Positions 1 through 64,000 of a DNA stretch of 64,000 nucleotides are shown here, in pieces (the stretch's first letter is position 1; every line of letters starts with the position of its first letter). A program made the translations under genes and the position numbers. This DNA is from Escherichia coli. GTDB lineage: Bacteria > Pseudomonadota > Gammaproteobacteria > Enterobacterales > Enterobacteriaceae. The DNA is taken from assembly GCF_030013595.1 (NCBI RefSeq), contig NZ_CP122768.1, one strand, 5' to 3'. The notes below the pieces were generated by a model. The model searched no databases, was not told the origin of the DNA, and saw nothing but the letters and a program-made list of their open reading frames with translations.

Positions 1-103
1 ACTGTAATGCTCTGTTTGGTTCATTGCACCAGTTTAATGCTGCACTTTCGTTACCTTCAAAAAGATCAATAGCCTTTTGTATAACATCATTTTTTGTCAG
101 CAT
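1..103 (-). CDS. Partial ORF cut by window edge; N-terminal segment resembling DUF2384 (Xre/MbcA/ParS antitoxin C-terminal domain)
   Basis: Minus-strand translation from ATG at 101-103 reads MLTKNDVIQKAIDLFEGNESAALNWCNEPNRALQ, matching my recollection of the DUF2384 core (A..lFGg.e.A..WL..PnpaL). It overlaps the stop of the upstream Xre ORF in another frame and may be its frameshifted continuation. Confidence 0.35.
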   Translation of the reverse strand, partial: MLTKNDVIQKAIDLFEGNESAALNWCNEPNRALQ

Positions 104-419
104 GTTTTACACCTGAAGACGTTTTGAGTGCTTCGATAAGGCTACTTCGCTCTTCCTCTGTCATCCGAGATATGAGTAATGCAAGTTCTGCTGTTGTCTG
201 ATCATCACAAAAAAGGTAGTTCAACGGCACGTTTAACTCTGCTGCCATCCGTCGAAGCGTATCAATATCGGGGACATGGCGTCCTTTCTCATAATGATTC
301 ATACGACTGCTAGCCGATGCAGGATCAAAGCCAACAAGGAGACCCAGAGAGCGCTGTGATAAACCAGCCCTGCATCTCGCTTCCTTAAGTCGTTCTGGTA
401 TCGGATTTTTTTCAGACAC
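87..419 (-). CDS. Xre/Cro-C1 family helix-turn-helix transcriptional regulator (110 aa)
   Basis: ORF track; HTH_3-like segment LKEARCRAGLSQRSLGLLVGFDPASASSRMNHYEKGRHVPDIDTLRRMAAELNVPLNYLF. Does not match K-12 HipB from memory. The last codons run through an A6 tract (90-96) immediately before the stop. Confidence 0.8.
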   Translation of the reverse strand: MSEKNPIPERLKEARCRAGLSQRSLGLLVGFDPASASSRMNHYEKGRHVPDIDTLRRMAAELNVPLNYLFCDDQTTAELALLISRMTEEERSSLIEALKTSSGVKHADKK

Positions 420-503
420 TGATTCATCTTCATTGGCCTCGAATGCTTAGATTGTCTAAGTATCTGCCATTGTTGTATACTTAGCAATCCTAAGTTAATA
501 GCC

Positions 504-1076
504 TTGTTTTGTCATATGAATAGCCGAGTAACCAACCCTGAGTCGTACATATTTTCTGCAATCATCTTAATTGGCAAAGATAACTTCACCAGTAACGAAG
601 TAGCAAAAATTCTTATCGAGCGATTTTCACTTCCGAAAAATTATTTAAAGGCAAAAGCTTTTGCTTATAACCAAATTCAATCCCTGGTTAGAAAAGGATT
701 ATTAAACAAAGTAAGAAAAACAGGCGTGTATCAATATTTATACTCAGTCACAGCAGAATTCAATGTCGCAATAGAGTGCGTGAAATTAATTGAGGCAACC
801 CCAAAGTCTTCCTGTCAACTTGTTTCAAGTGCTACCAACCATGAACACAGAAATGTAAATATCCAAATAAAGTCTCTTATTGAAAAATACAGCAGTGAAT
901 TGGCGAAAGTATCAGGAGCAAAGGAGATTTATGAGGAATTGATAGTTGCTGTGCCGAGCAGGGAAAATGAATTCAGGAAGCTTTCTCTTGAACAAGAGAA
1001 AAAACACATCAAGATAAATGAAAAAATAAATACATTAATTGGAATTATTAATCAATCTCTTGCAGTAAGGCAATGA
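504..1076 (+). CDS. Hypothetical protein (190 aa), possible winged-helix DNA-binding N-terminus; divergent from the Xre gene
   Basis: ORF track; AT-rich codon usage; no recognisable catalytic motif. Alternative start at MNSRV (position 516). Confidence 0.5.
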   Translation: MFCHMNSRVTNPESYIFSAIILIGKDNFTSNEVAKILIERFSLPKNYLKAKAFAYNQIQSLVRKGLLNKVRKTGVYQYLYSVTAEFNVAIECVKLIEATPKSSCQLVSSATNHEHRNVNIQIKSLIEKYSSELAKVSGAKEIYEELIVAVPSRENEFRKLSLEQEKKHIKINEKINTLIGIINQSLAVRQ

Positions 1077-1110
1077 ATTTTAGCAAGTATTTGAAGCTAA
1101 ATGGAGTCAT

Positions 1111-1145
1111 GAAAAAGAGAGGGCAAAGCCGAACTCCGCCCTCTC
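1111..1145 (-). terminator. Candidate rho-independent terminator for minus-strand transcripts
   Basis: 8-bp stem GAGAGGGC/GCCCTCTC (1117-1124 / 1138-1145) with a 13-nt loop; on the minus strand it is followed by a U5 run (A-run 1112-1116 on plus). Loop is long, so weak. Confidence 0.3.
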
Positions 1146-1891
1146 CCGTCAAGCACTGATATATCTCATTAAAATGAGATTAACAGCGCGCACTCCTATA
1201 TGCTAGTCGTATATAAATATAATGTCAGCCAGTCCCGGATGCAACTCTTTAATGAAGTTCAGTACTCTCTTTTTTTAGTTATCGAAATGATAGTTGGTAC
1301 AAGGGAACACACGAAGAGGAAAATTGCGATGACTTTGACGCAGAGCATGTTGAGTCTATTATTGCGACCCTCGAAGCTCTGGATGCGTTAGATTTACGCC
1401 ACGGAAGATGGACTGTAAGTATCCCTCCAATAGTGCGACTCACTTACCCAGATTGTAAGTTCAAACGGTCGAAGGCACTAGATTCTGATAAGAATTTGAG
1501 GCGCATGAGTACAGGCATTCGATTGTCAGCTTCTGGGTAGTTGTGGGAATTCTGCTCAAAGTGCCGCTGGCCAAAACATATTGGGCGCTGGTCTGTGGCG
1601 GCAAAATGGTGTCACGTAAAAGATACAGATGTTCCAGTCTATTTTTGCCCAATAACGTGCCCCGGGTTCAGTTTTTTTGCTCGGGACTAAAACGCTTATC
1701 CAGATCAGCCGCCAGCTGTTCAATACTCTTCGTTGAGCCTTTATAAATATACCAATCAAACTGTTAAAAACTCGTTCAAATTCGACCAAATATTATTACT
1801 GGCTGATATTAGTTCGGTTAGGCAAAGCGCAACAAACAACTAAGAAGTGCGCCTCAAAAAATTAATTGTAAGGCGCCCCCCTAAAACACAT

Positions 1892-4219
1892 TTATTCTGT
1901 TATATTTCTTGGCAACATAGAAAAAGATGCTTGAGACAATCCTGCGCGCTTGAATTTATACCGTATATATGTTGACACTTCCATCTCATGGTTTGACAAC
2001 AAAATCTGACGATCTGAAAGCTCTACCCGTAACAAATCACTCAATGAAGCAATGTTAATCTCATCCATTGACTGTACTGGATCATCAATCAGTATAAATG
2101 GATTAAGCGCATATACCCTATTCAATGTTAGGAAAAATGCCAAACCTAATGATGCGATTTGCCCACTACTCATAGACAGGATTGCATCATGATCAGACTT
2201 CAGCGCAGTATTGAATTTGAGTATATCTCCTTTACCGCTCACTATAAACAAACCTAACCCACGCTGATAATTCTGTATGAGTCTTCCACTATATATATGG
2301 AATAACAGCTCTATATCACCAATAGTCTTTTTCGCATACTGTTTCGCAGTGTCGTCCAATTGCCGCCTAAGATTAACAATTTTTGCTTTTATTTTTTTGC
2401 CAGCTTCAATCCTAGAACTGAGCTTATCAAGCTCCGCTACTTTGGACTTGTACTCTTCGCTTTTGAATTTAGAATGAGCGGCTCTGAGATAGGATTCTTT
2501 ATTTTCAAAATCTGAAACACTAAGTGAGGTTATATCTGATGCGTTCAAGAAAGCCATCTCTAAGCTAGATGACCAGTCTAAAGGGAGCACATCCTTTTCT
2601 GGTTTTTTAGCTGTAGCAATAATCCCTTTTGCTTCATTAAACCGTAACAGCAGAGCTGCATCATCAGCCGTAAAACTAAGATCTTTTGATACGCCATAAT
2701 TTACCAACTGCAAAGCCACTTCACTTATGATTGAGAACTTAGATTCTGCTGCTGTGAGAGCCTTAAAAAGCACACTATCGAAATCTTTTGCAACTAGGTC
2801 ACGCTGCTGTGTGAATGCTGTTATCTGTAAATTTAGTAAGTCCTGTATTGACCTTACTGTCTCCTCCAACTTCTGGGCAGAAGCATCTATTTCAGATCGA
2901 ATTCTTTCCGCATTATTTACAGCGGCTTCCTCTAACGCAGCGTAAGTCGCCCATGATAACCCACAGAATGGACAACCGGAAATTTCCAAATCTTCACATT
3001 CTTGGTGTCGCCGCAGCAACTCTGCATGAGCATTTAGTAAATTTACAAGCTTTGCGTTCTTAGCTGCACTATCAGATTTAATTAGATCCCGTGCCTCAAT
3101 GAGACTATTTACACCAACCAAATCAGCAGCGTTCTTAAGACCGTTTAGGTCTACTTCATTTATCTCTGAAGCTGGCTTTCTGAATATCAAAAGATCATGA
3201 TCCAGCCCAACTAGCGTTGACTCCTTTACTTTCAGACCTTCATATCCAGCTACTTCAGAACCCAACTGAAGAGCCAACTTTATATCGACCTCTCTTTTTA
3301 AAAACGCATCAATATTACTATTAGCCTTTCTCGTCAGAACTTCATCAAAGTTCTGATATATTCTAAATATATTCCGTAATTCACGTATCAGAGTTTCAAT
3401 ATCTGTATCATTTACAGCCGATAGAGGCTGTTCAACATCCCAACCAGGTGACGGCGTCGCGGTACTTAACCGCTTGAAGTCAACGGAATTCTCGGCATCT
3501 TGAAACTGACCACTAAGCTGTTTAATTTTTTCATTCAACTCAGCCTGGAGGTCAGTATGCACTTTCCCCGTATAAGATTCCGTAATAATACTTTCTAACT
3601 CGGAGCAATATGATATCTGTCTCGTCAATTTATCGGTATTAATAAGATGCTCAATGCCTTTTTTTCTTTCAGTGGCATCCGTCGAGTACAGGTATCTATT
3701 CTGCCCTTGCTCAAGATAGTTCAATAAAGAGAAATTTTTTAAGAAGTTCTCTCCTAGAATACTCTCTAGTGCTTTAGAATCAAGACTCTCTCCAAACTTA
3801 TCGGAGTCTATACTGCTTATTTCGTAAAGCTTAAAAATAGAGAAGTTATCAGGTGCATTATTATCCGGGTTCGATAAATCCGCTATGGTAGCAACACGAG
3901 CTAGGAAAATTGACTCTCCTGAATCTTGATTTATGAGCTCAGCTCTAATAGCGATGTCGCCCTCTTTATTTCTATTCCAGTATATGTTTTCTTCAAATTG
4001 TTTTTTGCGCGAACGTTTTGCAACTGTTGCATCATTTGTATTGATAATTCTTTGTATAACGCCAGTAAACAAAAGCTCCAACGCATCAAATATGCTAGTT
4101 TTTCCAAAACCATTGGGGCCATCCAAGGTAATCATGGAGGCAGATCGAAAATCAATAGATGTATTTTCAAATGGCTTGAAATTTTCAATCTTGAGGCTGG
4201 ATATTTTCCATTTCTTCAT
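1892..4219 (-). CDS. SMC/Rad50-like ABC ATPase with coiled-coil and CxxC zinc-hook; candidate Lamassu LmuB-like (ABC-3C ATPase) component
   Basis: 775 aa. Walker A GPNGFGKTS (res 34-42), ABC signature MSSGQ, Walker B ILIDDP, H-loop LSNHE near the C-terminus; long central region with CPFC (res 416-419, nt 2963-2974) at about the midpoint. Start overlaps upstream gene stop by 35 nt. Confidence 0.85.
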   Translation of the reverse strand: MKKWKISSLKIENFKPFENTSIDFRSASMITLDGPNGFGKTSIFDALELLFTGVIQRIINTNDATVAKRSRKKQFEENIYWNRNKEGDIAIRAELINQDSGESIFLARVATIADLSNPDNNAPDNFSIFKLYEISSIDSDKFGESLDSKALESILGENFLKNFSLLNYLEQGQNRYLYSTDATERKKGIEHLINTDKLTRQISYCSELESIITESYTGKVHTDLQAELNEKIKQLSGQFQDAENSVDFKRLSTATPSPGWDVEQPLSAVNDTDIETLIRELRNIFRIYQNFDEVLTRKANSNIDAFLKREVDIKLALQLGSEVAGYEGLKVKESTLVGLDHDLLIFRKPASEINEVDLNGLKNAADLVGVNSLIEARDLIKSDSAAKNAKLVNLLNAHAELLRRHQECEDLEISGCPFCGLSWATYAALEEAAVNNAERIRSEIDASAQKLEETVRSIQDLLNLQITAFTQQRDLVAKDFDSVLFKALTAAESKFSIISEVALQLVNYGVSKDLSFTADDAALLLRFNEAKGIIATAKKPEKDVLPLDWSSSLEMAFLNASDITSLSVSDFENKESYLRAAHSKFKSEEYKSKVAELDKLSSRIEAGKKIKAKIVNLRRQLDDTAKQYAKKTIGDIELLFHIYSGRLIQNYQRGLGLFIVSGKGDILKFNTALKSDHDAILSMSSGQIASLGLAFFLTLNRVYALNPFILIDDPVQSMDEINIASLSDLLRVELSDRQILLSNHEMEVSTYIRYKFKRAGLSQASFSMLPRNITE

Positions 4220-4940
4220 GAATCAGAGTCTCGATTAGTTTGTCTGCTTCAATCCCAGATGCAGAAGCATTAAAGATTTTGAGATGAAGACCGGTCAATT
4301 TTTTCTCGGCGAGTGCTTCCTTTACATAAATATCAAGCGGCTTTAGTGAGCTTTCCTTAACAGGAACCTTTACAAATGGAAGCTTTATAAAAATTCTCGC
4401 CGCGACGCTATATAATGTAGGCGATAGTGGTTGATCTCGATATTCTGCAAACATCCTATCATCGACAACAATCGCTGAAACGCTTTCGAAGTTGTGCCCT
4501 TCTAACAACCTAAGCTCTTCCTCGCTGTAATAAAGAAAATATTTTTTAAAATAATATGGATTCTCTTCAATTCCAAACACCTTACTCTCAATTCCATTAA
4601 AATCAACTCGGTGCCTTAATTTATGCAAAATAATCAGATCGGTATTTTTATCGAAAGCAGGATCAGATTTGAATGTTTCAGGAGCATACAGTAACACTAA
4701 TTTATTCAGCACCTGCGGTGATGGTATATTTTCACACTCAACCACAGCGAGGAATCGCTTCCTATCTCCACTATCCTGACTAAAATAAGTCAAAGACTTA
4801 TAATCAACACCTTCAAGACCAGCTAAAGTTTCTCCTGCCGAATACTCTATGGTGACGTCATCTGCTTTAGAATAGTCGCCTGTATTAAACAAAGTAAACT
4901 CATGTTTCAAGGCAGCCTGTAGAACAATATCTTTAATCAT
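4185..4940 (-). CDS. Middle component (251 aa) of the three-gene ATPase operon; candidate LmuC/kleisin-like protein
   Basis: ORF track; overlaps the upstream gene by 8 nt and the downstream gene by 35 nt (translational coupling); AT-rich; no motif recognised by eye. Confidence 0.75.
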   Translation of the reverse strand: MIKDIVLQAALKHEFTLFNTGDYSKADDVTIEYSAGETLAGLEGVDYKSLTYFSQDSGDRKRFLAVVECENIPSPQVLNKLVLLYAPETFKSDPAFDKNTDLIILHKLRHRVDFNGIESKVFGIEENPYYFKKYFLYYSEEELRLLEGHNFESVSAIVVDDRMFAEYRDQPLSPTLYSVAARIFIKLPFVKVPVKESSLKPLDIYVKEALAEKKLTGLHLKIFNASASGIEADKLIETLIHEEMENIQPQD

Positions 4941-6195
4941 TCAACTTCACCCTCGCCTCTTCCTTTGAAATTATTTTTGCATCAAAGGCTTTAGTTATTT
5001 TGTTACGATCCTTACCCATCAATGAAAACTCATCTTCTACAGCATCCCGCGAAGCTCCGGTAGCTGCACAAAATCGCTCAGCGGGTGAAAAAATATTTGC
5101 TCTAGCTGCGATTAGCCATTGATATTCAACTAAGATATCTATCAGCTCTGGATCGCTTTTCAGCTGCTCTATTAGATCTTCAGCAAACCTATGCTCCCGT
5201 CGAGCATTGTCTGCCGAAATTGCTGTTGGCAAATAAAAATCTCCGGCAGAGCACCTATAGTAAGGAGGCTTTTGCTCACTCAGTGGCGCTTTATCTATAT
5301 CGTAGATCACATCCACATAATCATAAACACTGTTCTCACTCACGACCATTGTGGAAGATCCAAAACATAACGACTTCCACAACCATATAAATGGAGTATC
5401 ACCCAACTCTTTAATCTGATCGTAAACATTTGCAACTTTTTGAATAACAGTTCTATCTGCTGTTTTTTCCATTGTATTGGTATACCCATACAATGATTTA
5501 CAAACGGCCATCCTGGCTTGGAACATTTTGTATACAATGTCGTCTTCATGGGTAGCGGTGAGGCTTAATAACTCTACAATCTTCTCACTTTTTAAAGTTT
5601 GAGTAAACGCGGCTTGTGCGGCGCTCATTAACCCATCCTGATTGCACGCGTGTATATATATTACTTGAGCGGCAATATGACTCTGCAAAGCCTCGAACTT
5701 CAAATTCACTAAAAAATCACTGCAAGGTAACTCTTCGGAAACCAGGTACTTCTCAATTTTTGATTTCGTTTTTTCTTCAACATCTTGGAGATAGCAGTAA
5801 GGCAGTCCATCGTAAGTATAAAATTTAACGACATTCCCATTGCTGCCAACAAAATCAGAAGCATCATCAAGGCGCGCAGATGTATGAAAATATCTTTTGG
5901 TAGTCTTATCACACAACATATATGTAGATGCAGCTTTTTCGAGAGCCTCCCTATAGGCAGCTCTTTTATCATCTGCTAGCGCTTTTACCTGATGCGTAGA
6001 AACTGCAACTCCATTTTCAATTATCGAAAAATCATCAATGCTGTCGATTTGCAACTCAAACGACATTTTATTGAGCACACATTCTATGGAATGATAAAGC
6101 GCTAAATGCCCTTGATAAATAAACCCACTCCATGTAGGTGCAGCTGTATGAGGATGGGAGGAAGCCGATTTCGACATGCAATATGTCCTAGGCAA
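4933..6195 (-). CDS. Putative effector (420 aa) of the three-gene operon; candidate LmuA-like protein with possible N-terminal PD-(D/E)xK-type nuclease fold
   Basis: First gene of the minus-strand operon. N-terminal segment GFIYQGHLALYH...IDSIDDFSIIENGVAVSTHQVK contains a D...D...(E/Q)xK-like arrangement; assignment is by eye only. Alternative start at M7 (position 6177). Confidence 0.75.
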   Translation of the reverse strand: MPRTYCMSKSASSHPHTAAPTWSGFIYQGHLALYHSIECVLNKMSFELQIDSIDDFSIIENGVAVSTHQVKALADDKRAAYREALEKAASTYMLCDKTTKRYFHTSARLDDASDFVGSNGNVVKFYTYDGLPYCYLQDVEEKTKSKIEKYLVSEELPCSDFLVNLKFEALQSHIAAQVIYIHACNQDGLMSAAQAAFTQTLKSEKIVELLSLTATHEDDIVYKMFQARMAVCKSLYGYTNTMEKTADRTVIQKVANVYDQIKELGDTPFIWLWKSLCFGSSTMVVSENSVYDYVDVIYDIDKAPLSEQKPPYYRCSAGDFYLPTAISADNARREHRFAEDLIEQLKSDPELIDILVEYQWLIAARANIFSPAERFCAATGASRDAVEDEFSLMGKDRNKITKAFDAKIISKEEARVKLND

Positions 6196-6524
6196 ATTTA
6201 GAGACAGAGTCAGAAGTAACCTTCTAACTCAGTAGAATATGATCTTAATTTCTGTATCCGATGTTTATATTTTTTGTTGAACGCGCCCAGCGGCGTTATG
6301 AAAACTTCCTTGATTGTCATTTTTATGCATTCTCTTGATCGATAGGAATTTAAATCCCAAAAAGATTAAAAAAACACCCAAAAACGGATGTTTATTCGAC
6401 ACTGCCTGCGTGCCATGAGTGCACCGCCATCAATTAAATGGATCTTATCGAGTGATACTGTATATCACTGATGGTTTTTTACTCCATTCCCCTGAAAATG
6501 GACGCAACTTCCCCGATGCGGCTC

Positions 6525-7712
6525 TCAGCCGCACACCCGCTGTTGCGCCAGTGGCTCATGCATCAGGACCAGCTCTGTCAGACGGTAGCCCCGCTTCAGC
6601 CCCGTAAAACGCATCTGACATCCGCACAGGATGCACTTTAGCGGGTCAACCTTCAGTAACCGCTGATACATCCCTCTCCACCTGATTTGCATCGCCGTCT
6701 TTCTCACCGTCTCCGTTATGACGTACACAACATCTTCCAGTAACCGGCGCTTTACCGGACTCAGGAAACCGTAGTACCTCACCATACGGAACCCCTTATC
6801 CGCCACATGCCAGGAGAACCTTTCCATAAACTCATCACCACTCATCACCAGGTATTCTTCCCGTTTTGTCCGGTGACTGTTGTAACGCAGACCAATTTCA
6901 TCCTGACCAGCATAGTGCTCCAGACGGCTCATCGGCACCGGCGGTTTTTTCAGGTAAGAGCCGAAGTACACCGCCACATGTGTGGCGTTATCCATCACCC
7001 GGGATACGTTGACATTCCAGCCCCGCCGGTAATGACTGTCCAGGAAGCGATTCCAGTCCCGTCTGCTGCTTCCTTCAACTGCCAGCGCATCCGGTATCAC
7101 CAGCTCCGGGTATTTTCGTGACAGTAACCACGTTATCCTGTAACGCCACATGCTCATCACCTTACGGGCGTAAAAATGAAGGTTTTTCCAGGTGTGGTCT
7201 GGTGTCACGCCGCCGGCCGTTGTCGACAGGTGAATGTGCGGATGCCACTGCTGGTCACGTCCCCATGTGTGGATGACCGTGAATATCCCCGGCACCACAT
7301 CTGCCTGGCGGCAGATTTCCTGTATCACATCCGCAGCAATGCGGCTCATCTCTGCCAGTAACCACCGGTTGTGGAACACCAGGGACCAGTACTGGCAGGG
7401 AAGTGTGAACACAATATGCTGCCACGGACAGTCGGGAACCAGACTCAGCAGATACTGTATCCACTGTGCGCCAGCCTTCACTCCGCAGTGCGGGCAGGAG
7501 CGACTTTTACACCGGAAGCAGACCTTTTTTGTGTGGCAACAGTCCGGAGATGAACAGCACCACTGTGTGTACCCCATCAGCGTGGTTCCGCACGCCATGA
7601 TTTTTGTCACCGACTCAATGACTACCGGACGCACTGAACCTTCCGGTTGTTTCTCCAGCCAGTTAAGCCAGCGGTTTCCCTGCTGAAAAATGTCGGCAAA
7701 ACGGGGAAGCAT
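6525..7712 (-). CDS. tnpA: IS91-family transposase TnpA
   Basis: N-terminal Cys-rich zinc-binding region (CCSSPDCCH...CFRCKSRSCPHCG), HUH motif HPHIH, conserved Tyr-containing C-terminal region. Likely start at MLPRF (7712), sharing one nucleotide with the orf121 stop; ORF track extends to 7757. Confidence 0.85.
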   Translation of the reverse strand: MLPRFADIFQQGNRWLNWLEKQPEGSVRPVVIESVTKIMACGTTLMGYTQWCCSSPDCCHTKKVCFRCKSRSCPHCGVKAGAQWIQYLLSLVPDCPWQHIVFTLPCQYWSLVFHNRWLLAEMSRIAADVIQEICRQADVVPGIFTVIHTWGRDQQWHPHIHLSTTAGGVTPDHTWKNLHFYARKVMSMWRYRITWLLSRKYPELVIPDALAVEGSSRRDWNRFLDSHYRRGWNVNVSRVMDNATHVAVYFGSYLKKPPVPMSRLEHYAGQDEIGLRYNSHRTKREEYLVMSGDEFMERFSWHVADKGFRMVRYYGFLSPVKRRLLEDVVYVITETVRKTAMQIRWRGMYQRLLKVDPLKCILCGCQMRFTGLKRGYRLTELVLMHEPLAQQRVCG

Positions 7713-8077
7713 CAGAAGGGCGGGGGGACTCCGTCCGGCCAGTGAACCGTGCCACACTCCGGGCAGTACATGCCGCCGGCGCTGATACCGGCAAGAATGG
7801 TCGCAAACTCCCGCTCCGTGCAGCGGGCTATTTCAGGATACCCTTCGTCATCGACACGAACAAACCAGAAGACCAGCTTTTTGTTTCCGGCATCCACAAA
7901 GAAGGGAATATTCAGGTCTGCGCAGCACTCAACGGCATCGTCAAAATTATCAAAGCGCAGAGCTTCTGCGTCTTCTTCGTCAAAGAAGTCATCGTCGTGA
8001 AGCTTCACGACATAGCGGGGAAGTTTGCTTCTTTGAGGGGCAGGTTTTCGTTTACGGGGTTTAGCTGAACGGGACAT
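7712..8077 (-). CDS. IS91 accessory ORF (ORF121-like, 121 aa)
   Basis: 121-aa ORF immediately upstream of and overlapping tnpA, as in IS91. Confidence 0.65.
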   Translation of the reverse strand: MSRSAKPRKRKPAPQRSKLPRYVVKLHDDDFFDEEDAEALRFDNFDDAVECCADLNIPFFVDAGNKKLVFWFVRVDDEGYPEIARCTEREFATILAGISAGGMYCPECGTVHWPDGVPPPF

Positions 8078-8964
8078 ATAACTACCTGAAAGACAATGAT
8101 ATTGTCTGTTTTTATAACGGTAATTTCAGGCCATGACAAGCCGCAGCCGCCAAGCTGCCTACTCGAGCGATATCGCTATGATATCACCGAATGTAACATA
8201 CCTGTAGGGTCAAAAAAAGGGTCAGCCAAACATTCTGGAGTGTTCGGTATCGTTGGTACCATTCATGCAAAATGGACTTAAATCTTAAGAAAGACACTCC
8301 ATTAGCTTAAGCTTCCCTACCTTACCCTACCAATACACCTAGCCAGCCGTGAGAACGCTACCGCCATCAGAGGCATTAGTCCCGATTAAGTATCGATGCA
8401 ACCAAATGTTACCAAAATTCATGAATTGTTCAAGAAGGCAATCAGATAATCCCTAAAGCTTTATGGGCCTGGTTATGCGATTACATTGGGAAATGGTTCA
8501 TGAACAGAAGTAGAGCAAGCTGCCAAGAAATGCTCATAAGAGGCGAATTTCCTGTTAGTTCATGAAGCCACCTGGAAGTGAATTCATCTTTCTATTAAAA
8601 ATATTCATTTAAAGCAAAGAGATATGTCATCTGTGGTTTATGAACTGGATTCTCGCTCAACATAAGTTAAATGTGGTGGGTTTGTTCTTAAGTTCATGTG
8701 TTCCGCTCTTTCAGTAGCTTAACTGATGAATCAGTCAGCAGCTCTTGCCGTGCAAGCTACGCGGCGGTTCGTACCAGATTGGCCACCTCCATCTCCTGGT
8801 TCGCTTTCCCCTCCCCCCGGTAAACCTCACCCAACGTTAATTAATGATGTCAGTATGTGGGCGCTATCCTTGTATGTAAAATCCACTGACGATTATGCCC
8901 ATCTGTGAAAAAAACTCACAATGCCATTCGATGCATCTCCATACTGAACGAGGCGTTATCGTCT

Positions 8965-9864
8965 TTATCGCCCCGTAGTGGATATCAGAAAATCAATCAG
9001 GGCCTTCACTCTTTTCGTTTTACCCGCGTTTTTGGGGTAATAGAGATACACTGGCGGGTAGGTTTTCCAGTAGCTCTCCATCACCGGAATAAAGCGCTCC
9101 CTGTCCGGCTGTAACTGCCAGACAGGCTCAAACAAGCGCCCAATTCCCAGCCCGTTACGGATCCCGTCTGCCATAACGTCAATATCGTTGCTGATTAACT
9201 GCCCCGGCATCTCAACGGTCAACTGCTCACCGCGATCGTTCAGGAGCAGCGGAAGGATGCGGTTGTTGGTGATAAAACGGTAACCAATCAGCTGGTGATG
9301 ACAGAGATCTGCCGGCACTTCAGGCGTTCCATGTCGGGAGAGATACGCTGAGGATGCATATAATCCTTCACGAAACGGTTTCATTAACGGTCGGGCCACC
9401 ACCCCTCCCTCAAGAATATCGCCAAAACGGATCCCCAGATCAAAACGCTCTTTGATGATATTCACGGTACCGTCGTAGACCGAAATTTCTAACTGTATAC
9501 CCGGATATTGCTGACAGAATTCTGCCATCGCAGGCTTAAGAATTAACAGGTAGGCAAAACGCGAGAGCGTAATTCGCACCATCCCAGAGGGCTCCTGATG
9601 CTGGTCGCGAATGCTTTCAAGCGAGTTTTCCAGCGACTCCACCGCCGCAGCGGTCTGTTCCAGCAATAATTGACCGGTTTCCGTCAGCTCTATACGGCGG
9701 GTCGTACGCACAAAAAGCGGATGGCCGATATACTCTTCCAGCAGCTTTAGTGCATTGCTGACGGAGGGAGGCGTAATTTCCAGTTTCCTTGCGGCTGCCG
9801 AAATATTGCCCTCCCGCGCAATGCTCTGGAAGATGCGAATCTGGTTATAAAGAGCGTTATTCAT
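8965..9864 (-). CDS. LysR-family transcriptional regulator
   Basis: 299 aa; N-terminal HTH (ISAAARKLEITPPSVSNALKLLEE) and LysR substrate-binding domain; divergent from the downstream oxidoreductase operon. Confidence 0.9.
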   Translation of the reverse strand: MNNALYNQIRIFQSIAREGNISAAARKLEITPPSVSNALKLLEEYIGHPLFVRTTRRIELTETGQLLLEQTAAAVESLENSLESIRDQHQEPSGMVRITLSRFAYLLILKPAMAEFCQQYPGIQLEISVYDGTVNIIKERFDLGIRFGDILEGGVVARPLMKPFREGLYASSAYLSRHGTPEVPADLCHHQLIGYRFITNNRILPLLLNDRGEQLTVEMPGQLISNDIDVMADGIRNGLGIGRLFEPVWQLQPDRERFIPVMESYWKTYPPVYLYYPKNAGKTKRVKALIDFLISTTGR

Positions 9865-10000
9865 AATGTTTTCCTAAAGCAATTCTCGCCTGATTATTAA
9901 GTACAGTCTAAAAATGCTTAAGTCAATGACCCTCTAATCTTCCTGAAATACGCCTCTTATACTTTAGTCTCTTTCTACTACGACCTGAGTTCAGGAGACT

Positions 10001-10312
10001 ATGATGCGAATTTTATGTCTGGATATCCCTGCCCCTGGAGCATCGCTGGAGAAATATGCTCCGCACCTCAACGCTGAAGCGCTGCACGCCTGGGGATTGT
10101 ATAAATCAGGCTTCATCCGCGACATCTACTTCCGTCAGGACAGACCTGGCGTCGCTATTTTTCTTGAATGTGACTCTGTCGATGAAGCGATGAACGTTAT
10201 GGCCGAATTCCCGTTGGCAAAAGCAGGCTTACTAAGCTTCGAGTGTATACCGCTTGGCTCCTTTATTAACTGGGAAAATCTCTTCGCCGATGAATTTAAA
10301 AATAAAGAGTGA
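10001..10312 (+). CDS. Small alpha+beta-barrel protein (YciI/muconolactone isomerase/Dabb-like), 103 aa
   Basis: ORF track; size and operon position; product assignment is tentative. Stop overlaps the next gene start (ATGA-type). Confidence 0.55.
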   Translation: MMRILCLDIPAPGASLEKYAPHLNAEALHAWGLYKSGFIRDIYFRQDRPGVAIFLECDSVDEAMNVMAEFPLAKAGLLSFECIPLGSFINWENLFADEFKNKE

Positions 10313-11010
10313 GGACCGATATGAAACCTGCATATAAACCAGTGCTATGTGTCGTTTCCAGCCATCCGATTAAAGGCGCATCCGGTGTACCAACCGGTTT
10401 TTTCCTGGCCGAGCTGACTCATCCGCTGAAAGTACTGGAAGATGCCGGAATAAAAACAACAATAGCCAGTATTCGCGGGGGGCAGCCACCGGTGGATGGA
10501 TTTGACCTCAGCGACCCTGTTAACGCCTGGTACTGGAACGAAACCGATTTTCAGCAGCGCCTGGCAACAACACCTGCGTTATCCGAGCTGAAAGGTGCCG
10601 ATTACAGCGCAGTTTTCTTTGCAGGTGGTCATGGGACCATGTGGGATTTCCGTGATAATCAGGATGCCCAGCGTATTATCCGCGAAGTGTATGAAAGTGA
10701 TGGGATTGTCTCAGCCGTCTGCCACGGGCCTGCGGCATTGGTTGACGCAAAACTCAGTAGCGGCGAATACCTGATAAAAGGGAAAAATGTGGCGGCCTTT
10801 ACCAACAAGGAAGAGGAAGAAGTTCACACAACAGATGTGGTTCCCTTCCTGCTTGAAACCGCACTTCGCGAGCATGGTGCGCTTTATCATGAAGCTCCAA
10901 ACTGGTCTGAAAACGTGGTTACCGACGATCGCCTTATCACGGGGCAGAATCCCGCTTCAGCACATGGGGTTGGTGTGGCGCTGTTAAATGCACTCCGCCG
11001 GACAGCTTAA
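10309..11010 (+). CDS. DJ-1/PfpI (ThiJ) family type-1 glutamine amidotransferase-like protein
   Basis: 233 aa; nucleophile-elbow-like AVCHGPAAL motif typical of DJ-1/PfpI proteins. Confidence 0.75.
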   Translation: MRTDMKPAYKPVLCVVSSHPIKGASGVPTGFFLAELTHPLKVLEDAGIKTTIASIRGGQPPVDGFDLSDPVNAWYWNETDFQQRLATTPALSELKGADYSAVFFAGGHGTMWDFRDNQDAQRIIREVYESDGIVSAVCHGPAALVDAKLSSGEYLIKGKNVAAFTNKEEEEVHTTDVVPFLLETALREHGALYHEAPNWSENVVTDDRLITGQNPASAHGVGVALLNALRRTA

Positions 11011-11083
11011 TTAATTCATCGTTACTCACCTTACTTGGCCGGTTTAAGTCAGCCACGATCCGGCCTTTTTTCAGGAGCTGAAT

Positions 11084-12031
11084 ATGAAAACACTACCTCC
11101 AGTCGCACTAGGTACATGGTCCTGGAGCACAGGCTTTGCCGGCGGCGACACCGTCTTTGGTAATCATCTTTCTGATACTCAGATGGCAGAAGTGTTCACT
11201 GCGGCCATGAGTAAGGGCCTCAATCTCTGGGATACCGCAGCAGTATATGGTATGGGGAGTTCCGAGACTGTGCTGGGAGCATTAGTCCGTCAGTTTCCCC
11301 GCGAGAACATAATTTTATCCACCAAATTCACGCCGCAGATTGCGGACAAGCAGTCTGCGCAGCCTGTCAGCGATATGCTTGAGGCCAGCCTTGGGCGCCT
11401 GGGCGTGGACGCGATTGATATCTACTGGATCCATAATCCCCTCGACGTCGAAAAATGGACGCCAGGACTGATCCCACTTTTACAAAGCGGTAAGGTAAAA
11501 CGCGTAGGTGTTTCCAACCACAATCTGGCACAAATCAGACGCGCCAATGAAATCCTTAACGCTTCCGGTTATTCCCTCAGTGCAGTACAAAATCACTACA
11601 GCCTGCTCTATCGCGCTTCTGAAGAGGCCGGGATCCTTGATTATTGCCGACAAAATAACATCACGTTCTTTGCTTACATGGTCCTGGAGCAAGGCGCGCT
11701 CAGTGGTCGTTATGATTCAAATCATCCCATGCCTGCCGGGAGTGGCCGGGCCGAAAGTTATAACGCCGTACTGCCGCAGATAGAAAGACTAACCGCCGCC
11801 ATGAAAAAAATGGGAGCCGAAAGGAATGCCAGCGTGGCACAGATAGCCATCGCATGGGCTATTGCGAAAGGTACCCTTCCCCTCGTTGGTGCGACTAAAG
11901 TCCATCACGTTCTGGACGCCGCCTGCGCTTCAGACATCCAGTTACGCGATGAGGAAATCATCCTGCTGGAACAACTCGCCGCAGAGACCAGAGTGGATAC
12001 ACGAGGCGCCTGGGAAAAACCGATGGTGTAA
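11084..12031 (+). CDS. Aldo/keto reductase family oxidoreductase
   Basis: 315 aa; AKR-like sequence (LWDTAAVYGMGSSE..., ...GVSNHNLAQI...). Confidence 0.85.
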   Translation: MKTLPPVALGTWSWSTGFAGGDTVFGNHLSDTQMAEVFTAAMSKGLNLWDTAAVYGMGSSETVLGALVRQFPRENIILSTKFTPQIADKQSAQPVSDMLEASLGRLGVDAIDIYWIHNPLDVEKWTPGLIPLLQSGKVKRVGVSNHNLAQIRRANEILNASGYSLSAVQNHYSLLYRASEEAGILDYCRQNNITFFAYMVLEQGALSGRYDSNHPMPAGSGRAESYNAVLPQIERLTAAMKKMGAERNASVAQIAIAWAIAKGTLPLVGATKVHHVLDAACASDIQLRDEEIILLEQLAAETRVDTRGAWEKPMV

Positions 12032-12133
12032 AGCCCGTCCGGAACAGACTGTCATGAATGACACACACGAACGGGCTGTTCCGGGTGATTCTAATCTGTA
12101 TCACTTTTACTGCTTTGTATGAATGGTGAGAAT

Positions 12134-12812
12134 ATGAAAATCATTTGCCTCGAAGAAAATTATCTCGACAGCGAGTTAGGGCGAGCGTGTATGCCTGTTG
12201 CGCTTGAGCAGGCACCTTTCCTTGGCGACTGGGGGAAAACCGTCGCTGATGGTCATAATCCTGACCGACTCCCTGCTTTCCCGCTTTAATAAACTGAATG
12301 TGCCACTCTATCTTCATCCCGGGTTACCGCTTAAAAGCGTACAGCAGGCCTACTTCACGGGCTTCAGCGCAGAGGTCAACGCCAGGCTTTCTATGTTTGC
12401 CTGGGGCTGGCATCACGAAGCGGGGATCCATTTGTTGCGGCTGATGTTATCGGGTGCATTTGATAAATATCCCCACTTGCAGGTAATCAGTGGCCACTGG
12501 GGGGAGATGTTACCCTTCTGGCTCCAGCGTCTTGATGACAGCCTACCACTGGCTGCAACGGGTCTGTCACGCACGCTAACGAGAACCTTCCAGCAACACG
12601 TTTACGTTACCCCGTCAGGTATGCTGACACTGCCGCACTTCAAGTTTATCTACGCGTTAATGGGGGCTGAAAGGATCCTGTTCTCCGTCGATTATCCCTA
12701 TCAGACCCCTGGACGGTGTAAAAACCTTTATAGACAGTCTGCCCGTCAACAAGGCTGAAAAAGAGGCCATCGCGTTTCGCAATGCAGAACGTTTACTGGG
12801 CATCACGGTTTA
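12134..12812 (+). pseudogene. Disrupted amidohydrolase-2 family gene (frameshifted/truncated)
   Basis: Three consecutive frames carry pieces: MKIICLEENY... (12134-), the 186-aa ORF 12198-12758 (…ISGHWGEMLPFWLQRLDD…FSVDYPYQ…) and a C-terminal tail …KEAIAFRNAERLLGITV ending ~12812. No single intact ORF. Confidence 0.55.
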
Positions 12813-12963
12813 GTTCACCGTTTCATGATGACTGAGCACATTGTGATCAGCCGACAATTATTAGTTTTTGCCTAAAAGTGAATGAGCCTTTACTGCTCTA
12901 AAAAAATAATGTTGTCACTCTATACTGGATTTAATATTCACCAAAGATGTTTAACTGATTGAA

Positions 12964-13536
12964 ATGAAAAATATCCTTGTTATTTCAGGTCATCCTGAGC
13001 TTACCCATTCCGTCGCCAATGCCACTATTCTTGATGAAGTGGAGACCGCCCTTCCCGATGTTGAGATTCGTCGTCTGGACAGGCTCTATCCGGATGGCAA
13101 ATTCAACATCGCGGCGGAGCAGAAAAGCCTGCTCAGGGCCGATGTGATTGTCTGGCAGTTCCCTTTTTCCTGGTATGGGCTGCCAGGATTAATGAAAAAA
13201 TGGCTGGACGAGGTCTTTGTTCACGGCTTCGCGCATGGCTCAACGGCGAAACTGGGCGGTAAAAAGCTGATCCTCTCCTTTACAACGGGAGCGCCAGAGG
13301 AGCTCTATACCGTCGACAGTTTCTTTGGCCATACCATTGAAGAGTATCTTATTCCGTTCGAAACCACGGCAAGGCTGTGCAATCTTGAGCTGCTGGCGCC
13401 GGTTTATACCTGCGGTATCAGCTATGCCGACCGGGATGCCGACAAAATCGCGCAGCAAAAAACGCTTGCCCGGGAACACGCTTCAAGGCTTGTCGAACTG
13501 CTCAATTCCGTCGTGAATAATCCAGAGGGAGAATAA
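12964..13536 (+). CDS. Flavodoxin-like NAD(P)H dehydrogenase (quinone) family protein
   Basis: 190 aa; MKNILVISGHPE... N-terminus and size typical of NAD(P)H:quinone oxidoreductase / KefF-like proteins. Confidence 0.75.
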   Translation: MKNILVISGHPELTHSVANATILDEVETALPDVEIRRLDRLYPDGKFNIAAEQKSLLRADVIVWQFPFSWYGLPGLMKKWLDEVFVHGFAHGSTAKLGGKKLILSFTTGAPEELYTVDSFFGHTIEEYLIPFETTARLCNLELLAPVYTCGISYADRDADKIAQQKTLAREHASRLVELLNSVVNNPEGE

Positions 13537-13538
13537 CA

Positions 13539-14558
13539 ATGCAGTATACCCGGCTCGGTAAAAGTGACTTACTTGTTTCCCGCATCTGCATGGGATGCAT
13601 GGGGTTTGGCGATCCGTCGACGGGTCAGCATAGCTGGACGCTGGACGAAACAGCAAGCCGCGACATCATTCGCTATGGCCTTGAAAAGGGCATCAACTTT
13701 TACGATACCGCTATAGCCTACCAGAATGGCTCCAGTGAGCGATACGTTGGCCGGGCATTACGGGAGATGGCGAAACGCGATGATATCGTCCTGGCCACCA
13801 AGTTTCTGCCGCGAACCCCCGCACAAATTGCCGGAGGGATCAGCGGAAAAGAGGCAATCGCTCAATCCCTTGACCAGAGCCTGAAGAATCTGGGGATGGA
13901 CTATATCGACCTCTACATCTACCACATCTGGGATTACAACACGCCCATTATCGACGTGCTTGAAGCGTTACATACCGCTGTTACTGCTGGCAAAGTACGA
14001 GCTGTTGGTATTTCAAACTGCTATGCCTGGCAGCTGGCGAAGGCGAACGCCCTTGCTGAACGCGAAGGGCTGACGCCCTTTGTTTCCGTACAGAGCCACT
14101 ACAATCTAATTATGCGCGAAGATGAACGGGAGCTCTTCGGCCTGTGCACTGAGGATAATATCGCAATGACCCCCTATAGCGCGCTGGCCAGCGGCCGCCT
14201 CTCTCGTAAAGAAGGCTATACACGGCGAGCCACAGAGGATGACTATGCGCGTGGAAAATATGACAGCACGGCTGAACAGGATCGCAACATTATTGAGCGT
14301 GTAGCCGAACTGGCCGAACGTCATCTGGTGTCAATGACGGAAATATCTCTCGCTTGGCTGCTGACAAAAGTCACATCACCTGTCGTAGGGGCTACAAAAA
14401 AAGCTCATGTCGATGGCGCGGTAAACGCAGTAAATCTTCAACTAAGTCCGGAGGAAATTCAGTTTCTGGAAGAAACCTACCAGCCGCATGTTCTGACGGG
14501 GATCATGGCGCAAAATACGCCGCAAACGAAAGATGTTAAGCAGGTCTGGATGCGATAG
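13539..14558 (+). CDS. Aldo/keto reductase family oxidoreductase (Tas/YajO-like)
   Basis: 339 aa; AKR hallmarks (…INFYDTAIAYQNGSSE…, …GISNCYAWQ…). Confidence 0.85.
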   Translation: MQYTRLGKSDLLVSRICMGCMGFGDPSTGQHSWTLDETASRDIIRYGLEKGINFYDTAIAYQNGSSERYVGRALREMAKRDDIVLATKFLPRTPAQIAGGISGKEAIAQSLDQSLKNLGMDYIDLYIYHIWDYNTPIIDVLEALHTAVTAGKVRAVGISNCYAWQLAKANALAEREGLTPFVSVQSHYNLIMREDERELFGLCTEDNIAMTPYSALASGRLSRKEGYTRRATEDDYARGKYDSTAEQDRNIIERVAELAERHLVSMTEISLAWLLTKVTSPVVGATKKAHVDGAVNAVNLQLSPEEIQFLEETYQPHVLTGIMAQNTPQTKDVKQVWMR

Positions 14559-14673
14559 CCCTTATTCACTTTTCCTCCTCTCGTCTTTGAGAGCGCCAGT
14601 AGCGGTCGGTTACGTTCTTACCAGCACCAGTTGATCGAACGTCTTAAACAGTAATGTCAGTAAAAAGATCATC

Positions 14674-15399
14674 GTGAAAAAGACTTTTATGCTTTTAATT
14701 TGCATGCTAATAAGCAGCCCTGTCTTTGCAACAAAACCGGACGCGCCGAATAAGCCGGAGATGAATATCTTCGAGCTCGGCATCAGACCCGATCGGGACA
14801 ACGACTTTGCAGACGTGGCCAGACAGACGATTTCCGCTTCGGTTGATCATGAAGCTGGTACACTGGCGATGTATGCCCTGAAACGCAGCGACAATTCAGG
14901 TCAGGCATTCATGTTCGAACTCTATGAAAATGAGCGTGCTTATCGCAAACATCTCAATGCCGCCCCATACAAAGCATTCGCTGCTCGTGCACCTGACATT
15001 ATTGACAGGAAGAAGAAAATTACCCTGGAGCCACAGTTTCTGGGCGACAAACACATCATACCGAATGAACGAACTATCAATAATCTGGTGATCGTCGAAG
15101 TAAAGCCTGAATTTCAGAGCGAATTTAGAAACATCGTCCTTCCTGAAATGGTCGAGTCGCTCAAAGTAGAGAAAGGCGTGTTAGCCATGTATGCCGGTAC
15201 AGATTCAGAGACTCCAAAACGATGGTATTTCTATGAGATTTACGCCAGTGAGGAGGATTATCAACTGCACCGACAAACGCTGCACTTCCTGGATTACCTC
15301 AGGCAAACGGCGCATATGAGCGCCAGGAAGGACGCAATCCCGGTAAAACCGGTATTTCTTCGTAACAAAGGCGGAATCAAACAGGAGCCGCAACGTTGA
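14674..15399 (+). CDS. Secreted tandem ABM (antibiotic-biosynthesis-monooxygenase-like) domain protein
   Basis: 241 aa; N-terminal signal-peptide-like MKKTFMLLICMLISSPVFA; two repeats of similar length, each with an ...AMYAL/AMYAG...YE.Y...Y..H pattern. Confidence 0.65.
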   Translation: MKKTFMLLICMLISSPVFATKPDAPNKPEMNIFELGIRPDRDNDFADVARQTISASVDHEAGTLAMYALKRSDNSGQAFMFELYENERAYRKHLNAAPYKAFAARAPDIIDRKKKITLEPQFLGDKHIIPNERTINNLVIVEVKPEFQSEFRNIVLPEMVESLKVEKGVLAMYAGTDSETPKRWYFYEIYASEEDYQLHRQTLHFLDYLRQTAHMSARKDAIPVKPVFLRNKGGIKQEPQR

Positions 15400-15414
15400 C
15401 CAGTAAGGATTAAC

Positions 15415-16218
15415 ATGAAAAGCGTACTTGCAGCAGCGGCTATGTCGCTTGTTATTTCTGATTTTGCCAATGCTGAGGAAACAAGAGGTAAAGCTATGAT
15501 GAAAATAGAACCGTCAGCGATTTCGGAAGCTGATATTCGTTCCGTCTCACCGGCTCTCGCGCGCTTTGGTCGCGAAGCTATTACTGAAGATCTGTGGACA
15601 CGCGACGCCCTCTCACCGAGGGATCGTAGTGTGGTGACCGTCGCCATGCTGATTGCCCGCAACCAGCCTGCCGAGCTTAAGCACTATATTGACGTCGCTC
15701 TCGATAGCGGCGTGACGCCAGCGGAATTATCAGAAATCATTACCCATCTGGCGTTCTACTCAGGTTGGCCAAATGCAATGTCAGCCGTCAGCGTGACCAA
15801 AGCAGTATTTGAAACTCGTGGCGTCACGGCAGATGCACTTCCTGAAGCTTCTCCGGACCTGCTTCCTCTCAATCAGGAAGCAGAAAAGCAGCGTTCAGAG
15901 ACAGTGGAAAAAAATGTTGGCCCAATATCTCCAGGCCTGGTTAAATTCACTGCTGATCCACTCTTCCTGGATCTCTGGCAAAGACCCGCGCTGAAACCCC
16001 GCGACAGAAGCCTGATTACGGTCAGCGCCTTAATCGCATCCGGACAGAGCGCGCAGATTGGCTATCACCTCAATAGAGCAATGGATAATGGACTTTCTGT
16101 TGAGGAAGCTGGTGAGATCGTTACCCAGGCCGCCTTCTATGCTGGCTGGCCAAACGCATTTACCGCTGCTCCGGTTGTGGGAGAGGTGCTAAACAATCGA
16201 TCATCGAGTAAAAGGTAA
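15415..16218 (+). CDS. Tandem carboxymuconolactone-decarboxylase (CMD) family protein, possibly exported
   Basis: 267 aa; two repeats each with ...LW.R.ALSPRDRS..TVA.LIA... and ...HL.RA.D.G...E..E...H.AFY.GWPNA... motifs; hydrophobic N-terminus. Confidence 0.7.
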   Translation: MKSVLAAAAMSLVISDFANAEETRGKAMMKIEPSAISEADIRSVSPALARFGREAITEDLWTRDALSPRDRSVVTVAMLIARNQPAELKHYIDVALDSGVTPAELSEIITHLAFYSGWPNAMSAVSVTKAVFETRGVTADALPEASPDLLPLNQEAEKQRSETVEKNVGPISPGLVKFTADPLFLDLWQRPALKPRDRSLITVSALIASGQSAQIGYHLNRAMDNGLSVEEAGEIVTQAAFYAGWPNAFTAAPVVGEVLNNRSSSKR

Positions 16219-16632
16219 CATTACTGAACACTAAAACCTGACGCACATCACAAAATTAGAACGATCAGTTCATGAACCAACAGACGTGACATCGAGTGAT
16301 TTATGGACAGCGTTTAACACAGTTATGAACCAAAACTGAGTTCATAACTGTGAGTTTGAATCGTCATTTGATTAATATCCATTTAAAACAGTTTGTTATG
16401 CTGTTTCTGGTGCTGAAGTCAATTATGTATATCCCTCAAACCCAGAATAGTTAAATGGAATTTGAGTGATGCGAAGCGATTTTACGGTCGTCGTTATTAC
16501 TTCAGGGTTCCAGAACATAAAGCCTCTCCTCTTTCATGATTGGCCTGTGCATACCGGATATAGGCTGGCTGGTATGCAGGTTTGCCGTTTGCCGCATCTT
16601 CCCTGCGTTGAAGAGTCAGGCTGGCAAACCGC

Positions 16633-16887
16633 GTGCAAATGAACACCCCCTCTTTCCATCAACACTTCAGACAGCTTGCGGGAATGAGTCCACTCCGGTA
16701 TCAGAAATGGCTACGCCTCAATGAAGCCAGGCGACTGATGCTGAATGAACATTACGATGTCACCACTGCAGCCTATGCTGTCGGTTACGAAAGCTTATCC
16801 CATTTCAGTCGGGAATATTCGCGGATGTTTGGAGAGTCACCTAAGAGAGATATTGCCAGGTTAAGAAAGTCTGTCGGTCAGCTTTAA
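16633..16887 (+). pseudogene. yneL: AraC-family regulator remnant (C-terminal HTH only), yneL-like
   Basis: 84-aa ORF carrying only an AraC C-terminal HTH (…FHQHFRQLAGMSPLRYQKWLRLNEARRLML…LSHFSREYSRMFGESP…); no N-terminal domain upstream. Matches the position of the K-12 yneL remnant next to the yde fimbrial genes. Confidence 0.6.
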
Positions 16888-17320
16888 TAAACCCTGCACT
16901 TATCTGTTTAAAGCAATTCCGTGTTAGTTACACCAGGCAAACATTAACTATGGCTAATGATTTATAGCCATATAAACCATTGGTCGCTCTTGACCTTTCC
17001 TGACACTTCCCTTGTTCGCAATAATATTCTGTTTAGTCGCTGTTTATAAATAACATGCATAATGAAATCGTAATGTTATTTAGCGACATAAAATGTCTTT
17101 GCAAATACTCTCTACAACAAGTGCTGCAATAAACTTGTTGTGATTAGGTGTCCTTGTAATTTAAAGATATTATCGTTCTTCGTGAAATGTAATAACCCTG
17201 GAAACTATATTCTCAGGGCAATATCCCATCAAGAATGATTCTTGTTTTATAAGCAATAACAGAATGACTTAATTGTTAACTTTCTTTATTCAGCTACTTA
17301 AATATAAATTTTGGAGAATT

Positions 17321-27980: not shown

Positions 27981-29663
27981 ATGAAGTCTGCATTAAAGAA
28001 AAGTGTCGTAAGTACCTCGATATCTTTGATACTGGCATCTGGTATGGCTGCATTTGCTGCTCATGCGGCAGATGATGTAAAGCTGAAAGCAACCAAAACA
28101 AACGTTGCTTTCTCAGACTTTACGCCGACTGAATACAGTACCAAGGGAAAGCCAAATATTATCGTACTGACTATGGATGATCTTGGTTATGGACAACTTC
28201 CTTTTGATAAGGGATCTTTTGACCCAAAAACAATGGAAAATCGTGAAGTTGTCGATACCTACAAAATAGGGATAGATAAAGCCATTGAAGCTGCGCAAAA
28301 ATCAACGCCGACGCTCCTTTCATTAATGGATGAAGGCGTACGTTTTACTAACGGCTATGTGGCGCACGGTGTTTCCGGCCCCTCCCGCGCCGCAATAATG
28401 ACCGGTCGAGCGCCCGCCCGCTTTGGTGTCTATTCCAATACCGATGCTCAGGATGGTATTCCGCTAACAGAAACTTTCTTGCCTGAATTATTCCAGAATC
28501 ATGGTTATTACACTGCAGCAGTAGGTAAATGGCACTTGTCAAAAATCAGTAATGTGCCGGTACCGGAAGATAAACAAACGCGTGACTATCATGACAACTT
28601 CACCACATTTTCTGCGGAAGAATGGCAACCTCAAAACCGTGGCTTTGATTACTTTATGGGATTCCACGCTGCAGGAACGGCATATTACAACTCCCCTTCA
28701 CTGTTCAAAAACCGTGAACGCGTCCCCGCAAAAGGTTATATCAGCGATCAGTTAACCGATGAGGCAATTGGCGTTGTTGATCGTGCCAAAACACTTGACC
28801 AGCCTTTTATGCTTTACCTGGCTTATAATGCTCCGCACCTGCCAAATGATAATCCTGCACCGGAGCAATATCAGAAGCAATTTAATACTGGTAGTCAAAC
28901 AGCAGATAACTACTACGCTTCCGTTTATTCTGTTGATCAGGGTGTAAAACGCATTCTCGAACAACTGAAGAAGAACGGACAGTATGACAATACTATTATT
29001 CTCTTTACCTCCGATAATGGTGCGGTTATCGATGGTCCTCTGCCGCTGAACGGGGCGCAAAAAGGCTATAAGAGTCAGACCTATCCTGGCGGTACTCACA
29101 CCCCAATGTTTATGTGGTGGAAAGGAAAACTTCAACCCGGTAATTATGACAAGCTGATTTCCGCAATGGATTTCTACCCGACAGCTCTTGATGCAGCCGA
29201 TATCAGCATTCCAAAAGACCTTAAGCTGGATGGCGTTTCCTTGCTGCCCTGGTTGCAAGATAAGAAACAAGGTGAGCCACATAAAAATCTGACCTGGATA
29301 ACCTCTTATTCTCACTGGTTTGATGAGGAAAATATTCCCTTCTGGGATAATTACCACAAATTTGTCCGCCATCAGTCAGACGATTACCCGCATAACCCCA
29401 ACACCGAGGATTTAAGCCAATTCTCTTATACGGTGAGAAATAACGATTATTCGCTAGTCTATACAGTAGAAAACAATCAGTTAGGTCTCTACAAACTGAC
29501 GGATCTACAGCAAAAAGATAACCTTGCCTCCGCGAATCCGCAGGTCGTTAAAGAGATGCAAGGCGTGGTAAGAGAGTTTATCGACAACAGCCAGCCACCG
29601 CTTAGCGAGGTAAATCAGGAGAAGTTTAACAATATCAAGAAAGCACTAAGCGAAGCGAAATAA
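27981..29663 (+). CDS. ydeN: Sulfatase YdeN
   Basis: 560 aa from MKSALKK; signal peptide; sulfatase motif region …VSGPSRAAIMTGR… (site of the formylglycine-forming residue). Confidence 0.9.
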   Translation: MKSALKKSVVSTSISLILASGMAAFAAHAADDVKLKATKTNVAFSDFTPTEYSTKGKPNIIVLTMDDLGYGQLPFDKGSFDPKTMENREVVDTYKIGIDKAIEAAQKSTPTLLSLMDEGVRFTNGYVAHGVSGPSRAAIMTGRAPARFGVYSNTDAQDGIPLTETFLPELFQNHGYYTAAVGKWHLSKISNVPVPEDKQTRDYHDNFTTFSAEEWQPQNRGFDYFMGFHAAGTAYYNSPSLFKNRERVPAKGYISDQLTDEAIGVVDRAKTLDQPFMLYLAYNAPHLPNDNPAPEQYQKQFNTGSQTADNYYASVYSVDQGVKRILEQLKKNGQYDNTIILFTSDNGAVIDGPLPLNGAQKGYKSQTYPGGTHTPMFMWWKGKLQPGNYDKLISAMDFYPTALDAADISIPKDLKLDGVSLLPWLQDKKQGEPHKNLTWITSYSHWFDEENIPFWDNYHKFVRHQSDDYPHNPNTEDLSQFSYTVRNNDYSLVYTVENNQLGLYKLTDLQQKDNLASANPQVVKEMQGVVREFIDNSQPPLSEVNQEKFNNIKKALSEAK

Positions 29664-29675
29664 CTAAACCTTCAT

Positions 29676-29699
29676 GCGGCGGATTTTTCCGCCGCCTTA
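29676..29699 (+). other. Hairpin between ydeN and ydeM
   Basis: GCGGCGGA-tttt-TCCGCCGC stem-loop, weak U tract; 16 bp upstream of the ydeM start. Confidence 0.35.
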
Positions 29700-29714
29700 T
29701 TGAGCGAGATAGCG

Positions 29715-30872
29715 ATGCACGTTACAGCCAAGCCCTCCAGTTTTCAATGTAATCTCAAATGTGATTACTGTTTTTACCTTGAAAAAGAGTCGCAGTTTAC
29801 TCATGAAAAATGGATGGATGACAGCACTCTGAAAGAGTTCATCAAACAATATATCGCAGCGTCTGGCAATCAGGTCTATTTTACCTGGCAAGGCGGTGAA
29901 CCCACTCTGGCTGGCCTGGATTTTTTCCGTAAAGTTATTCACTATCAACAACGCTATGCCGGCCAAAAACGAATTTTTAATGCATTACAAACGAATGGCA
30001 TTTTATTGAATAATGAATGGTGTGCCTTTCTCAAAGAACATGAGTTTCTGGTTGGTATCTCGATCGATGGCCCCCAGGAGCTACATGACCGCTACAGACG
30101 CAGTAATTCAGGTAACGGTACTTTTGCAAAAGTGATAGCAGCCATCGAGCGTCTGAAATCATATCAAATAGAGTTTAATACGTTAACCGTCATTAATAAC
30201 ATTAATGTCCATTACCCTCTTGAGGTTTATCATTTTTTAAAATCTATCGGCAGTAAACATATGCAATTTATCGAATTGCTCGAAACCGGGACGCCGAATA
30301 TTGATTTCAGTGGTCATAGTGAGAACACATTCCGTATCATTGATTTTTCTGTGCCTCCTACGGCTTATGGCAAGTTTATGTCGACCATTTTTATGCAATG
30401 GGTTAAAAACGATGTGGGTGAAATTTTCATCCGTCAGTTTGAAAGCTTTGCCAGCCGTTTTTTGGGGAATGGGCATACCAGTTGTATTTTCCAGGAGTCC
30501 TGCAAGGATAATCTGGTTGTTGAAAGTAATGGAGACATTTACGAATGCGACCATTTTGTCTATCCACAGTACAAAATTGGAAACATTAATAAATCTGAAC
30601 TTAAAACGATGAACAGTGTACAACTGACAGCGCAAAAAAAACGGATTTCAGCGAAATGTCAGCAATGTGCATATAAACCTATCTGCAATGGCGGTTGCCC
30701 TAAGCATCGTATTACTAAAGTAAACAATGAGACTGTTTCCTATTTTTGCGAAGGTTATAAAATCCTTTTTTCAACCATGGTACCTTATATGAACGCCATG
30801 GTGGAGTTAGCCAAGAACAGAGTACCGCTTTACCACATCATGGATGTTGCAAGACAAATGGAGAATAATTAA
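29715..30872 (+). CDS. ydeM: Anaerobic sulfatase-maturating radical SAM enzyme YdeM
   Basis: 385 aa from MHVTAKPSS; CxxxCxxC radical-SAM motif (CNLKCDYC) and C-terminal Cys clusters. Confidence 0.9.
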
Positions 30873-31162
30873 TAACGCTCCCTCTTTGCTCCAGTCTTAG
30901 CTTCGTTCTTATGGCCTTAACAAGACACCCGACATAAATTACTGTTGGGTGTTTCGTCATCATCATCTTCCCTTGCGAAAATTCTGACTTACGTGGTATG
31001 CGTCAGGGCATTAGCAATACCCTTGATTATCAATAGCATAACCATAACCACTGAAAATTAAAAAATTCTTTATATTTCATATTGTTAAATGATACTTAAA
31101 TAAATTTCATCAGTAAATCATTGCCATAGATAATCATTGGATGGCACAATCAATTTTCGCTA

Positions 31163-32848
31163 ATGATAACCATTCCCATTACGTTTCGTATGTTGATAGC
31201 AAAGTATCTCTGTCTGCTGAAGCCCTTTTGGCTGCGTAAGAATAATAAAACTTCAGTGCTGTTAATCATTATTATCCTCGCCATGATCCTTGGCGTTGTT
31301 AAAATTCAGGTCTGGTTAAACGACTGGAATAATGATTTTTTCAATGCGCTAAGCCAGAAAGAAACCGATAAGCTTTGGCAGCTTGTTCTTTGGTTCCCTG
31401 CCCTGCTGGGGATCTTTGTATTAATATCCGTAAACAAAACATGGTTAATTAAACTACTGACAATTCGCTGGCGCGAATGGTTAACAGATTACTACCTTAA
31501 TCGCTGGTTTGCAGATAAAAACTACTACTTCACGCAGATCTACGGTGAGCATAAAAATACAGATAACCCTGACCAACGTATCGCTGAAGACATTCTCTTA
31601 CTGATCAGCAAAACGCTCAGCCTTTCATTTGGCTTCATCCAGTCACTTAGCATGCTGATCACCTTTACCGTTATTCTTTGGCAAAGCGCGGGTACGCTCT
31701 CATTCACTGTTGGTGGAACTGAATGGAATATCCAGGGGTATATGGTCTATACCGTCGTGCTCATTGTGATCGGTGGAACTTTATTTACCCATAAGGTTGG
31801 CAAACGTATTCGTCCGCTTAATGTGGAAAAACAACGTAGCGAAGCGACATTTCGAACTAATCTTGTGCAGCATAATAAGCAGGCAGAACTGATTGCGCTA
31901 AGCAATGCTGAGTCTTTACAACGCCAGGAGTTGAGCGACAATTTTCATACCATTAAAGAGAACTGGCATCGTTTAATGAATCGTCAGCGCTGGCTTGATT
32001 ACTGGCAGAATATTTATTCGCGCTCGCTTAGCGTTCTTCCCTACTTTCTGTTATTGCCACAGTTTATTAGCGGACAGATCAATCTGGGCGGACTGATGAA
32101 ATCGCGCCAGGCATTTATGCTGGTATCGAACAATTTAAGCTGGTTTATTTATAAATATGACGAACTCGCTGAACTGGCTGCGGTTATCGATCGCTTGTAT
32201 GAGTTCCATCAACTCACCGAACAGCGCCCTACGAATAAGCCAAAAAATTGCCAACATGCGGTTCAAGTGGCTGACGCGAGTATTCGTACTCCTGATAATA
32301 AGGTTATATTAGAGAACCTGAACTTTCATGTTTCGCCAGGCAAATGGCTCTTACTGAAAGGTTACTCTGGTGCGGGAAAAACCACACTGCTTAAAACATT
32401 ATCCCACTGCTGGCCGTGGTTTAAAGGTGATATTTCGTCTCCTGCTGACAGTTGGTATGTGTCACAAACACCGTTAATCAAAACCGGCTTACTGAAAGAG
32501 ATAATTTGTAAAGCACTTCCCTTGTCCGTAGACGATAAATCGTTGAGCGAAGTACTGCATCAGGTTGGTCTGGGGAAATTGGCTGCGCGTATTCATGACC
32601 ACGATCGCTGGGGAGATATTCTTTCCAGCGGCGAAAAACAACGTATCGCCCTGGCACGATTAATTTTACGACGTCCGAAATGGATATTTCTTGACGAAAC
32701 TACCTCTCATCTTGAGGAACAAGAGGCTATCCGCTTACTGCGTTTAGTGCGTGAAAAACTACCCACAAGCGGCGTCATTATGGTTACACATCAACCCGGT
32801 GTCTGGAACCTGGCTGATGATATTTGTGACATTAGCGCGGTTTTATAA
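31163..32848 (+). CDS. yddA: ABC transporter fused permease/ATPase YddA
   Basis: 561 aa; N-terminal TM segments plus C-terminal ABC ATPase (GYSGAGKTT Walker A, LSSGEKQR signature). Confidence 0.9.
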   Translation: MITIPITFRMLIAKYLCLLKPFWLRKNNKTSVLLIIIILAMILGVVKIQVWLNDWNNDFFNALSQKETDKLWQLVLWFPALLGIFVLISVNKTWLIKLLTIRWREWLTDYYLNRWFADKNYYFTQIYGEHKNTDNPDQRIAEDILLLISKTLSLSFGFIQSLSMLITFTVILWQSAGTLSFTVGGTEWNIQGYMVYTVVLIVIGGTLFTHKVGKRIRPLNVEKQRSEATFRTNLVQHNKQAELIALSNAESLQRQELSDNFHTIKENWHRLMNRQRWLDYWQNIYSRSLSVLPYFLLLPQFISGQINLGGLMKSRQAFMLVSNNLSWFIYKYDELAELAAVIDRLYEFHQLTEQRPTNKPKNCQHAVQVADASIRTPDNKVILENLNFHVSPGKWLLLKGYSGAGKTTLLKTLSHCWPWFKGDISSPADSWYVSQTPLIKTGLLKEIICKALPLSVDDKSLSEVLHQVGLGKLAARIHDHDRWGDILSSGEKQRIALARLILRRPKWIFLDETTSHLEEQEAIRLLRLVREKLPTSGVIMVTHQPGVWNLADDICDISAVL

Positions 32849-32885
32849 AAACAATAAAAGCCCTGCTGTACGGAGATAAAAATAA

Positions 32886-35258
32886 ATGAAGCGAGTTCTT
32901 ATTCCTGGCGTCATTTTATGTGGCGCTGATGTGGCGCAGGCCGTCGATGACAAAAACATGTACATGCATGTTTTTGAAGAGATGACGGTCTATGCTCCTG
33001 TCCCTGTACCCGTAAACGGCAATACGCATTACACCAGTGAAAGCATCGAGCGTTTACCGACCGGGAATGGCAATATCAGCGATCTGCTGAGAACCAACCC
33101 TGCTGTGCGCATGGATTCAACGCAAAGTACCTCGTTGAACTAGGGAGATATTCGCCCGGAGAAAATCTCTATTCACGGTGCGTCGCCCTACCAGAATGCC
33201 TATTTGATTGATGGTATTAGTGCAACTAATAACCTGAACCCAGCGAATGAGTCCGATGCCAGTAGTGCAACCAATATTAGCGGGATGTCACAGGGGTATT
33301 ATCTAGATGTCAGCTTACTTGACAATGTGACGCTTTATGACAGTTTTGTGCCGGTTGAATTTGGTCGCTTCAATGGCGGGGTAATTGATGCAAAGATCAA
33401 ACGCTTCAATGCTGATGATAGCAGCGTGAAACTGGGTTATCGCACTACGCGTTCGGACTGGTTAACATCGCATATCGATGAGAATAACAAGAGCGCATTT
33501 AATCAAGGTTCTTCAGGAAGTACTTATTACTCTCCAGATTTTAAAAAGAACTTTTATACCTTGTCGTTTAATCAGGAACTGGCTGATAACTTCGGCGTTA
33601 CCGCCGGTTTATCGCGCCGCCAGTCTGATATCACCCGCGCGGATTATGTTTCGAATGACGGCATTGTCGCCGGTCGGGCACAGTATAAAAACGTTATCGA
33701 TACCGCAGTGAGCAAATTTACCTGGTTTGCCAGCGACCGCTTTACCCACGATTTAACATTAAAATATACCGGCTCCAGTCGTGATTATAATACCAGCACC
33801 TTCCCGCAGTCTGATCGTGAAATGGGTAATAAATCCTACGGTCTGGCATGGGATATGGATACGCAGCTCGCAAGGGCCAAACTACGTACCACCGTTGGTT
33901 GGGATCATATTAGTGATTATACCCGTCACGATCATGACATCTGGTACACCGAACTTTCATGTACATATGGTGATATTACAGGGCGTTGCACCCGTGGCGG
34001 ATTAGGACACATTTCCCAGGCTGTAGATAATTACACCTTCAAAACACGCCTGGACTGGCAAAAATTCACCGTGGGTAATGTTTCGCATCAACCCTACTTC
34101 GGCGCGGAATACATCTATTCCGATGCATGGACTGAACGCCATAACCAGTCTGAATCCTATGTGATTAATGCTGCCGGAAAGAAAACTAACCATACCATTT
34201 ACCATAAAGGTAAAGGCAGCCTGGGAATTGACAACTACACGCTGTATATGGCGGATCGCATTAGCTGGCGTAATGTGTCATTAATGCCCGGCGTGCGGTA
34301 TGACTATGACAACTATCTGTCAAACCACAATATCTCCCCGCGCTTTATGACGGAATGGGATATTTTTGCTGATCAAACCTCAATGATTACCGCCGGTTAT
34401 AACCGTTACTATGGCGGGAATATTCTTGATATGGGATTACGTGATATCCGCAATAGCTGGACGGAATCGGTATCAGGAAATAAAACCCTGACGCGTTATC
34501 AGGATTTGAAAACACCTTATAACGATGAACTGGCAATGGGGTTGCAGCAGAAAATCGGTAAGAACGTTATTGCGCGTGCAAACTATGTTTATCGTGAAGC
34601 GCATGATCAAATCAGTAAAAGCAGTCGTACCGACAGCGCGACTAAAACCACCATTACTGAATATAACAACGACGGCAAAACCAAAACGCATTCGTTCAAC
34701 CTCAGTTTTGAACTGGCCGAACCCCTGCATATCAGCCAGGTAGATATTAACCCGCAAATTGTCTTTAGCTATATCAAGAGCAAGGGCAACTTGTCGTTAA
34801 ACAATGGTTATGAGGAAAGCAATACCGGCGATAACCAGGTGGTTTATAACGGTAATCTGGTCTCTTACGATAGCGTTCCAGTGGCAGATTTTAATAACCC
34901 ATTAAAGATCTCCTTAAACATGGATTTCACGCATCAACCGAGCGGGTTGGTGTGGGCGAATACGCTGGCCTGGCAAGAAGCGCGTAAAGCTCGCATTATC
35001 CTGGGTAAGACGAATGCGCAATACATCAGCGAATATTCAGATTACAAGCAGTATGTTGACGAAAAACTGGATAGCAGCCTGACCTGGGACACCCGCTTGT
35101 CCTGGACGCCACAATTTCTGAAACAACAAAACCTGACGATCAGTGCCGATATTCTCAATGTACTGGATAGCAAAACCGCGGTTGATACAACGAATACCGG
35201 TGTGGCGACCTACGCCAGTGGCCGTACTTTCTGGCTTGATGTCAGCATGAAATTTTAA
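32886..35258 (+). pseudogene. yddB: TonB-dependent outer-membrane receptor YddB interrupted by an in-frame amber codon
   Basis: N-terminal 85-aa ORF (signal peptide) ends at a stop at 33141-33143; the same frame continues (GDIRPEKISIHGASPYQNAYLIDG…) into the 684-aa ORF 33204-35258. Single in-frame nonsense codon rather than a frameshift. Confidence 0.8.
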
Positions 35259-35302
35259 TAGTTCGGATTTTACTTAACCGGGTAAATTTGCCCGGTTTTC
35301 GC

Positions 35303-38098
35303 ATGGAGATAATTATGAGAAACCTCTGTTTCTTACTGACGTTAGTGGCAACTCTGTTGCTCCCCGGGCGACTGATTGCCGCCGCCTTACCGCAGGATGA
35401 AAAGTTAATTACCGGGCAACTGGACAATGGCTTGCGATATATGATTTATCCGCATGCTCAACCAAAGGATCAGGTAAATTTATGGCTGCAAATTCATACG
35501 GGTTCATTGCAGGAAGAAGACAATGAGCGCGGCGTGGCTCATTTTGTAGAACATATGATGTTTAACGGCACAAAAACATGGCCGGGTAATAAAGTCATCG
35601 AAACATTTGAGTCAATGGGCCTGCGCTTTGGTCGCGATGTTAATGCCTATACCAGCTATGACGAAACGGTGTATCAGGTAAGTTTGCCGACTACGCAGAA
35701 ACAAAATCTGCAACAAGTGATGGCAATATTCAGTGAATGGGGTAATGCCGCAACCTTTGATAAACTCGAAGTAGACGCTGAACGCGGCGTAATTACTGAG
35801 GAATGGCGTGCCCATCAGGATGCGAAATGGCGCACCTCTCAGGCGCGCCGCCCTTTCCTGCTGGCAAATACCCGTAATTTAGAGCGTGAACCTATCGGCC
35901 TGATGGATACTGTCGCCACGGTCACACCGGCACAATTGCGCCAATTTTATCAACGCTGGTATCAACCAAATAATATGACCTTTATCGTGGTCGGCGATAT
36001 CGACAGTAAAGAAGCGCTGGCGCTGATTAAGGATAATTTAAGTAAGCTTCCGGCTAACAAAGCAGCTGAAAATCGCGTCTGGCCGACAAAAGCCGAAAAT
36101 CACCTGCGCTTTAATATCATTAATGATAAAGAAAACCGGGTGAACGGCATCGCACTCTATTATCGCCTGCCAATGGTACAAGTGAACGATGAGCAAAGCT
36201 TTATCGAACAAGCTGAATGGAGCATGTTAGTTCAGCTGTTCAATCAACGTCTGCAGGAACGCATACAGTCGGGCGAGTTGAAGACTATTTCTGGCGGCAC
36301 TGCGCGCAGCGTTAAAATTGCACCCGATTATCAGTCGCTGTTTTTCCGTGTAAATGCACGAGACGATAATATGCAGGATGCTGCGAATGCATTAATGGCA
36401 GAGTTGGCAACTATTGATCAGCATGGTTTTTCTGCTGAAGAACTCGATGATGTCAAATCTACCCGCCTCACCTGGCTGAAAAATGCGGTTGATCAGCAAG
36501 CTGAACGTGATTTACGTATGCTGACCAGTCGCCTGGCATCCAGCTCATTAAATAATACGCCGTTCTTGTCGCCGGAAGAGACATATCAACTTTCGAAACG
36601 TCTGTGGCAGCAAATTACCGTGCAAAGTCTGGCGGAAAAATGGCAGCAGTTAAGAAAGAACCAGGATGCATTTTGGGAGCAAATGGTAAAAAATGAGGTT
36701 GCTGCCAAAAAAGCATTGTCTCCTGCGGCTATCCTGGCGCTGGAAAAAGAGTACGCCAACAAAAAGCTGGCGGCTTACATCTTCCCAGGCAGAAATTTAT
36801 CGTTAACAGTAGACGCTGACCCACAGGCGGAAATTAGCAGCAAAGAAACGCTGGCTGAGAATCTGACATCATTAACACTTTCCAATGGTGCCAGGGTTAT
36901 TCTGGCAAAATCCGCGGGTGAAGAGCAAAAGCTACAAATTACTGCCGTATCTAATAAAGGCGATTTAAGTTTCCCTGCGCAGCAAAAATCACTTATCGCG
37001 CTGGCAAATAAAGCAGTAAGCGGAAGCGGCGTTGGTGAACTCTCCTCTTCCAGCCTGAAACGCTGGAGTGCGGAAAACTCGGTAACCATGAGCAGTAAAG
37101 TCAGTGGCATGAATACGTTGCTCTCCGTTAGCGCGCGGGCTAATAACCCTGAACCTGGTTTCCAGTTGATTAACCAGCGAATCCCCCACAGCACGATTAA
37201 CAACAATATTTGGGCATCGCTACAAAATGCTCAAATTCAGGCGTTGAAAACGCTCGACCAGCGTCCAGCGGAGAAATTCGCCCAGCAGATGTATGAGACG
37301 CGCTATGCTGATGACCGCACGAAATTACTGCAAGAAAATCAGATTGCACAGTTTACTGCCGCAGATGCGCTGGCTGCCGATCGCCAGTTGTTTTCATCTC
37401 CAGCGGATATCACGTTTGTCATTGTCGGTAATGTCGCAGAAGACAAACTCGTGGCGTTAATTACGCGTTACTTAGGATCAATCAAACACTCTGATTCGCC
37501 ATTAGCCGCAGGTAAACCATTAACTCGCGCGACGGACAACGCATCGGTTACTGTAAAAGAACAAAATGAACCTGTGGCACAGGTTTCACAGTGGAAGCGT
37601 TATGATTCCCGGACACCGGTTAATCTGGCGACGCGTATGGCGCTCGATGCTTTTAACGTCGCACTGGCAAAAGATCTACGCATTAATATTCGTGAACAGG
37701 CCTCTGGGGCATACAGCGTTTCTTCTCGCCTCTCGGTTGATCCTCAGGCCAAAGATATCAGTCATTTGCTGGCTTTTACTTGTCAACCGGAACGACATGA
37801 TGAACTGTTAACGTTAGCGAATGAAGTGATGGTTAAGCGTCTGGCTAAAGGGATCAGTGAGCAAGAACTGAACGAATACCAGCAAAACGTTCAGCGCAGC
37901 CTCGATATCCAACAGCGTAGCGTTCAACAATTAGCGAACACCATTGTAAATAGTCTTATTCAATATGACGATCCTGCAGCATGGACTGAGCAGGAGCAAT
38001 TGTTGAAACAAATGACGGTAGAGAATGTTAACACTGCCGTTAAACAATATCTTTCTCATCCGGTGAATACCTATACCGGAGTATTATTGCCAAAATAA
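35303..38098 (+). CDS. pqqL: Periplasmic M16-family zinc protease PqqL
   Basis: About 931 aa; HFVEH inverted zinc-binding motif; signal peptide; K-12 synteny. Start 35303 (MEIIM) versus 35315 (MRNL) not resolved. Confidence 0.9.
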   Translation: MEIIMRNLCFLLTLVATLLLPGRLIAAALPQDEKLITGQLDNGLRYMIYPHAQPKDQVNLWLQIHTGSLQEEDNERGVAHFVEHMMFNGTKTWPGNKVIETFESMGLRFGRDVNAYTSYDETVYQVSLPTTQKQNLQQVMAIFSEWGNAATFDKLEVDAERGVITEEWRAHQDAKWRTSQARRPFLLANTRNLEREPIGLMDTVATVTPAQLRQFYQRWYQPNNMTFIVVGDIDSKEALALIKDNLSKLPANKAAENRVWPTKAENHLRFNIINDKENRVNGIALYYRLPMVQVNDEQSFIEQAEWSMLVQLFNQRLQERIQSGELKTISGGTARSVKIAPDYQSLFFRVNARDDNMQDAANALMAELATIDQHGFSAEELDDVKSTRLTWLKNAVDQQAERDLRMLTSRLASSSLNNTPFLSPEETYQLSKRLWQQITVQSLAEKWQQLRKNQDAFWEQMVKNEVAAKKALSPAAILALEKEYANKKLAAYIFPGRNLSLTVDADPQAEISSKETLAENLTSLTLSNGARVILAKSAGEEQKLQITAVSNKGDLSFPAQQKSLIALANKAVSGSGVGELSSSSLKRWSAENSVTMSSKVSGMNTLLSVSARANNPEPGFQLINQRIPHSTINNNIWASLQNAQIQALKTLDQRPAEKFAQQMYETRYADDRTKLLQENQIAQFTAADALAADRQLFSSPADITFVIVGNVAEDKLVALITRYLGSIKHSDSPLAAGKPLTRATDNASVTVKEQNEPVAQVSQWKRYDSRTPVNLATRMALDAFNVALAKDLRINIREQASGAYSVSSRLSVDPQAKDISHLLAFTCQPERHDELLTLANEVMVKRLAKGISEQELNEYQQNVQRSLDIQQRSVQQLANTIVNSLIQYDDPAAWTEQEQLLKQMTVENVNTAVKQYLSHPVNTYTGVLLPK

Positions 38099-38360
38099 TA
38101 ACAGCCCCGTCAACACCTCGTTGGCGGGGATTTTAGCAATATTCGCTATTTTTATGTAATAATTTTATAAATGCGTTCAAAATAATAACCAAGTACTAAT
38201 AGTGATATTTTAAGGACTGATTTTTACGTGATAATTCAGGAGGCGTAGAAAGCGCATAAAAATAACAACATAAAACACTTTACCACCACCAAAAAATTCT
38301 CTATTGCATTGTTTTTTAATGAAAAAGCATTATTCTCGTAATATTTCACGATAAATAACA

Positions 38361-38380
38361 TTAGGATTTTGTTATTTAAA
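38361..38380 (+). promoter_or_regulatory. GAD box (GadE/GadX-RcsB binding site) upstream of gadB
   Basis: Exact TTAGGATTTTGTTATTTAAA, the 20-bp gad box as I recall it, ~80 bp upstream of the gadB start. Confidence 0.7.
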
Positions 38381-38459
38381 CCCGAGTCCTTTGCACTTGC
38401 TTACTTTATCGATAAATCCTACTTTTTTAATGCGATCCAATCATTTTAAGGAGTTTAAA

Positions 38460-39860
38460 ATGGATAAGAAGCAAGTAACGGATTTAAGGTCGGAACTACT
38501 CGATTCACGTTTTGGTGCGAAGTCTATTTCCACTATCGCAGAATCAAAACGATTTCCGCTGCACGAAATGCGCGATGATGTCGCATTCCAGATTATCAAT
38601 GACGAATTATATCTTGATGGCAACGCTCGTCAGAACCTGGCCACTTTCTGCCAGACCTGGGACGACGAAAATGTCCATAAGTTGATGGATTTATCCATTA
38701 ACAAAAACTGGATCGACAAAGAAGAATATCCGCAATCTGCAGCAATCGACCTGCGTTGCGTAAACATGGTTGCCGATCTGTGGCATGCGCCTGCGCCGAA
38801 AAATGGTCAGGCCGTTGGCACCAACACCATTGGTTCTTCCGAGGCCTGTATGCTCGGCGGGATGGCGATGAAATGGCGTTGGCGCAAGCGTATGGAAGCT
38901 GCAGGCAAACCAACGGATAAACCAAACCTGGTGTGCGGTCCGGTGCAAATCTGCTGGCATAAATTCGCCCGCTACTGGGATGTGGAGCTGCGTGAGATCC
39001 CTATGCGCCCCGGTCAGTTGTTTATGGACCCGAAACGCATGATTGAAGCCTGCGACGAAAACACCATCGGCGTGGTGCCGACTTTCGGCGTGACCTACAC
39101 CGGTAACTATGAGTTCCCGCAACCGCTGCACGATGCGCTGGATAAATTCCAGGCCGACACCGGTATCGACATCGACATGCACATCGACGCCGCCAGCGGT
39201 GGCTTCCTGGCACCGTTCGTCGCCCCGGATATCGTCTGGGACTTCCGCCTGCCGCGTGTGAAATCGATCAGTGCTTCAGGCCATAAATTCGGTCTGGCTC
39301 CGCTGGGCTGCGGCTGGGTTATCTGGCGTGATGAAGAAGCGCTGCCGCAGGAACTGGTGTTCAACGTTGACTACCTCGGTGGTCAGATTGGGACTTTCGC
39401 CATCAACTTCTCCCGCCCGGCGGGTCAGGTAATTGCACAGTACTATGAATTCCTGCGCCTCGGTCGTGAAGGCTATACCAAAGTACAGAACGCCTCTTAC
39501 CAGGTTGCCGCTTATCTGGCGGATGAAATCGCCAAACTGGGGCCGTATGAGTTCATCTGTACCGGTCGCCCGGACGAAGGCATCCCGGCGGTTTGCTTCA
39601 AACTGAAAGATGGTGAAGATCCGGGATACACCCTGTACGACCTCTCTGAACGTCTGCGTCTGCGCGGCTGGCAGGTTCCGGCCTTCACTCTTGGCGGTGA
39701 AGCTACCGACATCGTGGTGATGCGCATTATGTGTCGTCGCGGCTTCGAAATGGACTTTGCTGAACTGTTGCTGGAAGACTACAAAGCCTCCCTGAAATAT
39801 CTCAGCGACCACCCGAAACTGCAGGGTATTGCCCAGCAGAACAGCTTTAAACATACCTGA
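38460..39860 (+). CDS. gadB: Glutamate decarboxylase beta
   Basis: 466 aa from [26 protein letters not shown]-dependent decarboxylase; identified as gadB rather than gadA by gadC immediately downstream. Confidence 0.95.
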
Positions 39861-39880
39861 TAACGTTTAACGGTAACGGT

Positions 39881-39913
39881 GTCCCGAAACGAACCCGTTT
39901 CGGGACAATTTCC
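39881..39913 (+). terminator. Hairpin/terminator between gadB and gadC
   Basis: Perfect 10-bp stem GTCCCGAAAC / GTTTCGGGAC with 6-nt loop, followed by AATTTCC. Confidence 0.55.
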
Positions 39914-40015
39914 AAAGTCTGTTCACTGGCATTAGCAACGGAAAATATTGTTCTGAATACGCTTCAGAACAAAACAGGTGCGGTTCCGACAGGAATACCG
40001 TTTTAGGGGGATAAT

Positions 40016-41551
40016 ATGGCTACATCAGTACAGACAGGTAAAGCTAAGCAGCTCACATTACTCGGATTCTTTGCCATAACGGCATCGATGGTAATGGCTG
40101 TTTATGAATACCCTACCTTCGCAACATCGGGCTTTTCATTAGTCTTCTTCCTGCTATTAGGCGGGATTTTATGGTTTATTCCCGTGGGACTTTGTGCTGC
40201 GGAAATGGCCACCGTCGACGGCTGGGAAGAAGGTGGTGTCTTCGCCTGGGTATCAAATACTCTGGGGCCGAGATGGGGATTTGCAGCGATCTCATTTGGC
40301 TATCTGCAAATCGCCATTGGTTTTATTCCGATGCTCTATTTCGTGTTAGGGGCACTCTCCTACATCCTGAAATGGCCAGCGCTGAATGAAGACCCCATTA
40401 CCAAAACTATTGCAGCACTCATCATTCTTTGGGCGCTGGCATTAACGCAGTTTGGTGGCACGAAATACACGGCGCGAATTGCTAAAGTTGGCTTCTTCGC
40501 CGGTATCCTGTTACCTGCATTTATTTTGATCGCATTAGCGGCTATTTATTTGCACTCCGGTGCCCCCGTTGCTATCGAAATGGATGCGAAGACCTTCTTC
40601 CCTGACTTCTCTAAAGTGGGCACCCTGGTTGTATTTGTTGCCTTCATTTTGAGTTATATGGGGGTAGAAGCATCTGCAACCCACGTCAATGAAATGAGCA
40701 ACCCAGGGCGCGACTATCCGTTGGCTATGTTATTGCTGATGGTGGCGGCAATCTGCTTAAGCTCTGTTGGCGGTTTGTCTATTGCGATGGTCATTCCGGG
40801 TAATGAAATCAACCTCTCCGCAGGGGTAATGCAAACCTTTACCGTTCTGATGTCCCATGTGGCACCGGAAATTGAGTGGACGGTTCGCGTGATCTCCGCA
40901 CTGCTGTTGCTGGGTGTTCTGGCGGAAATCGCCTCCTGGATTGTTGGTCCTTCTCGCGGGATGTATGTCACAGCGCAGAAAAACCTGCTGCCAGCGGCAT
41001 TCGCTAAAATGAACAAAAATGGCGTACCGGTAACGCTGGTCATTTCGCAGCTGGTGATTACTTCTATCGCGTTGATCATCCTCACCAATACCGGTGGCGG
41101 TAACAACATGTCCTTCCTGATCGCACTGGCGCTGACGGTGGTGATTTATCTGTGTGCTTATTTCATGCTGTTTATTGGCTACATTGTGTTGGTTCTTAAA
41201 CATCCTGACTTAAAACGCACATTTAATATCCCTGGTGGTAAAGGGGTGAAACTGGTCGTGGCTGTTGTCGGTCTGCTGACTTCAATTATGGCGTTTATTG
41301 TTTCCTTCCTGCCGCCGGATAACATCCAGGGTGACTCTACCGATATGTATGTTGAATTACTGGTCGTTAGTTTCCTGGTGGTACTTGCCCTGCCCTTTAT
41401 TCTCTATGCTGTTCATGATCGTAAAGGCAAAGGGAATACCGGCGTCACTCTGGAGCCAATCAACAGTCAGAACGCACCAAAAGGTCACTTCTTCCTGCAC
41501 CCGCGTGCACGTTCACCACACTATATTGTGATGAATGACAAGAAACACTAA
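40016..41551 (+). CDS. gadC: Glutamate:GABA antiporter
   Basis: 511 aa; multi-TM APC-family transporter; K-12 synteny. Confidence 0.95.
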
Positions 41552-41575
41552 CCATGTCTGAATGGTTATAAGATA

Positions 41576-41606
41576 AGGGAGCGATAATTCATCGCTCCCT
41601 TTTTCG
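41576..41606 (+). terminator. Rho-independent terminator after gadC
   Basis: AGGGAGCGAT-aattc-ATCGCTCCCT followed by TTTTTCG. Confidence 0.7.
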
Positions 41607-41681
41607 TGCTTGCTGTCGTATTGACTTAACCGGGATAAGTACGAGAATGAGCGCACATCTGTTTACCGGAAACCAGCACAT

Positions 41682-43001
41682 ATGGATATCTGCTCCCGAA
41701 ACGAGAAATTAGCGATTAGAAGACCAGCGATACTGGTTGCACTGGCACTTTTACTGTGTAGTTGTAAAAACACGCCTCCAGAGTCCATGGTGACACCACC
41801 AGCGGGTTCAAAGCCACCAGCCACGACGCAACAATCGTCACAACCGATGCGTGGCATCTGGCTGGCCACGGTGTCTCGCCTCGACTGGCCACCGGTTTCC
41901 TCGGTTAACATTAGTAACCCCACCAGCCGGGCCCGTGTACAACAACAGGCGATGATCGACAAACTGGATCATCTGCAACGTCTCGGCATAAACACGGTCT
42001 TTTTCCAGGTCAAGCCGGACGGTACCGCCCTGTGGCCATCAAAAATTTTGCCGTGGTCCGATCTTATGACCGGAAAGATTGGTGAAAATCCAGGTTACGA
42101 TCCGCTGCAATTTATGCTCGACGAAGCCCACAAGCGTGGGATGAAAGTACACGCCTGGTTTAACCCCTATCGTGTATCGGTTAATACGAAGCCCGGTACT
42201 ATCAGGGAACTGAATAGCACCCTGTCTCAACAACCAGCGAGCGTCTATGTGCAACACCGCGACTGGATCAGAACGTCCGGCGATCGCTTTGTCCTCGACC
42301 CGGGCATCCCTGAAGTTCAGGACTGGATCACATCAATAGTCGCGGAAGTGGTTTCCCGCTATCCGGTAGATGGCGTGCAGTTTGACGACTATTTCTATAC
42401 TGAGTCACCAGGTTCACGGCTAAATGATAACGAAACGTACCGCAAATACGGAGGCGCATTTGCGTCAAAAGCAGACTGGCGGCGCAACAATACTCAGCAG
42501 TTAATTGCGAAGGTATCGCACACCATTAAAAGCATTAAGCCGGAAGTCGAATTTGGCGTTAGCCCGGCAGGCGTGTGGCGTAACCGATCACACGATCCGC
42601 TCGGTTCCGATACCCGAGGCGCGGCAGCCTATGACGAATCCTACGCTGACACCCGTCGATGGGTGGAACAAGGATTGCTGGATTACATTGCTCCCCAAAT
42701 TTACTGGCCGTTCTCACGGAGTGCCGCACGTTATGACGTTTTGGCAAAATGGTGGGCGGATGTCGTTAAACCGACCAGGACCCGCCTGTATATCGGTATC
42801 GCCTTCTATAAAGTGGGTGAACCTTCAAAGATAGAGCCAGACTGGATGATTAACGGCGGCGTACCGGAACTGAAAAAGCAGCTCGATCTTAACGATGCTG
42901 TACCCGAAATTAGCGGCACCATCTTGTTCCGTGAGGACTATCTGAATAAACCGCAGACTCAACAAGCGGTCAGCTATCTGCAAAGTCGTTGGGGCAGTTA
43001 A
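41682..43001 (+). CDS. yddW: Glycoside-hydrolase-family lipoprotein YddW (DigH)
   Basis: 439 aa; lipobox-like LLLCSC; K-12 synteny. Confidence 0.9.
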   Translation: MDICSRNEKLAIRRPAILVALALLLCSCKNTPPESMVTPPAGSKPPATTQQSSQPMRGIWLATVSRLDWPPVSSVNISNPTSRARVQQQAMIDKLDHLQRLGINTVFFQVKPDGTALWPSKILPWSDLMTGKIGENPGYDPLQFMLDEAHKRGMKVHAWFNPYRVSVNTKPGTIRELNSTLSQQPASVYVQHRDWIRTSGDRFVLDPGIPEVQDWITSIVAEVVSRYPVDGVQFDDYFYTESPGSRLNDNETYRKYGGAFASKADWRRNNTQQLIAKVSHTIKSIKPEVEFGVSPAGVWRNRSHDPLGSDTRGAAAYDESYADTRRWVEQGLLDYIAPQIYWPFSRSAARYDVLAKWWADVVKPTRTRLYIGIAFYKVGEPSKIEPDWMINGGVPELKKQLDLNDAVPEISGTILFREDYLNKPQTQQAVSYLQSRWGS

Positions 43002-43377
43002 ATTCCCATTCTTACTTTGTAACAAGCCGGTGCTTTACCCACTGGCTTGTTACCCTCGTGAAATATCCCACTAGCAATCATGCTTACATAAGTCAAATTA
43101 ACCACACAATTAACCACACTTAGTTAAACAGCCATAATTCCCCTAATAAAAATGTATGAATATGAAAAAACATACGATATTCGCTGTCACCGAAAAATAA
43201 TTACGATGGGCTATACTCTTCTGAAGAACAGTAGCGTAGATTGAAACTGTCCTAAGTCGCTTATTTGTTTTCAGTATATCTTCATATTTCAGGAGAATAT
43301 GGTGCAGTTAGTCGATCTCGCACGTTGCGTTTCGTTTTGATTCCGTCTGCTTTTCCAGCCTTATAAGGGTGTGAATT

Positions 43378-44760
43378 ATGGAGATGTATTTTAAAAGAAT
43401 GAAAGATGAGTGGACCGGGCTTGTCGAACAAGCAGATCCGCTCATTCGTGCTAAAGCCGCGGAAATTGCCGTTGCGCATGCCCATTATCTGAGTATTGAG
43501 TTTTACCGAATTGTCCGTATCGACCCGCATGCCGAAGAATTCTTGAGTAATGAACAAGTTGAGCGGCAGTTGAAAAGTGCGATGGAACGCTGGATTATTA
43601 ACGTGCTTTCTGCCCAGGTTGACGATGTCGAAAGGCTAATACAAATCCAGCATACCGTTGCGGAAGTGCATGCCCGCATAGGAATCCCGGTAGAAATTGT
43701 CGAGATGGGGTTTCGGGTGCTGAAAAAAATCCTCTATCCAGTCATCTTCTCTTCGGATTATTCCGCCGCAGAAAAACTTCAGGTCTACCATTTCTCTATT
43801 AACAGTATTGATATCGCGATGGAAGTGATGACCCGCGCGTTTACCTTTAGTGACAGTAGTGCCTCAAAGGAAGATGAAAACTATCGTATCTTCTCGTTAC
43901 TGGAAAACGCCGAAGAAGAAAAAGAACGGCAAATAGCCTCAATACTTTCATGGGAAATAGATATTATCTATAAAGTCCTGCTGGATTCTGATTTAGGCAG
44001 TAGTTTGCCTTTAAGCCAGGCTGATTTTGGCCTGTGGTTTAACCATAAAGGTCGACATTATTTTAGCGGCATAGCCGAAGTGGGCCATATCTCCCGTTTG
44101 ATTCAGGATTTCGACGGTATTTTCAATCAAACCATGCGTAACACCAGGAATTTGAATAACAGAAGTCTGCGGGTGAAATTTTTATTACAGATAAGAAATA
44201 CCGTATCGCAAATTATTACCTTGCTGCGTGAATTGTTTGAAGAAGTATCGCGCCACGAAGTCGGTATGGATGTACTGACGAAATTACTTAACCGCCGTTT
44301 CCTGCCGACTATCTTCAAACGCGAAATTGCCCATGCCAACCGGACCGGTACATCGCTGTCAGTGCTGATTATTGACGTTGATAAATTCAAAGAGATCAAC
44401 GATACGTGGGGCCATAACACTGGCGATGAAATTCTGCGTAAAGTCTCTCAGGCCTTTTATGACAACGTCCGCAGTAGTGATTATGTTTTCCGCTACGGGG
44501 GCGATGAATTTATCATTGTTTTGACTGAAGCTTCGGAAAACGAAACGTTACGTACCGCAGAACGTATTCGCAGTCGGGTGGAGAAAACCAAACTGAAAGC
44601 CGCAAACGGCGAAGATATTGCCCTCTCACTTTCCATCGGTGCCGCCATGTTTAATGGTCATCCTGACTATGAGCGCCTCATTCAAATAGCCGATGAAGCT
44701 CTGTATATCGCCAAAAGACGAGGTAGAAACCGTGTTGAACTCTGGAAAGCCAGTCTTTAG
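43378..44760 (+). CDS. dosC: Globin-coupled diguanylate cyclase DosC
   Basis: 460 aa; C-terminal GGDEF domain (RYGGDEF); K-12 synteny. Confidence 0.95.
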   Translation: MEMYFKRMKDEWTGLVEQADPLIRAKAAEIAVAHAHYLSIEFYRIVRIDPHAEEFLSNEQVERQLKSAMERWIINVLSAQVDDVERLIQIQHTVAEVHARIGIPVEIVEMGFRVLKKILYPVIFSSDYSAAEKLQVYHFSINSIDIAMEVMTRAFTFSDSSASKEDENYRIFSLLENAEEEKERQIASILSWEIDIIYKVLLDSDLGSSLPLSQADFGLWFNHKGRHYFSGIAEVGHISRLIQDFDGIFNQTMRNTRNLNNRSLRVKFLLQIRNTVSQIITLLRELFEEVSRHEVGMDVLTKLLNRRFLPTIFKREIAHANRTGTSLSVLIIDVDKFKEINDTWGHNTGDEILRKVSQAFYDNVRSSDYVFRYGGDEFIIVLTEASENETLRTAERIRSRVEKTKLKAANGEDIALSLSIGAAMFNGHPDYERLIQIADEALYIAKRRGRNRVELWKASL

Positions 44761-44784
44761 ATGCGCCAGGATGCAGAGGTAATC

Positions 44785-47184
44785 ATGAAGCTAACCGATG
44801 CGGATAATGCCGCCGATGGCATTTTTTTCCCCGCCCTTGAGCAAAATATGATGGGCGCGGTGTTAATTAACGAAAATGATGAAGTGATGTTTTTCAACCC
44901 CGCCGCAGAGAAGCTCTGGGGGTACAAACGTGAAGAAGTCATTGGCAATAACATTGATATGCTGATTCCGCGGGATTTGCGTCCTGCGCATCCTGAATAC
45001 ATTCGTCATAACCGTGAAGGCGGTAAAGCGCGCGTCGAGGGGATGAGTCGGGAGCTGCAGCTGGAGAAAAAAGACGGCAGTAAAATCTGGACCCGTTTTG
45101 CGCTATCGAAAGTGAGCGCCGAGGGGAAAGTTTATTACCTGGCGCTGGTACGGGATGCCAGCGTAGAAATGGCGCAAAAAGAACAGACCCGACAATTGAT
45201 TATTGCCGTTGACCATCTCGACCGACCAGTGATTGTCCTCGATCCGGAACGCCATATTGTGCAGTGCAATCGTGCATTTACCGAAATGTTTGGTTACTGC
45301 ATTAGCGAAGCCAGCGGTATGCAGCCCGATACACTCCTGAACATTCCAGAATTCCCTGCCGATAACCGCATTCGTTTACAACAGTTGCTTTGGAAAACCG
45401 CCCGCGATCAGGACGAATTTCTGCTATTGACGCGCACCGGTGAAAAAATCTGGATTAAAGCCTCTATCAGCCCGGTTTATGACGTGCTCGCGCATCTGCA
45501 GAACCTGGTAATGACTTTCTCGGATATCACCGAAGAACGGCAAATCCGCCAGCTTGAAGGCAATATTCTCGCCGCCATGTGCAGCAGCCCGCCATTTCAT
45601 GAAATGGGGGAAATCATTTGTCGTAACATCGAATCTGTACTCAACGAATCGCATGTTTCGCTGTTCGCGCTGCGCAACGGGATGCCGATACACTGGGCGT
45701 CATCTTCGCACGGTACAGAAGTTCAAAATGCGCAAAGCTGGTCAGCGACCATTCGTCAGCGTGATGGCGCGCCGGCGGGGATCCTGCAAATTAAAACCTC
45801 GTCAGGAGCAGAAACCAGCGCCTTTATCGAACGCGTGGCAGATATCAGCCAGCATATGGCCGCGCTGGCGCTGGAACAGGAAAAAAGCCGTCAGCATATT
45901 GAACAACTCATCCAATTTGATCCGATGACCGGTCTGCCAAATCGCAATAACCTGCACAATTACCTCGATGACCTGGTCGACAAAGCCGTCTCTCCGGTGG
46001 TCTATCTCATCGGTGTTGACCATATTCAGGATGTGATTGATAGCCTTGGCTATGCGTGGGCCGATCAGGCATTGCTGGAAGTGGTCAATCGCTTTCGTGA
46101 AAAACTCAAACCGGATCAGTATCTCTGTCGTATCGAAGGTACGCAGTTTGTCCTCGTGAGCCTCGAAAACGACGTCAGTAACATTACCCAGATCGCCGAT
46201 GAGCTACGGAATGTGGTCAGCAAGCCGATAATGATTGACGATAAACCATTCCCGCTTACCTTGAGTATTGGCATCAGCTACGACGTGGGTAAAAACCGCG
46301 ATTACCTGCTCTCCACTGCTCACAATGCAATGGATTATATTCGCAAAAATGGCGGTAACGGCTGGCAGTTCTTCAGCCCGGCGATGAACGAAATGGTAAA
46401 AGAGCGTTTGGTTTTAGGCGCGGCGCTGAAAGAAGCAATTAGCAATAACCAACTGAAACTGGTTTACCAGCCACAAATCTTCGCAGAAACGGGTGAACTG
46501 TACGGCATCGAAGCCCTTGCTCGCTGGCACGATCCCCTGCATGGTCATGTGCCCCCTTCACGGTTTATTCCTCTCGCAGAAGAGATCGGTGAAATCGAAA
46601 ATATTGGACGCTGGGTCATCGCGGAAGCTTGCCGTCAGTTAGCAGAATGGCGTAGCCAGAATATTCATATCCCGGCGTTATCCGTTAACTTGTCGGCGTT
46701 GCACTTTCGCAGTAATCAGCTGCCTAATCAGGTGTCTGATGCAATGCACGCCTGGGGTATTGACGGCCACCAGCTGACGGTGGAAATCACGGAAAGCATG
46801 ATGATGGAACACGATACCGAAATCTTTAAGCGCATTCAGATCCTGCGCGATATGGGCGTGGGTTTATCGGTAGATGATTTTGGCACGGGCTTTTCCGGAT
46901 TATCCCGCTTAGTCAGTCTTCCGGTAACGGAAATCAAAATTGACAAAAGTTTTGTCGATCGTTGTCTGACCGAAAAACGCATCCTTGCCTTACTTGAAGC
47001 CATTACCAGCATTGGGCAAAGCCTTAATTTAACCGTCGTGGCGGAAGGCGTCGAAACCAAAGAGCAATTTGAGATGCTACGCAAGATCCACTGTCGCGTT
47101 ATTCAGGGATATTTCTTTTCCCGCCCCCTGCCCGCCGAAGAAATTCCAGGCTGGATGAGCAGTGTGTTACCGCTGAAAATCTGA
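44785..47184 (+). CDS. dosP: Haem-PAS c-di-GMP phosphodiesterase DosP
   Basis: 799 aa from MKLTDADNAADG; PAS domains, degenerate GGDEF and EAL domain. ORF track extends 24 nt upstream. Confidence 0.95.
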   Translation: MKLTDADNAADGIFFPALEQNMMGAVLINENDEVMFFNPAAEKLWGYKREEVIGNNIDMLIPRDLRPAHPEYIRHNREGGKARVEGMSRELQLEKKDGSKIWTRFALSKVSAEGKVYYLALVRDASVEMAQKEQTRQLIIAVDHLDRPVIVLDPERHIVQCNRAFTEMFGYCISEASGMQPDTLLNIPEFPADNRIRLQQLLWKTARDQDEFLLLTRTGEKIWIKASISPVYDVLAHLQNLVMTFSDITEERQIRQLEGNILAAMCSSPPFHEMGEIICRNIESVLNESHVSLFALRNGMPIHWASSSHGTEVQNAQSWSATIRQRDGAPAGILQIKTSSGAETSAFIERVADISQHMAALALEQEKSRQHIEQLIQFDPMTGLPNRNNLHNYLDDLVDKAVSPVVYLIGVDHIQDVIDSLGYAWADQALLEVVNRFREKLKPDQYLCRIEGTQFVLVSLENDVSNITQIADELRNVVSKPIMIDDKPFPLTLSIGISYDVGKNRDYLLSTAHNAMDYIRKNGGNGWQFFSPAMNEMVKERLVLGAALKEAISNNQLKLVYQPQIFAETGELYGIEALARWHDPLHGHVPPSRFIPLAEEIGEIENIGRWVIAEACRQLAEWRSQNIHIPALSVNLSALHFRSNQLPNQVSDAMHAWGIDGHQLTVEITESMMMEHDTEIFKRIQILRDMGVGLSVDDFGTGFSGLSRLVSLPVTEIKIDKSFVDRCLTEKRILALLEAITSIGQSLNLTVVAEGVETKEQFEMLRKIHCRVIQGYFFSRPLPAEEIPGWMSSVLPLKI

Positions 47185-47197
47185 CAAATTCCTCTCG

Positions 47198-47217
47198 CCC
47201 GCACTCGCGGGTTTTCA
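47198..47217 (+). terminator. Candidate terminator after dosP
   Basis: CCCGC-actc-GCGGG short stem followed by TTTTCATTT. Confidence 0.4.
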
Positions 47218-47441
47218 TTTAACGTGACACTGTCACTTAAATACTGTGATTTCAGCTACGATTCCGGGAGATTCCTTCCTTAACTTCCCCTCTTGCACCA
47301 AAACTGCACTACGCTGCACAAATGTTGATCAAAAGTTAAAAAATATAACTTTAAGCCAGCATTCTGGCGCTTATCCCGGCATGGCATGAGATCTGCATAA
47401 GCGGAAAGCGCAGCAATTTTTGTCTTATACAGGAACTGTTT

Positions 47442-48023
47442 ATGTCGGATACCACCGAACTGGTTGATTTAGCCGTGATCTTCCCTGATCTGGAGATCGA
47501 ACTGAAATACGCCTGCGCTGATAACATCACAGGTAAAGCTATTTATCAGCAAGCGCGTTGTCTGTTACACAAGGATGCGATTACCGCGCTGGCGAAAAGT
47601 ATCAGTATCGCCCAGCTGTCAGGCTTACAACTGGTGATTTACGATGCGTATCGCCCACAACAAGCACAGGCGATGTTGTGGCAAGCCTGCCCAGACCCGC
47701 AATATGTTGTTGATGTGGCGGTCGGTTCTAATCACAGCCGTGGCACGGCGATCGACCTGACGCTTCGTGATGAGCACGGGAACATCCTGGATATGGGCGC
47801 AGAGTTCGATGAAATGCACGAACGTTCCCATGCATATCACCCTTCCGTTCCACCCGCCGCTCAGCGCAATCGGCTGTTGCTGAATGCGATTATGACTGGT
47901 GGCGGTTTTGTCGGTATCTCCAGCGAATGGTGGCACTTCGAATTACCCCAGGCAGCGAGTTACCCACTGCTCGCTGATCAATTCACCTGTTTTATATCCC
48001 CAGGCACACAGCACGCCAGTTAA
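47442..48023 (+). CDS. ddpX: D-Ala-D-Ala dipeptidase
   Basis: 193 aa; VanX-like zinc dipeptidase (SxHxxGxAxD pattern in …SNHSRGTAIDL…). Confidence 0.95.
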   Translation: MSDTTELVDLAVIFPDLEIELKYACADNITGKAIYQQARCLLHKDAITALAKSISIAQLSGLQLVIYDAYRPQQAQAMLWQACPDPQYVVDVAVGSNHSRGTAIDLTLRDEHGNILDMGAEFDEMHERSHAYHPSVPPAAQRNRLLLNAIMTGGGFVGISSEWWHFELPQAASYPLLADQFTCFISPGTQHAS

Positions 48024-48036
48024 TCAGGAAACTGCC

Positions 48037-49587
48037 ATGAAGAGATCGATACCGTTTCGTCCTACATTGCTCGCGATCGTCCTTGCCACAACAATGCCGG
48101 TTGCGCACGCCGCCGTACCAAAAGATATGCTGGTGATTGGTAAGGCCGCCGATCCACAAACCCTCGACCCAGCGGTGACAATTGATAATAACGACTGGAC
48201 AGTGACCTACCCGTCTTATCAGCGACTGGTTCAGTACAAAACGGACGGTGATAAAGGCTCAACCGACGTTGAAGGCGATCTGGCGAGTAGCTGGAAAGCG
48301 TCTGACGATCAAAAAGAGTGGACGTTCACCCTGAAGGACAATGCTAAATTTGCCGATGGCACACCTGTCACTGCCGAAGCAGTAAAACTCTCTTTTGAGC
48401 GGTTACTAAAAATCGGCCAGGGGCCAGCAGAAGCATTTCCCAAAGATTTAAAGATTGATGCTCCCGACGAACATACAGTGAGGTTTACCCTTAGCCAGCC
48501 ATTCGCACCGTTCCTCTACACGCTGGCGAATGACGGTGCATCCATTATCAATCCGGCGGTCTTAAAGGAGCATGCGGCGGATGATGCCCGTGGTTTCCTC
48601 GCGCAAAATACCGCTGGCTCCGGACCGTTTATGCTGAAAAGCTGGCAAAAAGGTCAGCAATTAGTTCTGGTGCCAAATCCGCATTACCCCGGCAATAAAC
48701 CGAATTTCAAACGGGTATCGGTAAAAATTATCGGTGAAAGTGCCTCCCGTCGCCTGCAGCTCTCCCGTGGCGACATTGACATTGCCGATGCGCTGCCGGT
48801 GGATCAACTCAACGCACTGAAGCAGGAAAACAAAGTCAATGTGGCAGAGTATCCGTCACTGCGCGTCACCTATCTGTATCTGAATAACAGCAAAGCGCCA
48901 CTTAATCAGGCGGATTTGCGTCGGGCCATTTCCTGGTCTACCGATTATCAGGGCATGGTTAACGGCATTCTGAGTGGTAACGGAAAACAGATGCGCGGCC
49001 CGATTCCGGAAGGCATGTGGGGATACGATGCGACGGCAATGCAATACAACCATGACGAAACGAAAGCCAAAGCCGAATGGGATAAAGTGACGAGCAAACC
49101 CACCAGCCTGACGTTTCTCTATTCTGATAATGATCCGAACTGGGAGCCTATTGCTCTGGCGACACAATCCAGTCTCAACAAGCTGGGCATCAATGTGAAG
49201 CTGGAAAAGCTGGCGAACGCCACCATGCGCGACAGAGTGGGTAAAGGTGATTACGACATCGCGATTGGCAACTGGAGTCCGGATTTTGCCGACCCGTATA
49301 TGTTTATGAATTACTGGTTTGAGTCAGACAAAAAAGGTCTGCCGGGTAACCGCTCGTTCTATGAAAACAGTGAGGTCGATAAGCTACTGCGCAATGCGCT
49401 AGCGACCACCGACCAGACGCAGCGTACCCGGGACTACCAGCAGGCACAGAAAATCGTCATTGATGACGCTGCTTATGTGTACCTGTTCCAGAAAAACTAC
49501 CAACTGGCGATGAACAAAGAGGTGAAAGGCTTTGTGTTCAATCCCATGCTGGAACAGGTCTTCAATATCAATACCATGAGTAAATAA
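48037..49587 (+). CDS. ddpA: D-Ala-D-Ala ABC transporter periplasmic binding protein
   Basis: 516 aa from MKRSIPFRP with signal peptide; family-5 SBP; ORF track extends upstream. Confidence 0.9.
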   Translation: MKRSIPFRPTLLAIVLATTMPVAHAAVPKDMLVIGKAADPQTLDPAVTIDNNDWTVTYPSYQRLVQYKTDGDKGSTDVEGDLASSWKASDDQKEWTFTLKDNAKFADGTPVTAEAVKLSFERLLKIGQGPAEAFPKDLKIDAPDEHTVRFTLSQPFAPFLYTLANDGASIINPAVLKEHAADDARGFLAQNTAGSGPFMLKSWQKGQQLVLVPNPHYPGNKPNFKRVSVKIIGESASRRLQLSRGDIDIADALPVDQLNALKQENKVNVAEYPSLRVTYLYLNNSKAPLNQADLRRAISWSTDYQGMVNGILSGNGKQMRGPIPEGMWGYDATAMQYNHDETKAKAEWDKVTSKPTSLTFLYSDNDPNWEPIALATQSSLNKLGINVKLEKLANATMRDRVGKGDYDIAIGNWSPDFADPYMFMNYWFESDKKGLPGNRSFYENSEVDKLLRNALATTDQTQRTRDYQQAQKIVIDDAAYVYLFQKNYQLAMNKEVKGFVFNPMLEQVFNINTMSK

Positions 49588-49588
49588 C

Positions 49589-50611
49589 GTGACCTTCTGG
49601 AGCATTTTACGCCAACGCTGCTGGGGGCTGGTGCTCGTGGTGGCGGGCGTCTGCGTGATTACGTTTATTATCTCGCACCTGATCCCCGGCGATCCGGCGC
49701 GGTTACTGGCGGGTGACCGCGCCAGCGATGCTATCGTGGATAATATTCGCCAGCAACTGGGACTGGACCAGCCACTGTATGTACAGTTTTACCGCTACGT
49801 CAGCGACCTGTTTCAGGGTGACCTGGGAACATCCATTCGTACCGGGCGTCCGGTGCTGGAAGAGTTGCGCATATTTTTCCCGGCGACGCTGGAACTGGCT
49901 TTTTGTGCCCTGCTGCTGGCACTCCTGATTGGCATCCCGCTGGGCATACTCTCTGCAGTCTGGCGAAATCGCTGGCTGGATCATCTGGTGCGAATAATGG
50001 CCATTACCGGAATCTCCACACCTGCGTTCTGGCTTGGGCTGGGCGTCATTGTGCTGTTTTATGGTCATCTGCAAATTCTTCCCGGCGGCGGAAGGCTTGA
50101 TGACTGGCTGGATCCACCAACGCACGTTACCGGCTTTTATCTGCTCGATGCGCTGCTTGAAGGTAACGGTGAAGTCTTCTTCAATGTGCTGCAACATCTC
50201 ATCTTACCGGCATTAACGCTGGCGTTCGTTCACCTGGGGATTGTCGCCCGCCAGATCCGCTCAGCGATGCTGGAACAATTGAGTGAAGATTACATTCGTA
50301 CCGCCCGGGCCAGCGGCTTGCCCGGCTGGTATATCGTTTTATGTTATGCGCTACCCAATGCGTTGATCCCCTCGATTACCGTATTGGGTCTGGCGCTGGG
50401 CGATTTGTTGTATGGCGCAGTGCTCACCGAAACCGTTTTTGCCTGGCCCGGAATGGGTGCATGGGTAGTAACATCAATACAGGCGCTCGACTTCCCGGCA
50501 GTGATGGGCTTTGCCGTCGTGGTTTCATTTGCTTATGTGCTGGTCAACCTGGTGGTGGATTTGCTCTATTTGTGGATTGATCCGCGTATCGGACGTGGAG
50601 GTGGTGAATGA
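49589..50611 (+). CDS. ddpB: D-Ala-D-Ala ABC transporter permease
   Basis: 340 aa; DppB-like permease; GTG start per ORF track. Confidence 0.9.
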   Translation: MTFWSILRQRCWGLVLVVAGVCVITFIISHLIPGDPARLLAGDRASDAIVDNIRQQLGLDQPLYVQFYRYVSDLFQGDLGTSIRTGRPVLEELRIFFPATLELAFCALLLALLIGIPLGILSAVWRNRWLDHLVRIMAITGISTPAFWLGLGVIVLFYGHLQILPGGGRLDDWLDPPTHVTGFYLLDALLEGNGEVFFNVLQHLILPALTLAFVHLGIVARQIRSAMLEQLSEDYIRTARASGLPGWYIVLCYALPNALIPSITVLGLALGDLLYGAVLTETVFAWPGMGAWVVTSIQALDFPAVMGFAVVVSFAYVLVNLVVDLLYLWIDPRIGRGGGE

Positions 50612-51504
50612 TGCTAAGCGAGGAAACGTCCGCCGTACGCCCACAAAAACAAACGCGATTTAACGGTGCAAAACTGGTATGGATGCTGAAAGGCAGTCCG
50701 CTCACCGTGACCGGCGCAGTCATCATTGTATTAATGCTACTGATGATGATTTTTTCACCGTGGCTGGCGACGCATGATCCCAACGCCATTGATTTAACCG
50801 CCCGCCTTTTGCCGCCTTCTGCGGCGCACTGGTTTGGCACCGATGAAGTGGGACGCGATCTGTTTAGCCGCGTACTGGTCGGCAGTCAGCAATCAATTCT
50901 CGCCGGATTAGTGGTGGTCGCCATTGCAGGTATGATGGGGTCGCTACTCGGGTGTCTATCCGGTGTGCTTGGCGGACGCGCAGACGCGATTATCATGCGC
51001 ATCATGGACATTATGCTGTCGATTCCTTCGCTGGTGCTGACAATGGCACTGGCAGCCGCTCTCGGGCCGAGTTTGTTTAACGCCATGCTGGCGATTGCTA
51101 TTGTGCGAATTCCCTTTTATGTGCGCCTGGCGCGGGGGCAAACATTAGTTGTTCGCCAGTACACTTACGTTCAGGCGGCGAAAACCTTTGGTGCGTCGCG
51201 TTGGCATCTGATCAACTGGCATATTTTACGTAACTCCCTGCCGCCGCTGATTGTGCAGGCATCGCTGGATATCGGTAGCGCGATTTTAATGGCCGCCACG
51301 TTGGGATTTATTGGCCTGGGTGCTCAACAACCGAGTGCTGAATGGGGGGCGATGGTGGCGAATGGTCGCAACTATGTGCTCGATCAATGGTGGTATTGCG
51401 CATTTCCGGGGGCAGCGATTTTGCTTACCGCCGTCGGGTTTAATCTCTTTGGCGATGGTATTCGCGATCTGCTTGACCCGAAAGCAGGAGGAAAGCAGTC
51501 ATGA
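50608..51504 (+). CDS. ddpC: D-Ala-D-Ala ABC transporter permease
   Basis: 298 aa; DppC-like permease; 4-nt overlap with ddpB. Confidence 0.9.
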   Translation: MMLSEETSAVRPQKQTRFNGAKLVWMLKGSPLTVTGAVIIVLMLLMMIFSPWLATHDPNAIDLTARLLPPSAAHWFGTDEVGRDLFSRVLVGSQQSILAGLVVVAIAGMMGSLLGCLSGVLGGRADAIIMRIMDIMLSIPSLVLTMALAAALGPSLFNAMLAIAIVRIPFYVRLARGQTLVVRQYTYVQAAKTFGASRWHLINWHILRNSLPPLIVQASLDIGSAILMAATLGFIGLGAQQPSAEWGAMVANGRNYVLDQWWYCAFPGAAILLTAVGFNLFGDGIRDLLDPKAGGKQS

Positions 51505-52487
51505 CCCAACCCGTTCTGGACATTCAACAGCTGCATTTGAGTTTCCCCGGTTTTAACGGCGACGTTCACGCGCTCAACAATGTGTCATTGAAAATCAACC
51601 GCGGTGAAATTGTCGGTCTGGTGGGAGAATCCGGCTCGGGTAAATCAGTCACTGCAATGTTGATTATGCGTCTGTTACCGACGGGCAGTTATTGCGTACA
51701 TCGGGGACATATTTCACTGCTGGGAGAAGATGCTCTTAACGCTCGGGAAAAGCAGCTTCGTCAGTGGCGCGGCGCACGAGTGGCGATGATCTTTCAGGAA
51801 CCGATGACCACCCTTAATCCGACACGTCGAATAGGTCTTCAGATGATGGACGTGATCCGCCATCATCAACCAATAAGTCGTCGGGAAGCCAGAGCTAAAG
51901 CGATTGCCCTGCTGGAAGAGATGCAAATCCCGGATGCCGTGGAAGTTATGTCGCGCTATCCGTTTGAGCTTTCAGGTGGTATGCGCCAGCGGGTAATGAT
52001 TGCACTGGCATTCTCCTGCGAGCCGCAGTTGATTATTGCCGACGAACCGACTACGGCGCTGGACGTCACGGTACAGTTGCAGGTACTGCGTCTGCTTAAA
52101 CATAAAGCCCGCGCCAGTGGAACTGCGGTACTGTTCATCAGCCATGATATGGCCGTGGTGTCGCAACTGTGCGATAGCGTTTACGTGATGTATGCCGGAA
52201 GCGTGATTGAAAGCGGCGTGACGGCAGACGTTATCCATCATCCCCGGCATCCGTATACCATTGGTTTGCTGCAATGCGCACCGGAACATGGAATACCGCG
52301 CCAGCCATTACCCGCTATTCCGGGGACGGTACCAAACCTCACCCATTTGCCTGACGGCTGCGCTTTTCGCGATCGTTGCTATGCGGCAGGTGCACAGTGT
52401 GAAAACGTCCCGGCGCTGACAGCGTGTGGTGACAACAACCACCGCTGCGCCTGTTGGTATCCTCAGCAGGAGGTCATTAGTGTCTGA
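51501..52487 (+). CDS. ddpD: D-Ala-D-Ala ABC transporter ATP-binding protein
   Basis: 328 aa; Walker A GESGSGKS, signature LSGGMRQR. Confidence 0.9.
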   Translation: MTQPVLDIQQLHLSFPGFNGDVHALNNVSLKINRGEIVGLVGESGSGKSVTAMLIMRLLPTGSYCVHRGHISLLGEDALNAREKQLRQWRGARVAMIFQEPMTTLNPTRRIGLQMMDVIRHHQPISRREARAKAIALLEEMQIPDAVEVMSRYPFELSGGMRQRVMIALAFSCEPQLIIADEPTTALDVTVQLQVLRLLKHKARASGTAVLFISHDMAVVSQLCDSVYVMYAGSVIESGVTADVIHHPRHPYTIGLLQCAPEHGIPRQPLPAIPGTVPNLTHLPDGCAFRDRCYAAGAQCENVPALTACGDNNHRCACWYPQQEVISV

Positions 52488-53406
52488 CACGTTATTAACG
52501 TTACGCGACGTCCATATCAATTTCCCGGCCCGAAAAAACTGGCTTGGTAAAACTACGGAACATGTTCATGCCATCAATGGTATTGATTTACAGATCCGTC
52601 GTGGTGAAACCTTAGGGATCGTCGGTGAGTCAGGCTGCGGCAAAAGCACCCTCGCACAGCTTTTAATGGGTATGCTGCAACCGAGCCACGGGCAGTACAT
52701 CTGTTCAGGATCACAACGCATTATGCAGATGGTGTTTCAGGACCCGCTCTCTTCGCTTAATCCGCGCTTACCGGTGTGGCGCATCATCACGGAACCGCTC
52801 TGGATTGCTAAGCGTAGTAGTGAACAACAGCGGCGAGCGTTGGCAGAGGAGCTGGCTGTGCAGGTGGGTATTCGTCCGGAGTATCTCGACCGCTTGCCTC
52901 ATGCGTTCTCAGGCGGGCAGCGGCAACGTATCGCCATTGCCAGAGCACTCTCTTCGCAGCCTGACGTGATTGTGCTTGATGAACCAACCTCGGCGCTGGA
53001 TATCTCCGTGCAGGCGCAGATCCTCAATTTACTGGTAACGCTACAGGAAAATCGCGAGCTGACTTATGTGCTGATTTCACACAATGTCTCCGTGATACGT
53101 CATATGAGCGATCGGGTGGCGGTGATGTATCTCGGACAGATTGTGGAACTAGGAGACGCGCAACAGGTGCTGACAGCTCCGGCACATCCATACACCCGAT
53201 TATTGCTGGATTCCCTCCCCGCCATTGATAAACCGCTGGAGGAAGAATGGGCATTACGTAAAACGGATCTACCAGGAAACCGCACGTTGCCACAAGGCTG
53301 TTTTTTCCGCGAACGCTGCCCTCTGGCAACCCACGGATGTGAAGTCCGGCAATCATTAACAATAAGTGAGGACGGACGTGAGATCCGGTGCTGGCGGGCG
53401 CTGTAG
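52480..53406 (+). CDS. ddpF: D-Ala-D-Ala ABC transporter ATP-binding protein
   Basis: 308 aa from GTG (VSDTLLTLRD) overlapping the ddpD stop; Walker A GESGCGKS, signature FSGGQRQR. Confidence 0.9.
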   Translation: MSDTLLTLRDVHINFPARKNWLGKTTEHVHAINGIDLQIRRGETLGIVGESGCGKSTLAQLLMGMLQPSHGQYICSGSQRIMQMVFQDPLSSLNPRLPVWRIITEPLWIAKRSSEQQRRALAEELAVQVGIRPEYLDRLPHAFSGGQRQRIAIARALSSQPDVIVLDEPTSALDISVQAQILNLLVTLQENRELTYVLISHNVSVIRHMSDRVAVMYLGQIVELGDAQQVLTAPAHPYTRLLLDSLPAIDKPLEEEWALRKTDLPGNRTLPQGCFFRERCPLATHGCEVRQSLTISEDGREIRCWRAL

Positions 53407-53461
53407 AGACGCTAACAACGCATCAGGCAATCACGCGCCTGACGCGTCATCCGGCAACGCT

Positions 53462-53893
53462 TTACGATTTCAACTGGTAATCCAGCGTAATTTCCGCTTT
53501 CAGTACCTGTGAAACCGGACATCCTGCTTTTGCTTTCTGGATGATGCCGTCAAAGGTAGAGGCATCAATACCCGGCACCGCAACTTCGATCTTCAGTGCG
53601 ATTTTAGTAATCGCAAAACCGGCATCCACTTTATCCAGCGACACATCGGCGGTGGTATCAATCGATGTTGGCGTGAATCCCGCTTCCCCCAGCATTAATG
53701 AAAGCGCCATTGAGAAACATGCGGCATGCGCTGCGCCAATCAGTTCTTCAGGGTTGGTTCCTTTTTCGCCTTCAAAACGCGTGTTAAATCCATACGGCTG
53801 TTGGTTCAGCACGCCGCTCTCGGTGGATACTGTTCCCTTCCCGCGTTTGATATCGCCTTCCCAGTGTGCCTGACCTTTCTTATGGATTGTCAT
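53462..53893 (-). CDS. osmC: Osmotically inducible peroxiredoxin OsmC
   Basis: 143 aa; OsmC/Ohr family; convergent with ddpF as in K-12. Confidence 0.95.
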   Translation of the reverse strand: MTIHKKGQAHWEGDIKRGKGTVSTESGVLNQQPYGFNTRFEGEKGTNPEELIGAAHAACFSMALSLMLGEAGFTPTSIDTTADVSLDKVDAGFAITKIALKIEVAVPGIDASTFDGIIQKAKAGCPVSQVLKAEITLDYQLKS

Positions 53894-54237
53894 TGTTGCT
53901 CTCCTGTGGGCTTAAAAAGGAAATTATAGACTACGTGAGAAACAGCACGAGGATAAGCAGGATATTCCGAATAAAATCCGGCGAAAACATTATATCTGTA
54001 CTTAAATTAAATTCCCACAATAGATAACAGGAAATATATGACTCAAAAGATATTGTATCAATATTAATCGATTCACACCAATAACAATCCCTATCAATAT
54101 CATAGTGTTAAAATATAAAACTCATCAACCAGGACTAATCTTAACAACGAAGCGGCAAATATTTGCCATGCTGAATGTGCTTTATAAATCTGCGATCCGT
54201 AGCAGACGCCATAAATACACAGACACGGAGAATCACT

Positions 54238-54453
54238 ATGTTTACTTATTATCAGGCAGAAAATTCAACAGCAGAACCCGCTCTGGTTAATGCCATTGAG
54301 CAAGGCCTTCGGGCAGAGCACGGTGTTGTCACTGAAGATGACATTCTCATGGAGCTGACCAAATGGGTGGAAGCTTCTGATAACGACATCCTCAGTGATA
54401 TCTACCAGCAAACGATCAATTATGTGGTCAGTGGCCAGCACCCTACGCTTTAA
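54238..54453 (+). CDS. bdm: Biofilm-dependent modulation protein
   Basis: 71 aa from MFTYYQAENSTAEPALV; matches recalled K-12 Bdm. Confidence 0.9.
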   Translation: MFTYYQAENSTAEPALVNAIEQGLRAEHGVVTEDDILMELTKWVEASDNDILSDIYQQTINYVVSGQHPTL

Positions 54454-54554
54454 GGTGCTATGCTTGATCGGCAACCTAATTTAGGGGTTTAGCACGTGTT
54501 TCTTCGCTACGGCGATGTTGTCCTTAAAACTAGCAACAGGATTGAGGAGTTAAA

Positions 54555-54692
54555 ATGAAATCGAACCGTCAGGCACGTCATATTCTTGGACTGGACCATA
54601 AAATTTCTAACCAGCGCAAAATAGTTACCGAAGGTGACAAATCCAGCGTGGTAAATAACCCAACCGGCAGAAAACGCCCCGCTGAAAAGTAA
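54555..54692 (+). CDS. sra: Stationary-phase ribosome-associated protein Sra (RpsV)
   Basis: 45 aa [45 protein letters not shown]; below the 60-aa ORF track cut-off; GGAG RBS upstream. Confidence 0.9.
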
Positions 54693-54721
54693 TTCATAAC
54701 CATCAGTCCTCAATGACGATT

Positions 54722-54757
54722 AAACACCATTGCCTGCGCAATGGTGTTTTTGTTTTT
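54722..54757 (+). terminator. Rho-independent terminator after sra
   Basis: AAACACCATTG-cctgcg-CAATGGTGTTT followed by TTTGTTTTT. Confidence 0.7.
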
Positions 54758-54848
54758 ATCTGCTTTATACTTGGGGCCGACGCCCTGGCGGTAAAGCAAA
54801 GACGATAAAAGCGTGCCAGGGATGGATATTCAAAAAAGAGTGAGTGAC

Positions 54849-56546
54849 ATGGAACCAAAAACAAAAAAACAGCGTTCGCTTTATATTCCTTACGCTGGCC
54901 CTGTACTGCTGGAATTTCCGTTGTTGAATAAAGGCAGTGCCTTCAGCATGGAAGAACGCCGTAACTTCAACCTGCTGGGGTTACTGCCGGAAGTGGTCGA
55001 AACCATCGAAGAACAAGCGGAACGAGCATGGATCCAGTATCAGGGATTCAAAACCGAAATCGACAAACACATCTACCTGCGTAACATCCAGGACACCAAC
55101 GAAACCCTCTTCTACCGTCTGGTAAACAATCATCTTGATGAGATGATGCCTGTTATTTATACCCCAACCGTCGGCGCAGCCTGCGAGCGTTTTTCTGAGA
55201 TCTACCGCCGTTCACGCGGCGTGTTTATCTCTTACCAGAACCGCCACAATATGGACGATATTCTGCAAAACGTGCCGAACCATAATATTAAAGTGATTGT
55301 GGTGACTGACGGCGAACGTATTCTGGGGCTTGGTGACCAGGGCATCGGCGGGATGGGCATTCCGATCGGTAAACTGTCGCTCTATACCGCTTGTGGCGGC
55401 ATCAGCCCAGCGTATACCCTTCCGGTGGTGCTGGATGTCGGGACGAATAACCAACAGCTGCTTAACGATCCGCTGTATATGGGCTGGCGTAATCCGCGTA
55501 TCACTGACGACGAATACTATGAATTCGTTGATGAATTTATCCAGGCTGTGAAACAACGCTGGCCGGACGTACTGTTGCAGTTTGAAGACTTCGCACAAAA
55601 AAATGCGATGCCGTTACTTAACCGCTATCGCAATGAAATTTGTTCTTTTAACGATGACATTCAGGGCACCGCGGCGGTAACGGTCGGCACACTGATCGCA
55701 GCCAGCCGCGCGGCGGGTGGTCAGTTAAGCGAGAAAAAAATCGTCTTCCTTGGCGCAGGTTCAGCGGGATGCGGCATTGCCGAAATGATCATCGCCCAGA
55801 CCCAGCGCGAAGGATTAAGCGAGGAAGCGGCGCGGCAGAAAGTCTTTATGGTCGATCGCTTTGGCCTGCTGACGGACAAGATGCCGAACCTGCTGCCTTT
55901 CCAGACCAAACTGGTGCAGAAACGCGAAAACCTCAGTGACTGGGATACCGACAGCGATGTGCTGTCACTGCTGGATGTGGTGCGCAATGTAAAACCAGAT
56001 ATTCTGATTGGCGTCTCAGGACAGACCGGGCTGTTTACGGAAGAGATCATCCGTGAGATGCATAAACACTGTCCGCGTCCGATCGTGATGCCGCTGTCTA
56101 ACCCGACGTCACGCGTGGAAGCCACACCGCAGGACATTATCGCCTGGACCGAAGGTAACGCGCTGGTCGCCACTGGCAGTCCGTTTAACCCAGTGGTATG
56201 GAAAGATAAAATCTACCCTATCGCCCAGTGTAACAACGCCTTTATTTTCCCGGGCATCGGGCTGGGCGTTATTGCTTCCGGCGCGTCACGTATCACCGAT
56301 GAGATGCTGATGTCGGCAAGTGAAACGCTTGCTCAGTATTCGCCGCTGGTCCTGAACGGCGAAGGTCTGGTACTACCGGAACTGAAAGATATTCAGAAAG
56401 TCTCCCGCGCAATTGCCTTTGCGGTTGGCAAAATGGCGCAGCAGCAAGGCGTGGCTGTGAAAACGTCTGCCGAAGCTCTGCAACAGGCCATTGATGATAA
56501 TTTCTGGCACGCCGAATACCGCGACTACCGCCGTACCTCCATCTAA
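54849..56546 (+). CDS. maeA: NAD-dependent malic enzyme
   Basis: 565 aa from [18 protein letters not shown]; malic enzyme family; ORF track extends 12 codons upstream. Confidence 0.95.
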
Positions 56547-56679
56547 GCCTGCGCCCGGTGGTGAAAGCTGCCGGGCAATGTTCCTCTCCCTTTTTCAGAT
56601 CTCATCCATACTGGGTAGTGGCGAATAAATCTCATTTGCCTCACCTGCTATGCAGAACATCATCCGAAAAGGAGGAACT

Positions 56680-57690
56680 ATGAAGGCTGCGGTTGTTACG
56701 AAGGATCATCATGTTGACGTTACGGATAAAACACTGCGCTCACTGAAACATGGCGAAGCCCTGCTGAAAATGGAGTGTTGTGGTGTATGTCATACCGATC
56801 TTCATGTTAAGAATGGCGATTTTGGTGACAAAACCGGCGTAATTCTGGGCCATGAAGGCATCGGTGTGGTGGCAGAAGTTGGCCCAGGTGTCACCTCATT
56901 AAAACCAGGCGATCGTGCCAGCGTGGCGTGGTTTTACGAAGGATGCGGTCATTGCGAATACTGTAACAGTGGTAACGAAACGCTCTGCCGTTCAGTTAAA
57001 AATGCCGGATACAGCGTTGATGGCGGGATGGCGGAAGAGTGCATCGTGGTGGCGGATTACGCGGTAAAAGTGCCAGATGGCCTGGACTCGGCGGCGGCCA
57101 GCAGCATTACCTGTGCAGGGGTCACCACCTACAAAGCCGTTAAGCTGTCAAAAATTCGTCCAGGGCAGTGGATTGCTATCTACGGTCTTGGCGGTCTGGG
57201 TAACCTCGCCCTGCAATACGCGAAGAATGTCTTTAACGCGAAAGTGATCGCCATTGATGTCAATGATGAGCAGTTAAAACTGGCAACCGAAATGGGCGCT
57301 GATTTAGCGATTAACTCACGCACTGAAGACGCCGCCAAAATTGTGCAGGAAAAAACCGGTGGCGCTCACGCCGCGGTGGTGACAGCGGTAGCTAAAGCTG
57401 CGTTTAACTCGGCGGTTGATGCTGTACGAGCAGGCGGTCGTGTTGTGGCTGTCGGTCTGCCGCCGGAGTCTATGAGCCTGGACATCCCACGCCTTGTGCT
57501 GGATGGTATTGAAGTGGTCGGTTCGCTGGTCGGCACGCGCCAGGATCTCACCGAAGCCTTCCAGTTTGCCGCCGAAGGCAAAGTGGTACCGAAGGTCGCC
57601 CTGCGTCCGTTAGCGGACATCAACACCATCTTTACTGAGATGGAAGAAGGCAAAATCCGTGGCCGTATGGTGATTGATTTCCGCCGCTAA
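56680..57690 (+). CDS. adhP: Alcohol dehydrogenase, propanol-preferring
   Basis: 336 aa from [11 protein letters not shown]; zinc-ADH motifs (GHEGIG, CxxCxxC); K-12 synteny. Confidence 0.95.
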
Positions 57691-57835
57691 GAGGCCTTTG
57701 CTGCGACTGCCATGTTCGGGTCGCAGCATCGCACACTCTCCAACATGAAATGGCTAAATGGATTATTGTTGCGTAGGAAGGAACAATAATGATAGTGTTC
57801 CTGGTGAAGGAACGCTACTGAGAGTAAAGACACTA

Positions 57836-58120
57836 ATGAAAATGGCCAATCATCCCCGCCCGGGGGACATTATTCAGGAATCACTGGACGAACTTAATGT
57901 CAGCCTGCGCGAGTTTGCCAGAGCAATGGAAATTGCGCCCTCAACGGCAAGCCGATTGCTGACCGGAAAAGCAGCTTTGACACCAGAAATGGCGATTAAA
58001 CTTTCCGTGGTGATCGGCAGTTCGCCGCAAATGTGGCTGAATCTGCAAAACGCCTGGAGTCTGGCAGAGGCAGAAAAAACGGTGGATGTGTCGCGATTAC
58101 GCCGTCTGGTTACGCAATAA
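57836..58120 (+). CDS. yddM: HigA-like Xre-family antitoxin homologue YddM
   Basis: 94 aa from [14 protein letters not shown] region; no HigB-sized ORF fits in the 145 bp upstream. Confidence 0.85.
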
Positions 58121-58150
58121 AAAAATGGCGCTTCTTAAAGCGCCATTTTC
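58121..58150. terminator. Bidirectional rho-independent terminator between convergent yddM and fdnI
   Basis: AAAAA-TGGCGCTT-ctta-AAGCGCCA-TTTTC: stem flanked by an A-run and a T-run. Confidence 0.65.
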
Positions 58151-58170
58151 AGCTTAAAGTTCAAAAGAGA

Positions 58171-58824
58171 TTATATCCCTTCTTCACTCTCTTTTTTCGC
58201 TTCTGCCTTCTCGATTTCACGATACCAGCGCGGATGGTGTTTCTTCGCCCAGCGACGGCTCACCTTTCCTTCGATCATCCCTTTAATCGATCCTTTCACC
58301 CAGAATGCCATATACATATGGATCAGGATGGCGTGGATCAGGATGATACCCGCAGCCGCGTGGATCAGCAGGCTATAACGGACAACCTGTATCGGGAAGT
58401 ACTGCGCAAAGTACGGACGCCAGATAATCACCCCGGTCACCAGCAGCACGAAAATCATGCTCATGATCGACCAGAACATCATCTTTTGCCCGGCGTTGTA
58501 CTTACCAACATCCGCCACTTTGTGCTCATTGCCTTTTAATACTTCGACAATGTTCAACAGCCACGGAATATCTTTCTTATCCGGGATGTTGTGATGCACA
58601 AAACGCACAAACATAAACATCAGCGCGACGAAAATCGCAATGCCGAAGAACGGGTGCAAAATGCGCCCCATCTGCGGCGTACCGAAGGTTTGCGTCAGCC
58701 ATTGCAGCGTCGGGAAGAAGAACGAAATCCCGGACAGCGCCACCAGGAAGAAGCAAATCACCACGGTCCAGTGACAGGCGCGATCAATAAATTTGGTGCG
58801 CACAATCATTTTCGACTTACTCAT
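58171..58824 (-). CDS. fdnI: Formate dehydrogenase-N cytochrome b556 subunit
   Basis: 217 aa from [12 protein letters not shown]; 4 TM helices with haem-ligand His; overlaps fdnH by 8 nt. Confidence 0.95.
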
Positions 58825-59701
58825 GATGATCCTCCTCGTCATCGTCCACTTCCTTATTCGGGCCAATACCGATGTAGTGGAAAATCAACCCGGCAAAAGT
58901 GGCAATAAAGCCAGCCGCTGCCAGCGGTTTCAACGCGCCTTTCCACAGGCTTACCGAGGTGTCGATCTTCGGATCTTTCGGCAGACCGTGATACAGCTCC
59001 GGCTGATCGGCATGATGCAGCACGTACATGACATGCGTACCACCGACCCCTTCCGGGTTGTAGACGCCAGCATGTTCGTAACCACGCGCTTTCAGTTTCG
59101 CCACGCGCTGTTCCGCCAGCTCCAGCATCTCCTTCTTGGTACCGAAGTGGATAGCCCCGGTCGGACAGGTTTTCACACAAGCCGGTTCCTGGCCGACGCT
59201 GACGCGATCGACGCAGAGCGTGCATTTATATACCCGGTTATCCTCTTTGTTGAGGCGCGGAATATTAAACGGACACCCGGCAATGCAGTAACCACAGCCG
59301 ATGCAGTTTTCCGACTGGAAATCGACAATCCCGTTAGCGTACTGAATGATTGCACCAGCAGACGGGCACGCCTTCAGGCAGCCCGGAGCTTCACAGTGCA
59401 TACAGCCGTCTTTACGGATCAGCCACTCCAGCTTGCCGTTCTGTTCGGTTTCGCTAAAGCGCATCACCGTCCAGGACTTGGCGCTCAGATCGGCGGGGTT
59501 ATCGTAAACCCCGACGCAGTGCCCCACTTCATCACGGATGTCGTTCCACTCCGAACACGCCACCTGACAGGCTTTACAACCGATACAGGTGGAAACGTCG
59601 ATAAGTTTCGCGACTTCTGCTTTGTAATCACGCACCTGAGAAGGCGGCGTGATGGAGTTAGTTGCGGACCTTTTGATAATGTCCTGCGTTTCCATAGCCA
59701 T
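58817..59701 (-). CDS. fdnH: Formate dehydrogenase-N iron-sulfur subunit
   Basis: 294 aa; four CxxCxxCxxxC ferredoxin-type clusters; C-terminal TM anchor. Confidence 0.95.
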
Positions 59702-59713
59702 CTGTTCGCCCCC

Positions 59714-62700
59714 TTACGCCTTCTCAATGTTGACTAAGAACGCTTTATATTCCGGCGTTTGCGAGTTTGCATCACCGACATTCGGCGTCAGAGTGTTAGC
59801 GATATAACCTTTACGCGCGACACCCTCAAAGCCCCAGTGGATTGGAATACCCACCGTTTCAACCTGCTGACCGTTTACATTCAGCGGCTTCAGACGGCGC
59901 GTTACCACAGCCACCGCGCGGATAAAGCCACGCTTGCTGGATACGGTGACACGGTCGCCATTGGCGATGCCTTTCGCCGCCGCCAGCGTTTCGCTGATTT
60001 CCACAAACTGTTCCGGCTGAGCAATGGCGTTGAGCAATGCATGCTTAGTCCAGGTGTGGAAGTGCTCGGTCAAACGATAGGTCGTACCCACATACGGGAA
60101 CTGCTCTTTTTTACCCATCCGCAGCGCGTCTTGTTCATACAGACGAACGACCGGGTTAGACACCACGTTCGGATGCAGCGGGTTAGTGCCCAGCGGCGTT
60201 TCAATTGGCTCGTAGTGTTCCGGGAACGGACCTTCCGCCATTTTGTTGATGGCAAACAGGCGTCCCATCCCTTCCGGCTGCATGATAAACGGTCCGGTTG
60301 GCGTACCTGGCGCGGCATTGCCGAAGTCAGGAATATCGTTACCCGTCCACTTGCTGCCGTTCCACTGGATCAGCATCCGTTTCGGATCCCACGGTTTACC
60401 GTTGATATCCGCCGAAGCACGGTTGTAGAGTACGCGACGGTTGAGCGGCCACGCCCAGGCCCATCCCAGCGTATTCCCCAGACCGGACGGGTCGGAGTTA
60501 TCGCGGTTAGCCATCTGGTTGCCCTGCTCTGTCCAGCTACCGGTGTAGATCCAGCAAGACGATGCGGTTGTACCGTCATCACGCAGATGCGCAAAGCTAC
60601 TCAGCAACTGACCTTTCTTCGCAATCAGCACGCCATTAGCATCATAGAGATCTTCCAGCGCATAGCCGTTATTCTCTTTCGCCACTTCGTCAGACTGCGG
60701 TTCGTGCGGCTGCTTGTAGTTCCAGCTCATCTTCATCAGCGGTTCTACGCCTTTACCACCTTCGGCCTGGTACAGCTCGCGCAGATGATGGTAGATACCC
60801 GCCAGAATTTCGCCGTCGTTACGCGCTTCGCCCGGCGCGTCCTGACCTTTCCAGTGCCACTGCAACCAGCGACCGGAGTTAGCAATAGAACCATCTTCTT
60901 CAGCAAAGCAGGTCGAAGGCAGACGGAATACTTCAGTCTGAATAGACGCCGGATCGACATCGTTCGACTCGCCGTGGTTCTGCCAGAAGGTAGAAGTTTC
61001 AGTCACCAGCGGATCGATTACCACCATGTACTTCAGCTTGCTCAGGCAGCTCACCACTTTGTTTTTGTCCGGGAAGGACGCAACCGGGTTAAAGCCCTGG
61101 CAGAAATAACCGGTGACTTTGCCTTCGTCCATCATGTTGAAATACTTGATGACGTCGTAGGTCTGGTCCCACTTCGGCAGCCAGTCGTAGCCCCAGTTGT
61201 TCTCTTTTTGCGCGGCATCGCCGTAGAAAGATTTCATCAGGCTAACGAAGAACTTCGGATAGTTGCTCCAGTAGTTCACCTGATCAGCCAGCGTCGCTTT
61301 CGGCGTATTCGCTTCCAGATACGACTGCAAATCAACCTGTTTTTCTGACGGCAGCGTCAGATAACCCGGCAGGCTGGTTGAGAGCAGACCTAAGTCGGTC
61401 AGGCCCTGAATGTTGGAGTGACCACGCAATGCGTTCACGCCGCCACCAGCCATACCCATGTTACCGAGCAGCAATTGGATCATCGCCATGGTGCGGATGT
61501 TCTGCGCACCCACGGTGTGCTGCGTCCAGCCCAGCGCGTACAGGAAGGTGGTAGTGCGATCCGGCGCGCTGGTGGAGGCCAGCACTTCACACACTTTCAG
61601 GAAGTCGGCTTTTGGCGTACCGCAGATGTTTTCAACGACGTCCGGCGTGTAGCGGGAAACGTGCTCTTTCAGCAAGTTCCACACACAGCGCGGATGAGTC
61701 AGTGTTTCATCGCGTTTCGCATAGCCGTTTTCATCGAACTGATAGTTCCAGGACGATTTATCGTACTGGCGTTTTTCAGCGTCATAACCGCTGAACAGGC
61801 CATCTTCGAAAGCAAAATCATCACGCACCAGCAGGCTGGCGTTGGTGTAATGCTTAACGTATTCGGCGTTGATTTTGTTGTTTTCGATCAGGTAGCGCAA
61901 AACGCCAGACAGGAACGTAATGTCCGTACCGGAACGAATAGGTGCGTAAATATCCGCCACAGAAGCGGTACGCGTAAAACGGGGATCGACAACGATCAAG
62001 GTTGCATCGTTGTTGTTTTTCGCTTCCATCGCCCAGCGGAAACCGACGGGATGCGCTTCCGCAGCGTTACCACCCATCACCATTACGACGTTAGCGTTTT
62101 TGATATCCACCCAGTGGTTGGTCATCGCACCGCGACCAAATGTTGGAGCAAGACTTGCTACCGTTGGTCCGTGTCAGACGCGCGCCTGGTTGTCTACCGC
62201 CAGCATCCCGAGGGAGCGGGCAAATTTTTGAGTCAGCATCCCGGTTTCGTTGCTGGCACCGGAGGCACACAGCATACCGGTAGAAAGCCAACGGTTTACC
62301 GTTACGCCCTGCTCGTTCTTTTCAATAAAGTTAGCGTCACGGTCAGCTTTCATCAGCTTCGCAATACGGGAGAATGCTTCTTCCCAGCTAATGCGCTGCC
62401 ATTTGTCAGAACCTGGCGCACGATATTCCGGGTAGCGCAGACGGTTTTCGCTGTTGACGTAATCCAGCAAACCGGCCCCTTTCGGGCACAGCGCACCACG
62501 GCTTACCGGATGATCCGGGTCACCTTCAATGTGATAAATCGCTTCTCTGGCGTTTTTCGCGCCATCACCCAGGCTATACATCAATAGCCCGCAACCTACG
62601 GAACAATATGTGCAGGTGTTACGGATCTCTTTAGCGCGTAATAATTTGTAGTTTCGCGCCTGAGCCAGTGCTTGCTTCGGGGCAAAGCCCAATGCCGCTA

Positions 62701-62761
62701 CCGTTGTTCCAGCCATACCGCCCGCGCAGATTTTAAAAAATTGTCTGCGACTGACGTCCAT
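59714..62761 (-). CDS. fdnG: Formate dehydrogenase-N catalytic selenoprotein subunit (Sec codon read-through)
   Basis: Two ORFs (62174-62761 and 59714-62125) in the same frame joined by an in-frame TGA at 62174-62176; Tat signal (SRRQFFK); joined product ~1015 aa matches recalled FdnG (…DNQARV-U-HGPTVASLAPTFGRGAMTNHW…). Confidence 0.95.
62128..62176 (-). other. Selenocysteine UGA codon (62174-62176) with downstream SECIS-type hairpin region
   Basis: In-frame TGA followed on the mRNA by CACGGACCAACGGUAGCAAGUCUUGCUCC…, which can form a stem-loop immediately 3' of the UGA as expected for a bacterial SECIS. Confidence 0.8.
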
Positions 62762-62992
62762 TGCTTTCCTCTTTTTTCAGGGGTATTACTGCGCGAGGAA
62801 ACTAACAGTAAAATTCTGAATCTTTTTGCGCGAAATCAAAAAGAACACGTGTTTGCCACAAAATAATCCGCCTGCGCAAATTGACCTACCTCAATAGCGG
62901 TAGAAAAACGCACCACTGCCTGACAGGCCAGTTAAAAAAATGCTATAAAATTCAGCTTAATTTTTAACGGCAAGAGAGACAAAACAGCGAGC

Positions 62993-64000: not shown

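Follow-up and report, generated by a model that had tools for sequence, protein, structure and literature searches.

In the window (the whole 64-kb stretch of Escherichia coli DNA analysed), fdnG, encoding the alpha subunit of formate dehydrogenase-N, occupies 59714-62761 on the minus strand, as shown by translation and the match to 1KQF_A, and as annotated by RefSeq in K-12 and in the closest genome. The CDS has 1,016 codons including the terminal TAA and, on translation, a sole internal stop, TGA at codon 196 (62174-62176, minus strand; the plus-strand letters here read TCA because fdnG lies on the minus strand). The same operon contains fdnH (beta subunit; 58817-59701, minus strand; a 294-aa ORF whose position was carried over from the closest genome's RefSeq annotation) and fdnI (gamma subunit; 58171-58824, minus strand; placed from the same annotation, at a locus-to-window offset of 55,899, and from the ORF list). 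On the other side of fdnG is yddG (62993-63874, plus strand), on which the closest-genome and K-12 RefSeq annotations agree. In both annotations the gene order yddG / fdnGHI / yddM / adhP is that of the K-12 fdn locus; the fdo locus consists of fdoGHI-fdhE adjoining fdhD. By synteny and sequence identity the gene is assigned as fdnG, the name it had been given in an earlier sequence-only reading, and not as its paralogue fdoG.

The FdnG product, which carries an N-terminal twin-arginine signal (MDVSRRQFFK), comprises 1,015 residues with Sec196 counted, and matches 1KQF_A, the E. coli Fdh-N alpha subunit of solved structure, over residues 1-1015 (2,397 bits, 99.7% identity, 3 substitutions in 1,015 aa). 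The TGA aligns with X196 of 1KQF_A, the selenocysteine (written X), not Trp, of the crystal structure; this bears out the claim that it is the known Sec codon of formate dehydrogenase-N, as do the same codon in K-12 fdnG and fdoG and the orthologues discussed below. Sec196 is the molybdenum ligand in the active site of the catalytic subunit of this respiratory enzyme, and the surrounding peptide reads ...NQARV-U-HGPTVASLAPTFGR. As the sequence-only reading had noted, the TGA splits the ORF track: mechanical ORF listing gives two pieces in the same frame, 62174-62761 (195 aa plus stop) and 59714-62125 (803 aa, counted from its first ATG). Past the TGA the frame is open again already from 62173, not from that ATG, and continues for 819 codons. 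The further statement that naive ORF calling mis-annotates fdnG holds for such mechanical listing but not for curated pipelines such as RefSeq/PGAP, where fdnG is annotated as one 3,048-nt CDS, with no pseudogene flag, in both the closest strain and K-12.

A selenocysteine insertion element (SECIS) was matched at this codon. The Rfam model SECIS_3 (RF01989; gathering score 63 bits) aligns at 62121-62179 (minus strand) over its full, untruncated length (model positions 1-59), with 84.3 bits and E = 1.4e-18, and this is the sole gathering-level Rfam match in the 64-kb window. The complete hairpin, with lower and upper helices, spans 62131-62173 (minus strand; MFE -12.7 kcal/mol; topology as in the Rfam consensus) and begins at the first base after the UGA (62173), in agreement with the predicted hairpin-capable SECIS directly downstream; the span proposed for the site, 62128-62176, contains the UGA and the whole hairpin. 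The upper stem-loop, GGUAGCAAGUCUUGCUCC (62145-62162, minus strand), is probably the SelB-binding core. It is 18 nt long and folds alone as ((.(((((...))))))) at -4.5 kcal/mol; U 62160 is bulged, and GUC (62152-62154) forms the apical loop. From the UGA it is 11 nt to the start of the upper stem, and the loop G (62154) is the 20th nt, the rule given in PMC4605307 being a loop G ~20 nt after UGA.

In all sequence and structural features, the fdnG element agrees with the bacterial (bSECIS) model as set out in PMC13188914. The Fig. 2 legend of that paper gives an apical loop of 3-9 nt and an upper stem of 4-16 bp; here the loop is GUC (3 nt) and the upper stem has 7 bp plus one bulged U; when the closing A-U is left unpaired, these become AGUCU (5 nt) and 6 bp. 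The model also asks for a G at loop position 1, 2 or both, in the pattern N1-G-[G|U]-N-N2 where N1 pairs with N2, and A-G-U-C-U at 62155-62151 fits it exactly, with A/U pairing. The distance from UGA to apical loop is 19 nt (62173-62155), or 18 nt with the 5-nt loop, against 16-37 nt in the same description, and the energies of -14.6 (49-mer) and -12.7 kcal/mol (43-mer) lie below its limit (MFE ≤ -7.5 kcal/mol) while not differing significantly from those of shuffles. The in-frame UGA stands at a position held by Sec or Cys in homologues. SelB binding and the requirement for the element are taken from the identical K-12 sequence, for which a citation in PMC13188914 (Berg, Baron & Stewart 1991) describes the fdnG stem-loop as experimentally essential for UGA decoding; the covariation and the association of hairpin with TGA, given below, lend this indirect support.

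Folding stability was rejected as a discriminating test, because the z-score of the fdnG element is insignificant (-1.45 for the 49-mer, whose energy was equalled or bettered by 19 of 200 shuffles; ~-2.1 for both the 43-mer and the 18-mer) and the experimentally proven fdhF SECIS also reaches only -1.23. A geometry-only core motif (UGA, 11 nt, GGU-N4-RGUYU-N4-CC; one-mismatch setting) occurs once in the window, exactly at the fdnG site, but this count excludes chance only weakly, since 0.22 occurrences are expected by chance and one or more turned up in 20 of 100 shuffles. It is the E-value of the SECIS_3 match that puts the site far beyond chance. The window has three TGA junctions flanked in the same frame by 150 or more open codons on either side, and only that of fdnG is backed by homology or a SECIS. 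The junction at 15397 was rejected as a recoding site, as it parts an ABM monooxygenase gene from an unrelated gene for a CMD-family protein, as was that at 39276 (minus strand), which is antisense to gadB. The in-frame stop of yddB, a truly interrupted gene, is TAG and was likewise rejected. The Rfam search of the 64-kb window returned no SECIS at any of these three places.

Compared with K-12 fdnG, the window gene has the same codon number for the UGA and the same operon, neighbours and SECIS, with strain-level divergence only elsewhere: 71 of 3,048 nt differ, giving three amino acid changes (L342F, S666A and N933A, K-12 to window), none near the recoding site, and the 101 nt around it (gene nt 560-660) are identical. 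The proposed alignment with K-12 and the proposed SECIS prediction both came out positive. The 59-nt SECIS is also identical in K-12 fdoG, which has the same SECIS_3 match (84.3 bits) and a UGA at codon 196, but lies in another locus and operon, and outside the element the paralogues have diverged (74.5% nucleotide identity between genes overall, 77% between proteins). Their longest identical run, frozen at 71 nt, starts at codon 195 and extends 19 nt beyond the hairpin (next longest run, 35 nt); after the UGA, 17/17 codons capable of synonymous change are identical, against a background of 57% (p ~7e-5).

The fdhF SECIS is the best-studied bacterial SECIS, and the fdnG element resembles it in the UGA followed by CACGG, in an upper stem that starts with GGU 11 nt on and has a bulged U, in the G-U of the apical loop and in having the loop G 20 nt on from the UGA. 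It differs in belonging to another Rfam family (SECIS_2, RF01988, for fdhF), in the loop (GGUC, 4 nt, in fdhF; GUC/AGUCU in fdnG), in stem sequence and lower helix, and in the position of the UGA (codon 140 of fdhF); fdhF also encodes a cytoplasmic enzyme (formate dehydrogenase-H).

Orthologous sites in other species were collected with a sample anchored on the QARV[U/C]HGP coding motif and limited to 120 loci, which is neither unbiased nor complete, so that all counts here are among the matches listed. TGA is found at 109/114 of these sites and a Cys codon at 5/114 (e.g. Snodgrassella alvi L008, Vogesella L023 and L050). In the upper helix, 4/7 pairs show compensatory changes among the matches listed and 96.6% of cells are paired, against at most 49.5% in slid controls. 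Columns 24/30 pair as A-U, C-G and G-C and columns 21/33 as G-C, A-U and C-G (again among the matches listed); both are third codon positions, so this covariation cannot be put down to protein constraint. The loop U, likewise a third codon base, is the same in 109/109 TGA loci, and 69/71 distinct TGA sequences among these matches have the loop G. The Cys-type orthologues listed belong to the same protein family and share the active-site motif QARV-x-HGPTV, but have TGT or TGC for TGA, have lost the upper hairpin in 5/5 cases (2-5 of 7 pairs, +0.6 to +10.5 kcal/mol) and lack the loop G in 4/5; among the matches listed, hairpin energy is favourable where the codon is TGA and positive for each of the 5 Cys codons. 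The exact 59-mer is common to 19 loci from other Enterobacterales in the sample, with flanks 70-94% identical to the window.

The lower helix of the fdnG SECIS is weakly supported. Across species (among the matches listed) its consensus pairs (model positions 7-16 / 41-49) are formed in 83.9% of cells, and 7/9 form in the window sequence, with no double-sided covariation in the cross-species alignment of these matches. RNAalifold, run on the 71-sequence alignment, recovered the 5 apical pairs but not the Rfam lower helix, proposing instead that columns 6-10 pair with 17-20; because of this different proximal pairing no firm claim is made for the lower helix.

Several other accounts of the interrupted frame were weighed. 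Were the gene fdoG (formate dehydrogenase-O), the recoding site would be unchanged and only the name wrong, and the shared 59-nt SECIS and codon number would fit; but identity is 99.7% to Fdh-N (1KQF_A) against 77% to FdoG, and the neighbours are yddG, fdnH, fdnI, yddM and adhP, not fdhD, fdoH, fdoI and fdhE. Neither highest identity to FdoG nor an fdo operon context was found, and this identity was rejected as extremely improbable. A nonsense mutation, leaving an fdnG pseudogene and a 195-residue fragment, would produce the two pieces seen in mechanical ORF calling, and yddB shows that a truly interrupted gene does occur in the same window. Such a mutation is very unlikely given that K-12 fdnG and fdoG share the TGA at this codon, as do 109/114 of the other-species sites listed, and given the SECIS after the codon, the RefSeq annotation without a pseudogene flag and the 819 further open codons, with a product that matches the crystallised enzyme at 99.7% identity. 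The native 81-mer around the UGA also has an exact match in 5,371 E. coli records, with 36 records differing at 1-4 positions. The same counts bear on the idea that sequencing or assembly turned a Cys codon (TGC or TGT) into TGA by mistake. Cys at this position would find precedent in the five Cys-type sites among the 114 listed, and a Cys codon on resequencing is what the sequence-only reading had named as the outcome that would overturn it. In complete E. coli genomes neither the TGC nor the TGT version of the 81-mer has an exact match (best 98.8%), so that exact matching revealed no Cys codon, and the hairpin lost from Cys-type orthologues is intact in the window; an error of this kind is scarcely credible.

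Another account accepts that the UGA is read through but makes the process mainly SECIS-independent, by near-cognate decoding (e.g. by tRNA-Trp), with the conservation due to protein constraint or to conversion between fdnG and fdoG. SECIS-independent UGA readthrough of ~5-8% has been reported with an fdhF reporter (PMC4513850), the high conservation of the peptide that follows, HGPTVASLAPTFGRGAMTN, extends to Cys-type orthologues, and the 71-nt paralogue identity, passing the hairpin by 19 nt, would fit a conversion tract. Against this, the paired third-codon positions covary (24/30 and 21/33), the synonymous-site loop U is invariant (109/109 TGA loci among the matches listed), and the hairpin vanishes exactly at the Cys-codon sites though the peptide there is similar. 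Within-genome gene conversion cannot account for the 59-mer, because it is common to distant genera in which the flanks are only 70-94% identical. Residue 196 in the crystal structure is, moreover, Sec and not Trp. Mainly near-cognate readthrough is held to be highly improbable. The site is almost certainly the selenocysteine recoding site of E. coli fdnG, an ordinary case in which an already known Sec codon and SECIS are confirmed, and no result of the analysis speaks against it.

On this reading, the UGA at codon 196 would be read as selenocysteine and not as a stop in translation, with the mRNA directly 3′ of it folding into the SECIS hairpin. Following the Sec-insertion mechanism described in PMC4513850 and PMC4605307, the apical 18-nt stem-loop, with its bulged U and loop G-U, would be bound by the C-terminal winged-helix domains of SelB, which would carry GTP and Sec-tRNA(Sec), the tRNA being the selC product charged via SerRS, SelA and SelD; a ribosome arriving at the UGA would unwind the lower helix. 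For the window, SelB binding, actual Sec insertion and competition with RF2 are inferences from what has been published for K-12, where the sequence is identical. The 64-kb window contains no selA, selB, selC or selD (it has no tRNA gene, and the annotated neighbours include no sel gene). At species level, where the presence of selABCD had been proposed as a check, selA/selB are found in 5,425/5,426 complete E. coli genomes, selD in 5,425/5,426 and selC in 5,424/5,426, that is, each gene in at least 5,424; from this near-universality it is very likely that the source strain has all four.

In the 59-nt element (over 71 nt when the two E. coli paralogues are compared) all synonymous sites are frozen in both fdnG and fdoG across distant genera, yet the lower helix is uncovarying and imperfectly paired. 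This leaves room for sequence-specific selection on the lower stem and linker in Enterobacterales, beyond the 18-nt apical hairpin, a suggestion that we regard as speculative and rather unlikely. If it were true, the lower stem and linker may contact the ribosome entry channel or SelB, or control pausing or recoding efficiency; recurrent gene conversion between fdnG and fdoG could also be involved in the frozen synonymous sites.

No open question is made more testable by the fdnG finding, and its value is that of an annotation check: pipelines that read TGA as nothing but a stop split fdnG into fragments of 195 aa and 803 aa. In the same window, fdnG provides a clean positive control beside the true pseudogene yddB with its in-frame TAG. 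As judged from its sequence, the window fdnG is intact and most likely functional, and contains one of the three canonical selenoprotein recoding sites of E. coli.

The fdnG gene (59714–62761, minus strand) contains a TCA on the plus strand at 62174–62176, read as TGA on the mRNA strand. Translation of the whole interval gives one frame of 1,016 codons with a terminal TAA and codon 196 as the sole internal stop. As the sequence-only reading had noted, this in-frame TGA splits the ORF: a mechanical listing returns two same-frame minus-strand pieces, one of 195 aa at 62174..62761 and one at 59714..62125, whose first ATG opens 803 aa. The accompanying warning of mis-annotation applies to naive ORF finders only, since RefSeq (PGAP) is not misled and gives fdnG as a single 3,048-nt CDS in both the closest genome (NZ_CM149870.1) and K-12 MG1655. 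With the stop replaced, residues 1–1015 of the product align, with three substitutions, to chain A of 1KQF/1KQG (E. coli nitrate-inducible formate dehydrogenase, major subunit), in which an X at 196 lies opposite the stop. Residue 196 of 1KQF is the selenocysteine (Sec) that ligates molybdenum. The UGA falls where a selenoenzyme of known structure has its Sec, and its earlier assignment as the Sec codon of formate dehydrogenase-N is borne out by this alignment.

Top DNA matches (5,426 complete E. coli genomes searched) carry fdnG annotation and adjoin yddG. In both NZ_CM149870.1, where fdnG differs by 3 nt from the window copy, and K-12 MG1655, fdnG has yddG as its neighbour to one side and fdnH, fdnI, yddM and adhP to the other. 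Differences from K-12 fdnG amount to 71 nt and 3 aa and, judged by sequence and neighbours, the gene is identified as fdnG of a strain other than K-12.

Scanning the whole 64-kb window with Rfam 15 at gathering thresholds gave one match only, SECIS_3 (RF01989) at 62121–62179 (minus strand), covering the full model length (84.3 bits, gathering score 63; E = 1.4e-18). Numbered by the model, the UGA is at 4–6, the lower helix pairs 7–16 with 41–49 and the upper helix 18–25 with 29–35, with U20 bulged and G26-U27-C28 as the loop. Mapped to the window (minus strand), the complete hairpin lies at 62131–62173, the upper stem-loop (GGUAGCAAGUCUUGCUCC) at 62145–62162, the bulged U at 62160 and the apical loop at 62152–62154; the interval marked from sequence alone (62128–62176) takes in the UGA and the entire downstream hairpin. 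ViennaRNA folds of 49-, 43- and 18-nt segments give the Rfam topology, and the SECIS proposed directly 3′ of the UGA is thus recovered by both covariance model and folding. The minimal upper stem-loop is separated from the UGA by 11 nt, reportedly as in classical E. coli minimal-SECIS work. The element agrees at every point with the bacterial SECIS model as outlined in PMC13188914: the loop is GUC, or AGUCU (model 3–9 nt), A-G-U-C-U fitting the pattern N1-G-[G|U]-N-N2 with G within the first two loop positions; the upper stem has 6–7 bp (4–16 bp), UGA-to-loop spacing is 18–19 nt (16–37 nt) and MFE is -12.7 to -14.6 kcal/mol (-7.5 kcal/mol or lower). The loop G is exactly nucleotide 20 after the UGA, as described for bacterial SECIS elements (PMC4605307).

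This SECIS_3 member is identical in sequence to the characterised elements of K-12 fdnG and fdoG, the fdnG identity being confirmed by the K-12 alignment proposed earlier as a check; the fdhF SECIS (Rfam SECIS_2) works alike, though its loop and stem have other sequences. Experiments in K-12 established that the fdnG stem-loop is required (Berg, Baron & Stewart 1991, J Biol Chem 266:22386, as cited in PMC13188914). Going by published work, SelB-GTP-Sec-tRNA(Sec) would bind the apical stem-loop via its C-terminal winged-helix domains, and RF2 would end translation only on ribosomes where Sec insertion fails (PMC4513850, PMC4605307). None of selA, selB, selC and selD, and no tRNA gene, was found within the 64-kb window. 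As these genes are near-universal in the species (selA-selB and selD each in 5,425/5,426 complete E. coli genomes, selC in 5,424/5,426), we strongly infer that selABCD are present in this strain.

Folding stability alone is not significant for the fdnG SECIS (z = -1.45 to -2.1); even for fdhF, whose SECIS is proven, z is only -1.23. A geometry-only SECIS motif occurs once in the window, at the fdnG site; with 0.22 matches expected by chance at the one-mismatch setting, and at least one in 20/100 shuffles, the motif count alone is weak support. The longest identical run between fdnG and fdoG is 71 nt from codon 195 (second longest, 35), and all 17 synonymous-capable codons after the UGA are identical, against a gene-wide rate of 57% (p about 7e-5), a pattern indicating constraint at synonymous sites. 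The weight is carried by the covariance-model E-value, paralogue constraint, hairpin-TGA link and covariation, not by stability.

With GTDB species represented by a single genome each, a scan for the coding motif Q-A-R-V-[TGA/TGC/TGT]-H-G-P gave at least 120 loci. Among the matches listed, 109/114 fully flanked sites have TGA and 5/114 a Cys codon. Of the 71 distinct TGA versions of the 59-nt SECIS_3 span (59-mers) in these matches, 69 have the loop G at +20 and at least 5/7 upper-helix pairs, with favourable hairpin energy in 68 of these 69, and 61 keep all seven pairs. All five Cys-type sequences listed form only 2–5 of 7 pairs, their energies are positive, and four lack the loop G, with the encoded peptide nearly unchanged. 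In an ungapped alignment of 71 sequences from the matches listed, 96.6% of upper-helix cells are paired, with both-sided changes in 4/7 pairs; overall pairing is 89.4%, falling to 49.5% or less when 3′ partners are slid 1–3 columns, and covariation exceeds that of all 500/500 column shuffles. RNAalifold independently recovers five apical pairs. Among the matches listed, a hairpin of canonical geometry, conserved and covarying, occurs only where the codon is UGA. Two Desulfovibrionales orthologues, L030 (Candidatus Desulfovibrio gallistercoris) and L061 (Mailhella sp.), keep TGA at the QARV-TGA-HGP site without the SECIS_3 upper hairpin or loop G at +20 (2–3 of 7 pairs), and presumably use a hairpin placed differently.

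Reading the TGA as a nonsense mutation in an fdnG pseudogene, or as a sequencing error for a Cys codon, is contradicted: an 81-mer centred on codon 196 is found unaltered in 5,371 E. coli records, while its TGC or TGT version has no exact match among E. coli records (best 98.8%), and the Cys codon named beforehand as the refuting observation is absent. A further 36 records differ from the 81-mer at 1–4 positions; 26 match at 90–95% only (e.g. NZ_CP061758.1, with a single copy labelled fdnG) and probably represent fdoG only. On plasmid records of the E. coli genome collection, the fdnG/fdoG 81-mer has seven matches. Misidentification of fdoG as fdnG is likewise contradicted, fdoG being excluded by its different neighbours (fdhD, then fdoGHI-fdhE) and by an identity of only 77% aa and 74.5% nt.

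SECIS-independent readthrough, with conservation due to protein constraint or gene conversion, is also contradicted. Columns 21/33 (G-C, A-U, C-G; Val/Ala) and 24/30 (A-U, C-G, G-C; Ala/Leu) of the alignment are third codon positions, so their covariation is not due to protein constraint; the loop U, another third codon position, is unchanged in 109/109 TGA loci listed. Within E. coli, gene conversion between fdnG and fdoG could be one source of the 71-nt identity, but it does not explain the exact 59-mer in 19 listed loci of other Enterobacterales (Providencia, Photorhabdus, Yersinia, Citrobacter, Enterobacter, Klebsiella, Superficieibacter and E. albertii). Flanks of these loci are 70–94% identical to the window and share the same synonymous codon in only about 51–58%, a descriptive contrast and no test, the subset having been chosen for identity.

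Elsewhere in the window, yddB (TonB-dependent receptor; 32886–35258, plus strand) has an in-frame TAG at codon 86 (33141–33143), for which the Rfam scan of the window gave no SECIS match; as it is also flagged ‘internal stop’ in NZ_CM149870.1, yddB is a true pseudogene, helpful as a negative control when set against the fdnG TGA. The TGA at 15397, where two open stretches of one frame meet, was rejected as a recoding site, as it merely divides two unrelated genes. The ORF of ydeP (24018–26297, plus strand), a molybdopterin oxidoreductase paralogue of the FdnG superfamily, is uninterrupted: it lacks an in-frame TGA, and the same scan gave no SECIS match for it. A three-gene ABC-3C (ABC-three-component) cluster within 1892–7757 (minus strand), annotated alike in NZ_CM149870.1, encodes an AAA/SMC-like ATPase (1892–4219; 775 aa), Middle Component 1 (4185–4940; 251 aa) and a CTD1 protein with a weakly Cap4-nuclease-like N-terminus (4933–6195; 420 aa); it adjoins an IS91-family (Y2) transposase gene (6525–7757, minus strand) and looks like a candidate defence island. 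About 9.5 kb from an aldo/keto reductase gene to fimF (~12100–21650, plus strand), including genes for an ABM monooxygenase (14674–15399) and a CMD-family protein (15415–16218) and a fimbrial usher-sized ORF (19387–21651; 754 aa), is replaced in NZ_CM149870.1 by an ISVsa5 insertion and truncated fimF. A LysR gene (8965–9864) is intact here and a pseudogene in that genome. Outside the window, K-12 locus L004, beside fdhF, has five tandem Rfam matches to naRNA4 (REP-derived nucleoid-associated RNA) at 912–1432, between yjcO and gltP.

The lower helix is poorly supported: 7/9 pairs form in the window sequence and 83.9% are paired across the 71-sequence alignment, where columns 7–16 and 41–49 show no double-sided changes and RNAalifold does not predict the helix. 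This agrees with published unwinding of the lower part by the ribosome sitting on the UGA, which leaves the upper part for SelB (PMC4513850). Synonymous sites in the lower helix (62131–62144 and 62163–62173, minus strand) are frozen across Enterobacterales genera and in both paralogues. Indeed, throughout the whole 59–71 nt, synonymous sites are frozen across Enterobacterales, and this extends to the lower stem and linker, which do not covary. The fdnG recoding site is already known and is of use as a positive control.
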